Assembly: GCA_965221165.1 (NCBI GenBank)
Contig: CBDCRP010000003.1
Span: forward strand, 1,504,001 to 1,568,000
Direction: 5' to 3'
Length of the DNA stretch: 64,000 nucleotides
Source of the DNA: a bacterium
GTDB taxonomy: Bacteria; UBA8248
The notes beneath the pieces are model-generated. The model saw only the letters and a list, made by a program, of their open reading frames with translations. It ran no database searches and was not told the origin of the DNA. Position numbers and translations under genes: made by a program. Positions 1-64,000 of this stretch are shown piece by piece. Position 1 is the stretch's first letter. Each line of letters begins with the position of its first letter.

Positions 1-1646
1 ATTTGCTCGAGACGCGCTTCCAGTTCCTTGCCCATGTTCCGTAAAAATTCCCGATCCAGCCGGATACCCGCGCGCTCCATATCGAGCAGGACGCGCAAGA
101 GCGGAATTTCCAGTTCCCCGAAAAGATTCATCAGCCCGTCGTTTTCAAGTTGCGGGGCCATCTTCTCGGCAAGGCGGTACGTGATATCCGCATCCTGGCA
201 GGCGTAGGGGGCCGCCGCCTCGATAGGCACGTGGGAGAAGAGAATCTCCTTGGCGCCCTTGCCGCAAAGGTCGGCGTATTTGATCGTCGTTACCCCGAAA
301 TACTCTTGCGCCAGATGGTCCATCCCGTGGCTCCTGCGGCTTGAAAGCAGGAGGTAGGAGGCGAGCATGGTGTCGAACAAGGGGCCGCGAACCTCGCGGC
401 CGGCCTCTTTGAGCACCGCGATGTCGTATTTGACGTTCTGGCCGATTTTTTCGTTTTCAGGCGATTCCAGGAGCGGAGAGACCTCGGCGAGCACGTCTTC
501 GAGCGCAAGCTGGGGGCCTGAATCCATCGTTTCATGCCCCACGGGGACGTAGAACGCGCGCCCCGCACGGGCGGAGAAGCTAAGGCCCACGATTCGCGCC
601 TGCATGGGGTCGAGCGAGGTGGTCTCCAAATCAAACGCGAAGCGCCCCGCTTTTTCGAGTTCTGCCAGCATCGACTTTAGTTCCTCCAAGGTGCGGATGA
701 CGTGGTAGTCGCGCTCCTCCTCCCCGGCCGGGGAGGTCGCCTCCTCGGGCGCGGCTTCTTCCGCCTTGGATTCGCCGTATCCGGGGAGTTGTTCGATGAC
801 GTTCTTGAATTCGAGTTCATCGACGAAGAGTTTCCTGCCCGCCTCGATGTCGGCGTCGCCCAGGCGGCAGGATTCCAGGTCTCCCTCGAGCACGAGGTCG
901 CGCTTGATGGTGCAAAGCGTGCGCGAGAGTTTGGCCAACTCCGCGTTTTCCTCGATGTTCCGGCGCTGCTTGGGGCGTTTTATCTGATCGGTGGATGCGA
1001 GCACCGCATCCAGTCCGCCGAACTCCTGAATCAGGGCGACGGCGGTTTTCTCCCCGATGCCCGGCACGCCCGGAATGTTGTCCGTCGAATCCCCCATGAG
1101 CGCCTGGACCTCCACGAATTTTTCGGGCGGCACGCCCCATTTGGCCTCGATTTCCGCAGGCCCCATCTCCTCGTCCTTCATCGGGTCCCAGATGCGCACG
1201 TTCTCGGTGACAAGCTGGGCGAAATCCTTGTCGGCCGTCACCAGCACGACGTCGTAGCCCTCCGCTTCGGCGCGGGCGGCCAGCGTGCCGACGATGTCGT
1301 CGGCCTCGGCCCCCGCATGGACGAGAAGCGGAACGCGCAACACCTCGATGACGCGGTGCATGTAGGGTATCTGCTCGACCAGGTCTTCCGGCGCGGCGTC
1401 GCGGTTCGCCTTGTAGGCGGGGTAGATGTCGTGGCGAAAGGTGGGTTCCGGCCTGTCGAAGGCGACGGCGACGTATTCGGGCGCGCGGTCGCGAATCACC
1501 TTCAAGAGCATGCGGGCGAAGGCCAGGGTGGCGCCCGTGGGCACGCCCTTCGAGTTCGAGAGCCGCTGGCGCATCATGCCGTAATAGGCTCTGAACATGT
1601 AGCCCGAGCCGTCGATGAGATAGATTTGTTTTTTGTCTTCCGTCAT
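1..1646 (-). CDS. polA: DNA polymerase I, 5' portion (runs off left edge)
   Basis: Manual minus-strand translation from ATG at 1646: MTEDKKQIYLIDGSGYMFRAYYG...EADDIVGTLA...DSTDNIPGVPGIGEKTA (5'-3' exonuclease), then FAFDLETTSLD...GQNVKYD (3'-5' exo domain). Missing from the ORF track because no stop lies in the window. Confidence 0.97.
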   Translation of the reverse strand, partial: MTEDKKQIYLIDGSGYMFRAYYGMMRQRLSNSKGVPTGATLAFARMLLKVIRDRAPEYVAVAFDRPEPTFRHDIYPAYKANRDAAPEDLVEQIPYMHRVIEVLRVPLLVHAGAEADDIVGTLAARAEAEGYDVVLVTADKDFAQLVTENVRIWDPMKDEEMGPAEIEAKWGVPPEKFVEVQALMGDSTDNIPGVPGIGEKTAVALIQEFGGLDAVLASTDQIKRPKQRRNIEENAELAKLSRTLCTIKRDLVLEGDLESCRLGDADIEAGRKLFVDELEFKNVIEQLPGYGESKAEEAAPEEATSPAGEEERDYHVIRTLEELKSMLAELEKAGRFAFDLETTSLDPMQARIVGLSFSARAGRAFYVPVGHETMDSGPQLALEDVLAEVSPLLESPENEKIGQNVKYDIAVLKEAGREVRGPLFDTMLASYLLLSSRRSHGMDHLAQEYFGVTTIKYADLCGKGAKEILFSHVPIEAAAPYACQDADITYRLAEKMAPQLENDGLMNLFGELEIPLLRVLLDMERAGIRLDREFLRNMGKELEARLEQ

Positions 1647-1850
1647 GTCTGATCACGTCAAGAAGGAAACGGGGTGATCCCAAGTTTGCACGGGAACCAT
1701 TTTCCCGCAACTTCGGCCCGCGATTTCAATCACCGCTTCGGCTCTTTTATACAACGCCTCGTAAGAATTGTAATCTCGCGTATCGTATCGCCCCCGCCGC
1801 TCCATTTTCCTTTGAGTGTCCGCCTCGACCGAGGAGGCAGGAATTGATAC

Positions 1851-2112
1851 CGGAATGACGTTTCACGGACGACACCAGCCCGTAGGGGAGAACCTACGCG
1901 TTCTCCCGCTTTCGCTGGAATGACGGTCGTGTAAAGACGGGCGGACACACACGAGCTTCCCCTTTTCGGGAAATCCCGACGCCCGGGCCGCATGTATGCG
2001 GCCCCTACAGTCGGCAGGCTCCTCCTCTTTGGTCGGAACAATCCCTCCCGCATTGGTCGGGATTGACCACACCTCCCGATTCGCCGTCGTGGGACAGGCG
2101 CCGTGGCGTGTC
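1851..2112. repeat. Cluster of REP-like palindromes between divergent polA and arsM
   Basis: GTAG-GGGAGAAC-ctacgc-GTTCTCCC (1882-1907); GGGCCGCAT-gt-ATGCGGCCC-CTAC (1985-2008); partial GGAATGACG copies (1851-1860, 1903-1925). Confidence 0.8.
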
Positions 2113-2180
2113 GGAATCACACCGCGGGCCGATGCGCCGGGACCATCCCAAATGGGTGAAAAAAAACTAAAAAAAGGGAA

Positions 2181-2216
2181 ATATATCTGAAAATATCTGA
2201 AAATAAGTGAAAATTT
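2181..2216. promoter_or_regulatory. Helically phased TGAAAAT direct repeats (3 copies, 10-bp period) upstream of arsM
   Basis: atatatctga aaatatctga aaataagtga aaattt; TGAAAAT at 2188, 2198 and 2208 in an AT-rich patch. Confidence 0.45.
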
Positions 2217-2371
2217 ATCCTTTTGATATATATGGAGTTATGTGGTATTTTCCCCTTTCGGGCGCTATAGGGGGGCTCCGCTTTCCCTCTTTCCCGCGTC
2301 CTTGCTATCCTGTCCGTGTTCGGGGCGTTTGTTCCCGAGGTCATACAGCCATACACAAGGAGTTCTCACCC

Positions 2372-3127
2372 ATGTCTCCAGGATGCCCAGACAATGAGGG
2401 AGAGATAAAAAGCGCCGTTCGCGATCTGTATGCGAAAGTCGCTACGGGGGAGGTTTCCTGCTGCGGGGACGCAATCTCCGAGATGCCCACGGGTGCTGCG
2501 AACGTCGAAACCATCGGTTACGCGAAAGAGGCCGTGGAGCAGCTTCCGGGTGACGTCTTGAGCGCCAACGCGGGATGCGGGAATCCCATTGCGGACGCGC
2601 ATCCCAAACCGGGCGAGACGGTGCTGGATTTGGGCTCGGGCGCAGGGCTGGACTGTTTTCTCGCGGCGAAGGAGGTGGGCCCCCGGGGGAGCGTCATCGG
2701 CCTGGACATGACGGACGCCATGCTGGAAAAAGCGGAGAAAAACAGGCGAAGCCTGGGCGTTCACAACGTGTCGTTTAGAAAGGGCGAGATGGAGAACATG
2801 CCCCTTCAAGACGGCGCGGTCGACATCATCATCAGCAACTGCGTCATCAACCTCTCGCCGGACAAAGCGTCCGTGTTCCGGGAATCTTTTCGCGTGCTGC
2901 GTCCGGGCGGGCGCTTCGTGGTTTCAGACGTCATCCAGGTGGCCGAACCCTCCGGGGACGCCTCTTCCATCGAGGATTGGTGCGCGTGCATCGCGGGCGC
3001 CATCCGAGACGATGAATATGTGACCCAATTGCGGGAAGCCGGTTTCGTCGACGTGGAAATCATAGGCCGTAAGCCCTACGTCTCGCCGGAACTGGTGAGT
3101 GCGACCATCCGGGCCGTCAAGCCCTGA
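2372..3127 (+). CDS. arsM: Arsenite S-adenosylmethionine methyltransferase
   Basis: N-terminal SCC, AGCGNP, VLDLGSGAGLD, ISNCVINL and WCACIAGA motifs; AAGGAG RBS before ATG 2372. Confidence 0.88.
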   Translation: MSPGCPDNEGEIKSAVRDLYAKVATGEVSCCGDAISEMPTGAANVETIGYAKEAVEQLPGDVLSANAGCGNPIADAHPKPGETVLDLGSGAGLDCFLAAKEVGPRGSVIGLDMTDAMLEKAEKNRRSLGVHNVSFRKGEMENMPLQDGAVDIIISNCVINLSPDKASVFRESFRVLRPGGRFVVSDVIQVAEPSGDASSIEDWCACIAGAIRDDEYVTQLREAGFVDVEIIGRKPYVSPELVSATIRAVKP

Positions 3128-3238
3128 AAGGTGAAGCGGTTTTCGATTCTGGAACATGGTCAATGCCTTGCGAAGCTCGATGGAAGCGCCAGAATGGGCG
3201 CGATCTCTCTCTCATTACCCTAAACAGACCCACAGCAC

Positions 3239-3316
3239 CGTCATTCCGGCGGATGCCGGAATCCAGGCGGACGAGAAATTCATCTGCTCCGGATTCCCGC
3301 TTTCGCGGGAATGACG
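3239..3316. repeat. Inverted pair of GTCATTCC.GC..GC.GGAATC palindromic repeats
   Basis: cgtcattccggcggatgccggaatcc ... ggattcccgctttcgcgggaatgacg, head-to-head. Confidence 0.8.
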
Positions 3317-3426
3317 AACAAAAACCGCAGCTCTTCCCTCCACGGGCGGGACTGAGATCATTGACACCCCTCGTTCGCGGGTGCTAACAATCCGGTTTGA
3401 CCTTTCCCATCACGGAGACGAGAAGA

Positions 3427-4410
3427 ATGCACATCGACGCTCACTGCCACATATACCCGGATGAATACTTTGAAATTCTGGAGAAAGAGGGCCCGCGCTA
3501 CGGCGTGAAGCTCATCACCAACGCGCAAGGCGAGCGCGTCGTGGACATCAAGGGCATGATGCACCCGCCCATCGAGCCTTTCACCAACGTGGATTTAAGA
3601 CTCCAGACCATGGCAGAGATGAAGCTGGACATGAACATTCTGTCCTTCTCATCGAACCCGGGCGTCTACTGGGCCGATGACGGCCTTGCCGAGGAACTCT
3701 GCCAGGCGGCGAACGACGCCTACGCCGACATTATCGAGAAACATCCGACCAAATTTCATGGCCTGGCCTCCCTGCCCGCGCAGAACATCCCCCTCTCGGT
3801 GAAGGAACTCGATCGCTCCGTGGGCAAACTGGGACTCAAGGGCGGGTTCCTGAGCACGAACGTGAACGGCCGGTATCTCGATGATGAGAGTTTCTACCCC
3901 CTCTACGAGGCGGCCGCGGGCATGAACGTACCCATCATCGTTCATCCGGCCAACCCGGCGGGCAAAGACCAGATGAAGGAATACCACCTGTTCAATCTGG
4001 TCGGGTTCCCCACGGAGAGCGCGAACAGCATAGGCCGCCTGATTTTCTCAGGCCTTTTCGACAGGCTGCCGGACCTCACCTTCATCTTCTTACACGGCGG
4101 GGGAACAGTTCCCTACCTCATCGGACGTTTCGGCCACGGCTGGAAGGTGCGACCCGAGTGCGAAAAAATATCGCGCCCGCCACTCGAATATCTCCGCTCG
4201 AACTTTTATCTGGACATGCTGGTGTTTCATCCGCCCGTCGTCCGCTTCCTGGTGGACACGATGGGTAGCGAGAGGGTCGTGCTGGGCACGGACCTACCCT
4301 ATGACATGACGGACACCGAGGCGGTCGATACGCTCGAAAAATCAGGGCTGAGCCAGGAGGAATACGAGAACGTCTCGCACAAGAACATCCAGTCCCTGTT
4401 GAACCTGTAA
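3427..4410 (+). CDS. Amidohydrolase-2 family protein (ACMSD/aromatic decarboxylase-like)
   Basis: IDAHCH, IIVHP, LHGGG and LGTD motifs; TTGACA at 3361 upstream. Confidence 0.88.
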   Translation: MHIDAHCHIYPDEYFEILEKEGPRYGVKLITNAQGERVVDIKGMMHPPIEPFTNVDLRLQTMAEMKLDMNILSFSSNPGVYWADDGLAEELCQAANDAYADIIEKHPTKFHGLASLPAQNIPLSVKELDRSVGKLGLKGGFLSTNVNGRYLDDESFYPLYEAAAGMNVPIIVHPANPAGKDQMKEYHLFNLVGFPTESANSIGRLIFSGLFDRLPDLTFIFLHGGGTVPYLIGRFGHGWKVRPECEKISRPPLEYLRSNFYLDMLVFHPPVVRFLVDTMGSERVVLGTDLPYDMTDTEAVDTLEKSGLSQEEYENVSHKNIQSLLNL

Positions 4411-4429
4411 GCGGACGTCATCGAAACCC

Positions 4430-5173
4430 ATGTGGCCATCCTGGGATATCACGTTTCTCATTTTCGCCGCGGCTTTCCTCGAAGGAGCCGCGGGATTCGA
4501 TTTCGGCCTGATGGCGACCCCGGCGCTGGCCTCCCTCATCGGGGTGCGCGATTCCGTGCTCACCCTCTCTTTGCCGAATCTCATCCTGATGGCGATTCGC
4601 GCGATCGGAGGCGGCGTGCCCGCCCCATCGCTCAGACGCCTCATGCCCTTCCTGGGCGCCGGAGCCGCCGGAGCCGCCGTGGGCGCCTTGATCCTCATCT
4701 CCAGTCCGCCCACGTTCCTCAAATGGTCGGTTGGCGTGGTCGTCTTGTTGTTCGCCGCCTACAGCATCTCGCGCCAGAGAATACAACTCGATATGCGCGA
4801 TGAGACCTTTTTCACCTACCTGGCGGGGTTTTTCGCAGGCGGCCTGAGTGGTTTCTCCTACTCGGGCGGACCCGTTAGCATCATGTATCTCGACAGCACG
4901 GGCGCAGGCCGCGCCCGGATGATGCGGCTCATGTACACGAGCGCGCTCGTGTTCGCGAGCGTTCAGGTGGCCATACTGAGCGGCTCAGGCACCCTGAGAG
5001 CCTTTGAATCCGCGCGCTCGGCCGTAGCAATTCTGCCCGCGCTCGCCGGATTTTTACTGGGAAGGCTGCTGCGCGGACGCCTCTCGCCCGCTCTGGGCTT
5101 CACGATTGGTCTGGGGCTGATGATAGCCGCAGCACTTTCTCTTTTGATTTTCGGGCCTTCGGGGTGGGAGTGA
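4430..5173 (+). CDS. TauE/SafE family sulfite exporter
   Basis: Hydrophobic protein with about 8 TM segments and twin G-rich motifs (GAAGFDFGL; AGGLSGFSYSGGP). Confidence 0.8.
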   Translation: MWPSWDITFLIFAAAFLEGAAGFDFGLMATPALASLIGVRDSVLTLSLPNLILMAIRAIGGGVPAPSLRRLMPFLGAGAAGAAVGALILISSPPTFLKWSVGVVVLLFAAYSISRQRIQLDMRDETFFTYLAGFFAGGLSGFSYSGGPVSIMYLDSTGAGRARMMRLMYTSALVFASVQVAILSGSGTLRAFESARSAVAILPALAGFLLGRLLRGRLSPALGFTIGLGLMIAAALSLLIFGPSGWE

Positions 5174-5238
5174 ATCTCGGGTCGACGCTCTCTAAAAGCC
5201 TAGGTAAACCTGCTGAACGCTTGAGGGCGGGGAAACGT

Positions 5239-6201
5239 CTACACCACGCCTGCGCGCAGGAGTTGGTGTAAGTGCAATACGCCCGCCAAGCGTTTATCCG
5301 CACCTGCGGTAACCGCCAGGGACGTGATGGCGCTCGTCTCCATCAACTGAATCGCCGCGGCGGCCATCTCGTCTTCATCAATCGTCTTGGGCGCAAGCGT
5401 CATCAAATCCTCGGCCTTGAGATTGGGCAATTCCTCGGTATTCTCCAGCGCGCGCCTCAAGTCCCCGTCCGTGATGACGCCGCACAGTTCCTGCTCAGAA
5501 CCCATCACGCACGTCATCCCCAGCCTCTTGGCGCTCATTTCACGCACGACACGCGCCAAGGGAGCCGCCGCCTCCACCTGCGGGATGTCATCGCCCACGG
5601 CCATCAGTTCCTTCACGCGAATGAGCTTCTTCCCCAAAGAACCTCCGGGATGGAACCGCGCGAAATCCTCCGGCCGAAACCCCCTCGCTTCCAGAACGGC
5701 CATCGCAAGCGCATCGCCCATGGCCAAGGCGGCGGTGCTGCTCGCCGTGGGGGCGAGTTGAATCGGGCAGGCTTCTTCTTTCACAAAAATGTTCAACACG
5801 GCTTGCGCCGCGCGCCAGAGCGTTGAATTCTCGGTGCCGCTAATGGCGATGAGCGGCGTGCCCAGGCGGGCGAAGACGGGCAGGATGCGCACCACCTCAT
5901 CCGTCTCGCCGCTGTAGGAAAGCGCGACGACGACGTCGTCTTTCGTCACCATGCCCAAGTCTCCGTGAGCGCCCTCGGCGGGGTGGAGAAAATAGGAGGG
6001 CGTACCCGTGCTCGCGAGGGTGGCGGAAATCTTCTGGCCGATCAGACCGCTTTTCCCCATGCCGGTAACGGCGACCCTGCCCTTACACCCGAGAACGATA
6101 TCGACCGCCTTGATGAATTCCTCATCCAGACGCTCGATGAGTCCCGAAAGCGCCTCGGCTTCAATCTGAAGGGTCCGCACGCCCCTCTCGACGGGATTCA
6201 T
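5239..6201 (-). CDS. kdsD: D-arabinose 5-phosphate isomerase (KpsF/GutQ; SIS + CBS)
   Basis: TGMGKSG, HPAEGAHGDLG, EACP.LAPTAS, FHPGGSLG and CBS pair. Confidence 0.95.
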   Translation of the reverse strand: MNPVERGVRTLQIEAEALSGLIERLDEEFIKAVDIVLGCKGRVAVTGMGKSGLIGQKISATLASTGTPSYFLHPAEGAHGDLGMVTKDDVVVALSYSGETDEVVRILPVFARLGTPLIAISGTENSTLWRAAQAVLNIFVKEEACPIQLAPTASSTAALAMGDALAMAVLEARGFRPEDFARFHPGGSLGKKLIRVKELMAVGDDIPQVEAAAPLARVVREMSAKRLGMTCVMGSEQELCGVITDGDLRRALENTEELPNLKAEDLMTLAPKTIDEDEMAAAAIQLMETSAITSLAVTAGADKRLAGVLHLHQLLRAGVV

Positions 6202-6450
6202 GGAAGATACTGTTTTTTGAGACTTCAGAACCCACCCTCCTCGGAAATGTCTGGCGGAAAAATATCACCTCCGCACCAGAGTGTCCACGCAAGGCTTTTC
6301 AGGGGCGGGCTTGCTCCCGATAACACGCGTCTTTACTCCCACCGCCCCCCATGCTAGAAATTATAGTCAGAACGCATCATGAAAACGAACGTCTTTCGGT
6401 TGGATGGAGCAGACGCACCACCGCACGAGGATTGCAGGAGTTTTCGAGTC

Positions 6451-7200
6451 ATGTCCGGTCATTCCAAGTGGAGTACGATCAAGCGGAAAAAAGGCGCGCT
6501 CGACGCCAAGCGCGGCAAGATTTTCACGAAACTCATCAAGGAAATCACCATCGCGGCCCGGATCGGCGGAGGGGACCCCGACGGCAATCCCCGGCTGCGC
6601 ACGGCCATCCAGACGGCGAAAGGGGCCAACATGCCCCAGGACAACATCGCACGCGCCATCGCCAAGGGAACGGGCGATCTCGAGGGCGTGAATTACGAGG
6701 AATGCGCCTATGAGGGCTACGGCCCCAACGGCGTGGCCATTCTCATCGCTATACTCACCGACAACCGCAACCGTACGGGTGCGGAAGTCCGCCATATATT
6801 GACGAAGAACAACGGCTCCATGGCGGAGCCGAACGCCGTGGCGTGGAATTTTGAGAAAAAGGGCTTATTGCTGGTTCCACAAGAGGCCGTCGACGAGGAA
6901 TCGCTCATGGAACTGGTATTAGAAGCGGGGGCGGAGGACCTGGAACCCGCCGATGACCTGTTCGAAATCCATACCTCGCCCGAAGCGTTCGAGGCCGTGC
7001 GCGAGGCGCTGGAGAAAAACGGGGTCCAGACGGAATCCGCCGAAATCACCATGCTGCCCAAATCGACGGTGAAGCTCGAGGGCAAGGAAGCGGAACAAAT
7101 GCTTCGCCTCATGGAAGCGCTCGAGGACAACGACGACGTGCAGAACGTCTACGCGAATTTCGATATTTCTGAAGAACAGATGGCGCAAGCATCCGCATAA
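6451..7200 (+). CDS. yebC: YebC/PmpR family protein
   Basis: [41 protein letters not shown]. Confidence 0.97.
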
Positions 7201-7231
7201 ACTCTGAACCCACCGCCCGTGGGGTCTTCTT

Positions 7232-7765
7232 TTGCCGCAATCAGGAAACACTTTCCGCGTTCTGGGCATCGACCCCGGTCTGCGCGTGACGGGCTACGCC
7301 GTCTTGCGCCTCGATGAGACGGAATACGAACCGCGCCTGGTGGATGGCGGCGTGCTCAAAAACGATGCGAGCGAACCCATCGAGAAGCGCCTCTATGAGC
7401 TACACAAGGATCTTTCCCACATCATCGAGACGCACGAACCCGACGTCATGGCCGTCGAAAACCTCTACAGCCACTACAAACACCCCCACACCTCCATCAT
7501 CATGGGCCACGCGCGGGGGGTGATCTTCCTCGCCGCATCGCAGGCAGGCGTCGATGTGGTCAGCTACGCGGCCACGGAAATCAAAAAATCACTCGTCGGC
7601 GCCGGACGCGCCACCAAGGCGCAGGTGCAGCTCATGGTCCAGCAACGCATGGGACTGCCCGAGTTGCCCGAACCCGCGGATTTGGCCGACGCCATTGCCG
7701 CGGCGTACTGCCATATCGATCGCAGCTACCTCCGGCGCGACCAGGCGGTCGGGAGAAGCGCATGA
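7232..7765 (+). CDS. ruvC: Holliday junction resolvase RuvC
   Basis: LGIDPG, VE, GHARG, G.G.A.K.QV, D.ADA.A; operon context. Confidence 0.95.
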   Translation: MPQSGNTFRVLGIDPGLRVTGYAVLRLDETEYEPRLVDGGVLKNDASEPIEKRLYELHKDLSHIIETHEPDVMAVENLYSHYKHPHTSIIMGHARGVIFLAASQAGVDVVSYAATEIKKSLVGAGRATKAQVQLMVQQRMGLPELPEPADLADAIAAAYCHIDRSYLRRDQAVGRSA

Positions 7766-8397
7766 TTCGCCAAATCTCGGGAGAGATCATCGACGTTCTG
7801 GCCGAATCCGTCATTCTCAAGACACCCTCGGGCATCGCGTACGAGATACAGGTGGGCGGGTACGCGGTGCATGAACTCCAGGCGCTCATGGGCGCGCGCG
7901 AGGCGGTGGAACTCCACACGCATCATTACCTGGAGGGAAACGTGGCCACGGGCCAGCTTTTGCCCCGTTTGGTGGGTTTCCTCTCGGCGGAAGAAAGGGC
8001 GTTTTTCCTCTCTTTCATCAAAGTGCCCGGCATAAGCCCCAAAAGCGGGGTGCGGGCGATGAGCCTCCCTCCCCTTCAGATCGCAGAAGCCATTGCGGCG
8101 GCGAACACCGTCATGCTCACGAAACTGCCCGGCATCGGCAGGAAAAAAGCCGAACAGGTCATCTCGACGCTCAGAGAAGAAATCGCAGAACTTCAATTGG
8201 CGCGCGATATCGCGCTTACGCCGGTCGAACACAGGGACGCCACGCCCCTGCACGGCGACGTCATGGCCGTGCTGGTGGGCCAGTTGGGCTACCGCACGCC
8301 CGAGGCGGAGAATCTCGTGGAGCGCGCCGTCGCCTCGCTGGGAGCGGACGCGGAGGCCGAAGCCATCCTGGAAGAAGTATTCCGGCTGGGCCGATAG
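7762..8397 (+). CDS. ruvA: Holliday junction branch migration protein RuvA
   Basis: HhH motifs VPGISPK and LPGIGRKKAE; located between ruvC and ruvB. Confidence 0.92.
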   Translation: MIRQISGEIIDVLAESVILKTPSGIAYEIQVGGYAVHELQALMGAREAVELHTHHYLEGNVATGQLLPRLVGFLSAEERAFFLSFIKVPGISPKSGVRAMSLPPLQIAEAIAAANTVMLTKLPGIGRKKAEQVISTLREEIAELQLARDIALTPVEHRDATPLHGDVMAVLVGQLGYRTPEAENLVERAVASLGADAEAEAILEEVFRLGR

Positions 8398-8415
8398 AGA
8401 GGACGGGAGAGAAAC

Positions 8416-9477
8416 ATGGTCATCGAGCGGCGCGTGAGCGCGAAGGCGGCAAATCCGGCGGAGGAGCGAACATTCACCTCGCTCAGACCCACGAAACTCG
8501 AAGAATACGTGGGGCAGACCGATCTCGTGGCCAAGCTGCGGATTGCGCTCGAAGCCTCCCGGAAGAGAAACGAACCCCTGGGCCACATCCTGTTCCACGG
8601 GCCGCCGGGTCTCGGGAAGACCACGCTCTCCCACATCATCTCGGAAGAAATGGGGACGCGCCTCGTGAAAACCTCCGGCCCCTCCCTGTCGAGACCGGCC
8701 GACCTCATGGGAATACTCACGGGCCTCCAGCAGGGCGACGTGCTGTTCATCGACGAGATCCACCGGATGCCCAGTGCGGTGGAAGAATTCCTCTACCCCG
8801 CGATGGAGGACTACCGCGTGGATTTCGTCGTCGACCGGGGTCCCATGGCCCGCACCATCAATTTTCCGCTCAAGATATTCACGGCCGTGGGCGCCACGAC
8901 GCGCCCCGGCGCCCTGACCGCCGCCCTGAGAGAGCGCTTCTATCTCGTCTACCACGTGGATTTCTACTCCGAAGAAGAACTCGAACACATTCTTGTGCGA
9001 AGCGCGGTGCGCCTGGACGTGCCGATGGAAAAAGAGGCGGCTCGCGAACTCGCCCGAAGAAGCAGGGGCACGCCCCGGACGGCGAACCGGCTTCTGCTAT
9101 GGACGCGCGATTTCAGCCAGGCGCGGGGCGACGGCGCCATCGGCCTCTCCACCACGCGCGAGGCGCTCGCCATGGAGGGTGTGGACGAACTGGGCCTCGA
9201 CACGCTGGACAGAAAATATCTAAGAACGATTATCGACCAATACGGCGGCGGCCCCGTGGGCGTGGAGGCTATCGCCGCCACCATGAACGAGGAGTCCGAC
9301 ACCCTGGTGGACATGGTGGAGCCTTTCCTGCTGCGGACGGGTTTCGTGCAGCGAACGCGCGGCGGGCGGCGCGCCACCCCGGCGGCCTATGCGCACTTAG
9401 GCGTCGCGCTGCCCAAAGGCGTCCAGCGAGAGCTTTGGGAGAGTAGTGCCAAGGATGAGGAAACCGATACCGAGTAA
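8416..9477 (+). CDS. ruvB: Holliday junction helicase RuvB
   Basis: LRP..L.EYVGQ, GPPGLGKTT, FIDEIHR, GATT, SRGTPR, GGPVG. Confidence 0.97.
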   Translation: MVIERRVSAKAANPAEERTFTSLRPTKLEEYVGQTDLVAKLRIALEASRKRNEPLGHILFHGPPGLGKTTLSHIISEEMGTRLVKTSGPSLSRPADLMGILTGLQQGDVLFIDEIHRMPSAVEEFLYPAMEDYRVDFVVDRGPMARTINFPLKIFTAVGATTRPGALTAALRERFYLVYHVDFYSEEELEHILVRSAVRLDVPMEKEAARELARRSRGTPRTANRLLLWTRDFSQARGDGAIGLSTTREALAMEGVDELGLDTLDRKYLRTIIDQYGGGPVGVEAIAATMNEESDTLVDMVEPFLLRTGFVQRTRGGRRATPAAYAHLGVALPKGVQRELWESSAKDEETDTE

Positions 9478-9492
9478 GGAGAAATAACCCGG

Positions 9493-9717
9493 ATGGAGCC
9501 TTTCGGCGGTTTTGGAAAAACGCTGATTCTGCTCGGCGCGGCCCTGGTGGTCTTGGGAGTGGTGTTTCTCGCAGCGCCCAAGATTCCGTTTCTGGGAAAA
9601 CTGCCCGGCGATATTCATCTGCGCGGGAAGAACTGGAGTTTCTACTTTCCGGTGGTGACCTGCATCGTCATCAGCGTCGTCCTGACGCTGCTCTTCAATC
9701 TTTTTTCGAGAAAATAA
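9493..9717 (+). CDS. DUF2905 small membrane protein
   Basis: LGKLPGDI...FYFPVVTCIVIS; usual position after ruvB. Confidence 0.88.
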   Translation: MEPFGGFGKTLILLGAALVVLGVVFLAAPKIPFLGKLPGDIHLRGKNWSFYFPVVTCIVISVVLTLLFNLFSRK

Positions 9718-9749
9718 ACCGACCCACAAGGACCCGGCGGCGGCGAGCG

Positions 9750-10514
9750 CTACTTCCAGCCCCCGCCGCCGTTCACGAACACGGTATCCGCCGTCATGAA
9801 CTCACACGCATCCGAACACATGAACAACACCAGTTCGCCGATTTCCTCCGGCGTGCCGAAGCGGCCCATCGGTATCTGACTCCTCATGGACTCCTTGAGC
9901 GCCTCCGAGGAGACGTCGTGAAACGGCGTGTCGACCGGTCCCGGCGATATGGACATGCACCGGATGCCCCTGTCCGCATATTCGCGGCCCACGCCCATGC
10001 TCATCGTCACCACCGCGCCCTTGGCCGCCGCGTAGTGCACCGAGTGGCCCGGGCCTCCGCGCTTGTGCGCCATGCTCCCGATGTTGACGATGACGCCCTT
10101 GCCGTTTTCCAGCATTTCGGGAATCACGGCCTGCATTCCGTAGAAAACGCCCTTGACGTTCAAGTCGAACGTCCTGTCCCACAGGTCGTCGTCGATGCCC
10201 AAAAAATCGGAACGGCGGAGAGCCGCGCCGGCGGAATTGAGCGAAAAATCAACCCGGCCGAACCTCTCCTTCGCGCGCCTCGTCATGGCGAACGCCTCCT
10301 CGCGCGAGGTGACGTCCACCCTCATGTGAACGCCCCGGCCCCCGTTTTCCGTCACGCGCTCGGCTACTTCGGCGGCGCCTTCCTCATCCAGGTCGGCGCA
10401 GAAGACGTTGGCCCCCTCGCGCCCGAAAATGAGGGAAGTCTCCTTGCCTATGCCGCTGGCCGCACCGGTGACGATAATGGTTTTATCCGCATAGTAATCA
10501 GGTGTCTTGGGCAT
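9750..10514 (-). CDS. Short-chain dehydrogenase/reductase
   Basis: TGAASGIG, NSAG, YAAAK, PMGRFG; start placed at MPKTPDY. Confidence 0.9.
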   Translation of the reverse strand: MPKTPDYYADKTIIVTGAASGIGKETSLIFGREGANVFCADLDEEGAAEVAERVTENGGRGVHMRVDVTSREEAFAMTRRAKERFGRVDFSLNSAGAALRRSDFLGIDDDLWDRTFDLNVKGVFYGMQAVIPEMLENGKGVIVNIGSMAHKRGGPGHSVHYAAAKGAVVTMSMGVGREYADRGIRCMSISPGPVDTPFHDVSSEALKESMRSQIPMGRFGTPEEIGELVLFMCSDACEFMTADTVFVNGGGGWK

Positions 10515-10554
10515 CACAAAAACTCCAATAGTCGAGAGGAAACTCCTCCCCGGT

Positions 10555-11556
10555 TCATCGGTTCGCCTCGGCCATGACGATTCGCTGCATCTCGTATTCC
10601 TCATCCGGCACGAGCCCCGGAATCGGCTTGCCCTCCAAGAAGCACAAGACGTTCTCCGTCGCGTCCAGTTCCATCTGCAGGCGCGCGGAGCGCGCGCGCG
10701 CGCCGAGATGCGCGGTGAGGATGCAGTTGGGCGCTCCCACGAGAGTTCCCCGGTAGGGTTCTTCCGGGAAAACGTCGATCCCGGCACCCCCCAGGTGGCC
10801 CGAGCGCAGTGCGCGGGCGAGCGCCTCGTCGTCCACGATGACGCCCCGGGCCGTGTTGATGAGAAAAGCGCCTTTATTCATCATCGCAATCTCCTCTTCA
10901 CCCATCATGTGGATGGTCGCCGGCGTGGCGGGAACGTGTAAGGAGAGGGCGTCGGCCCGCCGGTAAATCTCTTCTTTCTCCATCCAGGCCACGCCGTAGC
11001 GCTCGCCGAATTCCGCATCGGGCGCCAGGTCGTTCGCGATGATTTTCGCCCCGAAACCGGATACGTGGCGTATCACCCGCTTGCCGATGCGCCCCACGCC
11101 GATGACGCCCAGGGTGATCTCATCGAGCGTCCGGCCCATGTACTGGAGCCACTCGCCGCGCAAGAGCGCGTTGTGGGAGTGATGCACGCCGCGTAAGAGC
11201 GAGAGCAGATGGCTCAACGTCAGTTCCGCCACGGCTTCCGAGTTGGCCCCGGGGGTGTTCGCAACCAGTATGTTTCGCTCGCGCGCAGCGTTCAGATCCA
11301 CCGTTTCGAGACCCACCGTGGCGCGCGATATGAACCGCAGCCCCTTGGCCAAATCCAGTATCCTCGGCGTGAAAGGCTCGAGCCCCGCAATGACGGCGTC
11401 GAAACCGCCGGAAATCATCTCGGCGAATTCGTCCTCGTTCGGCCGCTTGCCCAGCGTATTGCGCACGTAGTCCAAACCTGCGCTTTTGAGCATCTCGATG
11501 GGCTTCGGGTCAATCTCCCCAAACGGCGTTGTGGAGACGAGTACGCGCGGAGCCAT
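10555..11556 (-). CDS. D-isomer-specific 2-hydroxyacid (phosphoglycerate) dehydrogenase family
   Basis: GVGRIG, LHVP, INTARG, DVFPEEP, TAHLGA. Confidence 0.9.
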   Translation of the reverse strand: MAPRVLVSTTPFGEIDPKPIEMLKSAGLDYVRNTLGKRPNEDEFAEMISGGFDAVIAGLEPFTPRILDLAKGLRFISRATVGLETVDLNAARERNILVANTPGANSEAVAELTLSHLLSLLRGVHHSHNALLRGEWLQYMGRTLDEITLGVIGVGRIGKRVIRHVSGFGAKIIANDLAPDAEFGERYGVAWMEKEEIYRRADALSLHVPATPATIHMMGEEEIAMMNKGAFLINTARGVIVDDEALARALRSGHLGGAGIDVFPEEPYRGTLVGAPNCILTAHLGARARSARLQMELDATENVLCFLEGKPIPGLVPDEEYEMQRIVMAEANR

Positions 11557-11932
11557 GATTAATCTCCCAAAAACTTGAGGATAACGAGCCAGTCTTGTTT
11601 CGCGGCTGGTGCAAGAATTATCTCAATGGGTTAAAGTATGAAAAACCCAGCGGAGATTACATGCCCCGGTGAAGCGCTGTCAAACTCAAGGGGGCATCTG
11701 ATAGGATCGGTGTTCATCCATCTGGCTGAGAAATGATGCCTGCTCTCGCGGGGCGCAATTACACCGCAAGAGTGAGCGGGTGAAGCAATGCGAGAACACA
11801 ATACCGGGATATAGAGATAAAGATGCGTTGAACAAAAGATGCGTCGGGCATGTCCTCCCGCTCGGCCCTGGGAACAACGCCGTCTGGATGATCGAGGTGA
11901 AGCGCTTTTCGCCTCGATGAACAGGAGGAAAA

Positions 11933-13156
11933 ATGATGGGTTCCATTACCGCGGCGAGTGAGTCATACGAAACGCTGATGGATCTGAAATACGACAAACA
12001 GATCATCGACAAAATCAAGGCCCTCACGCCACAGATGGCCGAGATGGCGGCTGAAATCGACCGCGAAGGCCGCTTCCCCACCGAGAACTACAAATTACTC
12101 ACCGACGCGGGCCTGAACGCCCTTTGCATCCCCGAAGAATGGGGCGGCTCGGGTGCGAATTCCCTCACCTACAACATGGCGCTCGCAGAACTGGGCAAGG
12201 CGTGCGCCTCCACCGCCCTCACCTGGAACATGCACCAGACCTCCGTGAGCCTTTTCTTCGCCCTGGCGAACGAGGAGCAGAAAAAACGCGTGCTGCCCGA
12301 CATCGTCGAGAACGGAAAGCTCTTCTCCTCCGTCACGGCGGAACGCGGCATGAGCTTCCGCCACCTCGTGACGCTCAAGTCCATCTTCTCTCCCGTCGAG
12401 GGCGGCTACCGCCTGAGCGGCAGGAAGATTTCCGCCTCGATAGGCGAGCACGCCGATTATTACTTCACCACCGGGTTCCTCGAGGGGAAAAAAACCGCAG
12501 CGGAGGCCATCATGACCGCCGTGCTCCACAAGGATTACGGAGGCTCGTCCGTACAAGTGGTGTGGGACACGATGTCGATGCGGGGAACGGCGAGTGACGA
12601 CATCATCTTCGAGGATACCTTCGTGCCGAACGAGGACATCCTGGGGGGTGAGAACTTCATCGGCGCGCTGGGGAAAATCGACATCACCATGTTCCACCTC
12701 GGGTTTTCCGCCGCCTATCTGGGCATCGCCGAAGGAGCCTACGATCATCTGGTGGAGTATGTGAGAACGACGCAATACGCGCCCAACCCCGAGCCGCTGA
12801 GCCACAACGAGATGTACCAGAGCAGCATCGGCGAGTTGAGCTCCGAAATCAGAGCCGCGCGAATGCTCCTCTACGAGGCATGTCACGTGAAAGAACAAGG
12901 CGACGGCATGGCGAACCAGAACACGGTGAAAACCGTCATGCAGTCCAAATACATCTCGTGCGAGGCCTGCGCCAAGGTGGTACAGCACGCGATGCGGCTC
13001 GTGGGGGGCCGCTCCATCGCGCGACGCTATCCGTTCGAGCGATTCTACAGGGAGGGCATCACCGGCGTGGTCATGCCGCCTTCGAATTCGCGCTGCATCG
13101 AGGTGGCCGGCTGCATCGAATGCGGGATCACCGGCATGATACTGCAATACGGCTAG
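11933..13156 (+). CDS. Acyl-CoA dehydrogenase-fold flavoprotein
   Basis: IPEEWGG, CASTAL..NMH, LSGRK, WDTMSMRGTAS, ERFYRE; AGGAGG RBS. Confidence 0.88.
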   Translation: MMGSITAASESYETLMDLKYDKQIIDKIKALTPQMAEMAAEIDREGRFPTENYKLLTDAGLNALCIPEEWGGSGANSLTYNMALAELGKACASTALTWNMHQTSVSLFFALANEEQKKRVLPDIVENGKLFSSVTAERGMSFRHLVTLKSIFSPVEGGYRLSGRKISASIGEHADYYFTTGFLEGKKTAAEAIMTAVLHKDYGGSSVQVVWDTMSMRGTASDDIIFEDTFVPNEDILGGENFIGALGKIDITMFHLGFSAAYLGIAEGAYDHLVEYVRTTQYAPNPEPLSHNEMYQSSIGELSSEIRAARMLLYEACHVKEQGDGMANQNTVKTVMQSKYISCEACAKVVQHAMRLVGGRSIARRYPFERFYREGITGVVMPPSNSRCIEVAGCIECGITGMILQYG

Positions 13157-13338
13157 GGCGCATCTGTTCCACCGCATGGCACGCACTGATTGGGGCATAC
13201 TTCGTCCGGTAGAAGTTTCCAGGTGTCCGAGTAACGGAAATATGGACCACGGCAATTGAACCCTGGAGGAATGATTACCGGGAGCGGTTCCGTCAGTACA
13301 CGGCCGACATCTATAGCGCTATCTAAAAAGGCTTTCAT
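13153..13338 (-). pseudogene. Probable 5' fragment of a radical SAM gene
   Basis: GGAGGT RBS + ATG; 61-aa ORF ending just after CPNQCVPC (CxxxCxxC) where it meets the convergent ACAD stop. Confidence 0.45.
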
Positions 13339-13506
13339 TCGCCACCTCCCCGGTTAGGAGTGAACATAAGAGAGTTGGTAGTTTGAACAATTTGATATAA
13401 TGACATACTCCCTATGTACCAACCGGCACACGTTAGCCCGGCGCGAGCCGTGGCATCAACTGTTTTTCCGGAACCGATTCGGCGCCGCGATCAGGAATAA
13501 CAAGTC

Positions 13507-13851
13507 TTACTCCAGCAACGAAATGGGACGGCGGCCGGCGAACCCCGTTTCGTAGCGGTGAAAATGTTCGATGTCGATCTCGCCGAGCATCCAACAGTAA
13601 TAATAGCCGTCTCCCGAATCGAAATCCGCCAGCCACAAGCCTTTGACTTCCACCCCGAGGTTTCTGACGGCCTTAACCCACTCGCCAACCGCGTCATTCA
13701 TGAGTCCTTCGAGGCGCTTGACATCGTCCGACTCTTCGATGTTTTCCAGTTGTTCGCGCATCTCTTCAACGATATCGTAGTAATGCTGCGTTACTTCCTT
13801 GACCTGCGGCAGCAGGGCACGGGCTTCCTGCAGCGTAAAGATAGCCATCAT
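13507..13851 (-). CDS. DUF2203 family protein
   Basis: FTLQEARALLP...GVEVKGLWLADF...YYCW.LGE..I.HFH.YETGFAGR. Confidence 0.88.
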   Translation of the reverse strand: MMAIFTLQEARALLPQVKEVTQHYYDIVEEMREQLENIEESDDVKRLEGLMNDAVGEWVKAVRNLGVEVKGLWLADFDSGDGYYYCWMLGEIDIEHFHRYETGFAGRRPISLLE

Positions 13852-13968
13852 GGTTCCTTTGCAATACGGCCGGGGTTTATCTGCTCCTTCCGGGGACACT
13901 CCAGCCCCAAAAAGCCAAGCGGACGCGGGCCGCTTTCGTGAGACGCCCGCCCTTTGAACGGGGTTTTC

Positions 13969-15129
13969 TCACCCTCCACGCCGCTGCGAGAATTTTCTCC
14001 CGAAAATGCCAGAGGCAATCACGTTGCGCTGCGCCTGGGTGGTGCCGCCGCCGATGGTGAACATGCGCACGTCGCGCGCCATGCGCTCGATCGGCAAATC
14101 GCGCGAATAGCCCGCCGCCCCGAAAATCTGGAGCGCATCGTTCGTCACTTTAATGGAGGCTTCCGCCGAAAACGTCTTGGCGATGGCGGCCAGGTGCATG
14201 TCTGGAAAACCCGTTTTGGGGTCTTGCTGCACCGCCGCCCGGTGGAGCAGGAGCCGAGCGGCGTCTAGTTGAATGCGCCCATCCGCCAGAATCCACTGAA
14301 GCCCCTGGAACTCGGATATCGGGCGGCCGAACTGCTCGCGTTTTTTCGCGTATTCCACCGCCTGGGCGAAGGCGCCCTCGGCAAGGCCCAAGGCCACCGT
14401 GCCTGCCCCCACCCGCTGGGCGTTGTAGGCGGCCATCAGGCGACCGAAGCCCACCGTCACCAGGTTTTCCCGGGGCACGCGGCAGTTCTCAAAAATCTCC
14501 TCGCTCTCGGGGATTCCCCGCAAGCCCATCATGAAGGCGCGCTCCCCGATACGGAAGCCCTCGGCACCCAACTCCACGATCAGGGCGCCGATTCCCTGCT
14601 CGTCCCCCCCGTGCACCACGCGGGCGAACACGAGGTTGATGTGGGAGACGCCTGCGCCGGTAATCCACTTCTTCTTGCCGTTCAGGATGTACTCATCGCC
14701 GTCGAGCACGGCCCGCGTCGTCATATCCGTGGCGGCGCTTCCCGCCTCGGGCTCGGTGATGACGATGGCGGGCTTGTCCCCCCCGAGCACCATGGGCAGA
14801 TATTTTTTCTTCTGCTCTTCGGTACCGTACCGGATAATGGCCCCCACAACGCCCATGTTGCTGTCCACCACGATGCGCCCCGTGATGCCGCAGACCTTGG
14901 CCATCTCCTCGACCACCAGAACGGCCTCTATCAGCGGACGCTCGGGGCCGCCGAATTCCTTAGGGATATTCATGCCCATGAAGCCCGCTTCGGCCAGAAT
15001 CTTGGCGTTCTCCCAGGGATATTCCTCGGTCCGGTCCCAAAACGCCGCCCTGGGTTCTATCTTGCTCGCCGCGATTTCGCGGGCTTTTTGCCGGATTTCT
15101 CTCTGAGAGTCCGTGAGGTCGAATTTCAC
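13969..15129 (-). CDS. acd: 3-sulfinopropionyl-CoA desulfinase-like acyl-CoA dehydrogenase
   Basis: EEYPWEN, GRIVVDSNMG, GDKPAI..TEP.AGSAA, MGLRGIPE, LMAAYNAQRVGAG and RMFTIGGGT recall Advenella/Variovorax Acd desulfinases (from memory); no catalytic Glu. Confidence 0.75.
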   Translation of the reverse strand: MKFDLTDSQREIRQKAREIAASKIEPRAAFWDRTEEYPWENAKILAEAGFMGMNIPKEFGGPERPLIEAVLVVEEMAKVCGITGRIVVDSNMGVVGAIIRYGTEEQKKKYLPMVLGGDKPAIVITEPEAGSAATDMTTRAVLDGDEYILNGKKKWITGAGVSHINLVFARVVHGGDEQGIGALIVELGAEGFRIGERAFMMGLRGIPESEEIFENCRVPRENLVTVGFGRLMAAYNAQRVGAGTVALGLAEGAFAQAVEYAKKREQFGRPISEFQGLQWILADGRIQLDAARLLLHRAAVQQDPKTGFPDMHLAAIAKTFSAEASIKVTNDALQIFGAAGYSRDLPIERMARDVRMFTIGGGTTQAQRNVIASGIFGRKFSQRRGG

Positions 15130-15242
15130 CGCCGCCTCCTTTCAGGTGAAGGTGGAGCGAAGGATCAGGAGAATCCGTTATGCAACGACTCGCCCGAGGC
15201 GCGCAAGGCGGGGACGGGAACGATCCCTATGGAGTAAGGGAG

Positions 15243-15440
15243 GAGCGGACATGCGTGCCACCCAAAACACGAAATGAGCACGAACGGGGCAACCCCGAGG
15301 AATTGTAGTAGGGACAACCCTTTTGGGTTGTCCTGCCCCCCGTGGTTGTCCCTCCTTGGGATGGATGCGATCAGGACAGGCACAGGGCTACGGAGTTCAA
15401 TACCTTTGCCCGGAAAATCCTCACTCCCCTCTACAGGGGG
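15243..15440. repeat. REP-like palindrome cluster
   Basis: GTAG-GGACAACCC-tttt-GGGTTGTCC (15308-15333) plus degenerate GGACAGGC and GCGGAC copies. Confidence 0.75.
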
Positions 15441-15477
15441 AACAGCAGCGCGCGAACACGCCTCCAGAGCACATCCC

Positions 15478-16233
15478 TTACTTTCCCTGGAAACGCGGCG
15501 TTCTCTTCTCCTTGAAGGCGCGCACGCCTTCCTCGGCGTCTTCGGTCTCCAGGATGCGTTTTAAGATCACGTCGCCGAAGCGCAGGGCGTCCTCCATCGT
15601 CATGTCGCGCGCGCGGACGGTAATCTCCTTGATTGCGCGCACCGCCAGGGGCGCGTTCGCCAGCACCCGGCGCGCGATTTTCTCCGTCTCCTCCAAGACT
15701 TTTTCCCTGGGCACGACCTTGTTCACCAAGCCGAGCCTGAGCGCGTCTTCGGCGTCGATGGACTCGCCGGTGAACAGATGGTAGTGGGCGAGGTTGAAGG
15801 GCAACAGCTTCGCCAGCAGAATCGGCCCGCTCACCGAGGAGATGCCGCGCACCACCTGTGGCCAGCCGAGCCAAGCGTCTTCCGCCATCACGCGCACGTC
15901 GCAGGAGAGCGCGATGCCTGCCCCGCCCGCCAGACAGACCCCGTTAATCGCCGCGAAGCACGGTTTATAGAGTTCCATGATGACCTGGTAGAGGTCGGAG
16001 ACGGGTTTGACTTCCCTGCCTTCGGGGGGCGGCTCCGTGAGGTCATGGCCGCTAGAAAACGCCTTACCCTCGCCCGTTATCAAACAGCCCCAAACGCCGG
16101 GGTCGCGCTCCATCTCGGCGAAGAGCGAAAAAATGCGCTCGCTCATCTCGTGGTTGATCGCGTTCACCTTCTCCGGCCTGTTCAGCGTGATGCAGGCCAG
16201 CTTGTCCCTCACCTCATATTCGACCAGCGCCAT
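15478..16233 (-). CDS. Enoyl-CoA hydratase/isomerase (crotonase) family
   Basis: TLNRPEKVNA, AFSSGHDL, AAING.CLAGG, AFKEKR.P.F. Confidence 0.92.
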   Translation of the reverse strand: MALVEYEVRDKLACITLNRPEKVNAINHEMSERIFSLFAEMERDPGVWGCLITGEGKAFSSGHDLTEPPPEGREVKPVSDLYQVIMELYKPCFAAINGVCLAGGAGIALSCDVRVMAEDAWLGWPQVVRGISSVSGPILLAKLLPFNLAHYHLFTGESIDAEDALRLGLVNKVVPREKVLEETEKIARRVLANAPLAVRAIKEITVRARDMTMEDALRFGDVILKRILETEDAEEGVRAFKEKRTPRFQGK

Positions 16234-16256
16234 GTCATCCTCTCGATTACGTGCGT

Positions 16257-17045
16257 CTAGCCGCCCGGCAGATGCGGCATCAGCTCACTGAGCGTTTTCA
16301 CTTCCAAATCCGCCGTCACGTCCGGATCCCCCGCTATCATGCCCCAGCGGTTCACCCACACGGTGGCCATACCCACGTTCTGGCCGCCGGCGATGTCCGT
16401 CCTCAGGTTGTCTCCCACCATGACGGCCTGGCCCGCGTCTACGTCCAGTTCCCTGAGCGCCTCCTCGAAAAGGAAAGGCTCGGGTTTTCCGAAAAAAACC
16501 GGCTCCCTTCCCGCCGCCGCCCGCACCGACGCCATGATGGCGCCCCCGCCAAGTGAGAACGAGCCGTCCTCGCTCGGCAGACGCACGTCGGGGTTCATGG
16601 CGACGAAATGCGCGCCCCGGCTCACCGCCCGCGCGGCGGCGCTCAGCGTCTGATAGGTGAGGTCCTCGTCCAGACCGACGACGACGACGTCGGCCGCATC
16701 TTCCTCCTCCCGGCCCACTATCTCAAAACCACCCGATGCGACCGCGCTTTTGAGCGAATCCGTCCCCAGCACGTACGCCCGGCCCGGCCCATAGTTCTTT
16801 CTCAAGAACGAATCGATGCGATCCAGCGCGGCCACGATGAGGTTCTCCCCCGGGTCCAGACCTATCCCCGCCATGTGGGTGCGGATCTCCGCAGCCGTGC
16901 TGCGGCTGATGTTCGTGATGAAGCGATGGGGGAGATTTCTCCCCTTGATGGCGCGCATCAACTCCACCCCGCCGGGCATCACCTCGTCCCCGGCGAAGAA
17001 AACTCCTTCCAGGTCGAACACGAAAGCCTTTTTGTCATGAAACAT
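16257..17045 (-). CDS. HAD-IIA (NagD-like) hydrolase
   Basis: FDLEGV, ITN, NPD, GKP, MVGDNLRTDI. Confidence 0.88.
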   Translation of the reverse strand: MFHDKKAFVFDLEGVFFAGDEVMPGGVELMRAIKGRNLPHRFITNISRSTAAEIRTHMAGIGLDPGENLIVAALDRIDSFLRKNYGPGRAYVLGTDSLKSAVASGGFEIVGREEEDAADVVVVGLDEDLTYQTLSAAARAVSRGAHFVAMNPDVRLPSEDGSFSLGGGAIMASVRAAAGREPVFFGKPEPFLFEEALRELDVDAGQAVMVGDNLRTDIAGGQNVGMATVWVNRWGMIAGDPDVTADLEVKTLSELMPHLPGG

Positions 17046-17054
17046 GACGGCCTC

Positions 17055-18248
17055 TTATATCGCCTTGCGCTCTTTTAACCGCTCGATTTCCTCATCGCCC
17101 AGACCAAGCACTTCCTTGAGCACTTCCTCGGTGTGCTCGCCCATCAGGGGAGGCGGCGAAGGGGCGGCCCCCCACGTACCCTCCATCTTGACGGGCGTGT
17201 TGAACGTCTGCATCTCGCCGAGTTCGGGATGGGTCATCTCCACCACCATCTCTCGCGCGCGCGTCTGGGGATCGTTCAGCGCCTCGTCGATGCTCTGAAT
17301 CGGCCCGCAGGGAACGCCGTGCGCCTCGATTTTCTCTATCCAGTGCGCGGCGGTGTCCGTCTTGTAGACTTCCGAGAGTTTCGCGTCCACGTATTCGCGG
17401 TTCTCGAGGCGGGTCGGCCTATCCTTCATCCTGGGGTCGTCCTTCCATTCGGGACGGCCCAGCGCGTCGCAGAGACTCTGGAAGAAATGATCCAGAATGG
17501 CGTCGAGCACCAGCCATTTGCCGTCTCCGCACTGGTATGCGCCGATGGGAACGGCGGATGCGTGTCCCGTGCCCATCGGCTCGGCCACGTCGCCCGCCGT
17601 CAGATAGTATTGCGAGCGGTAGCTTGCGAGGTACAACTGGCTATCGAGGAGCGAGACGTCCACTTTCTGGCCGACGCCCGTCTTCTCGCGCTTGTAGAGG
17701 GCCGCCAGAATCCCGTGGGCCACGAACAGACCCCCGCCCATGTCTCCCATGGGCACGCCCAGGCGCACGGGCGGCCTGCCCGGCTCGCCGGTGAAGCTCA
17801 TGATTCCGCCGCGCCCCTGGATGATGAGGTCGAGAGCGGGCTTGTCCTTTTGGGGACCGGTGAGTCCGTAGCCCGTGACGGAGGCGCTGATGATGCGGGG
17901 ATTCACCTTTTTGAGCGTTTCATAGTCCGCGCCCAGACGCTCCAGGACGCCGGGGCGGTAGTTGTCATACACGACGTCGGAGCATTTCACCATCTCGCAA
18001 AAGACGCGGTAGCCCTCCTCGTCCTTCAGGTTCAGAAAAATGCCCCGCTTGTTCCTGTTCAGGGCGATGAAGTAGGCGCTCGTCTCCCCCACGTAGTGGG
18101 GCGGCATCGTGCGGACGAGGTCGCCCCGGCCCGGCATTTCTATCTTGATGACGTCCGCGCCCAGATCGGCCAGCACCATGCTGCCGTAAGGACCGGCGAG
18201 CAAAGCGGATAAGTCGAGTATTCGCACGCCCTCCAGCGGCTTTCCCAA
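17055..18248 (-). CDS. Family III CoA-transferase (CaiB/BaiF)
   Basis: LEGVRILDLS..LAGPY, ADLGADVIKIE, NRNKR, NYRPG, catalytic D in MGDMGGG. Confidence 0.93.
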   Translation of the reverse strand: MGKPLEGVRILDLSALLAGPYGSMVLADLGADVIKIEMPGRGDLVRTMPPHYVGETSAYFIALNRNKRGIFLNLKDEEGYRVFCEMVKCSDVVYDNYRPGVLERLGADYETLKKVNPRIISASVTGYGLTGPQKDKPALDLIIQGRGGIMSFTGEPGRPPVRLGVPMGDMGGGLFVAHGILAALYKREKTGVGQKVDVSLLDSQLYLASYRSQYYLTAGDVAEPMGTGHASAVPIGAYQCGDGKWLVLDAILDHFFQSLCDALGRPEWKDDPRMKDRPTRLENREYVDAKLSEVYKTDTAAHWIEKIEAHGVPCGPIQSIDEALNDPQTRAREMVVEMTHPELGEMQTFNTPVKMEGTWGAAPSPPPLMGEHTEEVLKEVLGLGDEEIERLKERKAI

Positions 18249-18281
18249 AACTCATTCCCCCACAAAAAAGATACGCCGCCG

Positions 18282-18695
18282 CTAGGCCGCGCCGGCTGCT
18301 GCGTTATTCCTGATGTACGAAACGATTTCCGCCATGTCCGCATGGTGGTTGAAGACTTCGGCGACGCCTAAGGATTTGAGCTCCGCCACGTCGCGCTCGA
18401 GAATGTTCCCACCTAAGATGACGAGGCAATCATCAAGGCCCTCTTCGGCCAATCTGGCCATGAGCCTGCGCGCGATCCCCATATAAGAGCCCGAGAGCAC
18501 GCTCAGGCCGATGACGTCCACGTTCTCCTGAATCGCGACGGCGACTATCTGCGCATCCGTTTGCCTGAGGCCCGAGTAGATCACCTCCATGCCGGCGTCC
18601 CTGAGCGCGTGGATGATTACCTTCACGCCCCGATCGTGGCCATCGAGGCCCGGCTTCGCCATCAGCACCCGTATGCGCTTCTCGGTTCTCGCCAT
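18282..18695 (-). CDS. Acyl-CoA mutase small subunit (cobalamin-binding)
   Basis: AKPGLDGHDRG (DxHxxG), GLS.LSG, ILGG. Confidence 0.93.
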   Translation of the reverse strand: MARTEKRIRVLMAKPGLDGHDRGVKVIIHALRDAGMEVIYSGLRQTDAQIVAVAIQENVDVIGLSVLSGSYMGIARRLMARLAEEGLDDCLVILGGNILERDVAELKSLGVAEVFNHHADMAEIVSYIRNNAAAGAA

Positions 18696-20344
18696 CAGAC
18701 GACCGAAGGCTCTCTATAGGAACCAAACACGCCGCGCATCACCTCCGTCATCTCCCCCACGGTGAGGCGCGCGCGGGCGGCCTCCATCAAACAAGGCACG
18801 AGATTCTCTTTCGACTCGCACGCTCTTTGTAGTTTCTCAAGCTGCGCGTCCACCTCAGCCTTATCGCGGGCGGCCTTCACCTGCGCAAGCCGCGCCTTTT
18901 GTTTTTCGAGCGTCGAATCGTCCATCTCGTAGAGGCCCTCGCCCGCGCTCATGCGGTCTTCCTCCTCGGAGGTGAACTTGTTCACGCCCACCCATACCTG
19001 CTCGCCTTCGGTGATCTTGCGCTGGTGCTCATAGGCCTGCCTCGCGAGCAGCCTTTGAATCTCGCCGCTCTCGATAAAGGGGACGATTCCGCCGCGCGAC
19101 TCGTAATCATCCACGATGGACTGAATCTCCTCTTCCACCTGATCCGTTACCGACTCGATCGCGAAGCTGCCCGCCAGCGGGTCCACCGTGTCGGCCACGC
19201 CGCTCTCATGCGCGATGACCTGCTGAATCCGGAGAGCCGTGCGGATGGACTCGTCCGAGGGAATCTCAAAGGCCTCATCGAAACACGCCATGTTCACCGA
19301 GCGCGTGCCGCCCAGCACGGCGGCGAGGGTAAAGAGCGTCTGGCGCACGATGTTGTTGAGCGGCTCGCGCGCCGCCATTCGGCTGCCGCAATTGCCGGTC
19401 GAGAACTTAAGCTGCATGGTCCTGGGGTTTTTCGCGCCGTATTTCTCCTTCATCGTGCGCGCCCATATCCGCCGCGCGGCGCGCAGCTTGCCGACCGATT
19501 CGAGCAGATTGAACGGCCCCACGCCTCCGCCGACGGAGAGGTGGAACGACATGGTGGGCACGAAATCATCCACGTGGAGGCCGCGCCCGGTGAGTTCCCG
19601 AATGTAGGCCAGGGCGTTCAGTATGGGGAAGGCCACGTCCTGCGCGAGGGTGGCGCCGGTTTCCGCGATGTGGGTGGCGGAGACGCTGATGGCGTTCACG
19701 CGCGGGCAGTGCCTCGCGTTGTACTCGATGACGTCGGCCACGAGGCGCATGGAGGGTCTTGGGGGGAATATCCAGGTGCCCCGGCCAATGTATTCCTTGA
19801 GCATGTCGTTCTGGAAGGTGCCGCGCAGCTTATCCAGCCCGACTCCCTGGCGCTCTGCGGCGATGAGCCAGAACGCCTGGATGACGGCGGCGGTGGAGTT
19901 GATGGTGTGCGAGACGCTCACCTTATCGAGCGGTATCCCGTCAAAAACGTCCGCCATGTCCCCGACGGTGTCCACGGCGACGCCCAGACGGCCCACGTCG
20001 TCCTGAGCGGCCTCGTCGTCCGAGTCGAGGCCAAGTTGCGTGGGCAGATCATAAGCCATAGAGAGGCCCGTCTGGCCGTTTCCGAGCAGAAAGTGAAACC
20101 GCGCGTTGGTATCCGCCGAGGTGGAAAAACCCGCGTACTGGCGCATCGTCCAGAGCGAACCCCGGTACATCGTGGGGTAGATGCCCCGCGTGTAGGGGTA
20201 TTCTCCCGGCGCGCCGAGTTTTTCCCGATACGCCTCATCCGGCGCGTCGGGCCCGTAGACCACGGGCACGGGCTTGCCCGAGTTATAGGCCGCCTCGCGG
20301 ACGGGACGCTCTTTTTTCGCGCCGTTATCCCCGGCCTTCGCCAT
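18695..20344 (-). CDS. Acyl-CoA mutase large subunit (methylmalonyl-CoA mutase family, N-terminal barrel only)
   Basis: PGEYPYTRGIY..MY...WTMRQYAGF, GLS.AYDLPTQ, GT.QND.LKEY, DPLAGS. Confidence 0.93.
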   Translation of the reverse strand: MAKAGDNGAKKERPVREAAYNSGKPVPVVYGPDAPDEAYREKLGAPGEYPYTRGIYPTMYRGSLWTMRQYAGFSTSADTNARFHFLLGNGQTGLSMAYDLPTQLGLDSDDEAAQDDVGRLGVAVDTVGDMADVFDGIPLDKVSVSHTINSTAAVIQAFWLIAAERQGVGLDKLRGTFQNDMLKEYIGRGTWIFPPRPSMRLVADVIEYNARHCPRVNAISVSATHIAETGATLAQDVAFPILNALAYIRELTGRGLHVDDFVPTMSFHLSVGGGVGPFNLLESVGKLRAARRIWARTMKEKYGAKNPRTMQLKFSTGNCGSRMAAREPLNNIVRQTLFTLAAVLGGTRSVNMACFDEAFEIPSDESIRTALRIQQVIAHESGVADTVDPLAGSFAIESVTDQVEEEIQSIVDDYESRGGIVPFIESGEIQRLLARQAYEHQRKITEGEQVWVGVNKFTSEEEDRMSAGEGLYEMDDSTLEKQKARLAQVKAARDKAEVDAQLEKLQRACESKENLVPCLMEAARARLTVGEMTEVMRGVFGSYREPSVV

Positions 20345-20534
20345 CGTTCACCCCTGCGCAAACGAATAGAGAAACCACTCTCAAGTGAGAACGGAAAGGA
20401 GAAGAATCTTCTTCTTACTGATTATCATACTCTCCCCCCAAGGCCAACGAGATCACCCGCGCCCATTGACCCGGGGAGCCTCGGCGGAGAGAATCGGGGA
20501 AAATACGACACCCCAAAATGAGGAGAACCGACAC

Positions 20535-21314
20535 ATGAGCCAATCTCTATTCGACCTGAGCGGGGCGAAGGCGCTCGTCACGGGCGCTGCGCGCGGCATC
20601 GGACGCACGCTGGCCGAGGGCTTCGCCGCCGCGGGCGCGGACGTCGCCATCGTGGACATCGACCTGGAACCCGCCCAGGAGGCGAAAGAAGCCATCGAGG
20701 GCATGGGCCGCAAATGCGCGCTCATCCAGACCGACGTGACCGACATGGAATCAGCCGAGCGCATGGTGATCGAAGCCGCCGCAGCACTTGGCGGCCTCAC
20801 CATTCTGGTGAACAACGCAGGCACGAACGTGCGGAAAACTCTTTGGGATATCACCGAGGCGGATTGGGACAGGATCCTCGACCTGAACTTGAAGAGCATC
20901 TTCTTCATCACGCGGCGCGCAGGCGAGGAGATGAAAAAAGCAGGCGGCGGCAAGGTGATCAACATATCCTCGCTGATGGGCTGGTCCGTATTCAGGAACC
21001 CCCGCAAGCAGTGCTACGGGCCCTATACGTCTTCCAAGAGCGGCCTCATCGGCCTGACGCGTGTTTTCGCTCGCGAGTATGCGACGGACAACATTCAGGT
21101 GAACGCCATCTGCCCCACCTTCATCGAAACGGAGCTGACGGCCTCCTTGCAGGAAGACGAACTCATCTACGACGCCATCTGCGACAGAACGCCCATGGGC
21201 CGCTTCGGGCAGATGAGCGAACTCGTGGGGCCGGCCATCTTCCTGGCTTCGAAGGCGAGCAGCCTCGTCACCGGCACATCGCTCCTGGTGGACGGCGGAT
21301 GGTATGCCACCTGA
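20535..21314 (+). CDS. SDR family oxidoreductase (gluconate 5-dehydrogenase-like)
   Basis: LFDLSG..ALVTGAARGIG, NNAG, YTSSK, TPMGR, VDGGW; AGGAG RBS. Confidence 0.9.
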   Translation: MSQSLFDLSGAKALVTGAARGIGRTLAEGFAAAGADVAIVDIDLEPAQEAKEAIEGMGRKCALIQTDVTDMESAERMVIEAAAALGGLTILVNNAGTNVRKTLWDITEADWDRILDLNLKSIFFITRRAGEEMKKAGGGKVINISSLMGWSVFRNPRKQCYGPYTSSKSGLIGLTRVFAREYATDNIQVNAICPTFIETELTASLQEDELIYDAICDRTPMGRFGQMSELVGPAIFLASKASSLVTGTSLLVDGGWYAT

Positions 21315-22566
21315 AGAGGGAAAGCGCGTTCTCCTGCTCATGACGACGGCCACCTACCGCGCATCCGCCTACATGGCGGCGGCTCAGGAGATGGGCCTGC
21401 GCTTGACGGTGGGAACCGACAGGCCCGATTTGCTCGCCGAACTGAACCCCGGAGGCTCCATCACGCTCGATTACAACGAACCCGAAGCGGGCGCGGCTCT
21501 CATCCGGGCGTTCGCAAAAGAATTTCCGGTCGACGCTATCGCCCCGGTGGATGACGACACTTTGATTCTCGGCGCGATGGCCGCCGAATCGCTGGGGCTG
21601 CCCTATCACCCCGTGGAGGCCGCCCGCACGACGAGGAGCAAGTACGAACTCAGAAAAGTCCTGTCCGAAGAAGGCCTGCCATCGCCCGCCTTTCGCCTGG
21701 TCTCGGCACAGGAGGAGCCTGATAAAATCGCCCAAAACCTGCGCTATCCTTGCGTGCTAAAGCCCACTTTTCTGGCCGCAAGCCGGGGCGTGATTCGCGC
21801 GAACGACCCGGCGGAATTCGCCCGGGCCTACCGCCGCATCGGCGCGATATTAGAGGACCCAGAGACCATCGCCAGAGGCGGCCCGGAGGCGCGGATGATT
21901 CTCGTGGAGGATTATCTCGACGGCGTCGAGGTCGCCGTGGAGGGCCTCGTCGTGCGGGGGGAAGTCCACATTCTCGCCATCTTTGATAAGCCCGACCCCC
22001 TCGAAGGTCCTTTTTTCGAGGAAACCATCTACGTCACGCCCTCTCGGCTGCCCGATGAAAACCAAGAGAAAATCCGCGAAGAAACCATTCGCGCAGCCCG
22101 GGCGATTCGCCTGCGCGAGGGTCCGCTCCACGCGGAACTGAGAATCAACGAGGGAGGCGAAATCCGGGTGATCGACGTGGCGAGCCGCTCCATCGGCGGG
22201 AAATGCTCGGGCGCGCTCGAATTCGGCGGCGGCGCATCGCTCGAACACCTCATCCTCTCGCAAGCCCTGGGCGTGGCACCGCCATCGGTGGAGCGGGAGA
22301 AAAAGGCTTCTGGCGTCATGATGATTCCCATACCCGGAGCGGGCATCCTGCAAAAGGTCGAGGGACAGGAGGAGGCCTTGGCCGTGCCCGGCGTCGTGAG
22401 CCTGGACATATCCATCCACATCGGCGGGCGCGTCGTGCCGCTGCCCGAGGGGGAGAGATACCTGGGATTCATCTTCGCCAAAGGAGAGAAGCCCGAAGAG
22501 GTGGAAGCCGCCCTGCGCGCAGCGCACGCGAAACTCAGATTTGATATCTACCCGGCAGGAGGATAG
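21304..22566 (+). CDS. ATP-grasp domain ligase
   Basis: YPCVLKP..LAASRGVIR, VEDYLDG.E, IFDKPDP, HAELR; overlaps the SDR stop. Confidence 0.85.
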   Translation: MPPEEGKRVLLLMTTATYRASAYMAAAQEMGLRLTVGTDRPDLLAELNPGGSITLDYNEPEAGAALIRAFAKEFPVDAIAPVDDDTLILGAMAAESLGLPYHPVEAARTTRSKYELRKVLSEEGLPSPAFRLVSAQEEPDKIAQNLRYPCVLKPTFLAASRGVIRANDPAEFARAYRRIGAILEDPETIARGGPEARMILVEDYLDGVEVAVEGLVVRGEVHILAIFDKPDPLEGPFFEETIYVTPSRLPDENQEKIREETIRAARAIRLREGPLHAELRINEGGEIRVIDVASRSIGGKCSGALEFGGGASLEHLILSQALGVAPPSVEREKKASGVMMIPIPGAGILQKVEGQEEALAVPGVVSLDISIHIGGRVVPLPEGERYLGFIFAKGEKPEEVEAALRAAHAKLRFDIYPAGG

Positions 22567-22627
22567 ATCTAGAACATAACAAACAAATCCATTTGAAATG
22601 TAATGACCAATTCAAAGAATTAATGAA

Positions 22628-23419
22628 CTAAGAACGCGGTTTACTATCCCAAATGATCCCCTCGACCCAATGGCGAGGGATATCTGCTTTGGCATCTACG
22701 AACCAGCCAGATTTTCCCTTAGGCACTGCTTGGCAAGGTCCTCCTAGTAAACCAGCAGCCGGTAAAGCAGCTACGATTGCTTGAAGGTCGTCATGGGTTC
22801 CCTGCCAATCTTCAAGATTTGGCAAGTCGTAGCACTTCTGCAATGCGGTGACATATGATGATATTTTTTGATGATTTCCTGCGAACTTCGTTTTTGCAGG
22901 AAGGGGCTTTAATCCACTTGTTTTCCAAATGGACGTAGGAAAACATTCAAGCAACCAACAATATTGGTCATCCAGTAGTTCTAAAATTTTGGAATCAGGA
23001 TTATTGGCTAGTTGGAAGTCACTTCTATCTATCAGCGTTTCAAAAACTTCCAACGAAAATTGTATCCAGTTGCGATAAGTTCCAGGATATGTTTTGCCAT
23101 ACTTGCCCGTTTTACCTGGACATGCAGCAAGATATTCACACCACCTACCGACTCCTCCTCGTATCTCGGGTTTCGGTTCTCGCCATCCCTGCGGCCCGTC
23201 GAGACTAACGGCGTCTAGCATATTTTCCGCAACGTAAGAATGAATTACTTCGGCCATCGCTGCAGACGTAAGATCACAATCTGGCCATTCAATACATCCA
23301 TATTGGGCAGACAACCACTTAGGTTGGGGGGAGATTTGAAACTCAAGGATTGCTGAGCCACTATCCGACCAACTTTTCGATGCCAAATCAACACCGAGAA
23401 CTCTAAGACTAGGCCCCAC
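22628..23419 (-). CDS. DUF429-like (RNase H-fold) hypothetical protein, AT-rich insert
   Basis: LGVDLA, LDGPQGW, ECFPT and HDDLQA pattern; visibly AT-richer than its flanks. Confidence 0.6.
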   Translation of the reverse strand: MGPSLRVLGVDLASKSWSDSGSAILEFQISPQPKWLSAQYGCIEWPDCDLTSAAMAEVIHSYVAENMLDAVSLDGPQGWREPKPEIRGGVGRWCEYLAACPGKTGKYGKTYPGTYRNWIQFSLEVFETLIDRSDFQLANNPDSKILELLDDQYCWLLECFPTSIWKTSGLKPLPAKTKFAGNHQKISSYVTALQKCYDLPNLEDWQGTHDDLQAIVAALPAAGLLGGPCQAVPKGKSGWFVDAKADIPRHWVEGIIWDSKPRS

Positions 23420-23471
23420 TGCTACTATCTTCTCAATGCGACTAAAGAATCTTCCAAAACAGGATTGTTTC

Positions 23472-24020
23472 TTACTTTTTCGTCGGCGCGTAGTAGGGGT
23501 TCGAGCCCGATGCGTGGTCTGTGGTGTCGACCACCTGAATCTCGGGGTCGAGCTGTTGCAGGCGCGCCTCGACGCCTGATTTGAGCGTCACGTCCGCCAT
23601 GCCGCAACCCGCGCAGCCTCCGCCCATCTGCACGAACACGCGCTTTTCTTCCACGTCCAGCAGGTTGATGACGCCGCCGTGGGACGCGACGGCCGGGTTG
23701 ATCTCCGTGTCGATGATCTCCTGAATCTGCTCGAGGAGGGACACATCTCCCTCCGCCATCTCGCGCGTCACCTTGAAGCCGCTCGTGGGGCCTTCGGTCA
23801 CGAACTCGATTTGGGCCTTCTCCGCCCTGGCGACGTGCTCGGCCGAGGCGAAGACGCCCAGCAGGGGATTCTCTACCCGGATGTATTCGGCCACATCCTC
23901 ATCCTTCACCAGGTCGAGCTTGTAGCCGCCCTCGAAACTGAGCAGGATTCCGGCGAAGCCACCGCCGTTTTGCTCCATGATTTCCTTGACCTTATCGGCT
24001 GCCGCCTCGGTTATCTTCAT
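23472..24020 (-). CDS. nfuA: NfuA-type Fe-S biogenesis protein
   Basis: Degenerate A-type N-domain (ITEAAA) + INPAVASHGG...GGGCAGC...DTTDH.SG.NPYY. Confidence 0.88.
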   Translation of the reverse strand: MKITEAAADKVKEIMEQNGGGFAGILLSFEGGYKLDLVKDEDVAEYIRVENPLLGVFASAEHVARAEKAQIEFVTEGPTSGFKVTREMAEGDVSLLEQIQEIIDTEINPAVASHGGVINLLDVEEKRVFVQMGGGCAGCGMADVTLKSGVEARLQQLDPEIQVVDTTDHASGSNPYYAPTKK

Positions 24021-24170
24021 GGCATCACTCCCGAATGATTTGTCTCGTATATGAGCGCCCGGGCATCAACTCCCCAAGCCCGTCAAGCATACCACGACGC
24101 GCGCAAAAGGCAAAAGGTGCAAAACGCATGGACCCCTATTTTCTCCACCCCTCGAAGACGCGATGAATCG

Positions 24171-25028
24171 CTAGAGCGGGGTACGCTCCTTGATGTCCTC
24201 TTCGGTTACGTCTCCCGTGTAGACGTAGCCCGTCTCCTCCACGCTCCCGCTACCGATATAGATGCCCACCGCCTCGATGGGTTCGGTATCGCTCAGATTG
24301 TGGAGCCAGTGCTCCACCCCCTTCGGGATGTAGTGGAAGTGCCCGCCGCGCACCTCGACGCGATCAGGCCCCGCGCCCGCCAGCCCGTGGCCGCTGATGA
24401 TGTAGTAGATTTCCTCGCAATTATCGTGCCTGTGCTTCTTGTGCACGGCTCCGGGGAAAAAGCGCGCGCGAAACAGCGTCGTATCGCTCCCGTTGCGCCT
24501 GCCCAGAGGAAGCCTGAAATCGGTGATCGACCACCCCTCCCCCTCGTTCATGTTCTCTTGCGGCACGTCGTCCAGATGCACCAGGATTCCCTCGGTCAGC
24601 CCCTCGCGCGGCATGTCGAGGTCCTCTTTAGTCACGTCGCCGCGAAATTGATAGCCCGTGCCCGCAACGCTCGGCGCGCCGAGATAAAACCCGACCACCA
24701 TCGCTTCCTCGTCTTTCGTCTCGTTGTAGAAGAAATGGGTCGAGCCTTTGGGCATCAAGCGGCAGTGGCCCTCGCGCACCTCGGCGCGTTCCTCGCCCTG
24801 GCCGACCACGCCGTTTCCCTTGAGGTAGACCGCTATTTCCTCACACTCGGTGTGTAAGTGTTTCGCGTGCGTGGAGCCGGGCCGGAATATGGAGTGAAAG
24901 ACCGTCGTCGAGCTTCCGTGCGCGCCGGTTATGGGCAGGCGAAACTCGGAAATCGCCCAGCCTTCTTTTTCCTCCATCCGCTCGGGGGCGATATCGTCTA
25001 TATGAACCAGGGGGTATTGAAGCGCCAT
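24171..25028 (-). CDS. Bicupin protein (two intact metal motifs)
   Basis: HAKHLHTECEE...STH and HKKHRHDNCEE...VEH. Confidence 0.85.
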   Translation of the reverse strand: MALQYPLVHIDDIAPERMEEKEGWAISEFRLPITGAHGSSTTVFHSIFRPGSTHAKHLHTECEEIAVYLKGNGVVGQGEERAEVREGHCRLMPKGSTHFFYNETKDEEAMVVGFYLGAPSVAGTGYQFRGDVTKEDLDMPREGLTEGILVHLDDVPQENMNEGEGWSITDFRLPLGRRNGSDTTLFRARFFPGAVHKKHRHDNCEEIYYIISGHGLAGAGPDRVEVRGGHFHYIPKGVEHWLHNLSDTEPIEAVGIYIGSGSVEETGYVYTGDVTEEDIKERTPL

Positions 25029-25116
25029 AGGTCTTGTTCCTCTAAGAATAAATGATCGTTCTATCGAATCGGGGCAGAGGCGACTCTTTATCGGTCGCCG
25101 CCTCTTTCATCACAGC

Positions 25117-25989
25117 CTATTCGATCGCGCCCGTTCGTTGTTTCAGGTCTTCTTCGGTCACCGGCCCCATATATTCGAAGCCGCTCTCATCGAGTCCGCC
25201 GACGCCGATGTACCAGCCGGGGGCGGAGAGATCCTCGGTGTCGCTGATGTTCGCGAGCCAGTGTTCCGTGGCCGCGGGGATGTAGTTGACGTCCCCGGCG
25301 AACACTTCCCCGCGATCATTCCCGATCCCGGCCAGGCCGCGGCCCTTGAGGATGTAGCATATCTCCTCGCAATTGTTGTGGCGGTGCTTCATGTGCACGG
25401 TGTGGGGGCCGAAGTAGCCCTGCATCCAGCATGAACCGGCTCCGACGCTGCGGTTCAAGGGCTCGTTGAAGTAATCCTGCGTCCAGCCCTCCTCGCGCGA
25501 CACCTTCACGTGGGGAACCGAGTCGTTGTGAACGAGGGGATATTGCAGGGCGGCGGCGCTCAGCGTGCGCGGAGCAGCGAGGTCGGCCTCGGTGATATCG
25601 CCGAGATAGACGTGCCCGATGTCCTTGAGATAAGGCACGCGGTCGTAGAACCCGATGATGACGAGGGGGTCGTGCCTGCCCAGGTTCACGAGCCAGTGCT
25701 CCACGCCCTTGGGGATCAGGTGGAAGTGGCCCGCGTGCACTTCGGCGCGATCCTCCCCCGCTCCCGCGAGGCCGTGGCCGCTCACGATGTAATACTGCAT
25801 CTGGCAGTTCTCGTAGCGGTGCTTGTGGTGGCGATCCCCGGGGGCCAGGGTGGCGTGGTACATGATGGAGGAGGAACCCTCCTTCCCGCTGACGACGACC
25901 CTGAAATCGGAGACGCTCCAGCCCTCTTTCTCGTCGAGCTTCTCGGGCGTTACGTTGGCGATGCGAATGTATGGGTGTTCAAGAGCCAT
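25117..25989 (-). CDS. Bicupin protein, paralog of the adjacent gene
   Basis: HHKHRYENCQM...VEH (degenerate) and HMKHRHNNCEE...TEH; AGGAGG RBS. Confidence 0.85.
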   Translation of the reverse strand: MALEHPYIRIANVTPEKLDEKEGWSVSDFRVVVSGKEGSSSIMYHATLAPGDRHHKHRYENCQMQYYIVSGHGLAGAGEDRAEVHAGHFHLIPKGVEHWLVNLGRHDPLVIIGFYDRVPYLKDIGHVYLGDITEADLAAPRTLSAAALQYPLVHNDSVPHVKVSREEGWTQDYFNEPLNRSVGAGSCWMQGYFGPHTVHMKHRHNNCEEICYILKGRGLAGIGNDRGEVFAGDVNYIPAATEHWLANISDTEDLSAPGWYIGVGGLDESGFEYMGPVTEEDLKQRTGAIE

Positions 25990-26109
25990 GACGACCTCCT
26001 CGGTTTCTACAGATAAGCCCGCGCGCGGCGGGAATCACCTCGTCGCCGCGCACACCGCGACCAGGCGCCTCGATCATCGACAGCGGAAACAAACCCGCGT
26101 CCGGACAAA

Positions 26110-27138
26110 TCAGTTCTCTATCTCGATCACCGCCCGTAGCGTGCCGCCGTCCCCACCCGCATCGATGAACTCGAAGCCTTTTTGAATGTCATCGAGCGCG
26201 AAGTGGTGCGTCACGAGGGGTTCCAGGTCGATTTGCCCGGTCGCCACCAGGCGGATGGCCCGCTCGAAATCCTCCGGCAGACCCGCGCGCGAGCCGATGA
26301 CGGTCAGATCCTTGAAATAGTAGGCCTGGCCCGGCACCCCGTCGACCCGGGTCGGTCCGATGCCGAATTGCAGGATGACGCCGCCCGGGCGCACCATCTC
26401 ATAAGCCTGCACCATGGTCTGGGCGGCTCCGGCCGTCTCGATCACCACGTCGGCCCCAAGGCCGTCGGTAAGCTCGCGCACGGCTTCGACGGGGTCCACC
26501 TCGCCCGCCGGCACGATTTCATCCGCACCCATTTCCTTGGCCACTTCGAGCTTCCACTTGCTTCTCGTCACTGCGATGACGGATTCCGCGCCCGAGGCTT
26601 TCGCCAACTGCGTATGGAGCAGGCCGCTGCTCCCCTGCCCCAGAACGGCTACCCTAGAGCCGGGAATATAGGACGCCTTCCTCTGGCTGTAGACGACCGT
26701 GTAGAGACCCACGAAGTTCGTCGCCGCCGCGAAACTCACATGCCCGGGGAAGGCGAAGGCTTCCGTTTCGCGCACCGAGATATACTCGGCGAAAGTGCCG
26801 GGCACCTCGCGGCCACGCAAGCCGCCGTTTAAGCAGATGTTCGTCAGCCCGCGCACACAGTAAAAGCACGAACCGCAACTGGAGAGCGGATTCAGCACCA
26901 CCCTGTCGCCAACTTTCAAGCGGGTGACGCTCTCGCCTACCTGCTCCACCGTGCCCGTACACTCGTGGCCGGGAATCAGGGGGATGCGCGCGGGCATCTT
27001 CCCCGCCCAGATGGATACGTCGGTGCCGCAGATGGCCGAAGTCGCCACGCGCACCAGCACGTGGTCTGCGGGAAGGCCGGGGTCGGGCTGATCGCCCACG
27101 CTCATAGCCCTTATTTTTTCAAGCAAAGCCGCTTTCAT
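26110..27138 (-). CDS. Zn-dependent alcohol dehydrogenase (MDR)
   Basis: ICGTD, GHE..G.V, C..C..C.......C, GQGSSG; start at MKAALLEK. Confidence 0.92.
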   Translation of the reverse strand: MKAALLEKIRAMSVGDQPDPGLPADHVLVRVATSAICGTDVSIWAGKMPARIPLIPGHECTGTVEQVGESVTRLKVGDRVVLNPLSSCGSCFYCVRGLTNICLNGGLRGREVPGTFAEYISVRETEAFAFPGHVSFAAATNFVGLYTVVYSQRKASYIPGSRVAVLGQGSSGLLHTQLAKASGAESVIAVTRSKWKLEVAKEMGADEIVPAGEVDPVEAVRELTDGLGADVVIETAGAAQTMVQAYEMVRPGGVILQFGIGPTRVDGVPGQAYYFKDLTVIGSRAGLPEDFERAIRLVATGQIDLEPLVTHHFALDDIQKGFEFIDAGGDGGTLRAVIEIEN

Positions 27139-27269
27139 GAAATTCTCCGTCCGAACATGAGATACGTTTTTGGAAAATAGGAATCGCTTACGCCCAAGAA
27201 TACGGCATTGAGCCGATATGGAAAAGCGGGTTATGGGACTAATACCAAAAGCCCGAAATTCCCGTAGGA

Positions 27270-27998
27270 TTATCCCTCCTCGCGCTCTTCGTTTCTCACG
27301 ACTTTTGATAACGCTGAAGCGACAATACCTGCCGGTATGGCTACGACGCCAAGGCCGCATATCAAAATGACGAAAGTGAACAGCTTGCCTCCCACCGTCA
27401 CGGGATAGGCGTCGCCGTAGCCTACAGTCGTGAGCGTAATCAAGGCCCACCAGAGACTATGGACGATTGAGCCGAAACTCTCCGGTTGGCATTCGTGTTC
27501 GAAATAGTAGATGCCGACCGCCGAAAGGTAGAGAAGTATTATCGTGGCGAACAGGAAGATCATTATTTCTTCTTTGGCGAGCGACATGGCCTTCCCGAAC
27601 CGCGCCATAGCTCTGTTGTAGCGTGCGAGTTTGAAGAGACGGAAAATGCGGAACAATCGAAAAGCGCGGGCCGCGCGAAGATCGAACCCGGCAAACAGAC
27701 CGAATCCAACCGTAAGGTAAAACGGGAGAATGGCGACCAAGTCGATTATTCCGTGAAAGCTGAAGATGTAACCCCTCAACTTCGGCGCGGTCGCTATGCG
27801 AAGAACGTACTCGATGGTGAACAGAACGACCGTAATCCTCTCGAAAATATGGAACGCTCGTTTCTCAGCAGGGGACCAGCCGGGGAGCGTTTCGATGGTC
27901 AGCGCGATGATCGAGGAGATGATCAGGAAAAACACGACGGAATCGAACGCGCGGCCCGCCTTCGTATCGGAGCCTTGCACAATGTCTCTTATGCTCAT
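27270..27998 (-). CDS. Voltage-gated potassium channel (6TM)
   Basis: S4 RAARAFRLFRIFRLFK; filter TTVGYGD. Confidence 0.93.
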   Translation of the reverse strand: MSIRDIVQGSDTKAGRAFDSVVFFLIISSIIALTIETLPGWSPAEKRAFHIFERITVVLFTIEYVLRIATAPKLRGYIFSFHGIIDLVAILPFYLTVGFGLFAGFDLRAARAFRLFRIFRLFKLARYNRAMARFGKAMSLAKEEIMIFLFATIILLYLSAVGIYYFEHECQPESFGSIVHSLWWALITLTTVGYGDAYPVTVGGKLFTFVILICGLGVVAIPAGIVASALSKVVRNEEREEG

Positions 27999-28077
27999 TG
28001 GTTGGGTCCTCTTTTAAAAGCTCGTGATATTTGAAGTAGTGCACCGCCGGGCGACGGCGTAAAGGATATTCGCGTAT

Positions 28078-29241
28078 TCAGCGCGCCTCGAAGAAGCGGC
28101 GCACGGCGTGGTTTGCTGCGAAGCGGCCGTCTATGGCGTCGCGCAGCCAGTCGGCCACCATGAGGTAGAAATCGGGCAGGCGTCCGCCCATCGTGTGGGT
28201 TTCGTTCTCATAGACCCAAAGCTCCTTGGGGCCGCCCAGAAGATCGAAGAGCCGCTCGGCGTCCTCCAGCGGACAAAGCTCGTCGAACTCGCCCATCGCA
28301 AGGAGCGTGGGGCACCTGATGTCGCCCGCGATGTGCTCCAGCGTCATCTCCTCGGCCATGGCGTCGAAGGCGTCCTCGTCATAGGTGTCGGACATGTACT
28401 TGTAGTTCGCGCGATACGCGGGCTTCCCGCTCTTGAAGATGGAGTCTTTTTGAAGGTAGACGCCCATCGCGCCCACGCACGCTTTTAAGCGCGCATCGTG
28501 CGCCGCCACGCGCGGCCCCCAGTAGCTGCCCATGCTCCAGCCGTAAAGGCCGATTTTATCTGAGTCCACCTCGGAGCGAGATTCCAAGAAATCGATGGCC
28601 GCAGAGCCCGCACGCTCGAAATTATCGAGCGTCACCCAGGTCTCGCGCGTGTTGCTCTCCCCCTGGCCGGGGCCGTCGATGCTGAGCGTGGCGAGGCCGC
28701 GCCGCCTGAAATGGTTGTGGTAGGGATTGGGGAGAAATTCCTTGATGGTGTCCATCCCCGGCACGATGATGACGCAAGGCGCATTTTCGACCCCCGGCAC
28801 GGTTTGCAGGATTCCAGGAATGGTCTTTCCGTTCTCGAAGGGAATCTCCACGCGCTCGACGGGCGCTTCATCGAACAACTCGATGAACTTCTCGTAGCAG
28901 GCGATCATCCTGGCATAAAGTTCGAGCTTCCGGGGGGTGTTCTTGTGGATGACGCCACAAGCGGGGCCGTAATACAGCGCGGCCCTGTGGTAGAACTCGG
29001 CCGCCGATTCCCGGTGGCCTGCGGCCTCGGCTTCTCTTGCGAGCGCTTCCTCCTGAGCGGCGGTGCGCGCCCATTCCTTGGGCACGGAGCCGGGCGTCTT
29101 GATGCGCTCGGTGGTTCTCCTCACGTCGGCGGGCCTAAAGCCCCACTCCACGTACATCACCGAGCGGAAGGCGTAGACGTCGTGAACCTTGTAGAATTCC
29201 TCCGTCACCCACTGCTGGCCGCGGCGGCTCCCCTCGTCCAT
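28078..29241 (-). CDS. Alpha/beta hydrolase (2,6-dihydroxypseudooxynicotine hydrolase/FrsA-like)
   Basis: PGMD..KE, DGPGQGE, GWSMG nucleophile elbow, GEFD, C-terminal H. Confidence 0.82.
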   Translation of the reverse strand: MDEGSRRGQQWVTEEFYKVHDVYAFRSVMYVEWGFRPADVRRTTERIKTPGSVPKEWARTAAQEEALAREAEAAGHRESAAEFYHRAALYYGPACGVIHKNTPRKLELYARMIACYEKFIELFDEAPVERVEIPFENGKTIPGILQTVPGVENAPCVIIVPGMDTIKEFLPNPYHNHFRRRGLATLSIDGPGQGESNTRETWVTLDNFERAGSAAIDFLESRSEVDSDKIGLYGWSMGSYWGPRVAAHDARLKACVGAMGVYLQKDSIFKSGKPAYRANYKYMSDTYDEDAFDAMAEEMTLEHIAGDIRCPTLLAMGEFDELCPLEDAERLFDLLGGPKELWVYENETHTMGGRLPDFYLMVADWLRDAIDGRFAANHAVRRFFEAR

Positions 29242-29248
29242 AAAAGAC

Positions 29249-29971
29249 CTAAGCGCGGCGGGCAGGAGCCAGATGCTCGCGCATCAACGCGCCGCCTTTT
29301 GATGCTTCTCCCTCAAAACCCGCCGCACGGAGCGTATGCCACATAGCCGTGGTGTTGCTCGTGAGCACGGGCTTTCCGAGCGCGGCTTCCAGCTTGTCGA
29401 CCGATTCGAGCGACCTGAAATTCGTACAGCTGATGAATATGCCGTCCGCCTCCGCGCAATCCACCTCGCGCGCCAGGGCTTCGGAGTTCTCGGGCGGCAG
29501 GAAGGCGGGGCACTCGACGTTCTGGCCCTTCTCGGCCACCACCTCGATTCCCTTTTCCTTGAGGAAAGTGGTGAGCCTCTCGTTCAGCCATTTTGGATAG
29601 GGCGAGGCGAGCGCCACCTTGGCGACGCCCATCTCGCGCATGGCCTCGGTGAGGGCGGTGGAGGTCGTCGTGGCGGGGATGCCGGTGCGCTCCCTAATCA
29701 CCTCGATGATGTCCTCATCCATGCCCGGACGCACGAAGCTGCCGCCCGTACAGCCGAAGCAGATGGCGTCGAGACTCGCGTGGCCGAGCAGATCGGCGAT
29801 TTCGGGCACCACCTCTATCATGTGCAGGAGGGTTTCCTCCTCATCATCCGTGTGGGCGATGCGGGTGAAGTGGACAGATACGCCCTCGGGCGCCATGCGC
29901 TGGCATTCGTACTCCATCACCGTGTTCCAGGATGGGACGATGATGCCGAGCTTTTTCTTCCAATCCGTCAT
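29249..29971 (-). CDS. Maleate cis-trans isomerase / Asp-Glu racemase superfamily
   Basis: GIIVPS.NTVME, FGCTGGS, ASPY, ISCTNF, TSN. Confidence 0.85.
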   Translation of the reverse strand: MTDWKKKLGIIVPSWNTVMEYECQRMAPEGVSVHFTRIAHTDDEEETLLHMIEVVPEIADLLGHASLDAICFGCTGGSFVRPGMDEDIIEVIRERTGIPATTTSTALTEAMREMGVAKVALASPYPKWLNERLTTFLKEKGIEVVAEKGQNVECPAFLPPENSEALAREVDCAEADGIFISCTNFRSLESVDKLEAALGKPVLTSNTTAMWHTLRAAGFEGEASKGGALMREHLAPARRA

Positions 29972-30050
29972 GGGATGTCCTCCGTGTGGGGAGCCTGAAT
30001 CCGTGTGATTGAGCAATGATAAAGAAGGCGGGGGTCCAAGTCCATCGCGC

Positions 30051-30086
30051 AAAAAAGAAAAGGACGGCCCTCGTGAGCCGCCCTTT
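30051..30086 (-). terminator. Rho-independent terminator-like hairpin (REP-related stem)
   Basis: Minus strand: GGGCGGC-tcacgagg-GCCGTCC followed by TTTTCTTTTTT. Confidence 0.55.
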
Positions 30087-30195
30087 CCAGCCAGTTTTCA
30101 ACCCGTGAGCCGGGGCGGAGAATCAAGGCGCAAGGTATCCGGTCGGCGAATCCCGCCGCCTCGTTCATCCGCCCTACACGGGAACGGGATGAAAA

Positions 30196-31416
30196 CTATT
30201 CCGCTCCCGCCAGTTCCTTGAACTCGTCCATCGTGAGCAGGCGATGGAGATTCAGGGATTTTTCCTTCACGTCCATCAGAAGCGCCATCTTCTCTTCTTC
30301 GGACGCCGTGATGCCCAACTGCTCGAGGAACAGGTTGATCGAATCGATGCCGCTGCCCTTGCCGATGACGGGTTCTGGCTCTTTCTGGCCGACGAGGCCG
30401 GCGCGGAAGGGCACGAGTTCGGTCGGGAAATCCTTCTCGCAGTTCTTGAGCCAGCTCACGATGATGCCGCTCTCGATGTCGTAGAGGTTGTCGCCCACGA
30501 CGCAGCGGTTCGGCGCCAGGCTGATGCGCCCGCACTCCTGCACGAGCCGTGAGACCTCGGTGAACTTTTCGGTCTTGAGGCCCATGTCGACGCCGTACAT
30601 GGTCAGCATGGCCAGGGCCAGTTCCTCATACGCCGCGTTGCCCGCGCGCTCCCCGATGCCGCTCACCGACGTCTGCGCCACCTGGCAGCCCTCGGCCATC
30701 GCCATCAGCGTGTTGGCCACGCCCATTCCGTAGTCGTCATGGAAATGGGGCTCGAAGGGCTCGTCCGGGAAGACCTCGCGCATCTTCTTGATGACGTAGG
30801 GCACGGTGTGCGGGCTCAGCACGCCGAAGGTGTCCACGATGGCGAGCGCGTCCATGTGGCCTTCGGTCGCCACCTTCTTCAGCAGGCCCAGCACCCAGTC
30901 GAGCGGGGCGCGTGAGAAGTCGATCGGGAAGAACACGGTATAGAGGCCGCACTCCTTCGCCACCTGCGTGGCCTTCACCGAGGTGTCAATGGCCTTGTCG
31001 AGTTCCCACTTATAGGCGCGCTCGATCATGTGCGTGGAGCTGGGCACTTCCATGACGACGCCCTTCACGCCCGTGTCGGCGGAGCGCTTCACGTCGTCGG
31101 CCATGCAGCGCGCAAAGCTGAACACCTCGGTGTCCGAGCCTTCCAGGCGTTTGACGATCTCGCGAATCGCCGCCTCGTCCGAGGGCGAGACCACGGGCAT
31201 GCCGGCCTCGATGCGGTGTACGCCCGTTTCGGCGAGGGCTTCGGCGATCCGGATCTTCTCATCCTTGTTGAACATGACGCCCGCTTGCTGCTCCCCGTCC
31301 CTGAGAGTCACGTCGTGAATTTTGGGATGGGGGTCGAAATTGATATTGGAGGTCACCTCGCCCTCGAAATTCCACGGGCTGGTGAACCACATATCGGTGT
31401 TCCAGGGATCGCTCAT
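30196..31416 (-). CDS. DRE-TIM metallolyase (isopropylmalate/homocitrate synthase-like)
   Basis: DVTLRDGEQ, IEAG, HFHDDYG, GIGERAGNA, ESGI; no regulatory domain. Confidence 0.85.
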   Translation of the reverse strand: MSDPWNTDMWFTSPWNFEGEVTSNINFDPHPKIHDVTLRDGEQQAGVMFNKDEKIRIAEALAETGVHRIEAGMPVVSPSDEAAIREIVKRLEGSDTEVFSFARCMADDVKRSADTGVKGVVMEVPSSTHMIERAYKWELDKAIDTSVKATQVAKECGLYTVFFPIDFSRAPLDWVLGLLKKVATEGHMDALAIVDTFGVLSPHTVPYVIKKMREVFPDEPFEPHFHDDYGMGVANTLMAMAEGCQVAQTSVSGIGERAGNAAYEELALAMLTMYGVDMGLKTEKFTEVSRLVQECGRISLAPNRCVVGDNLYDIESGIIVSWLKNCEKDFPTELVPFRAGLVGQKEPEPVIGKGSGIDSINLFLEQLGITASEEEKMALLMDVKEKSLNLHRLLTMDEFKELAGAE

Positions 31417-31534
31417 CTCATGATTCTCCTATTCGCCTTTTCGGGAGGCGATTTCCCCTGCGCATCAAAAAAAATATAAGCGGCTCCCGCCCGCGCCCCA
31501 GGCGGCGGTGGCGTGGACGGGAAACTTTCAGCCG

Positions 31535-32884
31535 CTATTCGGGCAACTCGAAGCGAGGCTCGCCGCGCGATTTCGCCGAGAAATCGAAGTACGGCGAATC
31601 CTCGATGCACTCGTCGTAGTGCGAGGAGCCGGTGAAGACGACGGGGCCGTCGGGGCCGACGAGCACGTTCTCTTCCAGACGCACCGTCTGCGGGAGTCCG
31701 GGGTGGCCTGCGAACGTCTCGATGGCGAAGTACATGTTCTCCTTGATCTCCACGGGATAATCGAGGCTGTACGCCCGGCTAATCCACATGCCCTCATAGA
31801 GATCGAGACCAATGGAGTGCGCGAACTGCTGGAGCGTCACCGTGCCGTATTTGTCATCGGCGTAGACGGGGAACTGCGAGGCCACGTCCTTGGAGGTCTT
31901 GCCCGGCACGAGCTGGCTCATGCCCGCATACATGGTGTCGTAGACCTCTCTGTAGAGCTCTTTTTCCTTCTTCGTCCAGCCGCCGCCGCACTTGAAGCAG
32001 CGCACGTAGTCCACGAAATAACCGCCCGGGCCGATGGCGTTGATGTCGACGACGACCAGGTCTCCGTCGCGGATCATCTTGTCGGTATGCCAGCGGCGGT
32101 AGGGGCTCGTGTTTCCGCCCGAGGCGACGATGATGTCGTAGACGAAATCGAAGCCCTCTTCATAGAGCAGGTTGTTGACCCAGGCGGTGAGGTCGCACTC
32201 GCGGATGCCGGGCTTGAGCCACTCGTTTCTGATCTTCCACATGCAGGTGTCGCCGATGGTGGAACTGATTTTGAGGCACTCGATTTCCTCGGGCGTCTTG
32301 ATGACGCGCGCCTCGCTCATCACCGGCCATGCGTTCACCAGGTTCACGCCCTTCTCGGTGAAGGCGCTGTAGGCCTGCATGTCCATGATGTCGATGCCGA
32401 TTCTGCCGTTCAGGGGAACGTTGTTCTCCTTGAGAACGTCGATCACCGAATCCGCCATGCGGTTCACCATCATCTGCTCGGCGGTCTCGGACCACTTCCA
32501 GGTGATGGCGGGGCGGATGTTGCCCTCGAGCCAGGGCGCGTCGATGCGCGCGCACTCATAGTCCGATCCGGCCGTCTCGAAGAGCACCGGCGTGTCCGCT
32601 CCCCGGCAGAGCACGGCGTAGCGGATGAAGATGTTGTTCTTCCAGTTGCCCTGGAAGACCGACGCGGTGTAGCGGATGTTCTCGCCCTTGTACATGATGA
32701 TGGCGTCCATGTCGTGTTTTTCCATCATCGCCTTGGCGCGGTCGAGCCTGTCGATTCGCATCTGGTTGAAATCGACGCGGCGCTGCCAATCACTGCCCGT
32801 CTGGCTATAGACACGCCGGGGGGACTGGTAATGCTCTTTCTGCAGAAAATCCATCGGCATGCCTTGCTTGCTCATTTCCACCAT
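31535..32884 (-). CDS. M24 (Xaa-Pro peptidase/creatinase fold) hydrolase
   Basis: R.IKT.EE, D...D metal ligands, HSIG, IETF, RLEE. Confidence 0.85.
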   Translation of the reverse strand: MVEMSKQGMPMDFLQKEHYQSPRRVYSQTGSDWQRRVDFNQMRIDRLDRAKAMMEKHDMDAIIMYKGENIRYTASVFQGNWKNNIFIRYAVLCRGADTPVLFETAGSDYECARIDAPWLEGNIRPAITWKWSETAEQMMVNRMADSVIDVLKENNVPLNGRIGIDIMDMQAYSAFTEKGVNLVNAWPVMSEARVIKTPEEIECLKISSTIGDTCMWKIRNEWLKPGIRECDLTAWVNNLLYEEGFDFVYDIIVASGGNTSPYRRWHTDKMIRDGDLVVVDINAIGPGGYFVDYVRCFKCGGGWTKKEKELYREVYDTMYAGMSQLVPGKTSKDVASQFPVYADDKYGTVTLQQFAHSIGLDLYEGMWISRAYSLDYPVEIKENMYFAIETFAGHPGLPQTVRLEENVLVGPDGPVVFTGSSHYDECIEDSPYFDFSAKSRGEPRFELPE

Positions 32885-33021
32885 GAAAATTCCTCCTATA
32901 TGGAAACGGGGGTGAAGCGTTCATAAAACGACATCCAAAAAACGTCGAACAATCAGACCCTCAATAAAGCGCGCCCGCCTCGTCCGGCGGTTCACGCAAG
33001 ATACCTATCGGCCCCGCCCGC

Positions 33022-33756
33022 TCAAACGCGGCTGGGCTCTCCGTTTCGGGATACGGCCAGCGCCTCCTGTAAGCGCGCGCCCTCGGCGGCCATGTGCTCG
33101 CGCATGGCGAGCGCGGCCAACTGCGGGTCGCCCGCTTCCACGGCCGCAAGCAGCTTCTCGTGCTGGCGGAGCGCCTCGTCCGGCTGACCGGGAGTGCCGA
33201 TGATCCTGCGCTGGCTCTTCTCGATAAGCCCCGCAATGGCCTCCCACACCGTCCGCAAGACGGCGTTCTCCGCCGCCTCGCACAGCGCGCGGTGCCAGGC
33301 GACGCCCGCGCGCACGAAGTCTTCCGATTTGTCGATGCGCTTTCGCATCTCCTCGGTATGGCCCCTGAGCCGTTCGAGTTGCGCCTCCGTTCTGCGCTCG
33401 GCCGTCAGCCGCGCGATTTGTTCTTCGAGCCCCTGCCGCACCTCCCAGAGTTCGAGCAGGGTGTCTTCTTTCACGTCGAGCAGAAACGCCAGACTCTCGC
33501 GCACCGTGGCGAGATAGGGGTCGAGCGAGAGGTTGCGCAGAAAGGCGCCCTGGCCGCTCCGCACCTCTATCAGGCCCGTGGTGTCGAGCGCGCGCAGGGC
33601 TTCCCGCACCGAGGGGCGGCCGATTCCGAGCGTCGCCGCGAGTTCGCGCTCAGACGGCAGCCTGTCGCCGGGCGCTAGTTTGCGCGTGCGGATGAGCTGT
33701 TGTATCTGCTTCACCACGTCTTCGTAGAGCCTCGTTGTTCGCACCGGCCTGAGCAA
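33022..33756 (-). CDS. FadR/GntR family regulator (wHTH + FCD)
   Basis: LAPGDRLPSERELA..LGIGRPSVREAL; TTG start after AGGAGG. Confidence 0.92.
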   Translation of the reverse strand: MLRPVRTTRLYEDVVKQIQQLIRTRKLAPGDRLPSERELAATLGIGRPSVREALRALDTTGLIEVRSGQGAFLRNLSLDPYLATVRESLAFLLDVKEDTLLELWEVRQGLEEQIARLTAERRTEAQLERLRGHTEEMRKRIDKSEDFVRAGVAWHRALCEAAENAVLRTVWEAIAGLIEKSQRRIIGTPGQPDEALRQHEKLLAAVEAGDPQLAALAMREHMAAEGARLQEALAVSRNGEPSRV

Positions 33757-33846
33757 GGAACCGCCTCCTAAGGACGCAAGCCATCCCGAGCGATGCACGA
33801 AAACCACACGGGGATTTATCATTGTTTTCAAAACCCGAAAACTTTC

Positions 33847-33894
33847 TGGTCGGATGGTATGACCAATACTAGTGTCGAGCCGCCCCCTTGTCAA
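33847..33894 (-). promoter_or_regulatory. Sigma70 promoter with overlapping FadR-type operator
   Basis: Minus strand TTGACA (33894-33889), 17 bp, TAGTAT (33871-33866), immediately followed by the palindrome TGGTCATACCA (33865-33855) and a half-site. Confidence 0.8.
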
Positions 33895-34007
33895 TATAAA
33901 GAAACTGATTTTTTATCCCGCATCCGCACGCGATATTCGGGAGTTTTCAGGACGTGCGCGCCACCCGGCGCATTCGTGCTCAAAAGGCCCGTGAATCCGG
34001 CTCCGCG

Positions 34008-34037
34008 TTGCCGCTCCCGTCTTTAAAAGCGTATAAT
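34008..34037 (+). promoter_or_regulatory. Sigma70-like promoter of the 34088-40766 operon
   Basis: TTGCCG-18 bp-TATAAT. Confidence 0.55.
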
Positions 34038-34087
34038 CACGGCTCATCAAGCGCGCCTCATTATTCCCGCTCATCAAAGGAAAACTC

Positions 34088-34939
34088 TTGAGACTCGACT
34101 ATGCCCTCTCGGCGCATCTATTCGCCTATGAACCGCTGCGGTTCGAGCATTTGAGTGAGGCGGCGGATACAGGTTTCGCAAAAATCGAGCTGTGGGCGAT
34201 GACGCCGAATTTGGACGCGAGCGACGAAGCCAGGCTCGAAACACTCAAAAGCTGGCTGGATGATCTCTCCCTGTCCACGCCTACGTTTCACGCTCCTTTT
34301 TATGCGGATTTGAGCGAGGCGAGAAAAGGGCGCTGGCTCTCGCTCGCCGCACCCGACCCGGATGCGCGCGCGGCGGCCCTGGAAAAAACGATGATCTCCA
34401 TGCGTGTCTTTCGCCCGCTGGGCGCGCGGGTGGCCATTATCCATCCGAGCGCGCCGGGAAGAGCGGGGGATAGGGACACCTACGAGGCGCTGGAAGCCAG
34501 CATCGCGCGGCTCCTGCCGATGGCCGAGGAGATGGACGCCGTCTTGTCGCTCGAGAACATCCCCTCCGCCCTGGGCCGTGCGGAGCCGCTCGCTGCCTTC
34601 GCCCGGCGCATCGACCATCCGAGGCTTAAAATCTGCATCGACACAGGCCACGCGCTCATCACCGAAGGGGAAAAGGCGCAAAGCGCGCTCGAGCGGCTGG
34701 CGCCTTTGTGCGTCGCGACGCACTTACACGATAACGACGGGCAAAACGATGCCCATCTTATTCCGGGAGAAGGCGGGTTCGACTGGGCACCTTTCTTCAC
34801 TACGCTCGAAGCACAAGGCTACCGGGGGCCGCTTACTCTCGAACTCAGAAAAAAAGACGAGCCCTACGCCAAGACGCTGGCCGCCTCGGCGCGCGCGGTT
34901 CAAACGCTCGCTTCTCAGAACAAACCGAGCCCCGCATGA
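34088..34939 (+). CDS. Sugar phosphate isomerase/epimerase (xylose isomerase-like TIM barrel)
   Basis: HAPF, LEN, DTGH, HLHDNDG..D.HL.PGEG, TLE. Confidence 0.88.
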   Translation: MRLDYALSAHLFAYEPLRFEHLSEAADTGFAKIELWAMTPNLDASDEARLETLKSWLDDLSLSTPTFHAPFYADLSEARKGRWLSLAAPDPDARAAALEKTMISMRVFRPLGARVAIIHPSAPGRAGDRDTYEALEASIARLLPMAEEMDAVLSLENIPSALGRAEPLAAFARRIDHPRLKICIDTGHALITEGEKAQSALERLAPLCVATHLHDNDGQNDAHLIPGEGGFDWAPFFTTLEAQGYRGPLTLELRKKDEPYAKTLAASARAVQTLASQNKPSPA

Positions 34940-35964
34940 AGGCGAACTTGATGGAGAGCGAACAAACACGCGCGCACGAGCGCCTGAAAACCCTGGCGGG
35001 CGAGCATTTCGGCGTCGGCGTCTCCTCCCTGGCGCCCCTGCCCGGTGACGCCTCGACGCGCGCATACGTGCGGCTCACCCACACGGGCGGCGCGAGCCCA
35101 AGTTCGGTCGGCATGATTCTCCCTGAGCCTTTCAGCCGGGAGACGCTCCCCTTCATCGACGTGCAAGCGCATTTTAAGGAAATCGGCGTCAAAGTGCCCC
35201 AAATTTTCGCGGTGGACGAGGAGGCGGGCGTCATCCTTTTAGAGGACTGCGGCGATGAGTCGCTCGAAGACGTATGGCGTCATGGAGGATGGGAGAGGGC
35301 GCAACCATTCTACGCCGCCGCGCTCGACATGATGGCCGCCATGCAGGAGGCCCCCTGTACGCCCGCGAACGGCAGGCTCGCCCTCACGCGCCGTTTCGAT
35401 CCAAAATTTTTCACGAACGAGCTTCACCACACGCGCAAATACGCCTTCGAGAACCTCCTGGGGGTGAATACTGACGCGGGGGAACTGGATACGTTATTCA
35501 GAAAATTGTGCGAGGAAATCTGCCGCACCCCCTTTTGTCTCACGCATCGCGACTACCACGGCAGGAACCTGATGGTCTCCGGTAACGAAGTGTTTACAAT
35601 CGATTTTCAGGACGCGCGCATGGGTCCCGTCCTCTACGATCTGGCGTCTTTGGCGTTCGACAGCTATGTCGCACTCGACGACGGAACGCGGGATTACCTC
35701 GTCGCTCGCTACTGGGAGACTTGCGGCCACCGGCATTTCTCGGATAAAGAAGAATACGAACGCGCCCTGCGCGCGGCGGCCATACAGCGAAACTTGAAGG
35801 CCATCGGCACTTTCGCCTACCAAAAGGCGGTGCGCGGGGCGGAACGCTACCTGGCGAGCATTCCGCATACCGTGAGGATGGTTCAGGGGCATTTCGAAAA
35901 GAGGAGGGATCTGGCCCGTCTCGGTGCTTCGCTCGAACGTTTTCTCGATGCGCTTCTCCCTTAA
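34936..35964 (+). CDS. amgK: Anomeric MurNAc/GlcNAc kinase (APH family)
   Basis: GDASTR.Y.R, LLEDCGD, HRDYH.RNLM, IDFQDA.MGP..YDLASL, QRNLKA.G.F. Confidence 0.8.
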   Translation: MKANLMESEQTRAHERLKTLAGEHFGVGVSSLAPLPGDASTRAYVRLTHTGGASPSSVGMILPEPFSRETLPFIDVQAHFKEIGVKVPQIFAVDEEAGVILLEDCGDESLEDVWRHGGWERAQPFYAAALDMMAAMQEAPCTPANGRLALTRRFDPKFFTNELHHTRKYAFENLLGVNTDAGELDTLFRKLCEEICRTPFCLTHRDYHGRNLMVSGNEVFTIDFQDARMGPVLYDLASLAFDSYVALDDGTRDYLVARYWETCGHRHFSDKEEYERALRAAAIQRNLKAIGTFAYQKAVRGAERYLASIPHTVRMVQGHFEKRRDLARLGASLERFLDALLP

Positions 35965-35979
35965 AGGAGTCATCCCCTT

Positions 35980-36576
35980 TTGGATTTCTTGAAAACGACA
36001 TTTCTCACGTCGGTGGAATTATGTCTCTATGATTTTCCGCATCCCGCCGAAATACCGCCGGGCGAGGCGAGAATCGAGGTGGAGCACGTCATCCTCGAAA
36101 ACACCTCGCCCAACCGCCCGCTCATATCCGACGTTCAGGGCGAGAGATTGACGAAGACGCGCTTCGATCGGGGCGAGAAGTGCTTCGCCGCGCTCGAAAA
36201 CGGCAAGGCGGTGAGCTACATCTGGGGAGCGCGCGGCGCGGTGGGCGTAGAGGAAATCGACAAGGCCGTGAAGCCCGAGGCGAAGGAAATTTATCTCTAC
36301 GACGCCTTCACCCTGGAGCCCTGGCGGGGGAAGAACCTCTATCCCTCCGTGCTCAGGCGCGCGCTGGAATACGGCGAGAAGCTGGGCCTCACGCGCTCTC
36401 TCATTTTCGTGGAGGCGAAGAACACCCCATCGAGGCGCGGCGTGGACAAGGCGGGCTTCATCCAGTTTCAGACGCTTTATTACAACCGGTTTTTCGTCTT
36501 CAGCCGCTCGAACCTCTCGGACCCCCTGGAGGGCCACCCCACGGCCACGTTCGTCGGGTTGAACGAGTTGACCTAA
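35980..36576 (+). CDS. GNAT family N-acetyltransferase
   Basis: YDAFT...WRGKNLY, N.PS..G..KAGF. Confidence 0.8.
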   Translation: MDFLKTTFLTSVELCLYDFPHPAEIPPGEARIEVEHVILENTSPNRPLISDVQGERLTKTRFDRGEKCFAALENGKAVSYIWGARGAVGVEEIDKAVKPEAKEIYLYDAFTLEPWRGKNLYPSVLRRALEYGEKLGLTRSLIFVEAKNTPSRRGVDKAGFIQFQTLYYNRFFVFSRSNLSDPLEGHPTATFVGLNELT

Positions 36577-36629
36577 GCGGGCGAAACCAACGAGCGCCCT
36601 TAGGGTGCGATGGAAGCGAAGGAACACCG

Positions 36630-37649
36630 ATGTCGCGAAGTTCATGCTCCTCGTTGCAGACAGAAGTTTTCTCATCACCAGAGGCGTTCGTCGATCTGGA
36701 GGCCGAATGGCGCGCGCTGATGGCGCGCTCCGCCCACGCGCACCCTTTCTACGACCCCGCGTGGCACGCCGCGTGGTGGAGGAACTTCGGCGCAGGCGAG
36801 TTGCACATCTACGCCATGCGCGAAGAAGGCGGCGCGCTCGCCGCCGTGGCGCCTTTCGTGCTGAGCGAGGGCGGACGGTTGCGGCTAACGGGAGGGGATG
36901 ACCTCTCCGATTATCTCGACATCGTGGCTGCCGACGGGGCGCACCTGGCAGCCTGGCGGGCGATTCTCGCAGCTCTCGATGAGGCGGAAGCACCCGGTTG
37001 GCGCGAACTCTCCCTGCGGGGGATTCCCGCGACGTCCCCCACCATCGCGGCTATCCAAGAGTTGACCGGGGGAGCCGCTTTCGTTTCGGAAGAAGAGGTC
37101 TGCCCCGTCATCGCACTGCCGGGTTCGTGGGATGAATACACCGGGATGCTCCACCCCAAAGATGAGCGCGATTTGAGGCGAAAGATACGAAAGGCCAACA
37201 TGGAGGCGGGGCTTTTATATGAGCGAACGGATTCGGCAGACGCCCTAGCCGGTGATCTGGAAGATTTCATCACCCTGCACGCGCTGAGCCAGCCGGAAAA
37301 GGCGGATTTCTGGAACGCCGACAGAAGAGCCTTTTTTGAGGACGTAACCGGCGCGATGCTCGAACTGGGCTATCTGGATTTGAGCATCATGCGGGTGGAC
37401 GATCATCCCGTCGCCGCCAATCTCTCCTTCGATTATGCGGACAGGATTTATCTCTACAACTCGGGCTTCGACCCGGTGGAACACGAACTGAGCGGCGGGC
37501 TGGTGCTCCTGGCCCACAACCTGGACGAGGCGATTCGGGCGGGGCGTTCTACTTTCGACCTCCTGAGGGGCGATGAGGCGTACAAATACCGCTTCGGCGC
37601 GCGCGATGAGCGCGTGATGCGCGTGCGGATTAAGAGGAGCGGCCGATGA
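36630..37649 (+). CDS. CelD/BcsL-like GNAT acetyltransferase
   Basis: HPFY...W..AWW, SDYLD, YNSGFDP, FDLLRGDE.YKYRFGA. Confidence 0.85.
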   Translation: MSRSSCSSLQTEVFSSPEAFVDLEAEWRALMARSAHAHPFYDPAWHAAWWRNFGAGELHIYAMREEGGALAAVAPFVLSEGGRLRLTGGDDLSDYLDIVAADGAHLAAWRAILAALDEAEAPGWRELSLRGIPATSPTIAAIQELTGGAAFVSEEEVCPVIALPGSWDEYTGMLHPKDERDLRRKIRKANMEAGLLYERTDSADALAGDLEDFITLHALSQPEKADFWNADRRAFFEDVTGAMLELGYLDLSIMRVDDHPVAANLSFDYADRIYLYNSGFDPVEHELSGGLVLLAHNLDEAIRAGRSTFDLLRGDEAYKYRFGARDERVMRVRIKRSGR

Positions 37650-38953
37650 AGGCCGAGACGACCCGTCTGGCTATAATCTCGATGCACACCGACCCGCTCG
37701 CCCCCCTGGGAGGCGACCTCACGGGCGGGATGAACGTCTACGTGCGCGAAATCGCCAAAGCGTTTGCGGCCCTGGGCGTCGAAACGGACGTCTTCACCCG
37801 CCTGGAATCGGACTTAAGCGACGCCCAGGTCCCCATTTCAGACGGCGCGCGCCTGATCCGTATTGAAGCAGGCCCCAAGGAAAAACTAGACAAAGACGCG
37901 CAATACGAGCACGTGGATGCGTTCGCTCAAGGGATTCTCGCGTTCGCAGAGGAAAACGGGGCGTCTTATGATGGCGTTTCTGCGCACTACTGGCTCTCGG
38001 GCCTCGCGGGCGAGAAGTTGGCCGAAAAGTGGGGAGTCCCCCTCGCCCTTCGCTTTCACACCCTGGCCGCGCTCAAAAACGAAGTCTTACCTTCTGACAG
38101 CAGGCGTGAGTCGAACACAAGGCTTGACGTCGAACCCAGGCTCGCGGGGGCGGCGGATGCGCTTATCACATCATCCCCCGCCGAGGCGCGCGCGGTAAGC
38201 GAAAAACTGGGCGCGGGCGCCGCCGAAGTCGTTCCCTGCGGCGTGGATCTGGAGAGGTTCAGGCCCCATCCCAAGAGCGAGGCGCGCGCGCGTCCGGGGC
38301 TTGAAGAGGACCCCGCCTATATCTTGAGCGTGGGCCGCATCGAGCGCGTCAAGGGATTGGACCGCCTGATAGAGGCCTTCGCCCTCATGCGCCGTGAACG
38401 ACCGGGGCTCGATGCGCGCCTCATGCACGTCGGGGGCGAGATAAGAGCGGGTGCCGAGAGAACAGGGGAAACCCACCGCGCTCAGGATTTCGCCTCGCCC
38501 GCACAGGGAGCGGAAGTCACGCGTCTGGAAGATCTCGCACGGGGGCTCGGCGTGGAGGAGAGCCTATTCTTTTTAGGAGCGAAGCCACAGGAGGCGCTCC
38601 CTCTTTACTATTCCGCAGCCGATTTGTTCGCGCTCCCCTCTCGCTATGAGAGCTTCGGCATGACCGCTATCGAGGCGGCCGCATGCGGATTGCCCACCCT
38701 CGCCTTCGACGTGGGCGGCGTCTCACAGGCGGTGAGGGAGGGAGTAAGCGGCCACCTCATCGCAGACGGAGAAATAACGGCCTACGCCCTAAAGATGCGC
38801 GAAATTCTGGAAACCCCTCGTGCGCGCCCACACCGCCGAGCCATCGCATGGGCGGATTCGTTCGCCTGGACGCGCATAGCGGAGGCGGAACTCGACATCT
38901 GGGCGCGCCTGCGCCATCAGGCGGCTGCGCTCTCATCTCACCACGCTTCATAA
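37646..38953 (+). CDS. MshA-like GT4 glycosyltransferase
   Basis: ISMHT.PL....GGMNVYV, HYWLSG, FHTLA..K, VGRI...KG, PSRYESFG. Confidence 0.85.
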   Translation: MKAETTRLAIISMHTDPLAPLGGDLTGGMNVYVREIAKAFAALGVETDVFTRLESDLSDAQVPISDGARLIRIEAGPKEKLDKDAQYEHVDAFAQGILAFAEENGASYDGVSAHYWLSGLAGEKLAEKWGVPLALRFHTLAALKNEVLPSDSRRESNTRLDVEPRLAGAADALITSSPAEARAVSEKLGAGAAEVVPCGVDLERFRPHPKSEARARPGLEEDPAYILSVGRIERVKGLDRLIEAFALMRRERPGLDARLMHVGGEIRAGAERTGETHRAQDFASPAQGAEVTRLEDLARGLGVEESLFFLGAKPQEALPLYYSAADLFALPSRYESFGMTAIEAAACGLPTLAFDVGGVSQAVREGVSGHLIADGEITAYALKMREILETPRARPHRRAIAWADSFAWTRIAEAELDIWARLRHQAAALSSHHAS

Positions 38954-38972
38954 ACACGGAAGGAAAAAGGCA

Positions 38973-39665
38973 TTGGATCGCACGGAATTTCAGGAAATAC
39001 TCGTCATCGTGGCCCACCCCGACGATGCGGAACTATCCGCGGGGGGGAGCATCGCCCGCTGGACGTCCGAGGGCGCCACCGTGCGCACGGTCGTCTGCAC
39101 GAACGGGGACAAGGGCACGAAAGAGGACATCAGCCCCTTCGACCTGGCCAAGATCCGCGAGGCGGAACAGTTAGAGGCCTCCCGCATACTGGGCGTCAAG
39201 GAAACGCTGTTTCTGCGCCACCGCGACGGGGAGCTCGAGGACACGCGGGCGCTCAGGAACCAGATCGCCTTCCTGATCCGGCATTTCAAGCCCGACACCA
39301 TCCTCACCCACGACCCCTGGCGCACCTACTACCAGCACCCCGACCACCAGGCCATCGGCCACGCCACGTTCAAGGCGGTGGTCTACGCGCGGGATCAACA
39401 TTTTCTGCCCGAACTCACCCACGCGGGCATCGGCGCGCACCACACGAACAACCTCTTGTACCTAAACTCGCGCGAGCCGAATTTCTTCGTGGATATCTCA
39501 AAGACATTCGACACGAAAGTCCGCGCGGTGTGCGCGCACAAGTGCCAGATCAAAAACCCGGAAGCGTTCGAAAAACGCACGCGCCAGCGGCTCGAAGACG
39601 CGGGCCGCCAGGCGGGTCTTCCGGTGGCGGAGCCTTTCGTCATCGCGCGGATGCGGGAAGGCTAA
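38973..39665 (+). CDS. PIG-L/LmbE family deacetylase (MshB/BshB-like)
   Basis: AHPDD, R..E, HPDH. Confidence 0.88.
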   Translation: MDRTEFQEILVIVAHPDDAELSAGGSIARWTSEGATVRTVVCTNGDKGTKEDISPFDLAKIREAEQLEASRILGVKETLFLRHRDGELEDTRALRNQIAFLIRHFKPDTILTHDPWRTYYQHPDHQAIGHATFKAVVYARDQHFLPELTHAGIGAHHTNNLLYLNSREPNFFVDISKTFDTKVRAVCAHKCQIKNPEAFEKRTRQRLEDAGRQAGLPVAEPFVIARMREG

Positions 39666-39674
39666 GGCGCAAGC

Positions 39675-40766
39675 ATGGAAGAAGCGACACCCGATACCAG
39701 GGCCGGGCAGCACCTGATGGCCGGCTTCGAGGGTACGGAAGCCCCGGCCTCGCTCCTGGCGCGCGTTCGCGCGGGCAGAATCGGCGGCGTCATCCTGTTC
39801 AAGCGAAACATCGAATCAGCCGCGCAGACGGCGGTCCTCATCAACACCTTACAAGTTGCCGCCCTCGCCTCACCTCTCGAAGCTCCCCTTCTCGTGGGAA
39901 TCGACCAGGAGGGCGGGCGCGTGAGCCGACTGTCCCCTGACTTCACTCTCTTCCCGGCGGCGCGGGGTTTCGGCGATTTGAACCAGCCCGCCCTCGCGCG
40001 CGAAGCCGCGCGAATCACCGGAGCGGAACTCGAGGCCGTGGGCGTGAACGTGAACTTCGCACCCACCGTGGACGTCTTGACGAACCCCGAATGCGCCGTC
40101 ATCGGCGACCGCGCATACGGAACGACTCCAGAAGTCGTCACAAGCATGGGCGCGGCCGTAACAGCCGGTCTTCAGGAGGCGGGCGTCGCCGCGTGCGCCA
40201 AGCATTTCCCCGGCATCGGGGACATGGCCCCCGACCCCCACGAGGTGCTGCCGAGGTCTCCGCTCACGCTCGACGACTTAAGGGCGCGCGAACTTACGCC
40301 CTTTCAGCACCTCATCCGCCGCGCACCTCCCGCCTGCGTCATGGTCTCCCACGCGGTCTATGAGAAAATAGACGACGAGGCCCCGGCCAGCCTCTCCCCC
40401 GTCTTTCTTCAAGAGGTTCTGCGCGGGGAACTCGGGTTCCGGGGCGTCGCGATCACCGACGATCTGGATATGGGCGCGATAGAAGACCCCGCAGACGCCG
40501 CCCTGCGCGCCATCCTCGCAGGGGCGGACGTCGCCCTTATCTGTCATTCAGAAGACGCGGGGGAACGCGCTGTGGATGCCATCGCGGGGGCTATCGGAGA
40601 TGGCGACCTCCCCCCGGAGCAGGAGGAGGCCTCATCGGATCGGATACGCAGACTAAAAGAAAGCTACTGCCGCCCGAACTGGCGGAAGGAGATGCTCGAA
40701 GTTATAGGCTGCGCGGAACACCAGCGAGCGAGGGAGAGAATTCTCGCCGCGGTCGAAGGAGCCTGA
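39675..40766 (+). CDS. nagZ: Beta-N-acetylhexosaminidase (GH3)
   Basis: DQEGGRV.R, NFAP..D, KHFPG.G....D.H, TDDL.MGA. Confidence 0.9.
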   Translation: MEEATPDTRAGQHLMAGFEGTEAPASLLARVRAGRIGGVILFKRNIESAAQTAVLINTLQVAALASPLEAPLLVGIDQEGGRVSRLSPDFTLFPAARGFGDLNQPALAREAARITGAELEAVGVNVNFAPTVDVLTNPECAVIGDRAYGTTPEVVTSMGAAVTAGLQEAGVAACAKHFPGIGDMAPDPHEVLPRSPLTLDDLRARELTPFQHLIRRAPPACVMVSHAVYEKIDDEAPASLSPVFLQEVLRGELGFRGVAITDDLDMGAIEDPADAALRAILAGADVALICHSEDAGERAVDAIAGAIGDGDLPPEQEEASSDRIRRLKESYCRPNWRKEMLEVIGCAEHQRARERILAAVEGA

Positions 40767-40778
40767 CACCTCTACCCG

Positions 40779-41834
40779 TTACACGTTAAAGCGCACGTGC
40801 ATGATGTCGCCGTCCTTGACGACGTAGTCCTTGCCTTCCAGCCTTAAAATCCCCTTATCCCGCGCCGCCGAGAGCGAGCCCGCCGCCATGAAATCGGGAA
40901 ACGAGACCACCTCCGCGCGAATGAAGCCGCGCTCCATATCGGAATGTATCGTGCCCGCCGCGTGAAGAGCGATAGTGCCCGCGCGAACCGGCCAGGAGCG
41001 CACCTCCTCTTCGCTCACGGTGAAGAAACAGCGCAGGTCGAGCAGCGAGAATGACGCCTGAACCACCCTGTCGAGGGCTGAGGATTTCAGCGCGTAGTCG
41101 GCGAGAAATTCCGCTTGCTCCTGATGGGGCAACTGCGCGAGTTCTTCTTCCAACCTTGCGGCCAGGGCGACGGGCGTCTCCCCGTCCAGTTCACCGAAAG
41201 CGTCTCCCAACTGATCCTCGCCTACGTTCACCACCACGAGCAGCGGCTTGGCGGAGAGAAAGCCGAACCCCTTGACGGAGCGCGCTTCTTCCTCGTTCAT
41301 CTCCATCGAGCGCACCGGACGGCCCTCTTCGAGCGTCTCCTGTATCTTCCCCAGAAGTGCAAACTCCGCCGCCTCGGCGGGGTCTTTCTTGACGCGCACC
41401 AGTTTTTGCAGCCGCTCCATGCGGCGTTCGACCACCGAGAGGTCGCGCAGCATCAAATCGAAGCGCACGTCCGCCAGATCGCGCGCGGGGTCGACGCTCT
41501 CCCTGGGATGCGGAACGCCCGCGTCATGAAAAGCGCGCACCACCACCAGGAGCGCATCCGCACCTTCCAAGGCCTGGGGGATGGCCTCGGCGTTCTTGGC
41601 CGCACTCCCATCACCCACGCCCGCATCCACGAAGTTGACGGCCGCGTAGGTCGTCTTCCTGGGCTTGAACACCTCGCTCAGCGCATCCACCCGCGCATCC
41701 GCCACGTGAGCCGCGCCCACGTTCACCCGCGCCGCCCCGTATCCACCGGTAGAAGCCGCGCCACCCGTCAGCGCGTTGAACAGCGTCGTCTTGCCCGAGG
41801 CTGCGGGACCGATGATTCCTATCTTCACACGCAC
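40779..41834 (-). CDS. ychF: YchF-family ATPase (divergent G motifs)
   Basis: GKTTLFNALT, D.R...L, FFTV.E.EVR.W, AGTIHSD.ERGFIRAEV, EGKDY.V.DGD. Confidence 0.88.
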   Translation of the reverse strand: MRVKIGIIGPAASGKTTLFNALTGGAASTGGYGAARVNVGAAHVADARVDALSEVFKPRKTTYAAVNFVDAGVGDGSAAKNAEAIPQALEGADALLVVVRAFHDAGVPHPRESVDPARDLADVRFDLMLRDLSVVERRMERLQKLVRVKKDPAEAAEFALLGKIQETLEEGRPVRSMEMNEEEARSVKGFGFLSAKPLLVVVNVGEDQLGDAFGELDGETPVALAARLEEELAQLPHQEQAEFLADYALKSSALDRVVQASFSLLDLRCFFTVSEEEVRSWPVRAGTIALHAAGTIHSDMERGFIRAEVVSFPDFMAAGSLSAARDKGILRLEGKDYVVKDGDIMHVRFNV

Positions 41835-41963
41835 ACTCCTTTAGGAAACATGAACACGCAAAACGCGCGCGAGTGTAAGAGAACGGGGGCAAGAGGTCAA
41901 AAGGGATTGTGGTCAATCGCGACTGGAGAGGGGGGAATTTTGAGGGACGGGTGCAAAAAGTTC

Positions 41964-42155
41964 GGGCGGACACATAGGTCCGCCCCTACGGTGGCATGAA
42001 GGCACCAGAATTATGTAGGGTCAGACATATATGTCTGACCTGTGTGTTCTCCCTGATGATCTGAGGACTCCGATAGCAATGGCTGTAGGGACAGGCCCCT
42101 GTGCCTGTCCTGATGGAGGATAACAGGGGGGACAACCACAGGGGGTTGTCCCTAC
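41964..42155. repeat. Four GTAG-type REP palindromes with different stems
   Basis: GGGCGGAC/GTCCGCCC-CTAC; GTAG-GGTCAGACAT/ATGTCTGACC; GTAG-GGACAGGC/GCCTGTCC; GGGACAACC/GGTTGTCC-CTAC. Confidence 0.88.
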
Positions 42156-42157
42156 AA

Positions 42158-43312
42158 CTAACGGAGATAAGGGCGCTCCCAAGGAGCAAAAGGACTCCTC
42201 AAAAGACGTTCCCTTTCCCCAGGCTTCGGAACCCATCCAAAATACCTCGGTGGTCGTCGGGGGGTAAGACCCCGCAACGCCCGCTCCGCCGAGGAGACAA
42301 GGAGTTTATTGCCACTCTTGCCGCCCAACTTGATTGCTTCCTCGAAATCTTTCTTCGCTTCTTTTCTTAGACGCAACTTCTCCTTCCCTTTTCTATTTAG
42401 ACTCAACGCCACTTTAGCTTTACCTCGATCATAGTACGCCGAGGCAAAATTGGTTTTCAGGTTAATTGCTTTGCCATAATCGTCGATGGCTCCTTGGTAT
42501 TTCTTCAATGCGGCCTTCGCATTGCCACGATTTTTGTAAACTATCGAATCATTTTTCAGCTTGAGCGCCTCGGTGTAATCTGTAATGGCCTTATCATATT
42601 GGCGCAATGCGGCCTTCGCTCTGCCACGATTTCTGTAAGCTATCGCGGTCTTCACATGGCCCCAGTTTTTTTCGTATATTTCCGAAGACTTCGTTTTCAG
42701 GGAGTTTACCTTTTTGATTACCACGTCGTAATCTTTAATAGCGGCTTCGTATTGACGCGCCCAAAGTTTCACAAAACCCTTTCGGTTATATAGTTTCAAA
42801 TCATTGAGAATTTTAGGTGTATCGTTCTTGTCTTTCTCTTCCAGCGTTTGCTTTTTAACCTCGCTGACTTCTGTGAAAATTTTGGCTATTTCCAAACGAA
42901 ACTCTTTAGCTCTTCCTAGCTCACGCCTCACAACATCAAGGAGTTCACTGGACTCTTTAGCATTTTCTTGTATAGTAACAATAATTTTCTGGGCTTCTGA
43001 AATACTTGCTCGCGCATCTACAACTATTTGCTTGGTCTGCTTCGCACTTTTTCCCACATCGTCAACGATTGTTTTGAGCTTCTTCACACTTTCTTGCGCA
43101 TTATTAACACTTCTTCGCGCATCATTTTCGAGTTTCGGGAATACAGCGAAACCGATAAAACCAGAGATAGCAAGAAAAGTAGCGATGCCAGTCAACCAGC
43201 GATTTAGCCGTTCAGTTCGGATTACCAGCATTTCACGCCCGAGTTCGTTGATGATGCGTTGTTTCTCGACCTCAGAGGTGGAGTTCTGTGGCTCAGGAGT
43301 CTGAGCGGCCAT
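42158..43312 (-). CDS. Membrane-anchored coiled-coil + TPR protein, AT-rich insert
   Basis: One TM helix, heptad region, then TPRs (AYRNRGRAK..L.QY..AI.DY..A; YKNRGNAK; AYYDRGKAK). Confidence 0.8.
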   Translation of the reverse strand: MAAQTPEPQNSTSEVEKQRIINELGREMLVIRTERLNRWLTGIATFLAISGFIGFAVFPKLENDARRSVNNAQESVKKLKTIVDDVGKSAKQTKQIVVDARASISEAQKIIVTIQENAKESSELLDVVRRELGRAKEFRLEIAKIFTEVSEVKKQTLEEKDKNDTPKILNDLKLYNRKGFVKLWARQYEAAIKDYDVVIKKVNSLKTKSSEIYEKNWGHVKTAIAYRNRGRAKAALRQYDKAITDYTEALKLKNDSIVYKNRGNAKAALKKYQGAIDDYGKAINLKTNFASAYYDRGKAKVALSLNRKGKEKLRLRKEAKKDFEEAIKLGGKSGNKLLVSSAERALRGLTPRRPPRYFGWVPKPGERERLLRSPFAPWERPYLR

Positions 43313-43443
43313 ATATTCCTTCACCTCCATCGGATACGCTTCTGGAACGCGCCCAAGATGGACCTTGCGATTCGCTATTGATTTTGTCGCTGGAAGGAAT
43401 TACAGCATGGTGCCCGGCGGAGCGTCAAACCAAAAGCTCCCCC

Positions 43444-45672
43444 TCACCCCACCCTGTTCACATATATCGGACTCGACCAGGCCTGGCCGCCGTCGACTTG
43501 CAGGACGCGCACCCAGTAGGGGTTGACGGCGTCGGGGGAGGCGTCCTCATCCGTGAACTGAAAGCGCGCGCTCCAGTCCTTGAGGGTCGGGGCCATCTCG
43601 CAAACGAGCACCCGGATATTCACGCCGCCGGCTTCGATGATTGTCGGCTCCGTGGAAATCTCACTGATGGGGAGTATGAAACTCTTGACGTTGCTGAAAA
43701 AAGAGAGCGTGGCGTCCTCAGGCGCATCCAGGTCGATGAGCACGCCGTCGGGGTCGCCCGAGGTGGCGGTGGCGAAGCGCAGCAGCTTGTTCGAGACGCG
43801 GGTGATGGCGTCGTCGTACTGATCGAGCGCGTAGGGGGTGTGTGCGAGCATGGCGCCCTTATCGAGCGCGACCCCGCCGCGCCATTCGACCTTCTTGTCG
43901 CGCCCGCTTTTTTGCGTCACCCCGCTCCACTGCACGCGGATGCGCCGCGCGCGGGCCTTGGCCTCCGGCACGGCATTCACCGGGTGGCGGTGTATGGTCT
44001 CCGAGCCGCGTTTCAGCTCCACGTCCAGCAAGGGCGCCGTGCCGTGGACCTCGACTCTAATCGTGGGCGGGCCTTCGACCTGGACCTCCTCGCCCATCAG
44101 GGCCTCCCCGCAGGAGGTCTTGAGATAGATGCGCTCCCCGTTGGTGGCGTAGGTCCTCCGCGCGCGCATCGCCTCCCAGACGGCCTCGCGCGTGAGTTCA
44201 CGCGCATAAAGACCCATCAAGCCGCCTTTCACGTCGAAGGTGACGACGTTGTTCGAACGGCGGTTCGCGTAGACCAGCCCCTGGCGGCCCGTGTGGTCGT
44301 CGCTCCCGCCGATGAAGCCGACCCTGAAACCGCGCGCGAGCACTTCCTCCGCGAACCACTCGAAGGTGCCGTGGTGTGAGTGAATTTCCGCCAAGTGAAC
44401 GAATTCGGGATCGAAGAAATCGAGGTTGCACGCCCGTCCGCCCACGTGGGCGACGCTCATCACGTCCGCGCGTCCCCTAAAGGTCTCCCAGAGAGCCGAG
44501 ATGGGGAACCTGTCGTCTTCTACATCCGATAAATCCTCGACGCCGGCGTGGGAGCTTCTGTGGATGGTTCCCGCATCGCCTGAGTAATAGATGTTGTAAT
44601 CGCCGCCTCCTGCGCGCGTGCCCGACCATTCATAGCCTAAAAGCGTGACGAAGCGGCCCGGCTCGTTGAACGCCTTACACTCCCTTACGACCTCCGCCCA
44701 GTCTTCCTTGCGGACCCTGAAATCGTTGCCCTGCCACGCGGCGACGTCCACCCCCGCCTTATCGCGCGCGAAGCGGAAATACTCCGCAACCGTGCCCGTG
44801 CCGACCGTGGAGCGCGTCTGGCCGTGGATGTCTCCCCAGAAGAGGGACCAGGGATCATCGGGGGTTTTGGGCAGAATCGGCGGACTTAGTGATATCAGCC
44901 CCGCCGGGTCTTCTAGGCGCAGGCGATAGGGACCCTCGCCCGCCAGGCGCGCGCCGCCCACGCGCTTGACGCCGGCGTCATCGCGTGAGAACTCCACCCG
45001 GCCCGGCGCGGCATCCTCCTCGCGCCACCTCAAAAGGCTTTTTCTGACCGACACCTCGCCGGTAAATTCCTCCGCCGGGTTCCCCCAGCTATCCACGCCG
45101 CGCACGATGGCGCTGAATTCCTCCCCGAGCTTTGGCGTTTGCGGACAGGCCAGATGCCACGTCTCGGGCGCGCCGCCCACGACGCGGATCGAAGGATCCT
45201 CTTCCAGTTCATAAAAATGCTTGCGGTTGAAGGTGTCCACCACGATCTTGAACGTGTGGCGGGATTCCGGGAACGTCTGTGCGCGGATGCCCGGCCCGCC
45301 GCCGCTGGTGTCGCCCAGAACGAGCACGACCTCATCGCCTTCGCACAAAAAACCCTTCGCCACGCGGATGGCGACGCCTGAGCGCCAATCGTCGAGATAG
45401 CCCTGTTCCTGATAACTGAGAGTCAAGCCCACTTCCTGATTCGAGCAGGAGACGCTCACATAGCCCGAGGCAGCGGGGTCTTCAAACTGGGGGATTTCCA
45501 TGTCGCTCGAAAGCCGTTTGCACACCAGTATCTGCGCGCCCTCATCCACCCCGTAGGTTCCCGCGGTGAAGATGATTTTTAGGCTAAAGAACGCTCCCGC
45601 CACGATGGGGGTTACAGGCTCCACGCGGGCGCGGCCTACGTCGAAGCGGTAGGGGTCGAGTCGCTTGTCCAT
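43444..45672 (-). CDS. DUF3604/PHP-like metallohydrolase
   Basis: LFWGDIHGQT, GYEWSG, AHVGG, EIHS.HG, GGSDDH, RRTYAT. Confidence 0.78.
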   Translation of the reverse strand: MDKRLDPYRFDVGRARVEPVTPIVAGAFFSLKIIFTAGTYGVDEGAQILVCKRLSSDMEIPQFEDPAASGYVSVSCSNQEVGLTLSYQEQGYLDDWRSGVAIRVAKGFLCEGDEVVLVLGDTSGGGPGIRAQTFPESRHTFKIVVDTFNRKHFYELEEDPSIRVVGGAPETWHLACPQTPKLGEEFSAIVRGVDSWGNPAEEFTGEVSVRKSLLRWREEDAAPGRVEFSRDDAGVKRVGGARLAGEGPYRLRLEDPAGLISLSPPILPKTPDDPWSLFWGDIHGQTRSTVGTGTVAEYFRFARDKAGVDVAAWQGNDFRVRKEDWAEVVRECKAFNEPGRFVTLLGYEWSGTRAGGGDYNIYYSGDAGTIHRSSHAGVEDLSDVEDDRFPISALWETFRGRADVMSVAHVGGRACNLDFFDPEFVHLAEIHSHHGTFEWFAEEVLARGFRVGFIGGSDDHTGRQGLVYANRRSNNVVTFDVKGGLMGLYARELTREAVWEAMRARRTYATNGERIYLKTSCGEALMGEEVQVEGPPTIRVEVHGTAPLLDVELKRGSETIHRHPVNAVPEAKARARRIRVQWSGVTQKSGRDKKVEWRGGVALDKGAMLAHTPYALDQYDDAITRVSNKLLRFATATSGDPDGVLIDLDAPEDATLSFFSNVKSFILPISEISTEPTIIEAGGVNIRVLVCEMAPTLKDWSARFQFTDEDASPDAVNPYWVRVLQVDGGQAWSSPIYVNRVG

Positions 45673-45733
45673 CAGGAGGGTTCCTTCGGGTTTGTGTTGT
45701 TCAAACCAGAAAACGCCGCACACTCCGCGCTTC

Positions 45734-46489
45734 TTATTCCCCGTAGGCGCGGGCCTCATCCACGAAGCGCGAGAAAAGCTGCGCCGCCCCGTCCATATCG
45801 GCGTAGCCGTAGGCCGACATGGATTCTGGATGCCACTGCACGCCCACGACGAACTGGTGCGAGGGAGACTCGATGGCCTCGATGACGCCGTCTTCGGTCC
45901 TGGCCGAAACCCGCACGCCCGGCCCCACCTCGCGCGCGCTCTGGTGGTGGTGGCTGTTCACCACCGACGAGGTTCCGAGCACCTCGCCCAGGATGGACTC
46001 GCCGATCTCTATCTCGTGAAACGTGTAGGTGTTCTCATCCGTGTTCCCGGGCCGGTGCGTGAGCGCGCCCGCCACCTGGGAGGGGATGTCCTGATAGAGC
46101 GTGCCGCCCGCCGCGATGTTGATGACCTGCATGCCGCCGCAGATGCCGAGCACGGGCATGTCGCGCGACATCGCTCCCCGGCAGGCCGCCATCTCCGCCG
46201 TCTCGCGCTTGGGGTTCGTGGGGCTGCACTCTGGAAGGCGTTCCTCGCCGTAGAGCATGGGGTCGATGTCGTGCCCGCCGCCCGAGATGATCAGCCCGTC
46301 GATGCCGAGGATCAAAGAGACGCTCGCCTGCTCGTCCTCCACCGCGGGCAGAAGCAGCGGCGCGCCGCCCGCCTTGATGACGGACTCCACGTAGGCGTCC
46401 ATGAGCACGTGTCGCGGGCGCACCTTGGGTTCTTCTGGATAATTTCTCTTGCCCACGTCACAGGTGATTCCGATTCTCGGCCGTTTCAT
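45734..46489 (-). CDS. Gamma-glutamyl-GABA hydrolase family (peptidase C26)
   Basis: SGG.DIDP..YGE, LGICGGMQ..N.A.GGTL.QDI, NSHHHQ, GVQWHPE. Confidence 0.9.
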   Translation of the reverse strand: MKRPRIGITCDVGKRNYPEEPKVRPRHVLMDAYVESVIKAGGAPLLLPAVEDEQASVSLILGIDGLIISGGGHDIDPMLYGEERLPECSPTNPKRETAEMAACRGAMSRDMPVLGICGGMQVINIAAGGTLYQDIPSQVAGALTHRPGNTDENTYTFHEIEIGESILGEVLGTSSVVNSHHHQSAREVGPGVRVSARTEDGVIEAIESPSHQFVVGVQWHPESMSAYGYADMDGAAQLFSRFVDEARAYGE

Positions 46490-46570
46490 CCGTTGCCGCC
46501 TCCCTCGCCAGGATCATAAAAAACTGAGGAAAATACATCAGAATTGCGATCGCCCGCGCACCGCAGGCGG

Positions 46571-46590
46571 AATGTGAATATCACCACATT
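46571..46590. promoter_or_regulatory. CRP/FNR-type palindromic operator
   Basis: aaTGTGA-atatca-CCACAtt in a divergent intergenic region. Confidence 0.5.
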
Positions 46591-46780
46591 TCGGGCGAAA
46601 CGGAAACCGCCCGAGCCCACAAGGCCCGAAACGCGCCACGCGGCCGTGCCCCGGCGGCGGAAGGGTGGATTCCCGCGACGGCACCCTTTATATTTCCAAA
46701 CGAGAGATTTACCGGAATACTTCGGCGTGGTCGGTGGTTTCGCTAGGGCCTCGTAGAGAGATGTTCTCCGGCAGGGAGGT

Positions 46781-47104
46781 TTGTTCAACTTGTTTCGTCT
46801 TTATCTCACGCGCCTGATATTGCCCATCCTCTTCGTGGCGGGGATGGTGGCGATTCCCTTCGTCTGGCTGCCCGACGTCGCGCCGCCGGACTCATCCCCC
46901 ACCCTCGGCGAAAAAACCTCCGGCGCGGCGGCGGTGGAGGAGAAAACCAGACGCGCCACGCCGTTTCAGAAGACGATGACGATAGGCTTCGCGCTCATCC
47001 TCGTTTCGGTGACGGGGGGGGGCTACATGCTCTACCGCATCACCCGATCGCAGACGGCGAGCTGGCGTCGCCGCTTCGCCCCCAAAAAGCGCCGGGGCCG
47101 CTGA
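46781..47104 (+). CDS. Hypothetical two-TM membrane protein
   Basis: GGAGG RBS + TTG; two hydrophobic helices and a basic tail. Confidence 0.55.
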   Translation: MFNLFRLYLTRLILPILFVAGMVAIPFVWLPDVAPPDSSPTLGEKTSGAAAVEEKTRRATPFQKTMTIGFALILVSVTGGGYMLYRITRSQTASWRRRFAPKKRRGR

Positions 47105-47233
47105 GGCGCGCACCCCTCCCTCATCGGTCACGATTGACTTCCCCGGTCGGAAGGATTTGACGAAACGCAGGCTCTTTTTTTATAGTCGTTAACGTCTCAA
47201 GTGCCAGAGGACCCATTCTCGGGGAGAAAGCAC

Positions 47234-47587
47234 ATGACGAAATTTGAATCCCTGAGCCTCACCGCAGCCTATATCAATCTCCTCGCCTCCTTCGGCGGCC
47301 TCGGGCTGCTCTACTACGGAATCCGCGTCATGGCGAAGGGCGCGGAAATGCGGGCGACCAACTCTGATCGCAAGCACACCGAAGTGATGACCGAATCCGA
47401 GCGCAAACACACCGAAACCATGACGGAATCCGATCGCAGGCACAACGACTTCCTGGCCGACTCCCGACGCAGGGAAGAGGAGGGGCTCCGCAGACACGAG
47501 GAGTCCATGGCGGCGTTGCACGCCCTCATCGACGGACAAACCGAAAGCCGCATGGCCCTTCGCGAACTCATCGAGCGAACCAGATAG
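47234..47587 (+). CDS. Small membrane-anchored protein with 11-residue repeats
   Basis: TM helix then SDRKHTEVMTE/SERKHTETMTE/SDRRHNDFLAD; TTGACG-18-TATAGT promoter (47157-47186) and GGAG RBS. Confidence 0.75.
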   Translation: MTKFESLSLTAAYINLLASFGGLGLLYYGIRVMAKGAEMRATNSDRKHTEVMTESERKHTETMTESDRRHNDFLADSRRREEEGLRRHEESMAALHALIDGQTESRMALRELIERTR

Positions 47588-47615
47588 CAAAGCCGGGCGG
47601 ACACACAGTCCGCCA

Positions 47616-48833
47616 CTATGAACGGCGCATCCTGAGCGACGCGCCGCTCAGCACCGACGATCCCGCCGCGTAGGCCAGGCACATGAGCGCGAGATTCTCC
47701 ACGCTCACGCCGTAGTCGATCATCCAGCCCATGACGACGGGCGAGAGCGCCGTGGATATCACCAGGAACGAGGTGGCGAGCGAGCGGATGGCCCCCAGAT
47801 TCTCCACCCCGTAGATTTCCGCCCAGATAGCCCCGCCGATGGTGATACGCACGCCGACGGTGACCCCCGTCATGCACATGTAGACGAGCGCGACGAGCCA
47901 GTGGTCGGAACTCCCGAGCGCCACGAGCCCGGCGCACATGGGCACCAGGTGCCAGGGGAGAATCCGGACCGCGCCTACGCGATCGATCAGGGGGCCGGTG
48001 AGCAGCGTCAGGCCGATGGACCCGACCGTGTAGAGCGTGTACGCGCCCGTGAAAAAGCCGAGGCTCCACCCCTTGGCCTCCACCAGATGCCCCATGTGAA
48101 AGAAAAAGCCTGTGGCAATGAATGCGGGCGCCAGAGAAACGGGCATGATGAGGTAGAAGCGCAGGTCCTTGAGCACCTCCCTTCTTCCCCACACCCCTTT
48201 GGGGCCGGAGCCGGAATCCGCTTCCGCGCGTCTTTCAGGGGTTAAATGCTCATCCTGATGCCCCCTGAGCAGCCAGGGGACGCATGGGAGCAGAACGAGG
48301 GCCGAACCCGCCGCCATCACCAGCCAGATGTGCCGCCAGGAGAGCCACGCGGTAAGCCCCACCGCCACGAGCGCCATCACCGCCTGCCCGGAGGGTCCGC
48401 CCATCGAGATGATGCTGACGGCGCGTCCGCGCTCGGCCGTGAAATGCCGGCCGATGCTCGTCACCGAGGTGTGGATCATCAATCCCTGGCCCGTCAGGCG
48501 CAGGGCGAACAGGGCGAAGAGCAGGGCCGGAAAAACGGGCGCCGCCGCCATCAGGACGCAGGATGCGACGAGCCCCAGGCAGACGCACAGGGCGAAAATT
48601 TTCAGCCTCGTCTTGTCGATCATCCGGCCTATCCATATCAGGCACATCGCGCTCGATACGGTGGCGACGGCGTAGGCGAGGCCGAAATCGCCGTGTGAGA
48701 GCGCGAAGGCGCTCCGGATGTCCTTGTTGAACACGGCGATGAAATACGACTGCCCGAAGCACGAAAAAAACGTGAGCAAAAGGCCGAATGCGAGAAACCT
48801 GCGGTTTTTCCACGCGAAGGAGAGATATTCCAA
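47616..48833 (-). CDS. MFS transporter
   Basis: FGQSYFI..F, LRLTGQG, RGRA.S, GPLIDR.G; 12-TM pattern. Confidence 0.9.
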   Translation of the reverse strand: MEYLSFAWKNRRFLAFGLLLTFFSCFGQSYFIAVFNKDIRSAFALSHGDFGLAYAVATVSSAMCLIWIGRMIDKTRLKIFALCVCLGLVASCVLMAAAPVFPALLFALFALRLTGQGLMIHTSVTSIGRHFTAERGRAVSIISMGGPSGQAVMALVAVGLTAWLSWRHIWLVMAAGSALVLLPCVPWLLRGHQDEHLTPERRAEADSGSGPKGVWGRREVLKDLRFYLIMPVSLAPAFIATGFFFHMGHLVEAKGWSLGFFTGAYTLYTVGSIGLTLLTGPLIDRVGAVRILPWHLVPMCAGLVALGSSDHWLVALVYMCMTGVTVGVRITIGGAIWAEIYGVENLGAIRSLATSFLVISTALSPVVMGWMIDYGVSVENLALMCLAYAAGSSVLSGASLRMRRS

Positions 48834-48987
48834 TGGCGGCCTTCATGCAGGGGAGCGGGGGATGTCGTTTCGAGGAGCAGTATAGCACGGGGGGTCAATT
48901 CCGAGCGAAGAGCGAGGAATTGCGAACCGGTGTGTTGCTCATCCGCATCAGCCCCTCCCTCCTCGGTCTGGCAGCCCCTCCCTCCTC

Positions 48988-49262
48988 GGGGCCGCCCCAC
49001 GCATATATGCGGCCCATGAGGACGAGCGAAAACCACACGCGTCGACAATCCTTCCTTCCTCGGTATCGACCATCATGGCGAAAACGACGAAAATCAAACC
49101 ACGGGTCGCATATATGCGACCCCTACAAGCCAATCCTGACCGATACGGGAGGGGTTGTGATTTCGAATACCTCATCATCAGGGCGGAGGCGCAGGTTCAC
49201 CCCTACCAAAGGCCCTCGCGAATCGAAATAAATGCGTAGGGGCGGACCTGCGTGTCCGCCCG
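48988..49262. repeat. REP palindrome cluster
   Basis: GGGTCGCAT-at-ATGCGACCC-CTAC (49103-49126); GTAG-GGGCGGAC..GTCCGCCC (49236-49262); two degenerate copies. Confidence 0.85.
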
Positions 49263-49428
49263 CATTTCGCACGTCGTTCCGGAATGCTTCCATCCGGAAT
49301 CCAGAGAATTTTTGGCCATGTGCAGGGGCGTTCAGACGAACGTAGGGCCGCCCGGACGCCCGGCTTGACACGGCTCCAGCCCGCCCATAACCTACCTGCA
49401 ACTCCAATAGCGAGGGGCCCGAGTCACC

Positions 49429-50115
49429 ATGCGATTCCAAATTGGCCTTCTACTCTTCCCCAATCTCACCCAACTCGATATGACCGGTCCGTACGAGGTC
49501 TTCACCAAGTTCCCCGACGCCGACGTCCATCTTCTCTGGAAGACGCTGGATCCGGTCAGGGCCGGCGGCGGCATGCAGATATTGCCGACCACGACCTTTG
49601 CCGAAAGCCCGCAGCTCGACCTCATCTGCGTGCCGGGCGGCGCGGGCATGAACCCGCTACTGAACGATGAAGAGACGCTTGCCTTCGTGCGCAGACAGGC
49701 GGCGGGGGCGCGCTACGTCACCTCCGTATGCACGGGGTCGCTGGTGCTGGGCGCCGCGGGACTGCTGAATGGTAAGCGCGCGACGTCGCACTGGATGTCG
49801 CTGCCGATGCTGGCCGCCTTCGGTTGCGAGCCCGTGGCCGAGCGCGTGGTCGTCGACGGCAACGTGATCACCGGCGGCGGAGTCACGGCAGGCATCGATT
49901 TCGCCTTGACGGTGGCGGGAGAGCATTTGGGGGCCGAAGCCGCCCGCAAGATACAACTCGGCATGGAGTACGACCCGCGCCCTCCGTTCGATGCCGGCTC
50001 TCCGGAACGAGCGGACGCATCGATGGTGGCCGCCGTGCGGGAGGGCGCCGCGACGCGCCAGAACGAGCGGGAAGCGGCGGTCAAGGAGGCGGCCGACTCG
50101 CTCGGAAACGATTGA
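49429..50115 (+). CDS. DJ-1/PfpI family, isonitrile hydratase-like
   Basis: TQLD.TGP.EV, VPGG.G, SVCTGSL.LGAAGLL, TGGGVTAGIDF, EYDP.PPF.AG.P. Confidence 0.9.
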   Translation: MRFQIGLLLFPNLTQLDMTGPYEVFTKFPDADVHLLWKTLDPVRAGGGMQILPTTTFAESPQLDLICVPGGAGMNPLLNDEETLAFVRRQAAGARYVTSVCTGSLVLGAAGLLNGKRATSHWMSLPMLAAFGCEPVAERVVVDGNVITGGGVTAGIDFALTVAGEHLGAEAARKIQLGMEYDPRPPFDAGSPERADASMVAAVREGAATRQNEREAAVKEAADSLGND

Positions 50116-50166
50116 TCACGATTGGGGCTGTGGTAGTGAAATACCCCTACAAATCCGTTGCGCTTC

Positions 50167-50370
50167 AAAATTACTCCCCCCTTGAGGGTTGGGCTTCCTG
50201 AGGGGAAAGCCCAACGGTGAGGTAAAGGCGCAAGCCCGCAAGCGAACCGGTGGGGGAGCTTTTATTTGATAATCGTCCCCCCACCGATTCAGCCATCGCA
50301 CAAATCGCTCGGCTTCTGCGTCGGTCTTCCCGAAGAGGAAAGACCGACCCTCAAGGGGGGAGTGAATTTT
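50167..50370. mobile_element. About 200-bp MITE-like palindromic element
   Basis: Terminal IRs aaaattactccccccttgagggt / accctcaaggggggagtgaatttt; internal IR cggtggggga / ccccccaccg; subterminal hairpins. Confidence 0.7.
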
Positions 50371-50450
50371 GCTATTACTCGTTATTCCGGCGAAAGATTT
50401 ATGCGGGGCCGTTTATCACTGCATACGCTCGACCCCAATAATATTCCAAA

Positions 50451-51344
50451 TTACCTCCGCACGATCTTTTCTCCGGACCACCCTTCTTGCGTTTCCCTGA
50501 ATGACCACTCCTGCACTACGGGAAGTAAATCCCCAACCCAGGGGGTCGTAGACGACAAATTCGGGTAAAGAACATAGTCGCCGCCCAGAGACGACGGCAA
50601 ATTGAAAGCGTTCGCCCAGGACGCCAGTGCGTAAGACACATGTTTCATACTCCCGTCGGCAAACGGCTGAACTCCGATTTTCGCGCCCGATGCTTTCTGA
50701 ATCGCTTGGATGTTCTCGCGCTCGGCATTTACGATCTTTCTTGAATCCCTATCAAACTTGAAAACCATGTCACCAACACCATAGAGCGATCTCTCCATGC
50801 ACTTAGCCACATCCGCAACCCAAAAGGGTATTTCACCGCCATTGATAGCGATTACCGTATAGTCATAGCGATGGACGATTCCATCTGCTATGTACTTCCT
50901 GAATTTATTCGCTTTCTCATTGAGCGAGTTTCGGATACGCATCACGTATTGCTCGATCGGAACGTTCTGAACTGTTCCGAATTTCAGCTCCGGCACGGAG
51001 TTCGGTTTTCCAGCTTCACCTCCAGTTAAGCAAACCGCCTCTATCCAGATACGTCTGCCGTCGGCAGTTACCAAGATGTCCGGCCCAGGTTTTAGGCATT
51101 CCACCACCAATCCTGCCCTAATGAGAGATACGGTCAAATACATCTCAAACCAACGCTGATGGAAATTTTTTGCGAATTCTTGGCGAAAATGCCTGTCCGC
51201 ATGTTCAGAGAAATCACACCAAAGGTCTTCGCACTGCGCTCTCACACTTTCGTAACGCTCGTGGCCGGCTTCCTGCACTTTCTGGTACGTCAAACAGGCT
51301 CCATTGCCCGAGTGTGAAAATAGCTTTTCTCTCTTTTTCATCAT
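50451..51344 (-). CDS. Hypothetical protein, possible PD-(D/E)xK-like fold, AT-richer insert
   Basis: C-terminal 297 aa of the 615-aa ORF; AAGGA RBS before MMKKREK; F.QEF...F.QRWFEMYL...GPD...IWIEAV. Confidence 0.65.
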   Translation of the reverse strand: MMKKREKLFSHSGNGACLTYQKVQEAGHERYESVRAQCEDLWCDFSEHADRHFRQEFAKNFHQRWFEMYLTVSLIRAGLVVECLKPGPDILVTADGRRIWIEAVCLTGGEAGKPNSVPELKFGTVQNVPIEQYVMRIRNSLNEKANKFRKYIADGIVHRYDYTVIAINGGEIPFWVADVAKCMERSLYGVGDMVFKFDRDSRKIVNAERENIQAIQKASGAKIGVQPFADGSMKHVSYALASWANAFNLPSSLGGDYVLYPNLSSTTPWVGDLLPVVQEWSFRETQEGWSGEKIVRR

Positions 51345-51401
51345 ATGGTCCTTATGACAAATCCTGCCCTCAAACCGAGTCAGATTTGGACCATAGCACA
51401 A

Positions 51402-51425
51402 GGGCCACTCACGAGCGGCCCCTAC
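51402..51425. repeat. REP palindrome
   Basis: GGGCCaCTC-ac-GAGCGGCCC-CTAC; same family as 54043-54069. Confidence 0.75.
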
Positions 51426-51535
51426 ATATATTCGGGCGCGCATAGCAACAGGGCCGCTCTCACGGGCAATCTCAAACCCGCAAGAACGGCCCCTGGTTGG
51501 TGAGGCTTCTAGGCGTCGAAATACTCGCGCGTTGC

Positions 51536-52262
51536 GCGTTACCTTGAACACCATCGGCGCGAGCAGGAGAAGACCGATGAGGTTCGGCACCGCCATCAGC
51601 CCGTTCAGGGTGTCCGAGAGGTTCCAGACGAAGGCCACCTTCACGTTGGCGAAGCCGAGCGCCGCCAGCACCCAAAGGCCCCGGTAGACCATGAGGCTGT
51701 TCTCGCTCAAGAGATACTGCCAGCACCGCTCGCCGTAGTACGACCAGCCCAGGATGGTCGTGAAGGCGAAGACGGCGAGTGCGATGGTGACGATGTAGCT
51801 CCCGCCCGCGATGGTGCTCTGAAAGCCCGCCGAGGTGAGCAGGACGCCCGTCAAGCCCGCGCCGTCCGCGCCCTTCATCACCCACGCGCCCGAGGTCAGG
51901 ATGACCAGCGCCGTCATCGTGCAGACCACGATGGTGTCGATGAAGGTGCCCAGCATGGCGATGACGCCCTGGCGCACGGGGCTGTTCGTCTGCGCCGCCG
52001 CGTGCGCGATGGCCGCCGAGCCCAGGCCCGATTCGTTCGAGAACACGCGCGCGCGACGCCGAAGCGAACCGCCGCCGCCACCGCAGCGCCCGCGAAACCG
52101 CCCGCCGCAGGGGTGAAGGCGTGGGTGAAGATGAGGGCGATGGCCTGTGGCACCGAGGCGATGTTGATGAGGATGATGATGAGCGCAGCGCCCACGTAGA
52201 GGATAATCATCGCCGGCACGAGCTTGCCCACCACCTCGCCTATCCGCTGGATGCCGCCGCAG
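51536..52262 (-). pseudogene. Alanine/glycine:cation symporter (AGCS) fragment with frameshift
   Basis: GGIQRIG...LVP.M and RFGVAR in one frame; VFSNESGLGSA.IAHAAA, FIDT..VCTMT, FAFTTILGWSYYGE, NGLMA.PNL in another; shift in the CG run near 52048; N-terminal half missing. Confidence 0.85.
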
Positions 52263-52346
52263 GCTCCCTCTCCCCCGATGGCTTGCGCGGCCTCCCACGA
52301 GGCGTTCATAATCAGGATGACCAACAACGAAAAAAGGAGGCGCGCG

Positions 52347-52457
52347 ATGAAGGCACTCCTAGCGGTCCTGGCCGTCGCGGCTATCGCCCCCACCGATGGG
52401 ACGCTCTCGCGGCTCTCCCTCCGCTGGTTCGGCTTCGACCTGACGCCAAAGGAATGA
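52347..52457 (+). pseudogene. Internally deleted amino-acid ABC substrate-binding protein gene
   Basis: AGGAGG RBS; signal-peptide start MKALLAVLAVAA joined to the PAAT SBP-like C-terminus DGTLSRLSLRWFGFDLT. Confidence 0.6.
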
Positions 52458-52463
52458 CTCAGG

Positions 52464-53345
52464 ATGACTGAAGAGATCAAACCCCGGACCGACCACGAGG
52501 AAGCGGAGCGCGCAGACGACAGCGCCGCCGCCTTCACCCGGGGGGGAGACGCCGCCAAAACGCCGCGCAAGAGACTCGCGAAGGGGTTGTATGAGGCGGA
52601 ACTGGCGAGGCTCCAGATAGAACTCGTCAAGCTACAGGAATGGATACGGAATGCGGGCCTGAAAGTGGTCGTCATCTTCGAGGGGCGCGACGCGGCGGGC
52701 AAGGGCGGCGTCATCAAGCGCATCACGCAGAGTTTGAGCCCGCGCATCTGCCGCGTCGCAGCGCTGGCGGCGCCCACCGAGCGCGAGCAGACGCAGTGGT
52801 ATTTCCAGCGCTACGCGCCTCACCTGCCCGCAGCGGGCGAGATGGTGCTCTTCGACCGCTCCTGGCACAACCGCGCGGGCGTCGAGCGGGTGATGGGCTT
52901 TTGCACGGAGGAGGAATACCGCGAGTTTCTGCACTCATGCCCCACCTTCGAGCGCATGCTCGTGAGATCGGGCATCATCCTCATCAAATACTGGTTCTCG
53001 GTGAGCGATGCGGAGCAGGAGCGCCGCTTTCAGAGGCGCATCGAAGACCCCACGCGGCGCTGGAAGCTCTCGCCGATGGACCTGGAATCGCGCACCCGCT
53101 GGGTCGAGTATTCCAAGGCGAAGGACGAGATGTTCGCGCACACCGACATCAAGCAGGCCCCCTGGTACGTGGTGGACGCGGATTCGAAGCGCCGCGCGCG
53201 GCTGAACTGCATCAGCCACCTGCTCTCCTTGATCCCGTATCAAGACTTGACGCCCGCGCCCATCGAACTCCCCCCGCGCCGGCCCGAGCAGGCCTACGTG
53301 CGGCCCCCCATCGGCGAGCAGACCTTCGTGCCGGACAGGTATTGA
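52464..53345 (+). CDS. ppk2: Polyphosphate kinase 2
   Basis: FEGRDAAGKGG.IK, WYFQRY, FDRSW.NRAGVERVMGF, WKLSPMD. Confidence 0.96.
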   Translation: MTEEIKPRTDHEEAERADDSAAAFTRGGDAAKTPRKRLAKGLYEAELARLQIELVKLQEWIRNAGLKVVVIFEGRDAAGKGGVIKRITQSLSPRICRVAALAAPTEREQTQWYFQRYAPHLPAAGEMVLFDRSWHNRAGVERVMGFCTEEEYREFLHSCPTFERMLVRSGIILIKYWFSVSDAEQERRFQRRIEDPTRRWKLSPMDLESRTRWVEYSKAKDEMFAHTDIKQAPWYVVDADSKRRARLNCISHLLSLIPYQDLTPAPIELPPRRPEQAYVRPPIGEQTFVPDRY

Positions 53346-53391
53346 GGGGGGGACCGAACCCCCGGCGAGCGTTTTTTTACGAGAGATTTTC

Positions 53392-53466
53392 GTAGGGGCT
53401 GCTCGCGAGCAGCCCAGCCAGTGGGCCGTTCACGAACGGCCCCTACACTTATGAGCGAACCCTACA
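53392..53466. repeat. Inverted REP pair (REPIN-like)
   Basis: GTAG-GGGCTGCTC-gc-GAGCAGCCC and GGGCCGTTC-ac-GAACGGCCC-CTAC. Confidence 0.85.
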
Positions 53467-53507
53467 AGTCACCCACTCGGCTCATCCCTGGTGATGCAAG
53501 AAAGGCC

Positions 53508-53927
53508 CTACCCCTCCTCCACCTTCTTCCGTTGCTTCTTCTTCTCGGCGCGTTCGTGTTTGTCGCGCAGGCGTTTTTCTCGTGCTGCCCGGGTGGGGCG
53601 CGTGGGGCGGCGGGGTTTGGGAGGCGTAGAGACTTCGGCGAGGGCGGCGCGCAGTTTTTCGAGGCAATCGGCCACGTTTCGGCCCTGATCGCGAAAGCGG
53701 CTGCTCGAGATTATCACCTCGCCCTCGCGCGAGACGCGGCGCGGGAATTTCCGGCGAAACCTGCGCTTCACCCCCTCCGGCGCGCTCGATGAAGCCCCCA
53801 TGTTCCAGCGCAGCACCGCCTTGCTCGACACCTTGTTCACGTTCTGCCCGCCGGGGCCCGAACTCCGCGCGAACTGAAAGTGGATTTCCCTGAGCGGAAT
53901 CTTGAGCCTCTCGTTCACGATGAGCAT
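53508..53927 (-). CDS. arfB: Alternative ribosome rescue factor B
   Basis: F.RSSGPGGQNVNKVSS, R.Q.RN, basic tail R.PTRPT. Confidence 0.95.
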   Translation of the reverse strand: MLIVNERLKIPLREIHFQFARSSGPGGQNVNKVSSKAVLRWNMGASSSAPEGVKRRFRRKFPRRVSREGEVIISSSRFRDQGRNVADCLEKLRAALAEVSTPPKPRRPTRPTRAAREKRLRDKHERAEKKKQRKKVEEG

Positions 53928-54042
53928 GGGTGAATACTCCCAGGGGTTGGGGGCGGCTCATGGCGTTGGTGGGGGATATCCTACCATGAGCGGGGGGATT
54001 TTCGTGGTGGGTGGGTGTTGAGGGGGGAGGGGCGGCTCACCC

Positions 54043-54069
54043 GTAGGGGCCGCTCACGAGCGGCCCTAC
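54043..54069. repeat. REP palindrome with GTAG on both ends
   Basis: GTAGGGGCCGCTC-ac-GAGCGGCCCTAC. Confidence 0.85.
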
Positions 54070-54094
54070 AGGTCAAACACGCGGCTCATCCTCT

Positions 54095-54163
54095 GCGATG
54101 CCCGAGGCGGACTACCTGACGGGCCAGACGTTGACGGTGAACGGCGGATGGCTGATGATGTGA
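54095..54163 (+). pseudogene. 3' remnant of an SDR gene
   Basis: AMPEADYLTGQTLTVNGGWLMM* directly upstream of the hyuA RBS. Confidence 0.7.
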
Positions 54164-54179
54164 GGGAGGGGCGGATGGA

Positions 54180-56324
54180 ATGGCGAAATTGGCCAGAGCG
54201 GCAAAAACGGGCGGGCGCAGCCAGGCGAAATCCCGCTTTGCCGTGGGCGTGGACGTGGGGGGTACGTTCACCGATGCGGTGATCGTGGACACGGAGCGGG
54301 GCAGGATCTATCAGTCCAAGGCCCCGACCACTCCCCAAGACCTATCGCAGGGCGTTTTCGACGCGCTGAACCTCAGCGAGGGTTTCTCGGCCGAAACCCT
54401 CCTCCCCCGGACGAACAAATTCGCTCACGGAACCACCCAGTCCACCAACGCCCTCTTCACCCGGAACGGGGCCAAGGTGGGCCTTATCGCCACCCGTGGG
54501 TTCGGGGATCAGATTCTCATCATGCGCGGCGGGGGGCGCGTGGCGGGGATGAGCCTGCCCGAGCGGCGCCACTTCGCTCCGACGTACAAACCCGATCCCA
54601 TCGTCCCCAAGCCCCTCATCGTCGAGGTGTCCGAGCGGGTGGACTACAAAGGGGCCGTCATCACCCCCCTCGACCCCGAGGAGGCACGCCGGGCGGTCGA
54701 AGCGCTTCTGGAAAAGGGGGTGGAGGCCATCTCGATTGCCCTCCTCTGGTCCCTCCGCAATCCGGCGCACGAGCGCGCCTTGCGCGATATCGCCGCCGCG
54801 CTTTCTCCCGGCACCTACGTGAGCGTCTCCTCGGAACTGGCGCCCGTCATCGGGGAGTACGAGCGAACCGCCACCGCGGTCATCGACGCCTACGTGGGTC
54901 CCTCCACCGTGGATTACATCCGCCTCCTGGCGGAACGCCTCCGTGACGCCGGACTTCGAAGCGCCCTCCTCATCCTCCAGGCGGGAGGGGGCGTCAGCCG
55001 AGCCGAGCAGGTGGTGCCGGTTCAGACCATCGAGTCGGGCCCGGCGGCGGGTATTCTGGCGAGCCAGTTCCTCGCCGAAAAACTGGGCCACCGGAACGTG
55101 ATCGCCACCGACGTGGGCGGGACCACCTTCAAGGTGGGTCTCATCGTGGAGGGCGAGTGGGCTTACGCCCGGGATACGGTGGTCGAGAAGTTCACCTACC
55201 GCGCTCCCATGGTGGACGTGACCTCCATCGGTGCGGGGGGCGGCTCCATCGCGTGGGTGGACGAGGGGAGGCTCCGAATCGGCCCCCAAAGCGCGGCGGC
55301 GGAGCCGGGGCCCGCCTGCTATGGCCGGGGGGGCGCGGAGCCCACCGTGACGGATGCGGATGTGGTGCTGGGCTACATCGATCCTGATTATTTCCTGGGT
55401 GGGCGGATGCCCCTCGAAGGCGCGCTGGCGGAAAAGTCCATCCGAGAGCGGATCGCGGAGCCGCTCTTCGGGGGCGACGTGGTGCGGGCGGCGCTGGGAA
55501 TCCGCCAGGTGGTGAACGCGCAGATGGCGGACTTGCTGCGCAAGGTGACGGTCGAGCGGGGGCACGACCCCCGCGACTTCGTCCTCATGGTGTACGGTGG
55601 GGCGGGGCCTACGCATTGCACCCTTTTCGGCCCGGAGGCGGGCGTCGGCCGGGCGGTCGTCCCTTTCACCGCGCCGGTGCACTCCGCCTTCGGCGCGGTG
55701 ACCTCGGACATGCGCATCACCCTGGAGCGGTCGGACCCCCTGGCCGCGCCGCCCGAACCGGGCCGGGTACGGAGTCTGTATCGGGCTCTTGAGAATGAAG
55801 CCCTGGAGCGGCTCAAGGCCGAGGGCAAGCGTCGGGGGGAGATCGAGCTTAGCCGCTCGGCCTCGCTCCGCTACCGCCGGCAGATGCATGAAGTGAGCGT
55901 TCCCGTTCCCGCTGGAAGGCTCGACGGAAAGGCGCTCGCGGGGACGGTGGACGAGTTCGAGCGCCGCTACGAGGCGCGCTACGGTCGGGGGGCGGCCTAC
56001 CGGGAGGCGGGGGTGGAGTTCATCGGCTTCAAGGTCGAGGCCGTCGGAAGGGAGGCGAAGCCCCGGCTCGAGCGTCGGCGCCCGAAGGGGAAGAGCCCAA
56101 GCGGCGCGCTCAAGGGCCGGCGCCCGGTTTGCTTTGACGCCGTCAAGGGCCACCGGCGCACGCCGATCTACGAGGGTGAGCGGCTGGCGTCCGGCAACCT
56201 CGTCCCGGGGCCCGCCATCATCGAGTACGCCTCCACCACGGTGGTGGTGGGGCCGCGCCAGCGGGCCGAGGTGGATCCATACCAAAACGTGACGCTCCAC
56301 CTAGGGGGAGGACGGAGGCGATGA
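54180..56324 (+). CDS. Hydantoinase A/oxoprolinase (ATP-binding subunit)
   Basis: GVDVGGTFTD, HGTT..TN, SGPAAG, DVGGTT, IGAGGGSIA, GPQSA.A.PGPACYG, TVTDA. Confidence 0.93.
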   Translation: MAKLARAAKTGGRSQAKSRFAVGVDVGGTFTDAVIVDTERGRIYQSKAPTTPQDLSQGVFDALNLSEGFSAETLLPRTNKFAHGTTQSTNALFTRNGAKVGLIATRGFGDQILIMRGGGRVAGMSLPERRHFAPTYKPDPIVPKPLIVEVSERVDYKGAVITPLDPEEARRAVEALLEKGVEAISIALLWSLRNPAHERALRDIAAALSPGTYVSVSSELAPVIGEYERTATAVIDAYVGPSTVDYIRLLAERLRDAGLRSALLILQAGGGVSRAEQVVPVQTIESGPAAGILASQFLAEKLGHRNVIATDVGGTTFKVGLIVEGEWAYARDTVVEKFTYRAPMVDVTSIGAGGGSIAWVDEGRLRIGPQSAAAEPGPACYGRGGAEPTVTDADVVLGYIDPDYFLGGRMPLEGALAEKSIRERIAEPLFGGDVVRAALGIRQVVNAQMADLLRKVTVERGHDPRDFVLMVYGGAGPTHCTLFGPEAGVGRAVVPFTAPVHSAFGAVTSDMRITLERSDPLAAPPEPGRVRSLYRALENEALERLKAEGKRRGEIELSRSASLRYRRQMHEVSVPVPAGRLDGKALAGTVDEFERRYEARYGRGAAYREAGVEFIGFKVEAVGREAKPRLERRRPKGKSPSGALKGRRPVCFDAVKGHRRTPIYEGERLASGNLVPGPAIIEYASTTVVVGPRQRAEVDPYQNVTLHLGGGRRR

Positions 56325-58528
56325 GCGGGAAGCGCCTGGACCCCGTAACCTTCGAGGTTATCCTGCACAAGCTGAACCAGATCGCCGAGGAGATGTGCAT
56401 CAGCTACGTGAATTGTTCGGGTTCGGAGCCGCTTGTCCAGGCCAACGACGCCAACGCGGGGATCACGCTGCCGGACGGCTCCATGGTGGTGGTGGGGCCC
56501 TACGTCATCATCCAGGCCAACGTCCTTCCCCTCACCGTCTCCCATATCATGAAGCGGTGCCGGGAGAATCCGGGGATCGGCGAGAAGGACATGTTCATCT
56601 GCAGCGACCCCTGGGTGGGCCCCATCCACCAGCCCGACATCACCACGGTGGCCCCGCTCTTCTACGAGGGCGATATCTTCTGCTGGACGGGCGCCTCGGG
56701 GCACCAATCGGACATAGGGGGGAAGGACCCGGGCGGGTTCTCCATCGGGGTGGTGGACGTCCACCAGGAGGGCCTCCGGATGCCCCCGGTCAAGCTGGTG
56801 GAAGAGGGAGAGCTCCGCCAGGACCTTTTCGACTGGATCGTGAACTCGGTGCGGGATCCTCTGGTGGGCCTCGACGTCAAGGGCCAGATCGCGGCCAACC
56901 ACGTGGGCCAGGAGAGGCTGATCGAGCTCATCGGGCGCTTCGGGGCGAAGGCGGTCAAGGCTTCCATGGAGGAGTCCATCCGCTACACCGAGAGGCGTCT
57001 CCGCAGGCGCCTGCGCTCTTTGCCCGACGGCACCTGGCGCACCCGCCAGCACATCGATCACGACGGCCACGCGCCCAACCTCTACAAGATGGAATGCACC
57101 ATGACGAAGCGGGGCGACAGCCTCTCGTTCGACTACGAGGGAACCGACCCCCAGGTGCGCAGCCAAGTGAACTGCACCTACACCGGCCTCATCGCCGGGA
57201 CCCTCACCCCCGTCTATATCATGCTCGCCCACGACATCCCCTGGAACCGCGGCATCCTGAACCGGGTGGACATCCGCGCCCCCGAAGGGGTGATCAACAA
57301 CTGCACCTATCCGACGCCCTGCTCCATGGCCACGGTATCGGCCTGTTACCTGACGCTGGACCTCGCCGCGGCCGCCATCAACCAGATGTGCGCGGCCTCG
57401 CCGGACTACCACGAGGAGGCCATGGCGATCTGGACCGCCGCCTCGGTGGCCCCCATGGTGAGCGGCACCAGCCAGCACGGCCATCCGTTCAGCCTAGTCG
57501 AGATGAGCCACTTCGCCGCGGGGGGCGGTGCCCTGACCCACAAGGACGGACAGGACAGCGCCGGGATGTACTTCACCACCACCCCCCTCATCTCCAACAT
57601 CGAGACCACCGAGCAGTTCTACCCCGTCCTCTACCTCTTCCGACGGAATCTCCCGGATACCGGGGGGGCGGGCATGTACCGGGGCGGGTGCGCGGGCGAG
57701 ATCGCCTTCATCCCGCACGACATGCAGAAGGAGTTCCACGAAACCGTTCTCATCGGAACCGGTCACGAGATGCCCAACTCGATCGGGCTGTGGGGTGGAT
57801 TTCCCGGCGGTACCGGACGCCACATTCTCATACGCGGCTCGGACGTTCTGGACCGAATCGCGAAGAAAGCGCCCCTTCCCGCCACCCTGGAGGAAATGGG
57901 GGGCGAGCAGGTGGTCTTTCCGCCCAAGGCGCCCCGGACGCCCTTCTACCCGGGCGAGATCTGGTACTCGAACTGGCAGGGGGCGGGCGGATACGGTGAC
58001 CCCCTGGACCGCGACCCCGAGGCGGTGCATGCCGACCTGTCGGCGGGGCTCGTCACCCGCGCCTGCGCCGAAGAGATCTACGGCGTGGCCCTGGATCCAG
58101 ACGGGCGGGCGGACCATCCGGCCACTTCCGCCCTTCGGGAGCGCCATCGGGAGGCGCGGCGCGCGCGGGCGGGAGGCGGCTCCGTCCGCCCGGGCGACCC
58201 CCCGGCCCTTGCGGGAAGAGGGCTTCGGGCGAACGAGTACGTTGTCTGGGACGATGCGAATGGTGAACTCGCCTGCCGCAAATGCGGCTTCGGCTTCGGC
58301 CCCATGGACGCGGATCCCAAAGAGCGCGCCCTCTGCGAGGACGCTCCCCTCGCGGTCGGAGGGCCGATCATGGGGCAGCTCTATGACCGGGGGCGGTTCG
58401 TCTTTCGGCTCTATTATTGTCCCGGCTGCGTTTCGCTCCTGGAGTGCGAGGTTCTCCGGAAGGGGGACCCACCCGTCTGGGGCAGGCTCTCGGCGACCCG
58501 GCCCTGGCCGGGGAGAAAGAAGGTCTGA
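56321..58528 (+). CDS. Hydantoinase B/oxoprolinase fused to an acetone-carboxylase gamma-like domain
   Basis: LDPVTFEV, DPW.G..HQPD, H.SD.GG, EGL.MPP.KL, GGYGDPL.R; tail CRKC...YCPGC..LLE.E. Confidence 0.9.
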   Translation: MSGKRLDPVTFEVILHKLNQIAEEMCISYVNCSGSEPLVQANDANAGITLPDGSMVVVGPYVIIQANVLPLTVSHIMKRCRENPGIGEKDMFICSDPWVGPIHQPDITTVAPLFYEGDIFCWTGASGHQSDIGGKDPGGFSIGVVDVHQEGLRMPPVKLVEEGELRQDLFDWIVNSVRDPLVGLDVKGQIAANHVGQERLIELIGRFGAKAVKASMEESIRYTERRLRRRLRSLPDGTWRTRQHIDHDGHAPNLYKMECTMTKRGDSLSFDYEGTDPQVRSQVNCTYTGLIAGTLTPVYIMLAHDIPWNRGILNRVDIRAPEGVINNCTYPTPCSMATVSACYLTLDLAAAAINQMCAASPDYHEEAMAIWTAASVAPMVSGTSQHGHPFSLVEMSHFAAGGGALTHKDGQDSAGMYFTTTPLISNIETTEQFYPVLYLFRRNLPDTGGAGMYRGGCAGEIAFIPHDMQKEFHETVLIGTGHEMPNSIGLWGGFPGGTGRHILIRGSDVLDRIAKKAPLPATLEEMGGEQVVFPPKAPRTPFYPGEIWYSNWQGAGGYGDPLDRDPEAVHADLSAGLVTRACAEEIYGVALDPDGRADHPATSALRERHREARRARAGGGSVRPGDPPALAGRGLRANEYVVWDDANGELACRKCGFGFGPMDADPKERALCEDAPLAVGGPIMGQLYDRGRFVFRLYYCPGCVSLLECEVLRKGDPPVWGRLSATRPWPGRKKV

Positions 58529-58896
58529 GGTCGAATGGGAAAAAGAAGCGACACTTCTTTTTTTTCGGTCCATCGAGAGACCCTTGTTGACGTTGATGAA
58601 GAAACGGTTCCTGACACCGTTTCTTGCTACCGGTCGAATTCGCCTCGTTCAGCGGCCTTTCATTCTCTGCTCGGCTCGTATTCTTCGTTCCTTCCAGACT
58701 TCGTCCAAACCTCGTTCATCCAGTTTAATCCATTTTATATCAATTGGTTGAGCCGAATTATCCACCTCCGGCAGGTAACCCGCGACAGGGCCGGGGACGG
58801 CGCCCGGCCGCAGTGTCAGGAACCAGACAACGGACTGTCAAGAGGGCTGCTCAGCTCAAAAATGCTCCCGGATTCGGCAGCAATGTGAGAAAACAA
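57436..58896 (+). repeat. 1461-bp direct repeat, copy 1
   Basis: Matches 61297-62757 (offset 3861); all overlapping ORFs in the track translate identically. Confidence 0.95.
58539..58566. terminator. Bidirectional terminator-like hairpin after hyuB (repeated at 62400-62427)
   Basis: GAAAAAGAAG-cgaca-CTTCTTTTTT. Confidence 0.55.
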
Positions 58897-58917
58897 AACT
58901 ATTTTTGTTCGCCTACA

Positions 58918-59057
58918 CGCATCGAAACCGCAGTCGATTGTGTCCTGGTCATCGACCACAACCCGGGGCTCGAAGACCTCACCGCCCAGATTTGCGGCGG
59001 CGGACCCGAGCCCATGCGCCAGCGTATGGACGAGAAATTCCCGACCGCCGCCCTGGC
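58918..59057 (+). pseudogene. Internal fragment of a SixA-like histidine phosphatase gene
   Basis: VLVIDHNPGLEDL...RMDEKFPTAALA matches the SixA pattern GHNP...KFPT. Confidence 0.7.
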
Positions 59058-59103
59058 CGCGTGGGTGGACGAGGAGAGGCTCCGAATCGGCCCCCAAAGC
59101 GCG

Positions 59104-59202
59104 CCGGCCGAAGCCGAGGAACGCCACTACGCTATGCTGGAGCAGTCAGCCATGGCGGCGTGACTCAAACAAAATGGCCTCCGCCAAACCCGGCGCGGTT
59201 CA
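59104..59202 (+). mobile_element. 3' end of an IS3-family (IS51-like group) element with right IR
   Basis: Transposase C-terminus PAEAEERHYAMLEQSAMAA* followed by GGCCTCCGCCAAACCCGGCGCGGTTCA. Confidence 0.8.
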
Positions 59203-59289
59203 GCGTGACAGCGATGTTTTCTGTTACAAATCTATGGTATAAAGAATCCCGGAACTTCTACTAGTTTAAGATAAGAAAGAGAACAGCCA

Positions 59290-60441
59290 ATGCTGACTGT
59301 CATCAAGCCTGTGAATACCGTAAAGCTGGCCATTGCAGGGGTTGGAAATTGTGCGAGCTCGTTGGTTCAGGGCATTGCGCATTACAGGAAGGGCCGCGTC
59401 GAGGTCCTGCCCGGTCTGATGCACCCCTGTATCGGGGGCTGGGGCCCGGGTGATCTGGAGGTCGTGGCCGCCTTTGACGTCGACCGCCGAAAGGTCGGGC
59501 GACCCCTGGAGGAGGCGATCTTCGCCAAGCCCAATTGCACGATGGTCTTCGAGGATGAGCTTCCCTCATCGGGCGTCGTGGTCCAGATGGGACCCGTTCT
59601 CGACGGCGTTGCGCCACACATGGCGGATTATCCCGATGACGAGGCATTCCGTCCGGCCGATGCCGATCCGGTTGATATCGCAGATGTCTTTAAGCGAACC
59701 GGCGCGGAGGTGCTGGTCTGCTACCTGCCGGTCGGCTCGGAGCAGGCGGCGCTGCATTACGCCCAGGCCTGCCTCGACACGGGCGTTGCCATGGTGAACT
59801 GCATACCCGTGTTCATCGCCTCAAATCCCAGCTGGGCGGAGAAGTTCAAGATCGCTGGGGTGCCAATCGTGGGCGACGACATCAAGAGCCAAGTCGGCGC
59901 CACGATCGCACATCGGCTCTTGACACGTCTGTTCGGCGACCGCGGTTACACCCTGGACCGCACCTATCAACTGAACACCGGCGGCAACACCGACTTCCTC
60001 AACATGAAGGCCCTGGACCGGCTGACATCGAAGAAGGTGTCCAAGACGGAATCCGTTCAATCGCAACTCGATGTGCGCCTCGGCGGGCGCGACATCCATA
60101 TCGGCCCGTCAGACTACGTGCCCTGGCAAGGCGACAACAAAGTCGCCTTTATCCGCATGGAAGGACGCGGGTTCGGCAGCGCTCCCATCGAGATCGAGAT
60201 GCGCCTCTCGGTCCAGGATTCGCCCAACAGCGCCGGCGTCGTCATCGACGCCGTCCGCTGCGCCAGGCTCGGCATGGTGCGGGGTATGGCGGGTCCGCTG
60301 GAAGCGCCGTCTTCCTATTACATGAAATCGCCGCCGGTCCAGATGCGCGATTCCGTCGCCCGCGACTTGTGTGACGCGTTCATCGAAGAAGGGCGCGCCG
60401 AAGCACCGGCGGCCCGAATCGTGAAGTCGGCGGCGGAGTAG
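59290..60441 (+). CDS. ino1: myo-inositol-1-phosphate synthase
   Basis: GVGNCASSLVQG, YLPVGS, NCIPVFIAS, GDDIKSQ.GAT..HR, LN.GGN.DFLNM, SKK.SKT, DSPNSAG, YYMKSPP. Confidence 0.95.
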   Translation: MLTVIKPVNTVKLAIAGVGNCASSLVQGIAHYRKGRVEVLPGLMHPCIGGWGPGDLEVVAAFDVDRRKVGRPLEEAIFAKPNCTMVFEDELPSSGVVVQMGPVLDGVAPHMADYPDDEAFRPADADPVDIADVFKRTGAEVLVCYLPVGSEQAALHYAQACLDTGVAMVNCIPVFIASNPSWAEKFKIAGVPIVGDDIKSQVGATIAHRLLTRLFGDRGYTLDRTYQLNTGGNTDFLNMKALDRLTSKKVSKTESVQSQLDVRLGGRDIHIGPSDYVPWQGDNKVAFIRMEGRGFGSAPIEIEMRLSVQDSPNSAGVVIDAVRCARLGMVRGMAGPLEAPSSYYMKSPPVQMRDSVARDLCDAFIEEGRAEAPAARIVKSAAE

Positions 60442-60477
60442 ACGCGTGTTCCAACCACGGTGGGGGAGCCTGGTGAC

Positions 60478-61272
60478 ATGACCGGAGAGGAGGCGAGCGC
60501 CGGCATGTCCGGGCATTTCGCCAGGGTGGCGGAGGTCTACGGCACGGTCCGGACCACCGATCGGGACCCGGTCCACTATATTCGCGATGCCCTGGCCGAT
60601 CGGGCAAACGTGCGCGCGGCCGATATCGGATGCGGCGACGGGCGCTACGACAGGCTGCTGTTCGACCATATACCCAACCTGCACCTCGTCTGCGTGGATT
60701 CCAGCGCGCCGATGCTGGAACGCCTCTTCGATTGCCTCGCTGAGGCGCGCATCGACAATTTCGTGACCCGGTTGTCCGGCGTCAACGACTTGGCGCTCGA
60801 GGACGATTCCCTGGACGCCATCCTCACCTTCAATGCGGTGCACCATTTCAACGTTCCCGCCTTTCTGGCCAAAGCCCGGCGCGCGCTCAGAGACGACGGC
60901 CGCCTGTTCATCTATACACGCACGCCCGAACAGAACGCGGGCACCCTATGGGGGCGTTTCTTCCCGCGCTTCACCGAGAAGGAATCGCGGCTCCACACTA
61001 TCAAAAGCATGGAAGCATGGATCGCCGGGACACCCGGCCTCGAAATGGTCGAGGCGAGAGTGTTTAGATATGCCCGGACGGCAAGCCTGGACCGCCTGTT
61101 CGAACAAATGCGGAGCCGGCACTACTCGACCTTTTCGCTCTATGACGAGCGGGAGTTCGAGGAAGCATGTCGTGGTTTCGACGAACGAATCCGCGACGCG
61201 TTCGATGATCTCGAGGCCATTCGATGGTACGACGAGAACATCATGCTGCACCTGGTTAGAATCGAGGTCTGA
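60478..61272 (+). CDS. Class I SAM-dependent methyltransferase
   Basis: ADIGCGDGRY, VDSS..ML, NAVHHF, L..DGRL; directly downstream of ino1. Confidence 0.88.
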   Translation: MTGEEASAGMSGHFARVAEVYGTVRTTDRDPVHYIRDALADRANVRAADIGCGDGRYDRLLFDHIPNLHLVCVDSSAPMLERLFDCLAEARIDNFVTRLSGVNDLALEDDSLDAILTFNAVHHFNVPAFLAKARRALRDDGRLFIYTRTPEQNAGTLWGRFFPRFTEKESRLHTIKSMEAWIAGTPGLEMVEARVFRYARTASLDRLFEQMRSRHYSTFSLYDEREFEEACRGFDERIRDAFDDLEAIRWYDENIMLHLVRIEV

Positions 61273-61296
61273 CCGGCCCCTGTCCGGGACACGGCT

Positions 61297-62757
61297 CGCC
61301 GCCTCGGTGGCCCCCATGGTGAGCGGCACCAGCCAGCACGGCCATCCGTTCAGCCTAGTCGAGATGAGCCACTTCGCCGCGGGGGGCGGTGCCCTGACCC
61401 ACAAGGACGGACAGGACAGCGCCGGGATGTACTTCACCACCACCCCCCTCATCTCCAACATCGAGACCACCGAGCAGTTCTACCCCGTCCTCTACCTCTT
61501 CCGACGGAATCTCCCGGATACCGGGGGGGCGGGCATGTACCGGGGCGGGTGCGCGGGCGAGATCGCCTTCATCCCGCACGACATGCAGAAGGAGTTCCAC
61601 GAAACCGTTCTCATCGGAACCGGTCACGAGATGCCCAACTCGATCGGGCTGTGGGGTGGATTTCCCGGCGGTACCGGACGCCACATTCTCATACGCGGCT
61701 CGGACGTTCTGGACCGAATCGCGAAGAAAGCGCCCCTTCCCGCCACCCTGGAGGAAATGGGGGGCGAGCAGGTGGTCTTTCCGCCCAAGGCGCCCCGGAC
61801 GCCCTTCTACCCGGGCGAGATCTGGTACTCGAACTGGCAGGGGGCGGGCGGATACGGTGACCCCCTGGACCGCGACCCCGAGGCGGTGCATGCCGACCTG
61901 TCGGCGGGGCTCGTCACCCGCGCCTGCGCCGAAGAGATCTACGGCGTGGCCCTGGATCCAGACGGGCGGGCGGACCATCCGGCCACTTCCGCCCTTCGGG
62001 AGCGCCATCGGGAGGCGCGGCGCGCGCGGGCGGGAGGCGGCTCCGTCCGCCCGGGCGACCCCCCGGCCCTTGCGGGAAGAGGGCTTCGGGCGAACGAGTA
62101 CGTTGTCTGGGACGATGCGAATGGTGAACTCGCCTGCCGCAAATGCGGCTTCGGCTTCGGCCCCATGGACGCGGATCCCAAAGAGCGCGCCCTCTGCGAG
62201 GACGCTCCCCTCGCGGTCGGAGGGCCGATCATGGGGCAGCTCTATGACCGGGGGCGGTTCGTCTTTCGGCTCTATTATTGTCCCGGCTGCGTTTCGCTCC
62301 TGGAGTGCGAGGTTCTCCGGAAGGGGGACCCACCCGTCTGGGGCAGGCTCTCGGCGACCCGGCCCTGGCCGGGGAGAAAGAAGGTCTGAGGTCGAATGGG
62401 AAAAAGAAGCGACACTTCTTTTTTTTCGGTCCATCGAGAGACCCTTGTTGACGTTGATGAAGAAACGGTTCCTGACACCGTTTCTTGCTACCGGTCGAAT
62501 TCGCCTCGTTCAGCGGCCTTTCATTCTCTGCTCGGCTCGTATTCTTCGTTCCTTCCAGACTTCGTCCAAACCTCGTTCATCCAGTTTAATCCATTTTATA
62601 TCAATTGGTTGAGCCGAATTATCCACCTCCGGCAGGTAACCCGCGACAGGGCCGGGGACGGCGCCCGGCCGCAGTGTCAGGAACCAGACAACGGACTGTC
62701 AAGAGGGCTGCTCAGCTCAAAAATGCTCCCGGATTCGGCAGCAATGTGAGAAAACAA
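61297..62757 (+). repeat. 1461-bp direct repeat, copy 2 (contains 5'-truncated hyuB, 61297-62389)
   Basis: Begins 24 bp after the methyltransferase stop; matches 57436-58896. Confidence 0.95.
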
Positions 62758-62877
62758 TGTCTCGATTCGCAATTATTTTTGTTTCCCCACACTGGCGCCG
62801 CCGGCGAGATCGCCTCACCGGCTCAAGGCGTCACTTGTTACGAGCGAGGCTGCCGCCCCGATAACGCTCCGCCTTCG

Positions 62878-63822
62878 TCACTCCGTGAAGGACTGGTGGG
62901 TCTTCATCACGTTGTAGCTGTGAAGGTCCCGGAAAAAGCCGATCCGCGGGTGATCCTCGGGCGGGGAGTAGGGCCTGTCGAGAGCGAACGGGATCCGCTC
63001 CATCGCCTCGGCGAGCGTCCATCCGGCGCTGACGGCCCCGCGAACAGACTGGGTCACGTCGCTCAGGTATTGCATGTACCCGCCCAGGAGCTCCGGCCCC
63101 GAAATGGGGTTGTGGGCGGGTATGAGGGTTTCGACCTCGAGCGTCTGGGCGAGGCGCGCGATCGAGTTCATGTAGGTCGGCGCGTCGCTCTCCAGGGGGA
63201 CGATGAGGTTTCCGCCCGTCATGTTGCCCGTCCAGGCGGCCTTCGCCTCGGGAACGTAGGTGATGGTGTCGCCGGGGGTGTTCGCCGGGCCGAAATAGTG
63301 CAGCTCCACCACCTTTCCCCCCAGGTCGATCCGCAGGTAGTCGTCGAAGACGACGTCGGGGCGGCGCAACTCCACCTCCTCTAAAATCTTCGGGTCGTTC
63401 CCCACGCAGGGCAGCATGAAGCGCCTCTCCTCCTCGTGATAGGGAACGAGGTCCGCCGTCCGGCGGTGCTGGATGATCACCGTCTCGGCCGGAAACGCGC
63501 AGTTCCCGAAGGTATGGTCCCCGTGGTAGTTGGAGTTGACGAGGTAGCGGATGGGCTTATCGGTCACTTCGCGCACCCGTTCCTGAATCTGGCGCCCCAT
63601 GGCCGGGTTGATGTGGGCGTCGACCACCAGCACGTCTCTATCACCCACGACGAAGCCGACGTTGTCCACGTTGGGGACGGAGGAAAGAAGCGCGTACACC
63701 CCCGGAGAGAGCTCCTTCGCGTCCAGCCGCGCCCCCGTCGGGTCGAGGAAGAAGGGAGTGAATCCCTCCGGAAAATCCGCCCACTCCAGACATTTCCAAC
63801 CATCCTTCGCAGAAGCGTTCAT
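62878..63822 (-). CDS. MBL-fold metallo-hydrolase (cyclase-like) with altered metal ligands
   Basis: NVGFVVG...LVVD, NSNYHGDH.FGN, GPANTPGD, WTGN, IPAH; AAGGAG RBS. Confidence 0.85.
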   Translation of the reverse strand: MNASAKDGWKCLEWADFPEGFTPFFLDPTGARLDAKELSPGVYALLSSVPNVDNVGFVVGDRDVLVVDAHINPAMGRQIQERVREVTDKPIRYLVNSNYHGDHTFGNCAFPAETVIIQHRRTADLVPYHEEERRFMLPCVGNDPKILEEVELRRPDVVFDDYLRIDLGGKVVELHYFGPANTPGDTITYVPEAKAAWTGNMTGGNLIVPLESDAPTYMNSIARLAQTLEVETLIPAHNPISGPELLGGYMQYLSDVTQSVRGAVSAGWTLAEAMERIPFALDRPYSPPEDHPRIGFFRDLHSYNVMKTHQSFTE

Positions 63823-63866
63823 CTCGGACTCCTTTCAGCTATCGGCTGGTATGCGCGCCTCACCAC

Positions 63867-63994
63867 TGTAGCTGGACAAAATAATTGCAAAAGGCCTAAA
63901 AATCAACTTTTTACAGGCCATTCGCAATTATTTTTGTTTGACTACAAACAGGCGGTTTTTCCAAGCCATTCGCAATTATTTTTGTTCGGCTACA
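63867..63994. mobile_element. Miniature element built from TGTAG..ACAAAA(A)TAATTGC terminal repeats
   Basis: 63867-63946 is an 80-bp imperfect palindrome; its right arm is repeated 48 bp later (63965-63994); half copies at 58897-58917 and 62765-62791. Confidence 0.65.
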
Positions 63995-64000
63995 GCGGCG

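Follow-up and report, generated by a model that had tools for sequence, protein, structure and literature searches.

The hyuAB locus of a UBA8248 bacterium raises the question of how two genes, ino1 and a methyltransferase gene, have come to lie between two copies of the 3' part of hyuB and directly behind a short piece of hyuA, with both resident genes left intact. Our analysis has been conducted on a window of 64,000 nucleotides (contig CBDCRP010000003.1, positions 1,504,001 to 1,568,000) and on loci from the related chromosome OZ244713.1, where L009/L010 denotes the corresponding hyuAB site and L007 denotes a second site that holds the same two genes.

Layout of the hyuAB segment and its insert

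The structural elements of the locus are listed below by window coordinates; the short repeat is called a, the long repeat B, the spacer x, and the joints J1 to J4.

54180-56324, + strand: hyuA-like hydantoinase/oxoprolinase alpha subunit, intact, 714 aa (PF01968/PF05378/PF19278)
55250-55295, + strand: a, source of the 46-bp patch, within hyuA; identical in L010
55296-57435, + strand: core, 2140 bp, 3' half of hyuA and 5' half of hyuB; missing from the second copy
56321-58528, + strand: hyuB-like beta subunit, intact, 735 aa (PF02538)
57436-58896, + strand: B, first copy of the 1461-bp direct repeat, i.e. the duplicated target; single copy in L010
58707-58896, unstranded: 190-bp segment without counterpart in L010, which has 169 bp of Tn7-like end sequence there
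58884-58917, unstranded: Tn7-like scar, 34 bp, a 13-bp inward-facing end stub (last bases of B) and the 21-bp end E1; J1 (58896/58897) lies within
58918-59057, + strand: internal fragment, 140 bp, of a sixA-like histidine phosphatase gene (TIGR00249, E 0.008); J2 at its right end
59058-59103, + strand: 46-bp patch from hyuA; J3, the joint to IS3, at its right end
59102-59202, + strand: last ~100 bp of an IS3-family element, C-terminus of orfB and right inverted repeat
59290-60441, + strand: ino1, myo-inositol-1-phosphate synthase (TIGR03450, 441 bits, below the cut-off of 638; PF01658); also in L007
60460-61272, + strand: class I SAM methyltransferase (PF08241/PF08242/PF13649)
61297-62757, + strand: B, second copy, a 5'-truncated hyuB; J4 at 61297-61299, with imperfect microhomology on to ~61316
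62745-62791, unstranded: Tn7-like scar, 47 bp, ending in E2; last 32 bp and flank as in the empty site
62878-63822, - strand: metallo-beta-lactamase-fold hydrolase, native right neighbour of hyuB; below every NCBIfam cut-off, block at 95.4% to L010
63867-63994, unstranded: Tn7-like end stack, an 80-bp imperfect palindrome (63867-63946) and a further end at 63994

Self-comparison has shown that the two copies of B are identical in 1461 of 1461 bases, without extension beyond their limits and at an offset of 3861 bp, while the patch repeats a with one mismatch in 46 bp (at 59075) and at an offset of 3808 bp; by blastn, the latter match widens to 68 columns (89.7% identity, E 1.5e-17). The order along the window is a–core–B–x–a–cargo–B, where a block of 2193 bp takes the place of the 2140-bp core in the second copy. 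These repeats, offsets and lengths are exactly those given by an earlier sequence-only reading, and strong support for its proposal, a second hyuAB copy with the middle exchanged for a similarly long block, comes from an independent chromosome, where layout and cargo recur at another locus and the hyuAB site is empty. The insert as a whole (58897-61296) measures 2400 bp, i.e. less than 20 kb, and transposase and integrase genes are absent from it, with stubs of IS3 and Tn7-like elements only. The hyuB protein differs from that of L010 in 8 residues and has no internal stop. Amplification or excision through the 1461-bp repeats, also proposed by that reading, is expected from standard RecA genetics. 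The window contains no tRNA gene and no Rfam match at the gathering score, and thus no tRNA-attachment site.

Both cargo genes are as first identified, on the domains listed above, and so is the IS3 right end, which matches IS3 ends of alphaproteobacterial plasmids at 83-90% (best 30 of 492 records) and aligns with an annotated IS3 and its inverted repeat. The methyltransferase gene lies in frame with ino1, downstream of the ino1 stop codon. A programmed read-through was considered because one 660-aa fusion (P0002, cluster of 68) exists, and it was rejected: the ino1 stop is the norm, since it is the same in L007 and since the 7 homologues with 82-90% identity (P0003, P0005-P0010) all terminate at the same motif. 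The block had been called foreign, which holds by homology (among the matches listed, the named high-ranking relatives of ino1 come from alphaproteobacteria or proteobacteria, at 76-78%) but not by composition, as the GC3 of the cargo, 0.78, falls among the values of the 27 other measured window genes (0.72-0.88). Restriction-modification functions are not seen in the cargo: the methyltransferase belongs to Methyltransf_11/12/25, families of DNA methylases or nucleases do not occur, and the single partial PADLOC match (mad2, residues 33-170, E 3e-15) covers the SAM fold alone. None of the 388 matching plasmid records holds 80% of the cargo, and no sigma-70-like promoter was found in 58500-61400.

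The spacer x (58897-59057, 161 bp) consists of the 21-bp Tn7-like end and the 140-bp sixA-like fragment, which matches histidine phosphatases at 39-49% (best 15 of 24 plasmid records). Tn7-like ends cluster near hyuAB and the hydrolase gene. Comparison of twenty of these ends with the Tn7 ends of plasmid R721 shows the Tn7 plan of a TG terminus, an 8-bp end and repeated TnsB sites; L009 has three TnsB-like sites with a spacing of 22 bp, and E1 agrees with the tnsA-distal end of Tn7 in 19 of 24 alignment columns. The palindrome of the end stack folds with z -6.8 (0 of 200 shuffles as good); the folding of the two short scars does not exceed that of shuffled sequences (26/200 and 132/200). A loxP-like 13-8-13 reading of 58884-58917 was dropped: the spacer of the second copy is 21 bp, the other family members are plain ends, and there is no folding excess. 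No 5-bp target duplication pairs the facing ends of one locus among 17 flanks, and no tnsA, tnsB or tnsC occurs in a scan of 60 ORFs of the window and 112 of the loci, with the L009 ORFs and most L007 ORFs judged by eye alone; plasmid searches with the end stack and with 58690-59070 gave 2 weak records each. B ends inside one such scar, and its 190-bp terminal segment (192 vs 169 bp when measured at the second copy) is an older replacement, present in both copies. The make-up of x, the scar in which B ends and the imperfect microhomology at the joints had escaped the sequence-only reading. The Tn7-like ends are a bystander or a hotspot at the locus, not the cargo mover.

The empty site and the second insertion

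Comparison with related genomes, which the sequence-only reading had proposed, has revealed the empty hyuAB site in OZ244713.1: B occurs there once, without its last 190 bp, and is followed by an end element and the hydrolase gene, and window positions 54084-58706 have 98.8% DNA identity to L009/L010. Within the common 1271 bp, both B copies of the window share all 16 differences from L010, so the source of the copy was this allele or a near-clonal one.

The same cargo, with 9 differing columns in 2151, is located 1.2 Mb away on OZ244713.1, in an ABC operon (L007), and the layout is also the same, with a B of 232 bp (5250-5481/7940-8171 of the locus; 1 mismatch between copies) and a patch of 50 bp (2586-2635/5485-5534). 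For this second insertion, an empty counterpart was not seen. Core and insert are similar in length in both cases, with 2140/2193 bp in the window and 2614/2405 bp in L007 (chance ~0.005 and ~0.021, local null). The left joints of the cargo lie within IS3 orfB (59102-59104; 59149), off the IS terminus and with the IS right end facing the cargo, so that L007 retains only the last 54 bp of the element and the window ~100 bp; the right joints differ by ~220 bp. Neither insertion was derived from the other, because each genome holds a cargo flank that is missing from the other. No joint of L007 carries a Tn7-like end. Twelve loci were retrieved, of which the AT-rich L004, L006, L012 and L013, none matching the window, were dropped as probable chance matches; among the 8 GC-rich loci, the other 7 have no a-core-B-a-X-B layout (exact repeats of at least 22 bp).

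Imperfect microhomology occurs at 3 of the 4 joints of the window. At J4, the sequence in which the cargo runs on in L007 agrees with hyuB (at 57436) in 15 of 20 bases, a score reached at 3 of 58,800 window positions; the exact overlap is 3 bp at J4 and 2 bp at J3 (by a proxy IS3), and imperfect tracts follow both. The right-side homeology is reached by random sites 56 times in 20,000 at J4, 50 at J3 and 0 at J1, where the 13-nt offset was picked after inspection and two members of one repeat family are compared. The left sides of J4, J3 (scored with the proxy IS3) and J2 are null (14,426 of 20,000 at J2); with the right sides of J4, J3 and J1 homeologous, one polarity thus fits all three. The L007 joints have little or no homeology (725, 1880, 9834, 11963 and 13215 of 20,000), and fourfold-site skew gave no readable signal of fork direction (Fisher p 0.83).

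Possible origins of the insertion

Given the layout, its recurrence, the length match, the variable cargo ends and the microhomology at three window joints, we lean slightly towards an insertion with long target duplication by host repair and replication functions, without transposase or integrase and most likely as a single coupled event. An ectopic single strand with the IS3 stub, ino1 and the methyltransferase gene would have been joined to hyuB at the imperfect microhomology of J4; kept roughly in register with the chromosome, it would have made its second join about one cargo-length off, in hyuA (J3), and this double join would be a length-matched swap, as in homology-facilitated illegitimate recombination (HFIR). 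The new strand would have exited after 46 nt, rather than fixing the deletion of the 2140-bp core, and would have rejoined behind its start via the 161-bp x, either directly between sister arms or as a closed 3861-bp circle that enters by a single crossover in B. The outcome would be the observed one, with the cargo between two B copies; the early exit of the new strand, after ~50 nt (the two patches have 46 bp and 50 bp), and its return to a point behind its start would keep hyuA and hyuB intact. The single-strand donor, the step order, the single episode and the selection for a non-destructive outcome are what we infer from two cases in assemblies. Length-matched HFIR and arm duplication by a circle and a single crossover are precedents (PMC3240628), as are complex junctions from repeated template switching (PMC3161906). 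The sequence-only reading, which had proposed capture through one long homology arm plus a microhomology joint, came close to this account but was incomplete, since the cargo-to-B joint is itself an imperfect microhomology (15/20) and the joints are four, not one.

A rather unlikely alternative divides the events into two steps: a sibling would have fixed a-cargo-B, with the core deleted and E1-sixA behind, and a fragment of it, taken up later and circularised by illegitimate joining at J2, would have entered an intact allele by a single crossover in B. This explains the length match directly, and x may naturally follow B in the sibling allele, since both B ends sit in Tn7-like scars. The patch mismatch, absent from L010, could stem equally from a donor allele or from an error in copying. 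Among the reported precedents, recircularised fragments duplicated 109-950 bp of the arm by single-crossover integration in E. coli (PMC3240628), and transformation-made merodiploids tolerate an otherwise lethal cassette (PMC3784515). However, in both genomes the fragment would have to end no more than ~50 bp from the cargo joint, functional hyuA and hyuB would be missing from the donor allele (for L007, the M20 peptidase, binding protein and ATPase), and the substitution allele is not seen in the sole related genome carrying these genes. The other route of the sequence-only reading, i.e. tandem duplication of 55250-58896 before the cargo replaced the middle of one copy, possibly with later trimming by deletion, would give the identical layout, and the spare copy would probably tolerate the swap; it is quite improbable, because in both genomes the swap would have to stop at most ~50 bp from the duplication junction (46 of 3647 and 50 of 2896 bp, ~2e-4 jointly if uniform), and the identity of the B copies leaves little time for trimming.

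An assembly effect, with a free circle, a collapsed multi-copy array or a strain variant threaded into the contig as the 3861-bp unit, or with amplification chimeras as the joints, would agree with the 100% identity of the B copies, as when an assembler loops through one node, and with the best match of the truncated hyuB, 48% among 8000 candidates (198-630 aa), in which clustering under the full-length protein would mask close ones. We consider it improbable: the exact joint overlaps of few bases are too short for assembler joins, the imperfect microhomology of J4 was predicted from an independent record, and the layout recurs in a single-chromosome record, where the sequences are different and the repeat copies not identical. 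The cargo movement by a transposase, i.e. IS3 or a TnsB-type enzyme on the Tn7-like ends, which would also have made the duplication, is very improbable and already largely refuted. The IS3 right end is located upstream of ino1 in both genomes, and B ends in a Tn7-like scar, amid the cluster of such ends; yet the left joints are inside orfB, ~100 and ~54 bp from the IS terminus, the right joints are ~220 bp apart, J1 lies 21 bp inside a Tn7-like end rather than at its terminus, the L007 joints are without such ends, and the flanks and ORFs scanned hold neither paired 5-bp duplications nor TnsA/B/C.

Under the favoured single-episode insertion, the same cassette and odd layout at a second site point to a repeatable gene gain without damage to resident genes. 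That a cassette with 99.6% identity between the two genomes has become fixed twice independently suggests that inositol synthesis has recently been under selection in the lineage. It is possible, if doubtful, that this lineage habitually captures genes in one recombinase-free step, by a swap that is held in register, breaks off after ~50 nt and returns, with an a-core-B-a-cargo-B scar as its trace. If so, the in-register patch would be the missing mechanistic trace of insertion with long target duplication generally, such insertion would require no restriction enzyme in the cargo, and the scar could be searched for in any complete genome.

Comparison with known systems

The Tn7-like ends share with Tn7-family ends (PMC10201428; Tn7 of R721) the TGT terminus, the 8-bp end and then a TnsB-like site, as described there; they differ in occurring here only as stubs and two-ended scars of 34-284 bp, without paired target duplications and without tns genes at the examined loci. 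Junctions at an IS terminus and fixed ends, as in IS3-mediated or composite transposition, are not found. MMBIR-type amplicons of E. coli, as reported in PMC3161906, also have several microhomology joints per event, with nearby sequence at the junction and duplication through return to already replicated DNA, and the transformation-made merodiploids described in PMC3784515 also keep both alleles; in contrast to our cases, the systems in these accounts use self DNA or pre-existing long repeats, without foreign cargo or register matching.

According to the accounts of SPDIR (10.1101/2023.11.22.568220; 10.1101/2024.07.02.601687), ectopic single strands anneal at mismatched, gapped extended microhomologies, as may be the case here, and patches of 3 to about 100 bp result, a range that covers our 46 and 50 bp; of the patch ends in the window, the right one carries such microhomology (50/20,000), while the left side of J2 is null (14,426/20,000). 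SPDIR, as described, yields microindels, whereas here kilobase cargo and a long duplication accompany the patch, and the donor sequence is not kept across J4. HFIR, in the description of PMC3240628, shares one long arm, an illegitimate joint, a replaced segment of about the insert size and arm duplication upon circularisation; its classic form deletes the chromosomal core, whereas here the core survives in the first copy, with hyuA and hyuB intact, and the arm itself is attached to the cargo by a microhomology joint. The illegitimate joints of HFIR have microhomology of 3-10 bp; here the exact overlap is 3 bp at J4 and, scored with the proxy IS3, 2 bp at J3, each followed by an imperfect tract.

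Insertion with long target duplication is known from genome comparisons, where it is tied to restriction-modification cargo and its mechanism is left as a proposal (PMC2853133). The likeness extends, in the cases presented there, to an insert of <20 kb between long direct repeats, a single-copy empty site, variable repeat length, a transposase- and integrase-free unit and an intact resident gene. The direct repeats beside the insert exceed 30 bp in both of our cases (1461 bp in the window, 232 bp in L007); the repeats tabulated in that source reach at least 423 bp. Its cases are restriction-modification genes, for which double-strand breakage or a similar property is suggested, whereas the cargo here is metabolic. 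An upstream in-register patch or a mosaic junction does not appear to be part of its description, and we have found no description of an in-register patch in the openly accessible passages that we searched. The same non-restriction-modification cargo has been inserted twice at unrelated loci, each time with a short patch positioned by cargo length, which links insertion with long target duplication to HFIR-like register keeping, offers a signature for searches (a pair of direct repeats that differ in length but hardly in offset), and shows how a cell can gain genes inside an operon without loss, in a form that could amplify or revert. The insertion resembles known long-target-duplication and HFIR events; its distinguishing elements are the non-restriction-modification cargo and the in-register patch.

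Repeats and cargo in the window

The layout is real and, within the limit of two cases known from assemblies, better supported than the sequence-only reading could know. Self-comparison of the window has confirmed both repeats that were described there: the long repeat (B) is maximal and identical in 1461 of 1461 bases, while the short repeat (a) differs at one position. With the 2140 bp between a and B named the core, the order is a-core-B-x-a-cargo-B, where the cargo has the composition first described:

55250-55295: short repeat a, first copy
57436-58896: long repeat B, first copy
58897-59057: spacer x, 21 bp of an end motif that recurs in the window and 140 bp of a sixA-like gene
59058-59103: short repeat a, second copy (the patch)
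Between 59103 and 61297: cargo, about 100 bp of IS3 right end, ino1 and a class I SAM methyltransferase gene
61297-62757: long repeat B, second copy

The first copy keeps hyuA (714 aa) and hyuB (735 aa) intact; of hyuB, no more than the 3' half is present in the second B. At 58918-59163, unrelated fragments of sixA, hyuA and IS3 orfB are fused with the native reading frame kept in each, within a 139-codon chimeric ORF (58744-59163).

The product of ino1 makes inositol 1-phosphate; methylation of inositol by the neighbouring methyltransferase is a guess, since the best solved relatives of this enzyme are generic methyltransferases (E 1e-5), and the 20 kb of the related-genome locus L008, where a 51% homologue occurs, contain no ino1. 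The two cargo genes are in frame across a TAG (60439-60441), and the ino1 cluster representative P0002 is a 660-aa ino1-methyltransferase fusion with Gln at the TAG position, either a real variant or a gene-calling choice of code.

Elsewhere in the window, a sodium:alanine symporter gene lies in pieces in two frames (50451-52777), one piece continuing without a frame change into an ORF that resembles PD-T7-5/PD-T7-1 defence proteins (E 1e-15), and a TPR-repeat gene (42158-43330) differs from its neighbours, with low GC and a 99-bp internal repeat.

The related genome OZ244713.1

A single genome scan with the end motif as query has returned 12 loci, eight of them from three GC-rich records; OZ244713.1 is the decisive record for the interpretation. 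Relatives of the host RuvB are found at 83-94%, and one labelled Nitrospinota at 78%.

At 2.92 Mb, OZ244713.1 lacks the cargo and carries hyuAB once (98.8% over window 54084-58706), followed by an end element and by the hydrolase gene that the window also has; this is the empty site that the sequence-only reading proposed to look for. All 16 differences from this locus (L010) are common to both B copies, so that the capture event would be recent, or else the B copies homogenised. Upstream of 54084, the window has no match to L009 beyond short repeats; the hyuAB block begins in both (window 54084-54163; L009 from 11812) with an apparent short-chain dehydrogenase 3' remnant, recognised by eye, that is joined to different upstream sequences, and the hyuAB module itself would therefore have come or moved via an illegitimate joint.

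The earlier view of a second copy with its middle replaced is borne out at 1.71 Mb (L007), where the same cargo, with nine differing columns in 2151, lies in the same layout inside an ABC-transporter operon. The order is a-core-B-a-(32 bp)-cargo-B, with a core of 2614 bp and an insert of 2405 bp; each side of the cargo carries one copy of a 232-bp direct repeat (5250-5481/7940-8171, one mismatch), and before the cargo comes an exact 50-bp patch, whose source is 2899 bp upstream. Each insertion keeps a cargo flank that is missing from the other (on the left, about 100 bp of IS3 in the window versus 54 bp in L007; on the right, about 220 bp more in L007), and the two are thus, by sequence comparison, independent.

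In L007 (5482-8936), the stop/start at which the ATPase and permease genes overlap is part of the duplication, which leaves both whole; the permease genes now sit behind the cargo. Two further loci hold repeats of other kinds: an autotransporter with near-identical 351-bp internal repeats (L010 14122-15408), and a 96-bp, 93% copy (L008 9368-9463) of a nitrilase gene start (12333-12428), located 2965 bp upstream of that gene, near a Tn7-like end, with no accompanying second repeat.

Tn7-like ends

The end motif occurs in five window copies, all within 58897-63994, and is built from a TGT start, an 8-bp end and an A-rich site; one related-genome copy has three sites at 22-bp spacing. This matches the design of Tn7-family ends (PMC10201428). 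Window copy E1 shares 19 identities in 24 columns with the R721-plasmid Tn7 end distal to tnsA. Position 3 of the outer flanks is G or C in 17 of 17 cases, and 11 of the 17 fit NYSRN, a pattern that was spotted before testing and in flanks that are possibly not all independent; the NYSRN label comes from Mu. For one type V-K TnsB the preference is GCWGC (bioRxiv 10.1101/2023.07.14.548620), which is unlike the flank pattern at the centre. The 17 outer flanks do not pair as target duplications, and the 172 scanned ORFs include no tns genes.

The last 13 bp of B form an inward-facing end stub (11/13 to window copy E2; only two stub-grade matches elsewhere among 127,974 positions), so that both B copies end in a fused-end scar.

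Such stubs and two-ended scars (34-284 bp) are lineage-wide (window 58884-63994, L002, L003, L005, L007-L011) and cluster at accessory-gene boundaries; at these loci they lack target duplications, nearby tns genes and a visible parent element. Behind hyuB (window 58707-58896 and 62568-62759; L010 9823-9991), an earlier replacement has exchanged segments close in length (192 versus 169 bp); its right end is that of B. The six bases after copy E5 (63995-64000) equal the flank start of a different, oppositely oriented end (L009 9729-9739), an identity of six bases only that hints at inversion or shuffle between ends.

Origin of the layout and known insertion types

Both genomes share a long duplication, a cargo about as long as the core and a patch of only about 50 bp; under a local null, the length match has a chance probability of about 0.005 in the window and 0.021 in the relative. 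All three facts would be accounted for, in the two cases, by a coupled event that we consider marginally probable: a register-held swap would abort after about 50 nt, and the aborted strand would rejoin behind its own start. Homology-facilitated illegitimate recombination (HFIR) replaces a segment similar in size to the insert, one-arm fragments have been observed to circularise and duplicate the arm (PMC3240628), and repeated template switching brings nearby sequence into duplication junctions (PMC3161906). A donor already carrying the substitution would explain the duplication and the length match as well, and x may have followed B in it, but a lucky fragment end would be required twice, and we regard this two-step origin as rather unlikely. 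An assembly effect, for which a circle or a collapsed array would be the likeliest form, is improbable; slightly more so is plain tandem duplication followed by a cassette swap, an option of the sequence-only reading that requires a coincidence of about 2e-4. A transposase as the cause is very unlikely, since none of the cargo joints coincides with the end of an element, and no Tn7-like end is present at the L007 joints.

The window joints are in keeping with the coupled event's strand transfers in one direction. At the cargo/second B joint, L007 preserves the continuation that the window cargo has lost; 15 of 20 bases of this continuation agree with hyuB at 57436, a score reached by 3 of 58,800 window positions and the best within 54000-58896. 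At the patch/IS3 joint, the IS3 piece is resembled by the lost continuation of hyuA; at the B/x joint, E1 is similar to E2 once a 13-nt slip is allowed for, an offset picked by eye. Random sites scored as well in 56, 50 and 0 of 20,000 trials, respectively, while the left joint sides put to such trials (cargo/second B, patch/IS3 and x/patch) gave null results. At all three joints it is the right-hand partner that persists through the imperfect tract, a pattern that would result if a 3' end on the bottom strand had primed on one new template after another while travelling leftwards. This reading calls for caution: the five L007 joint sides examined were weak or null (725 to 13,215 of 20,000), and no fork direction is readable from skew. 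A pure swap would break hyuA and hyuB in the window and three genes in L007, and selection should therefore favour the duplicated form (compare PMC3784515).

Among known types, the structure agrees in geometry with an insertion with long target duplication. It lacks the restriction-modification genes of that type, and its repeat is longer than 423 bp, the maximum among the rows compared from the table in PMC2853133. It works like HFIR, but without net deletion, and its patch is within the size range of short-patch double illegitimate recombination; literature searches of open main texts yielded no description of an in-register patch. Each ingredient is already known, but a pair of natural events, independent of each other and alike in cargo and trace, opens to testing the mechanism of an insertion type that has so far been explained only loosely.
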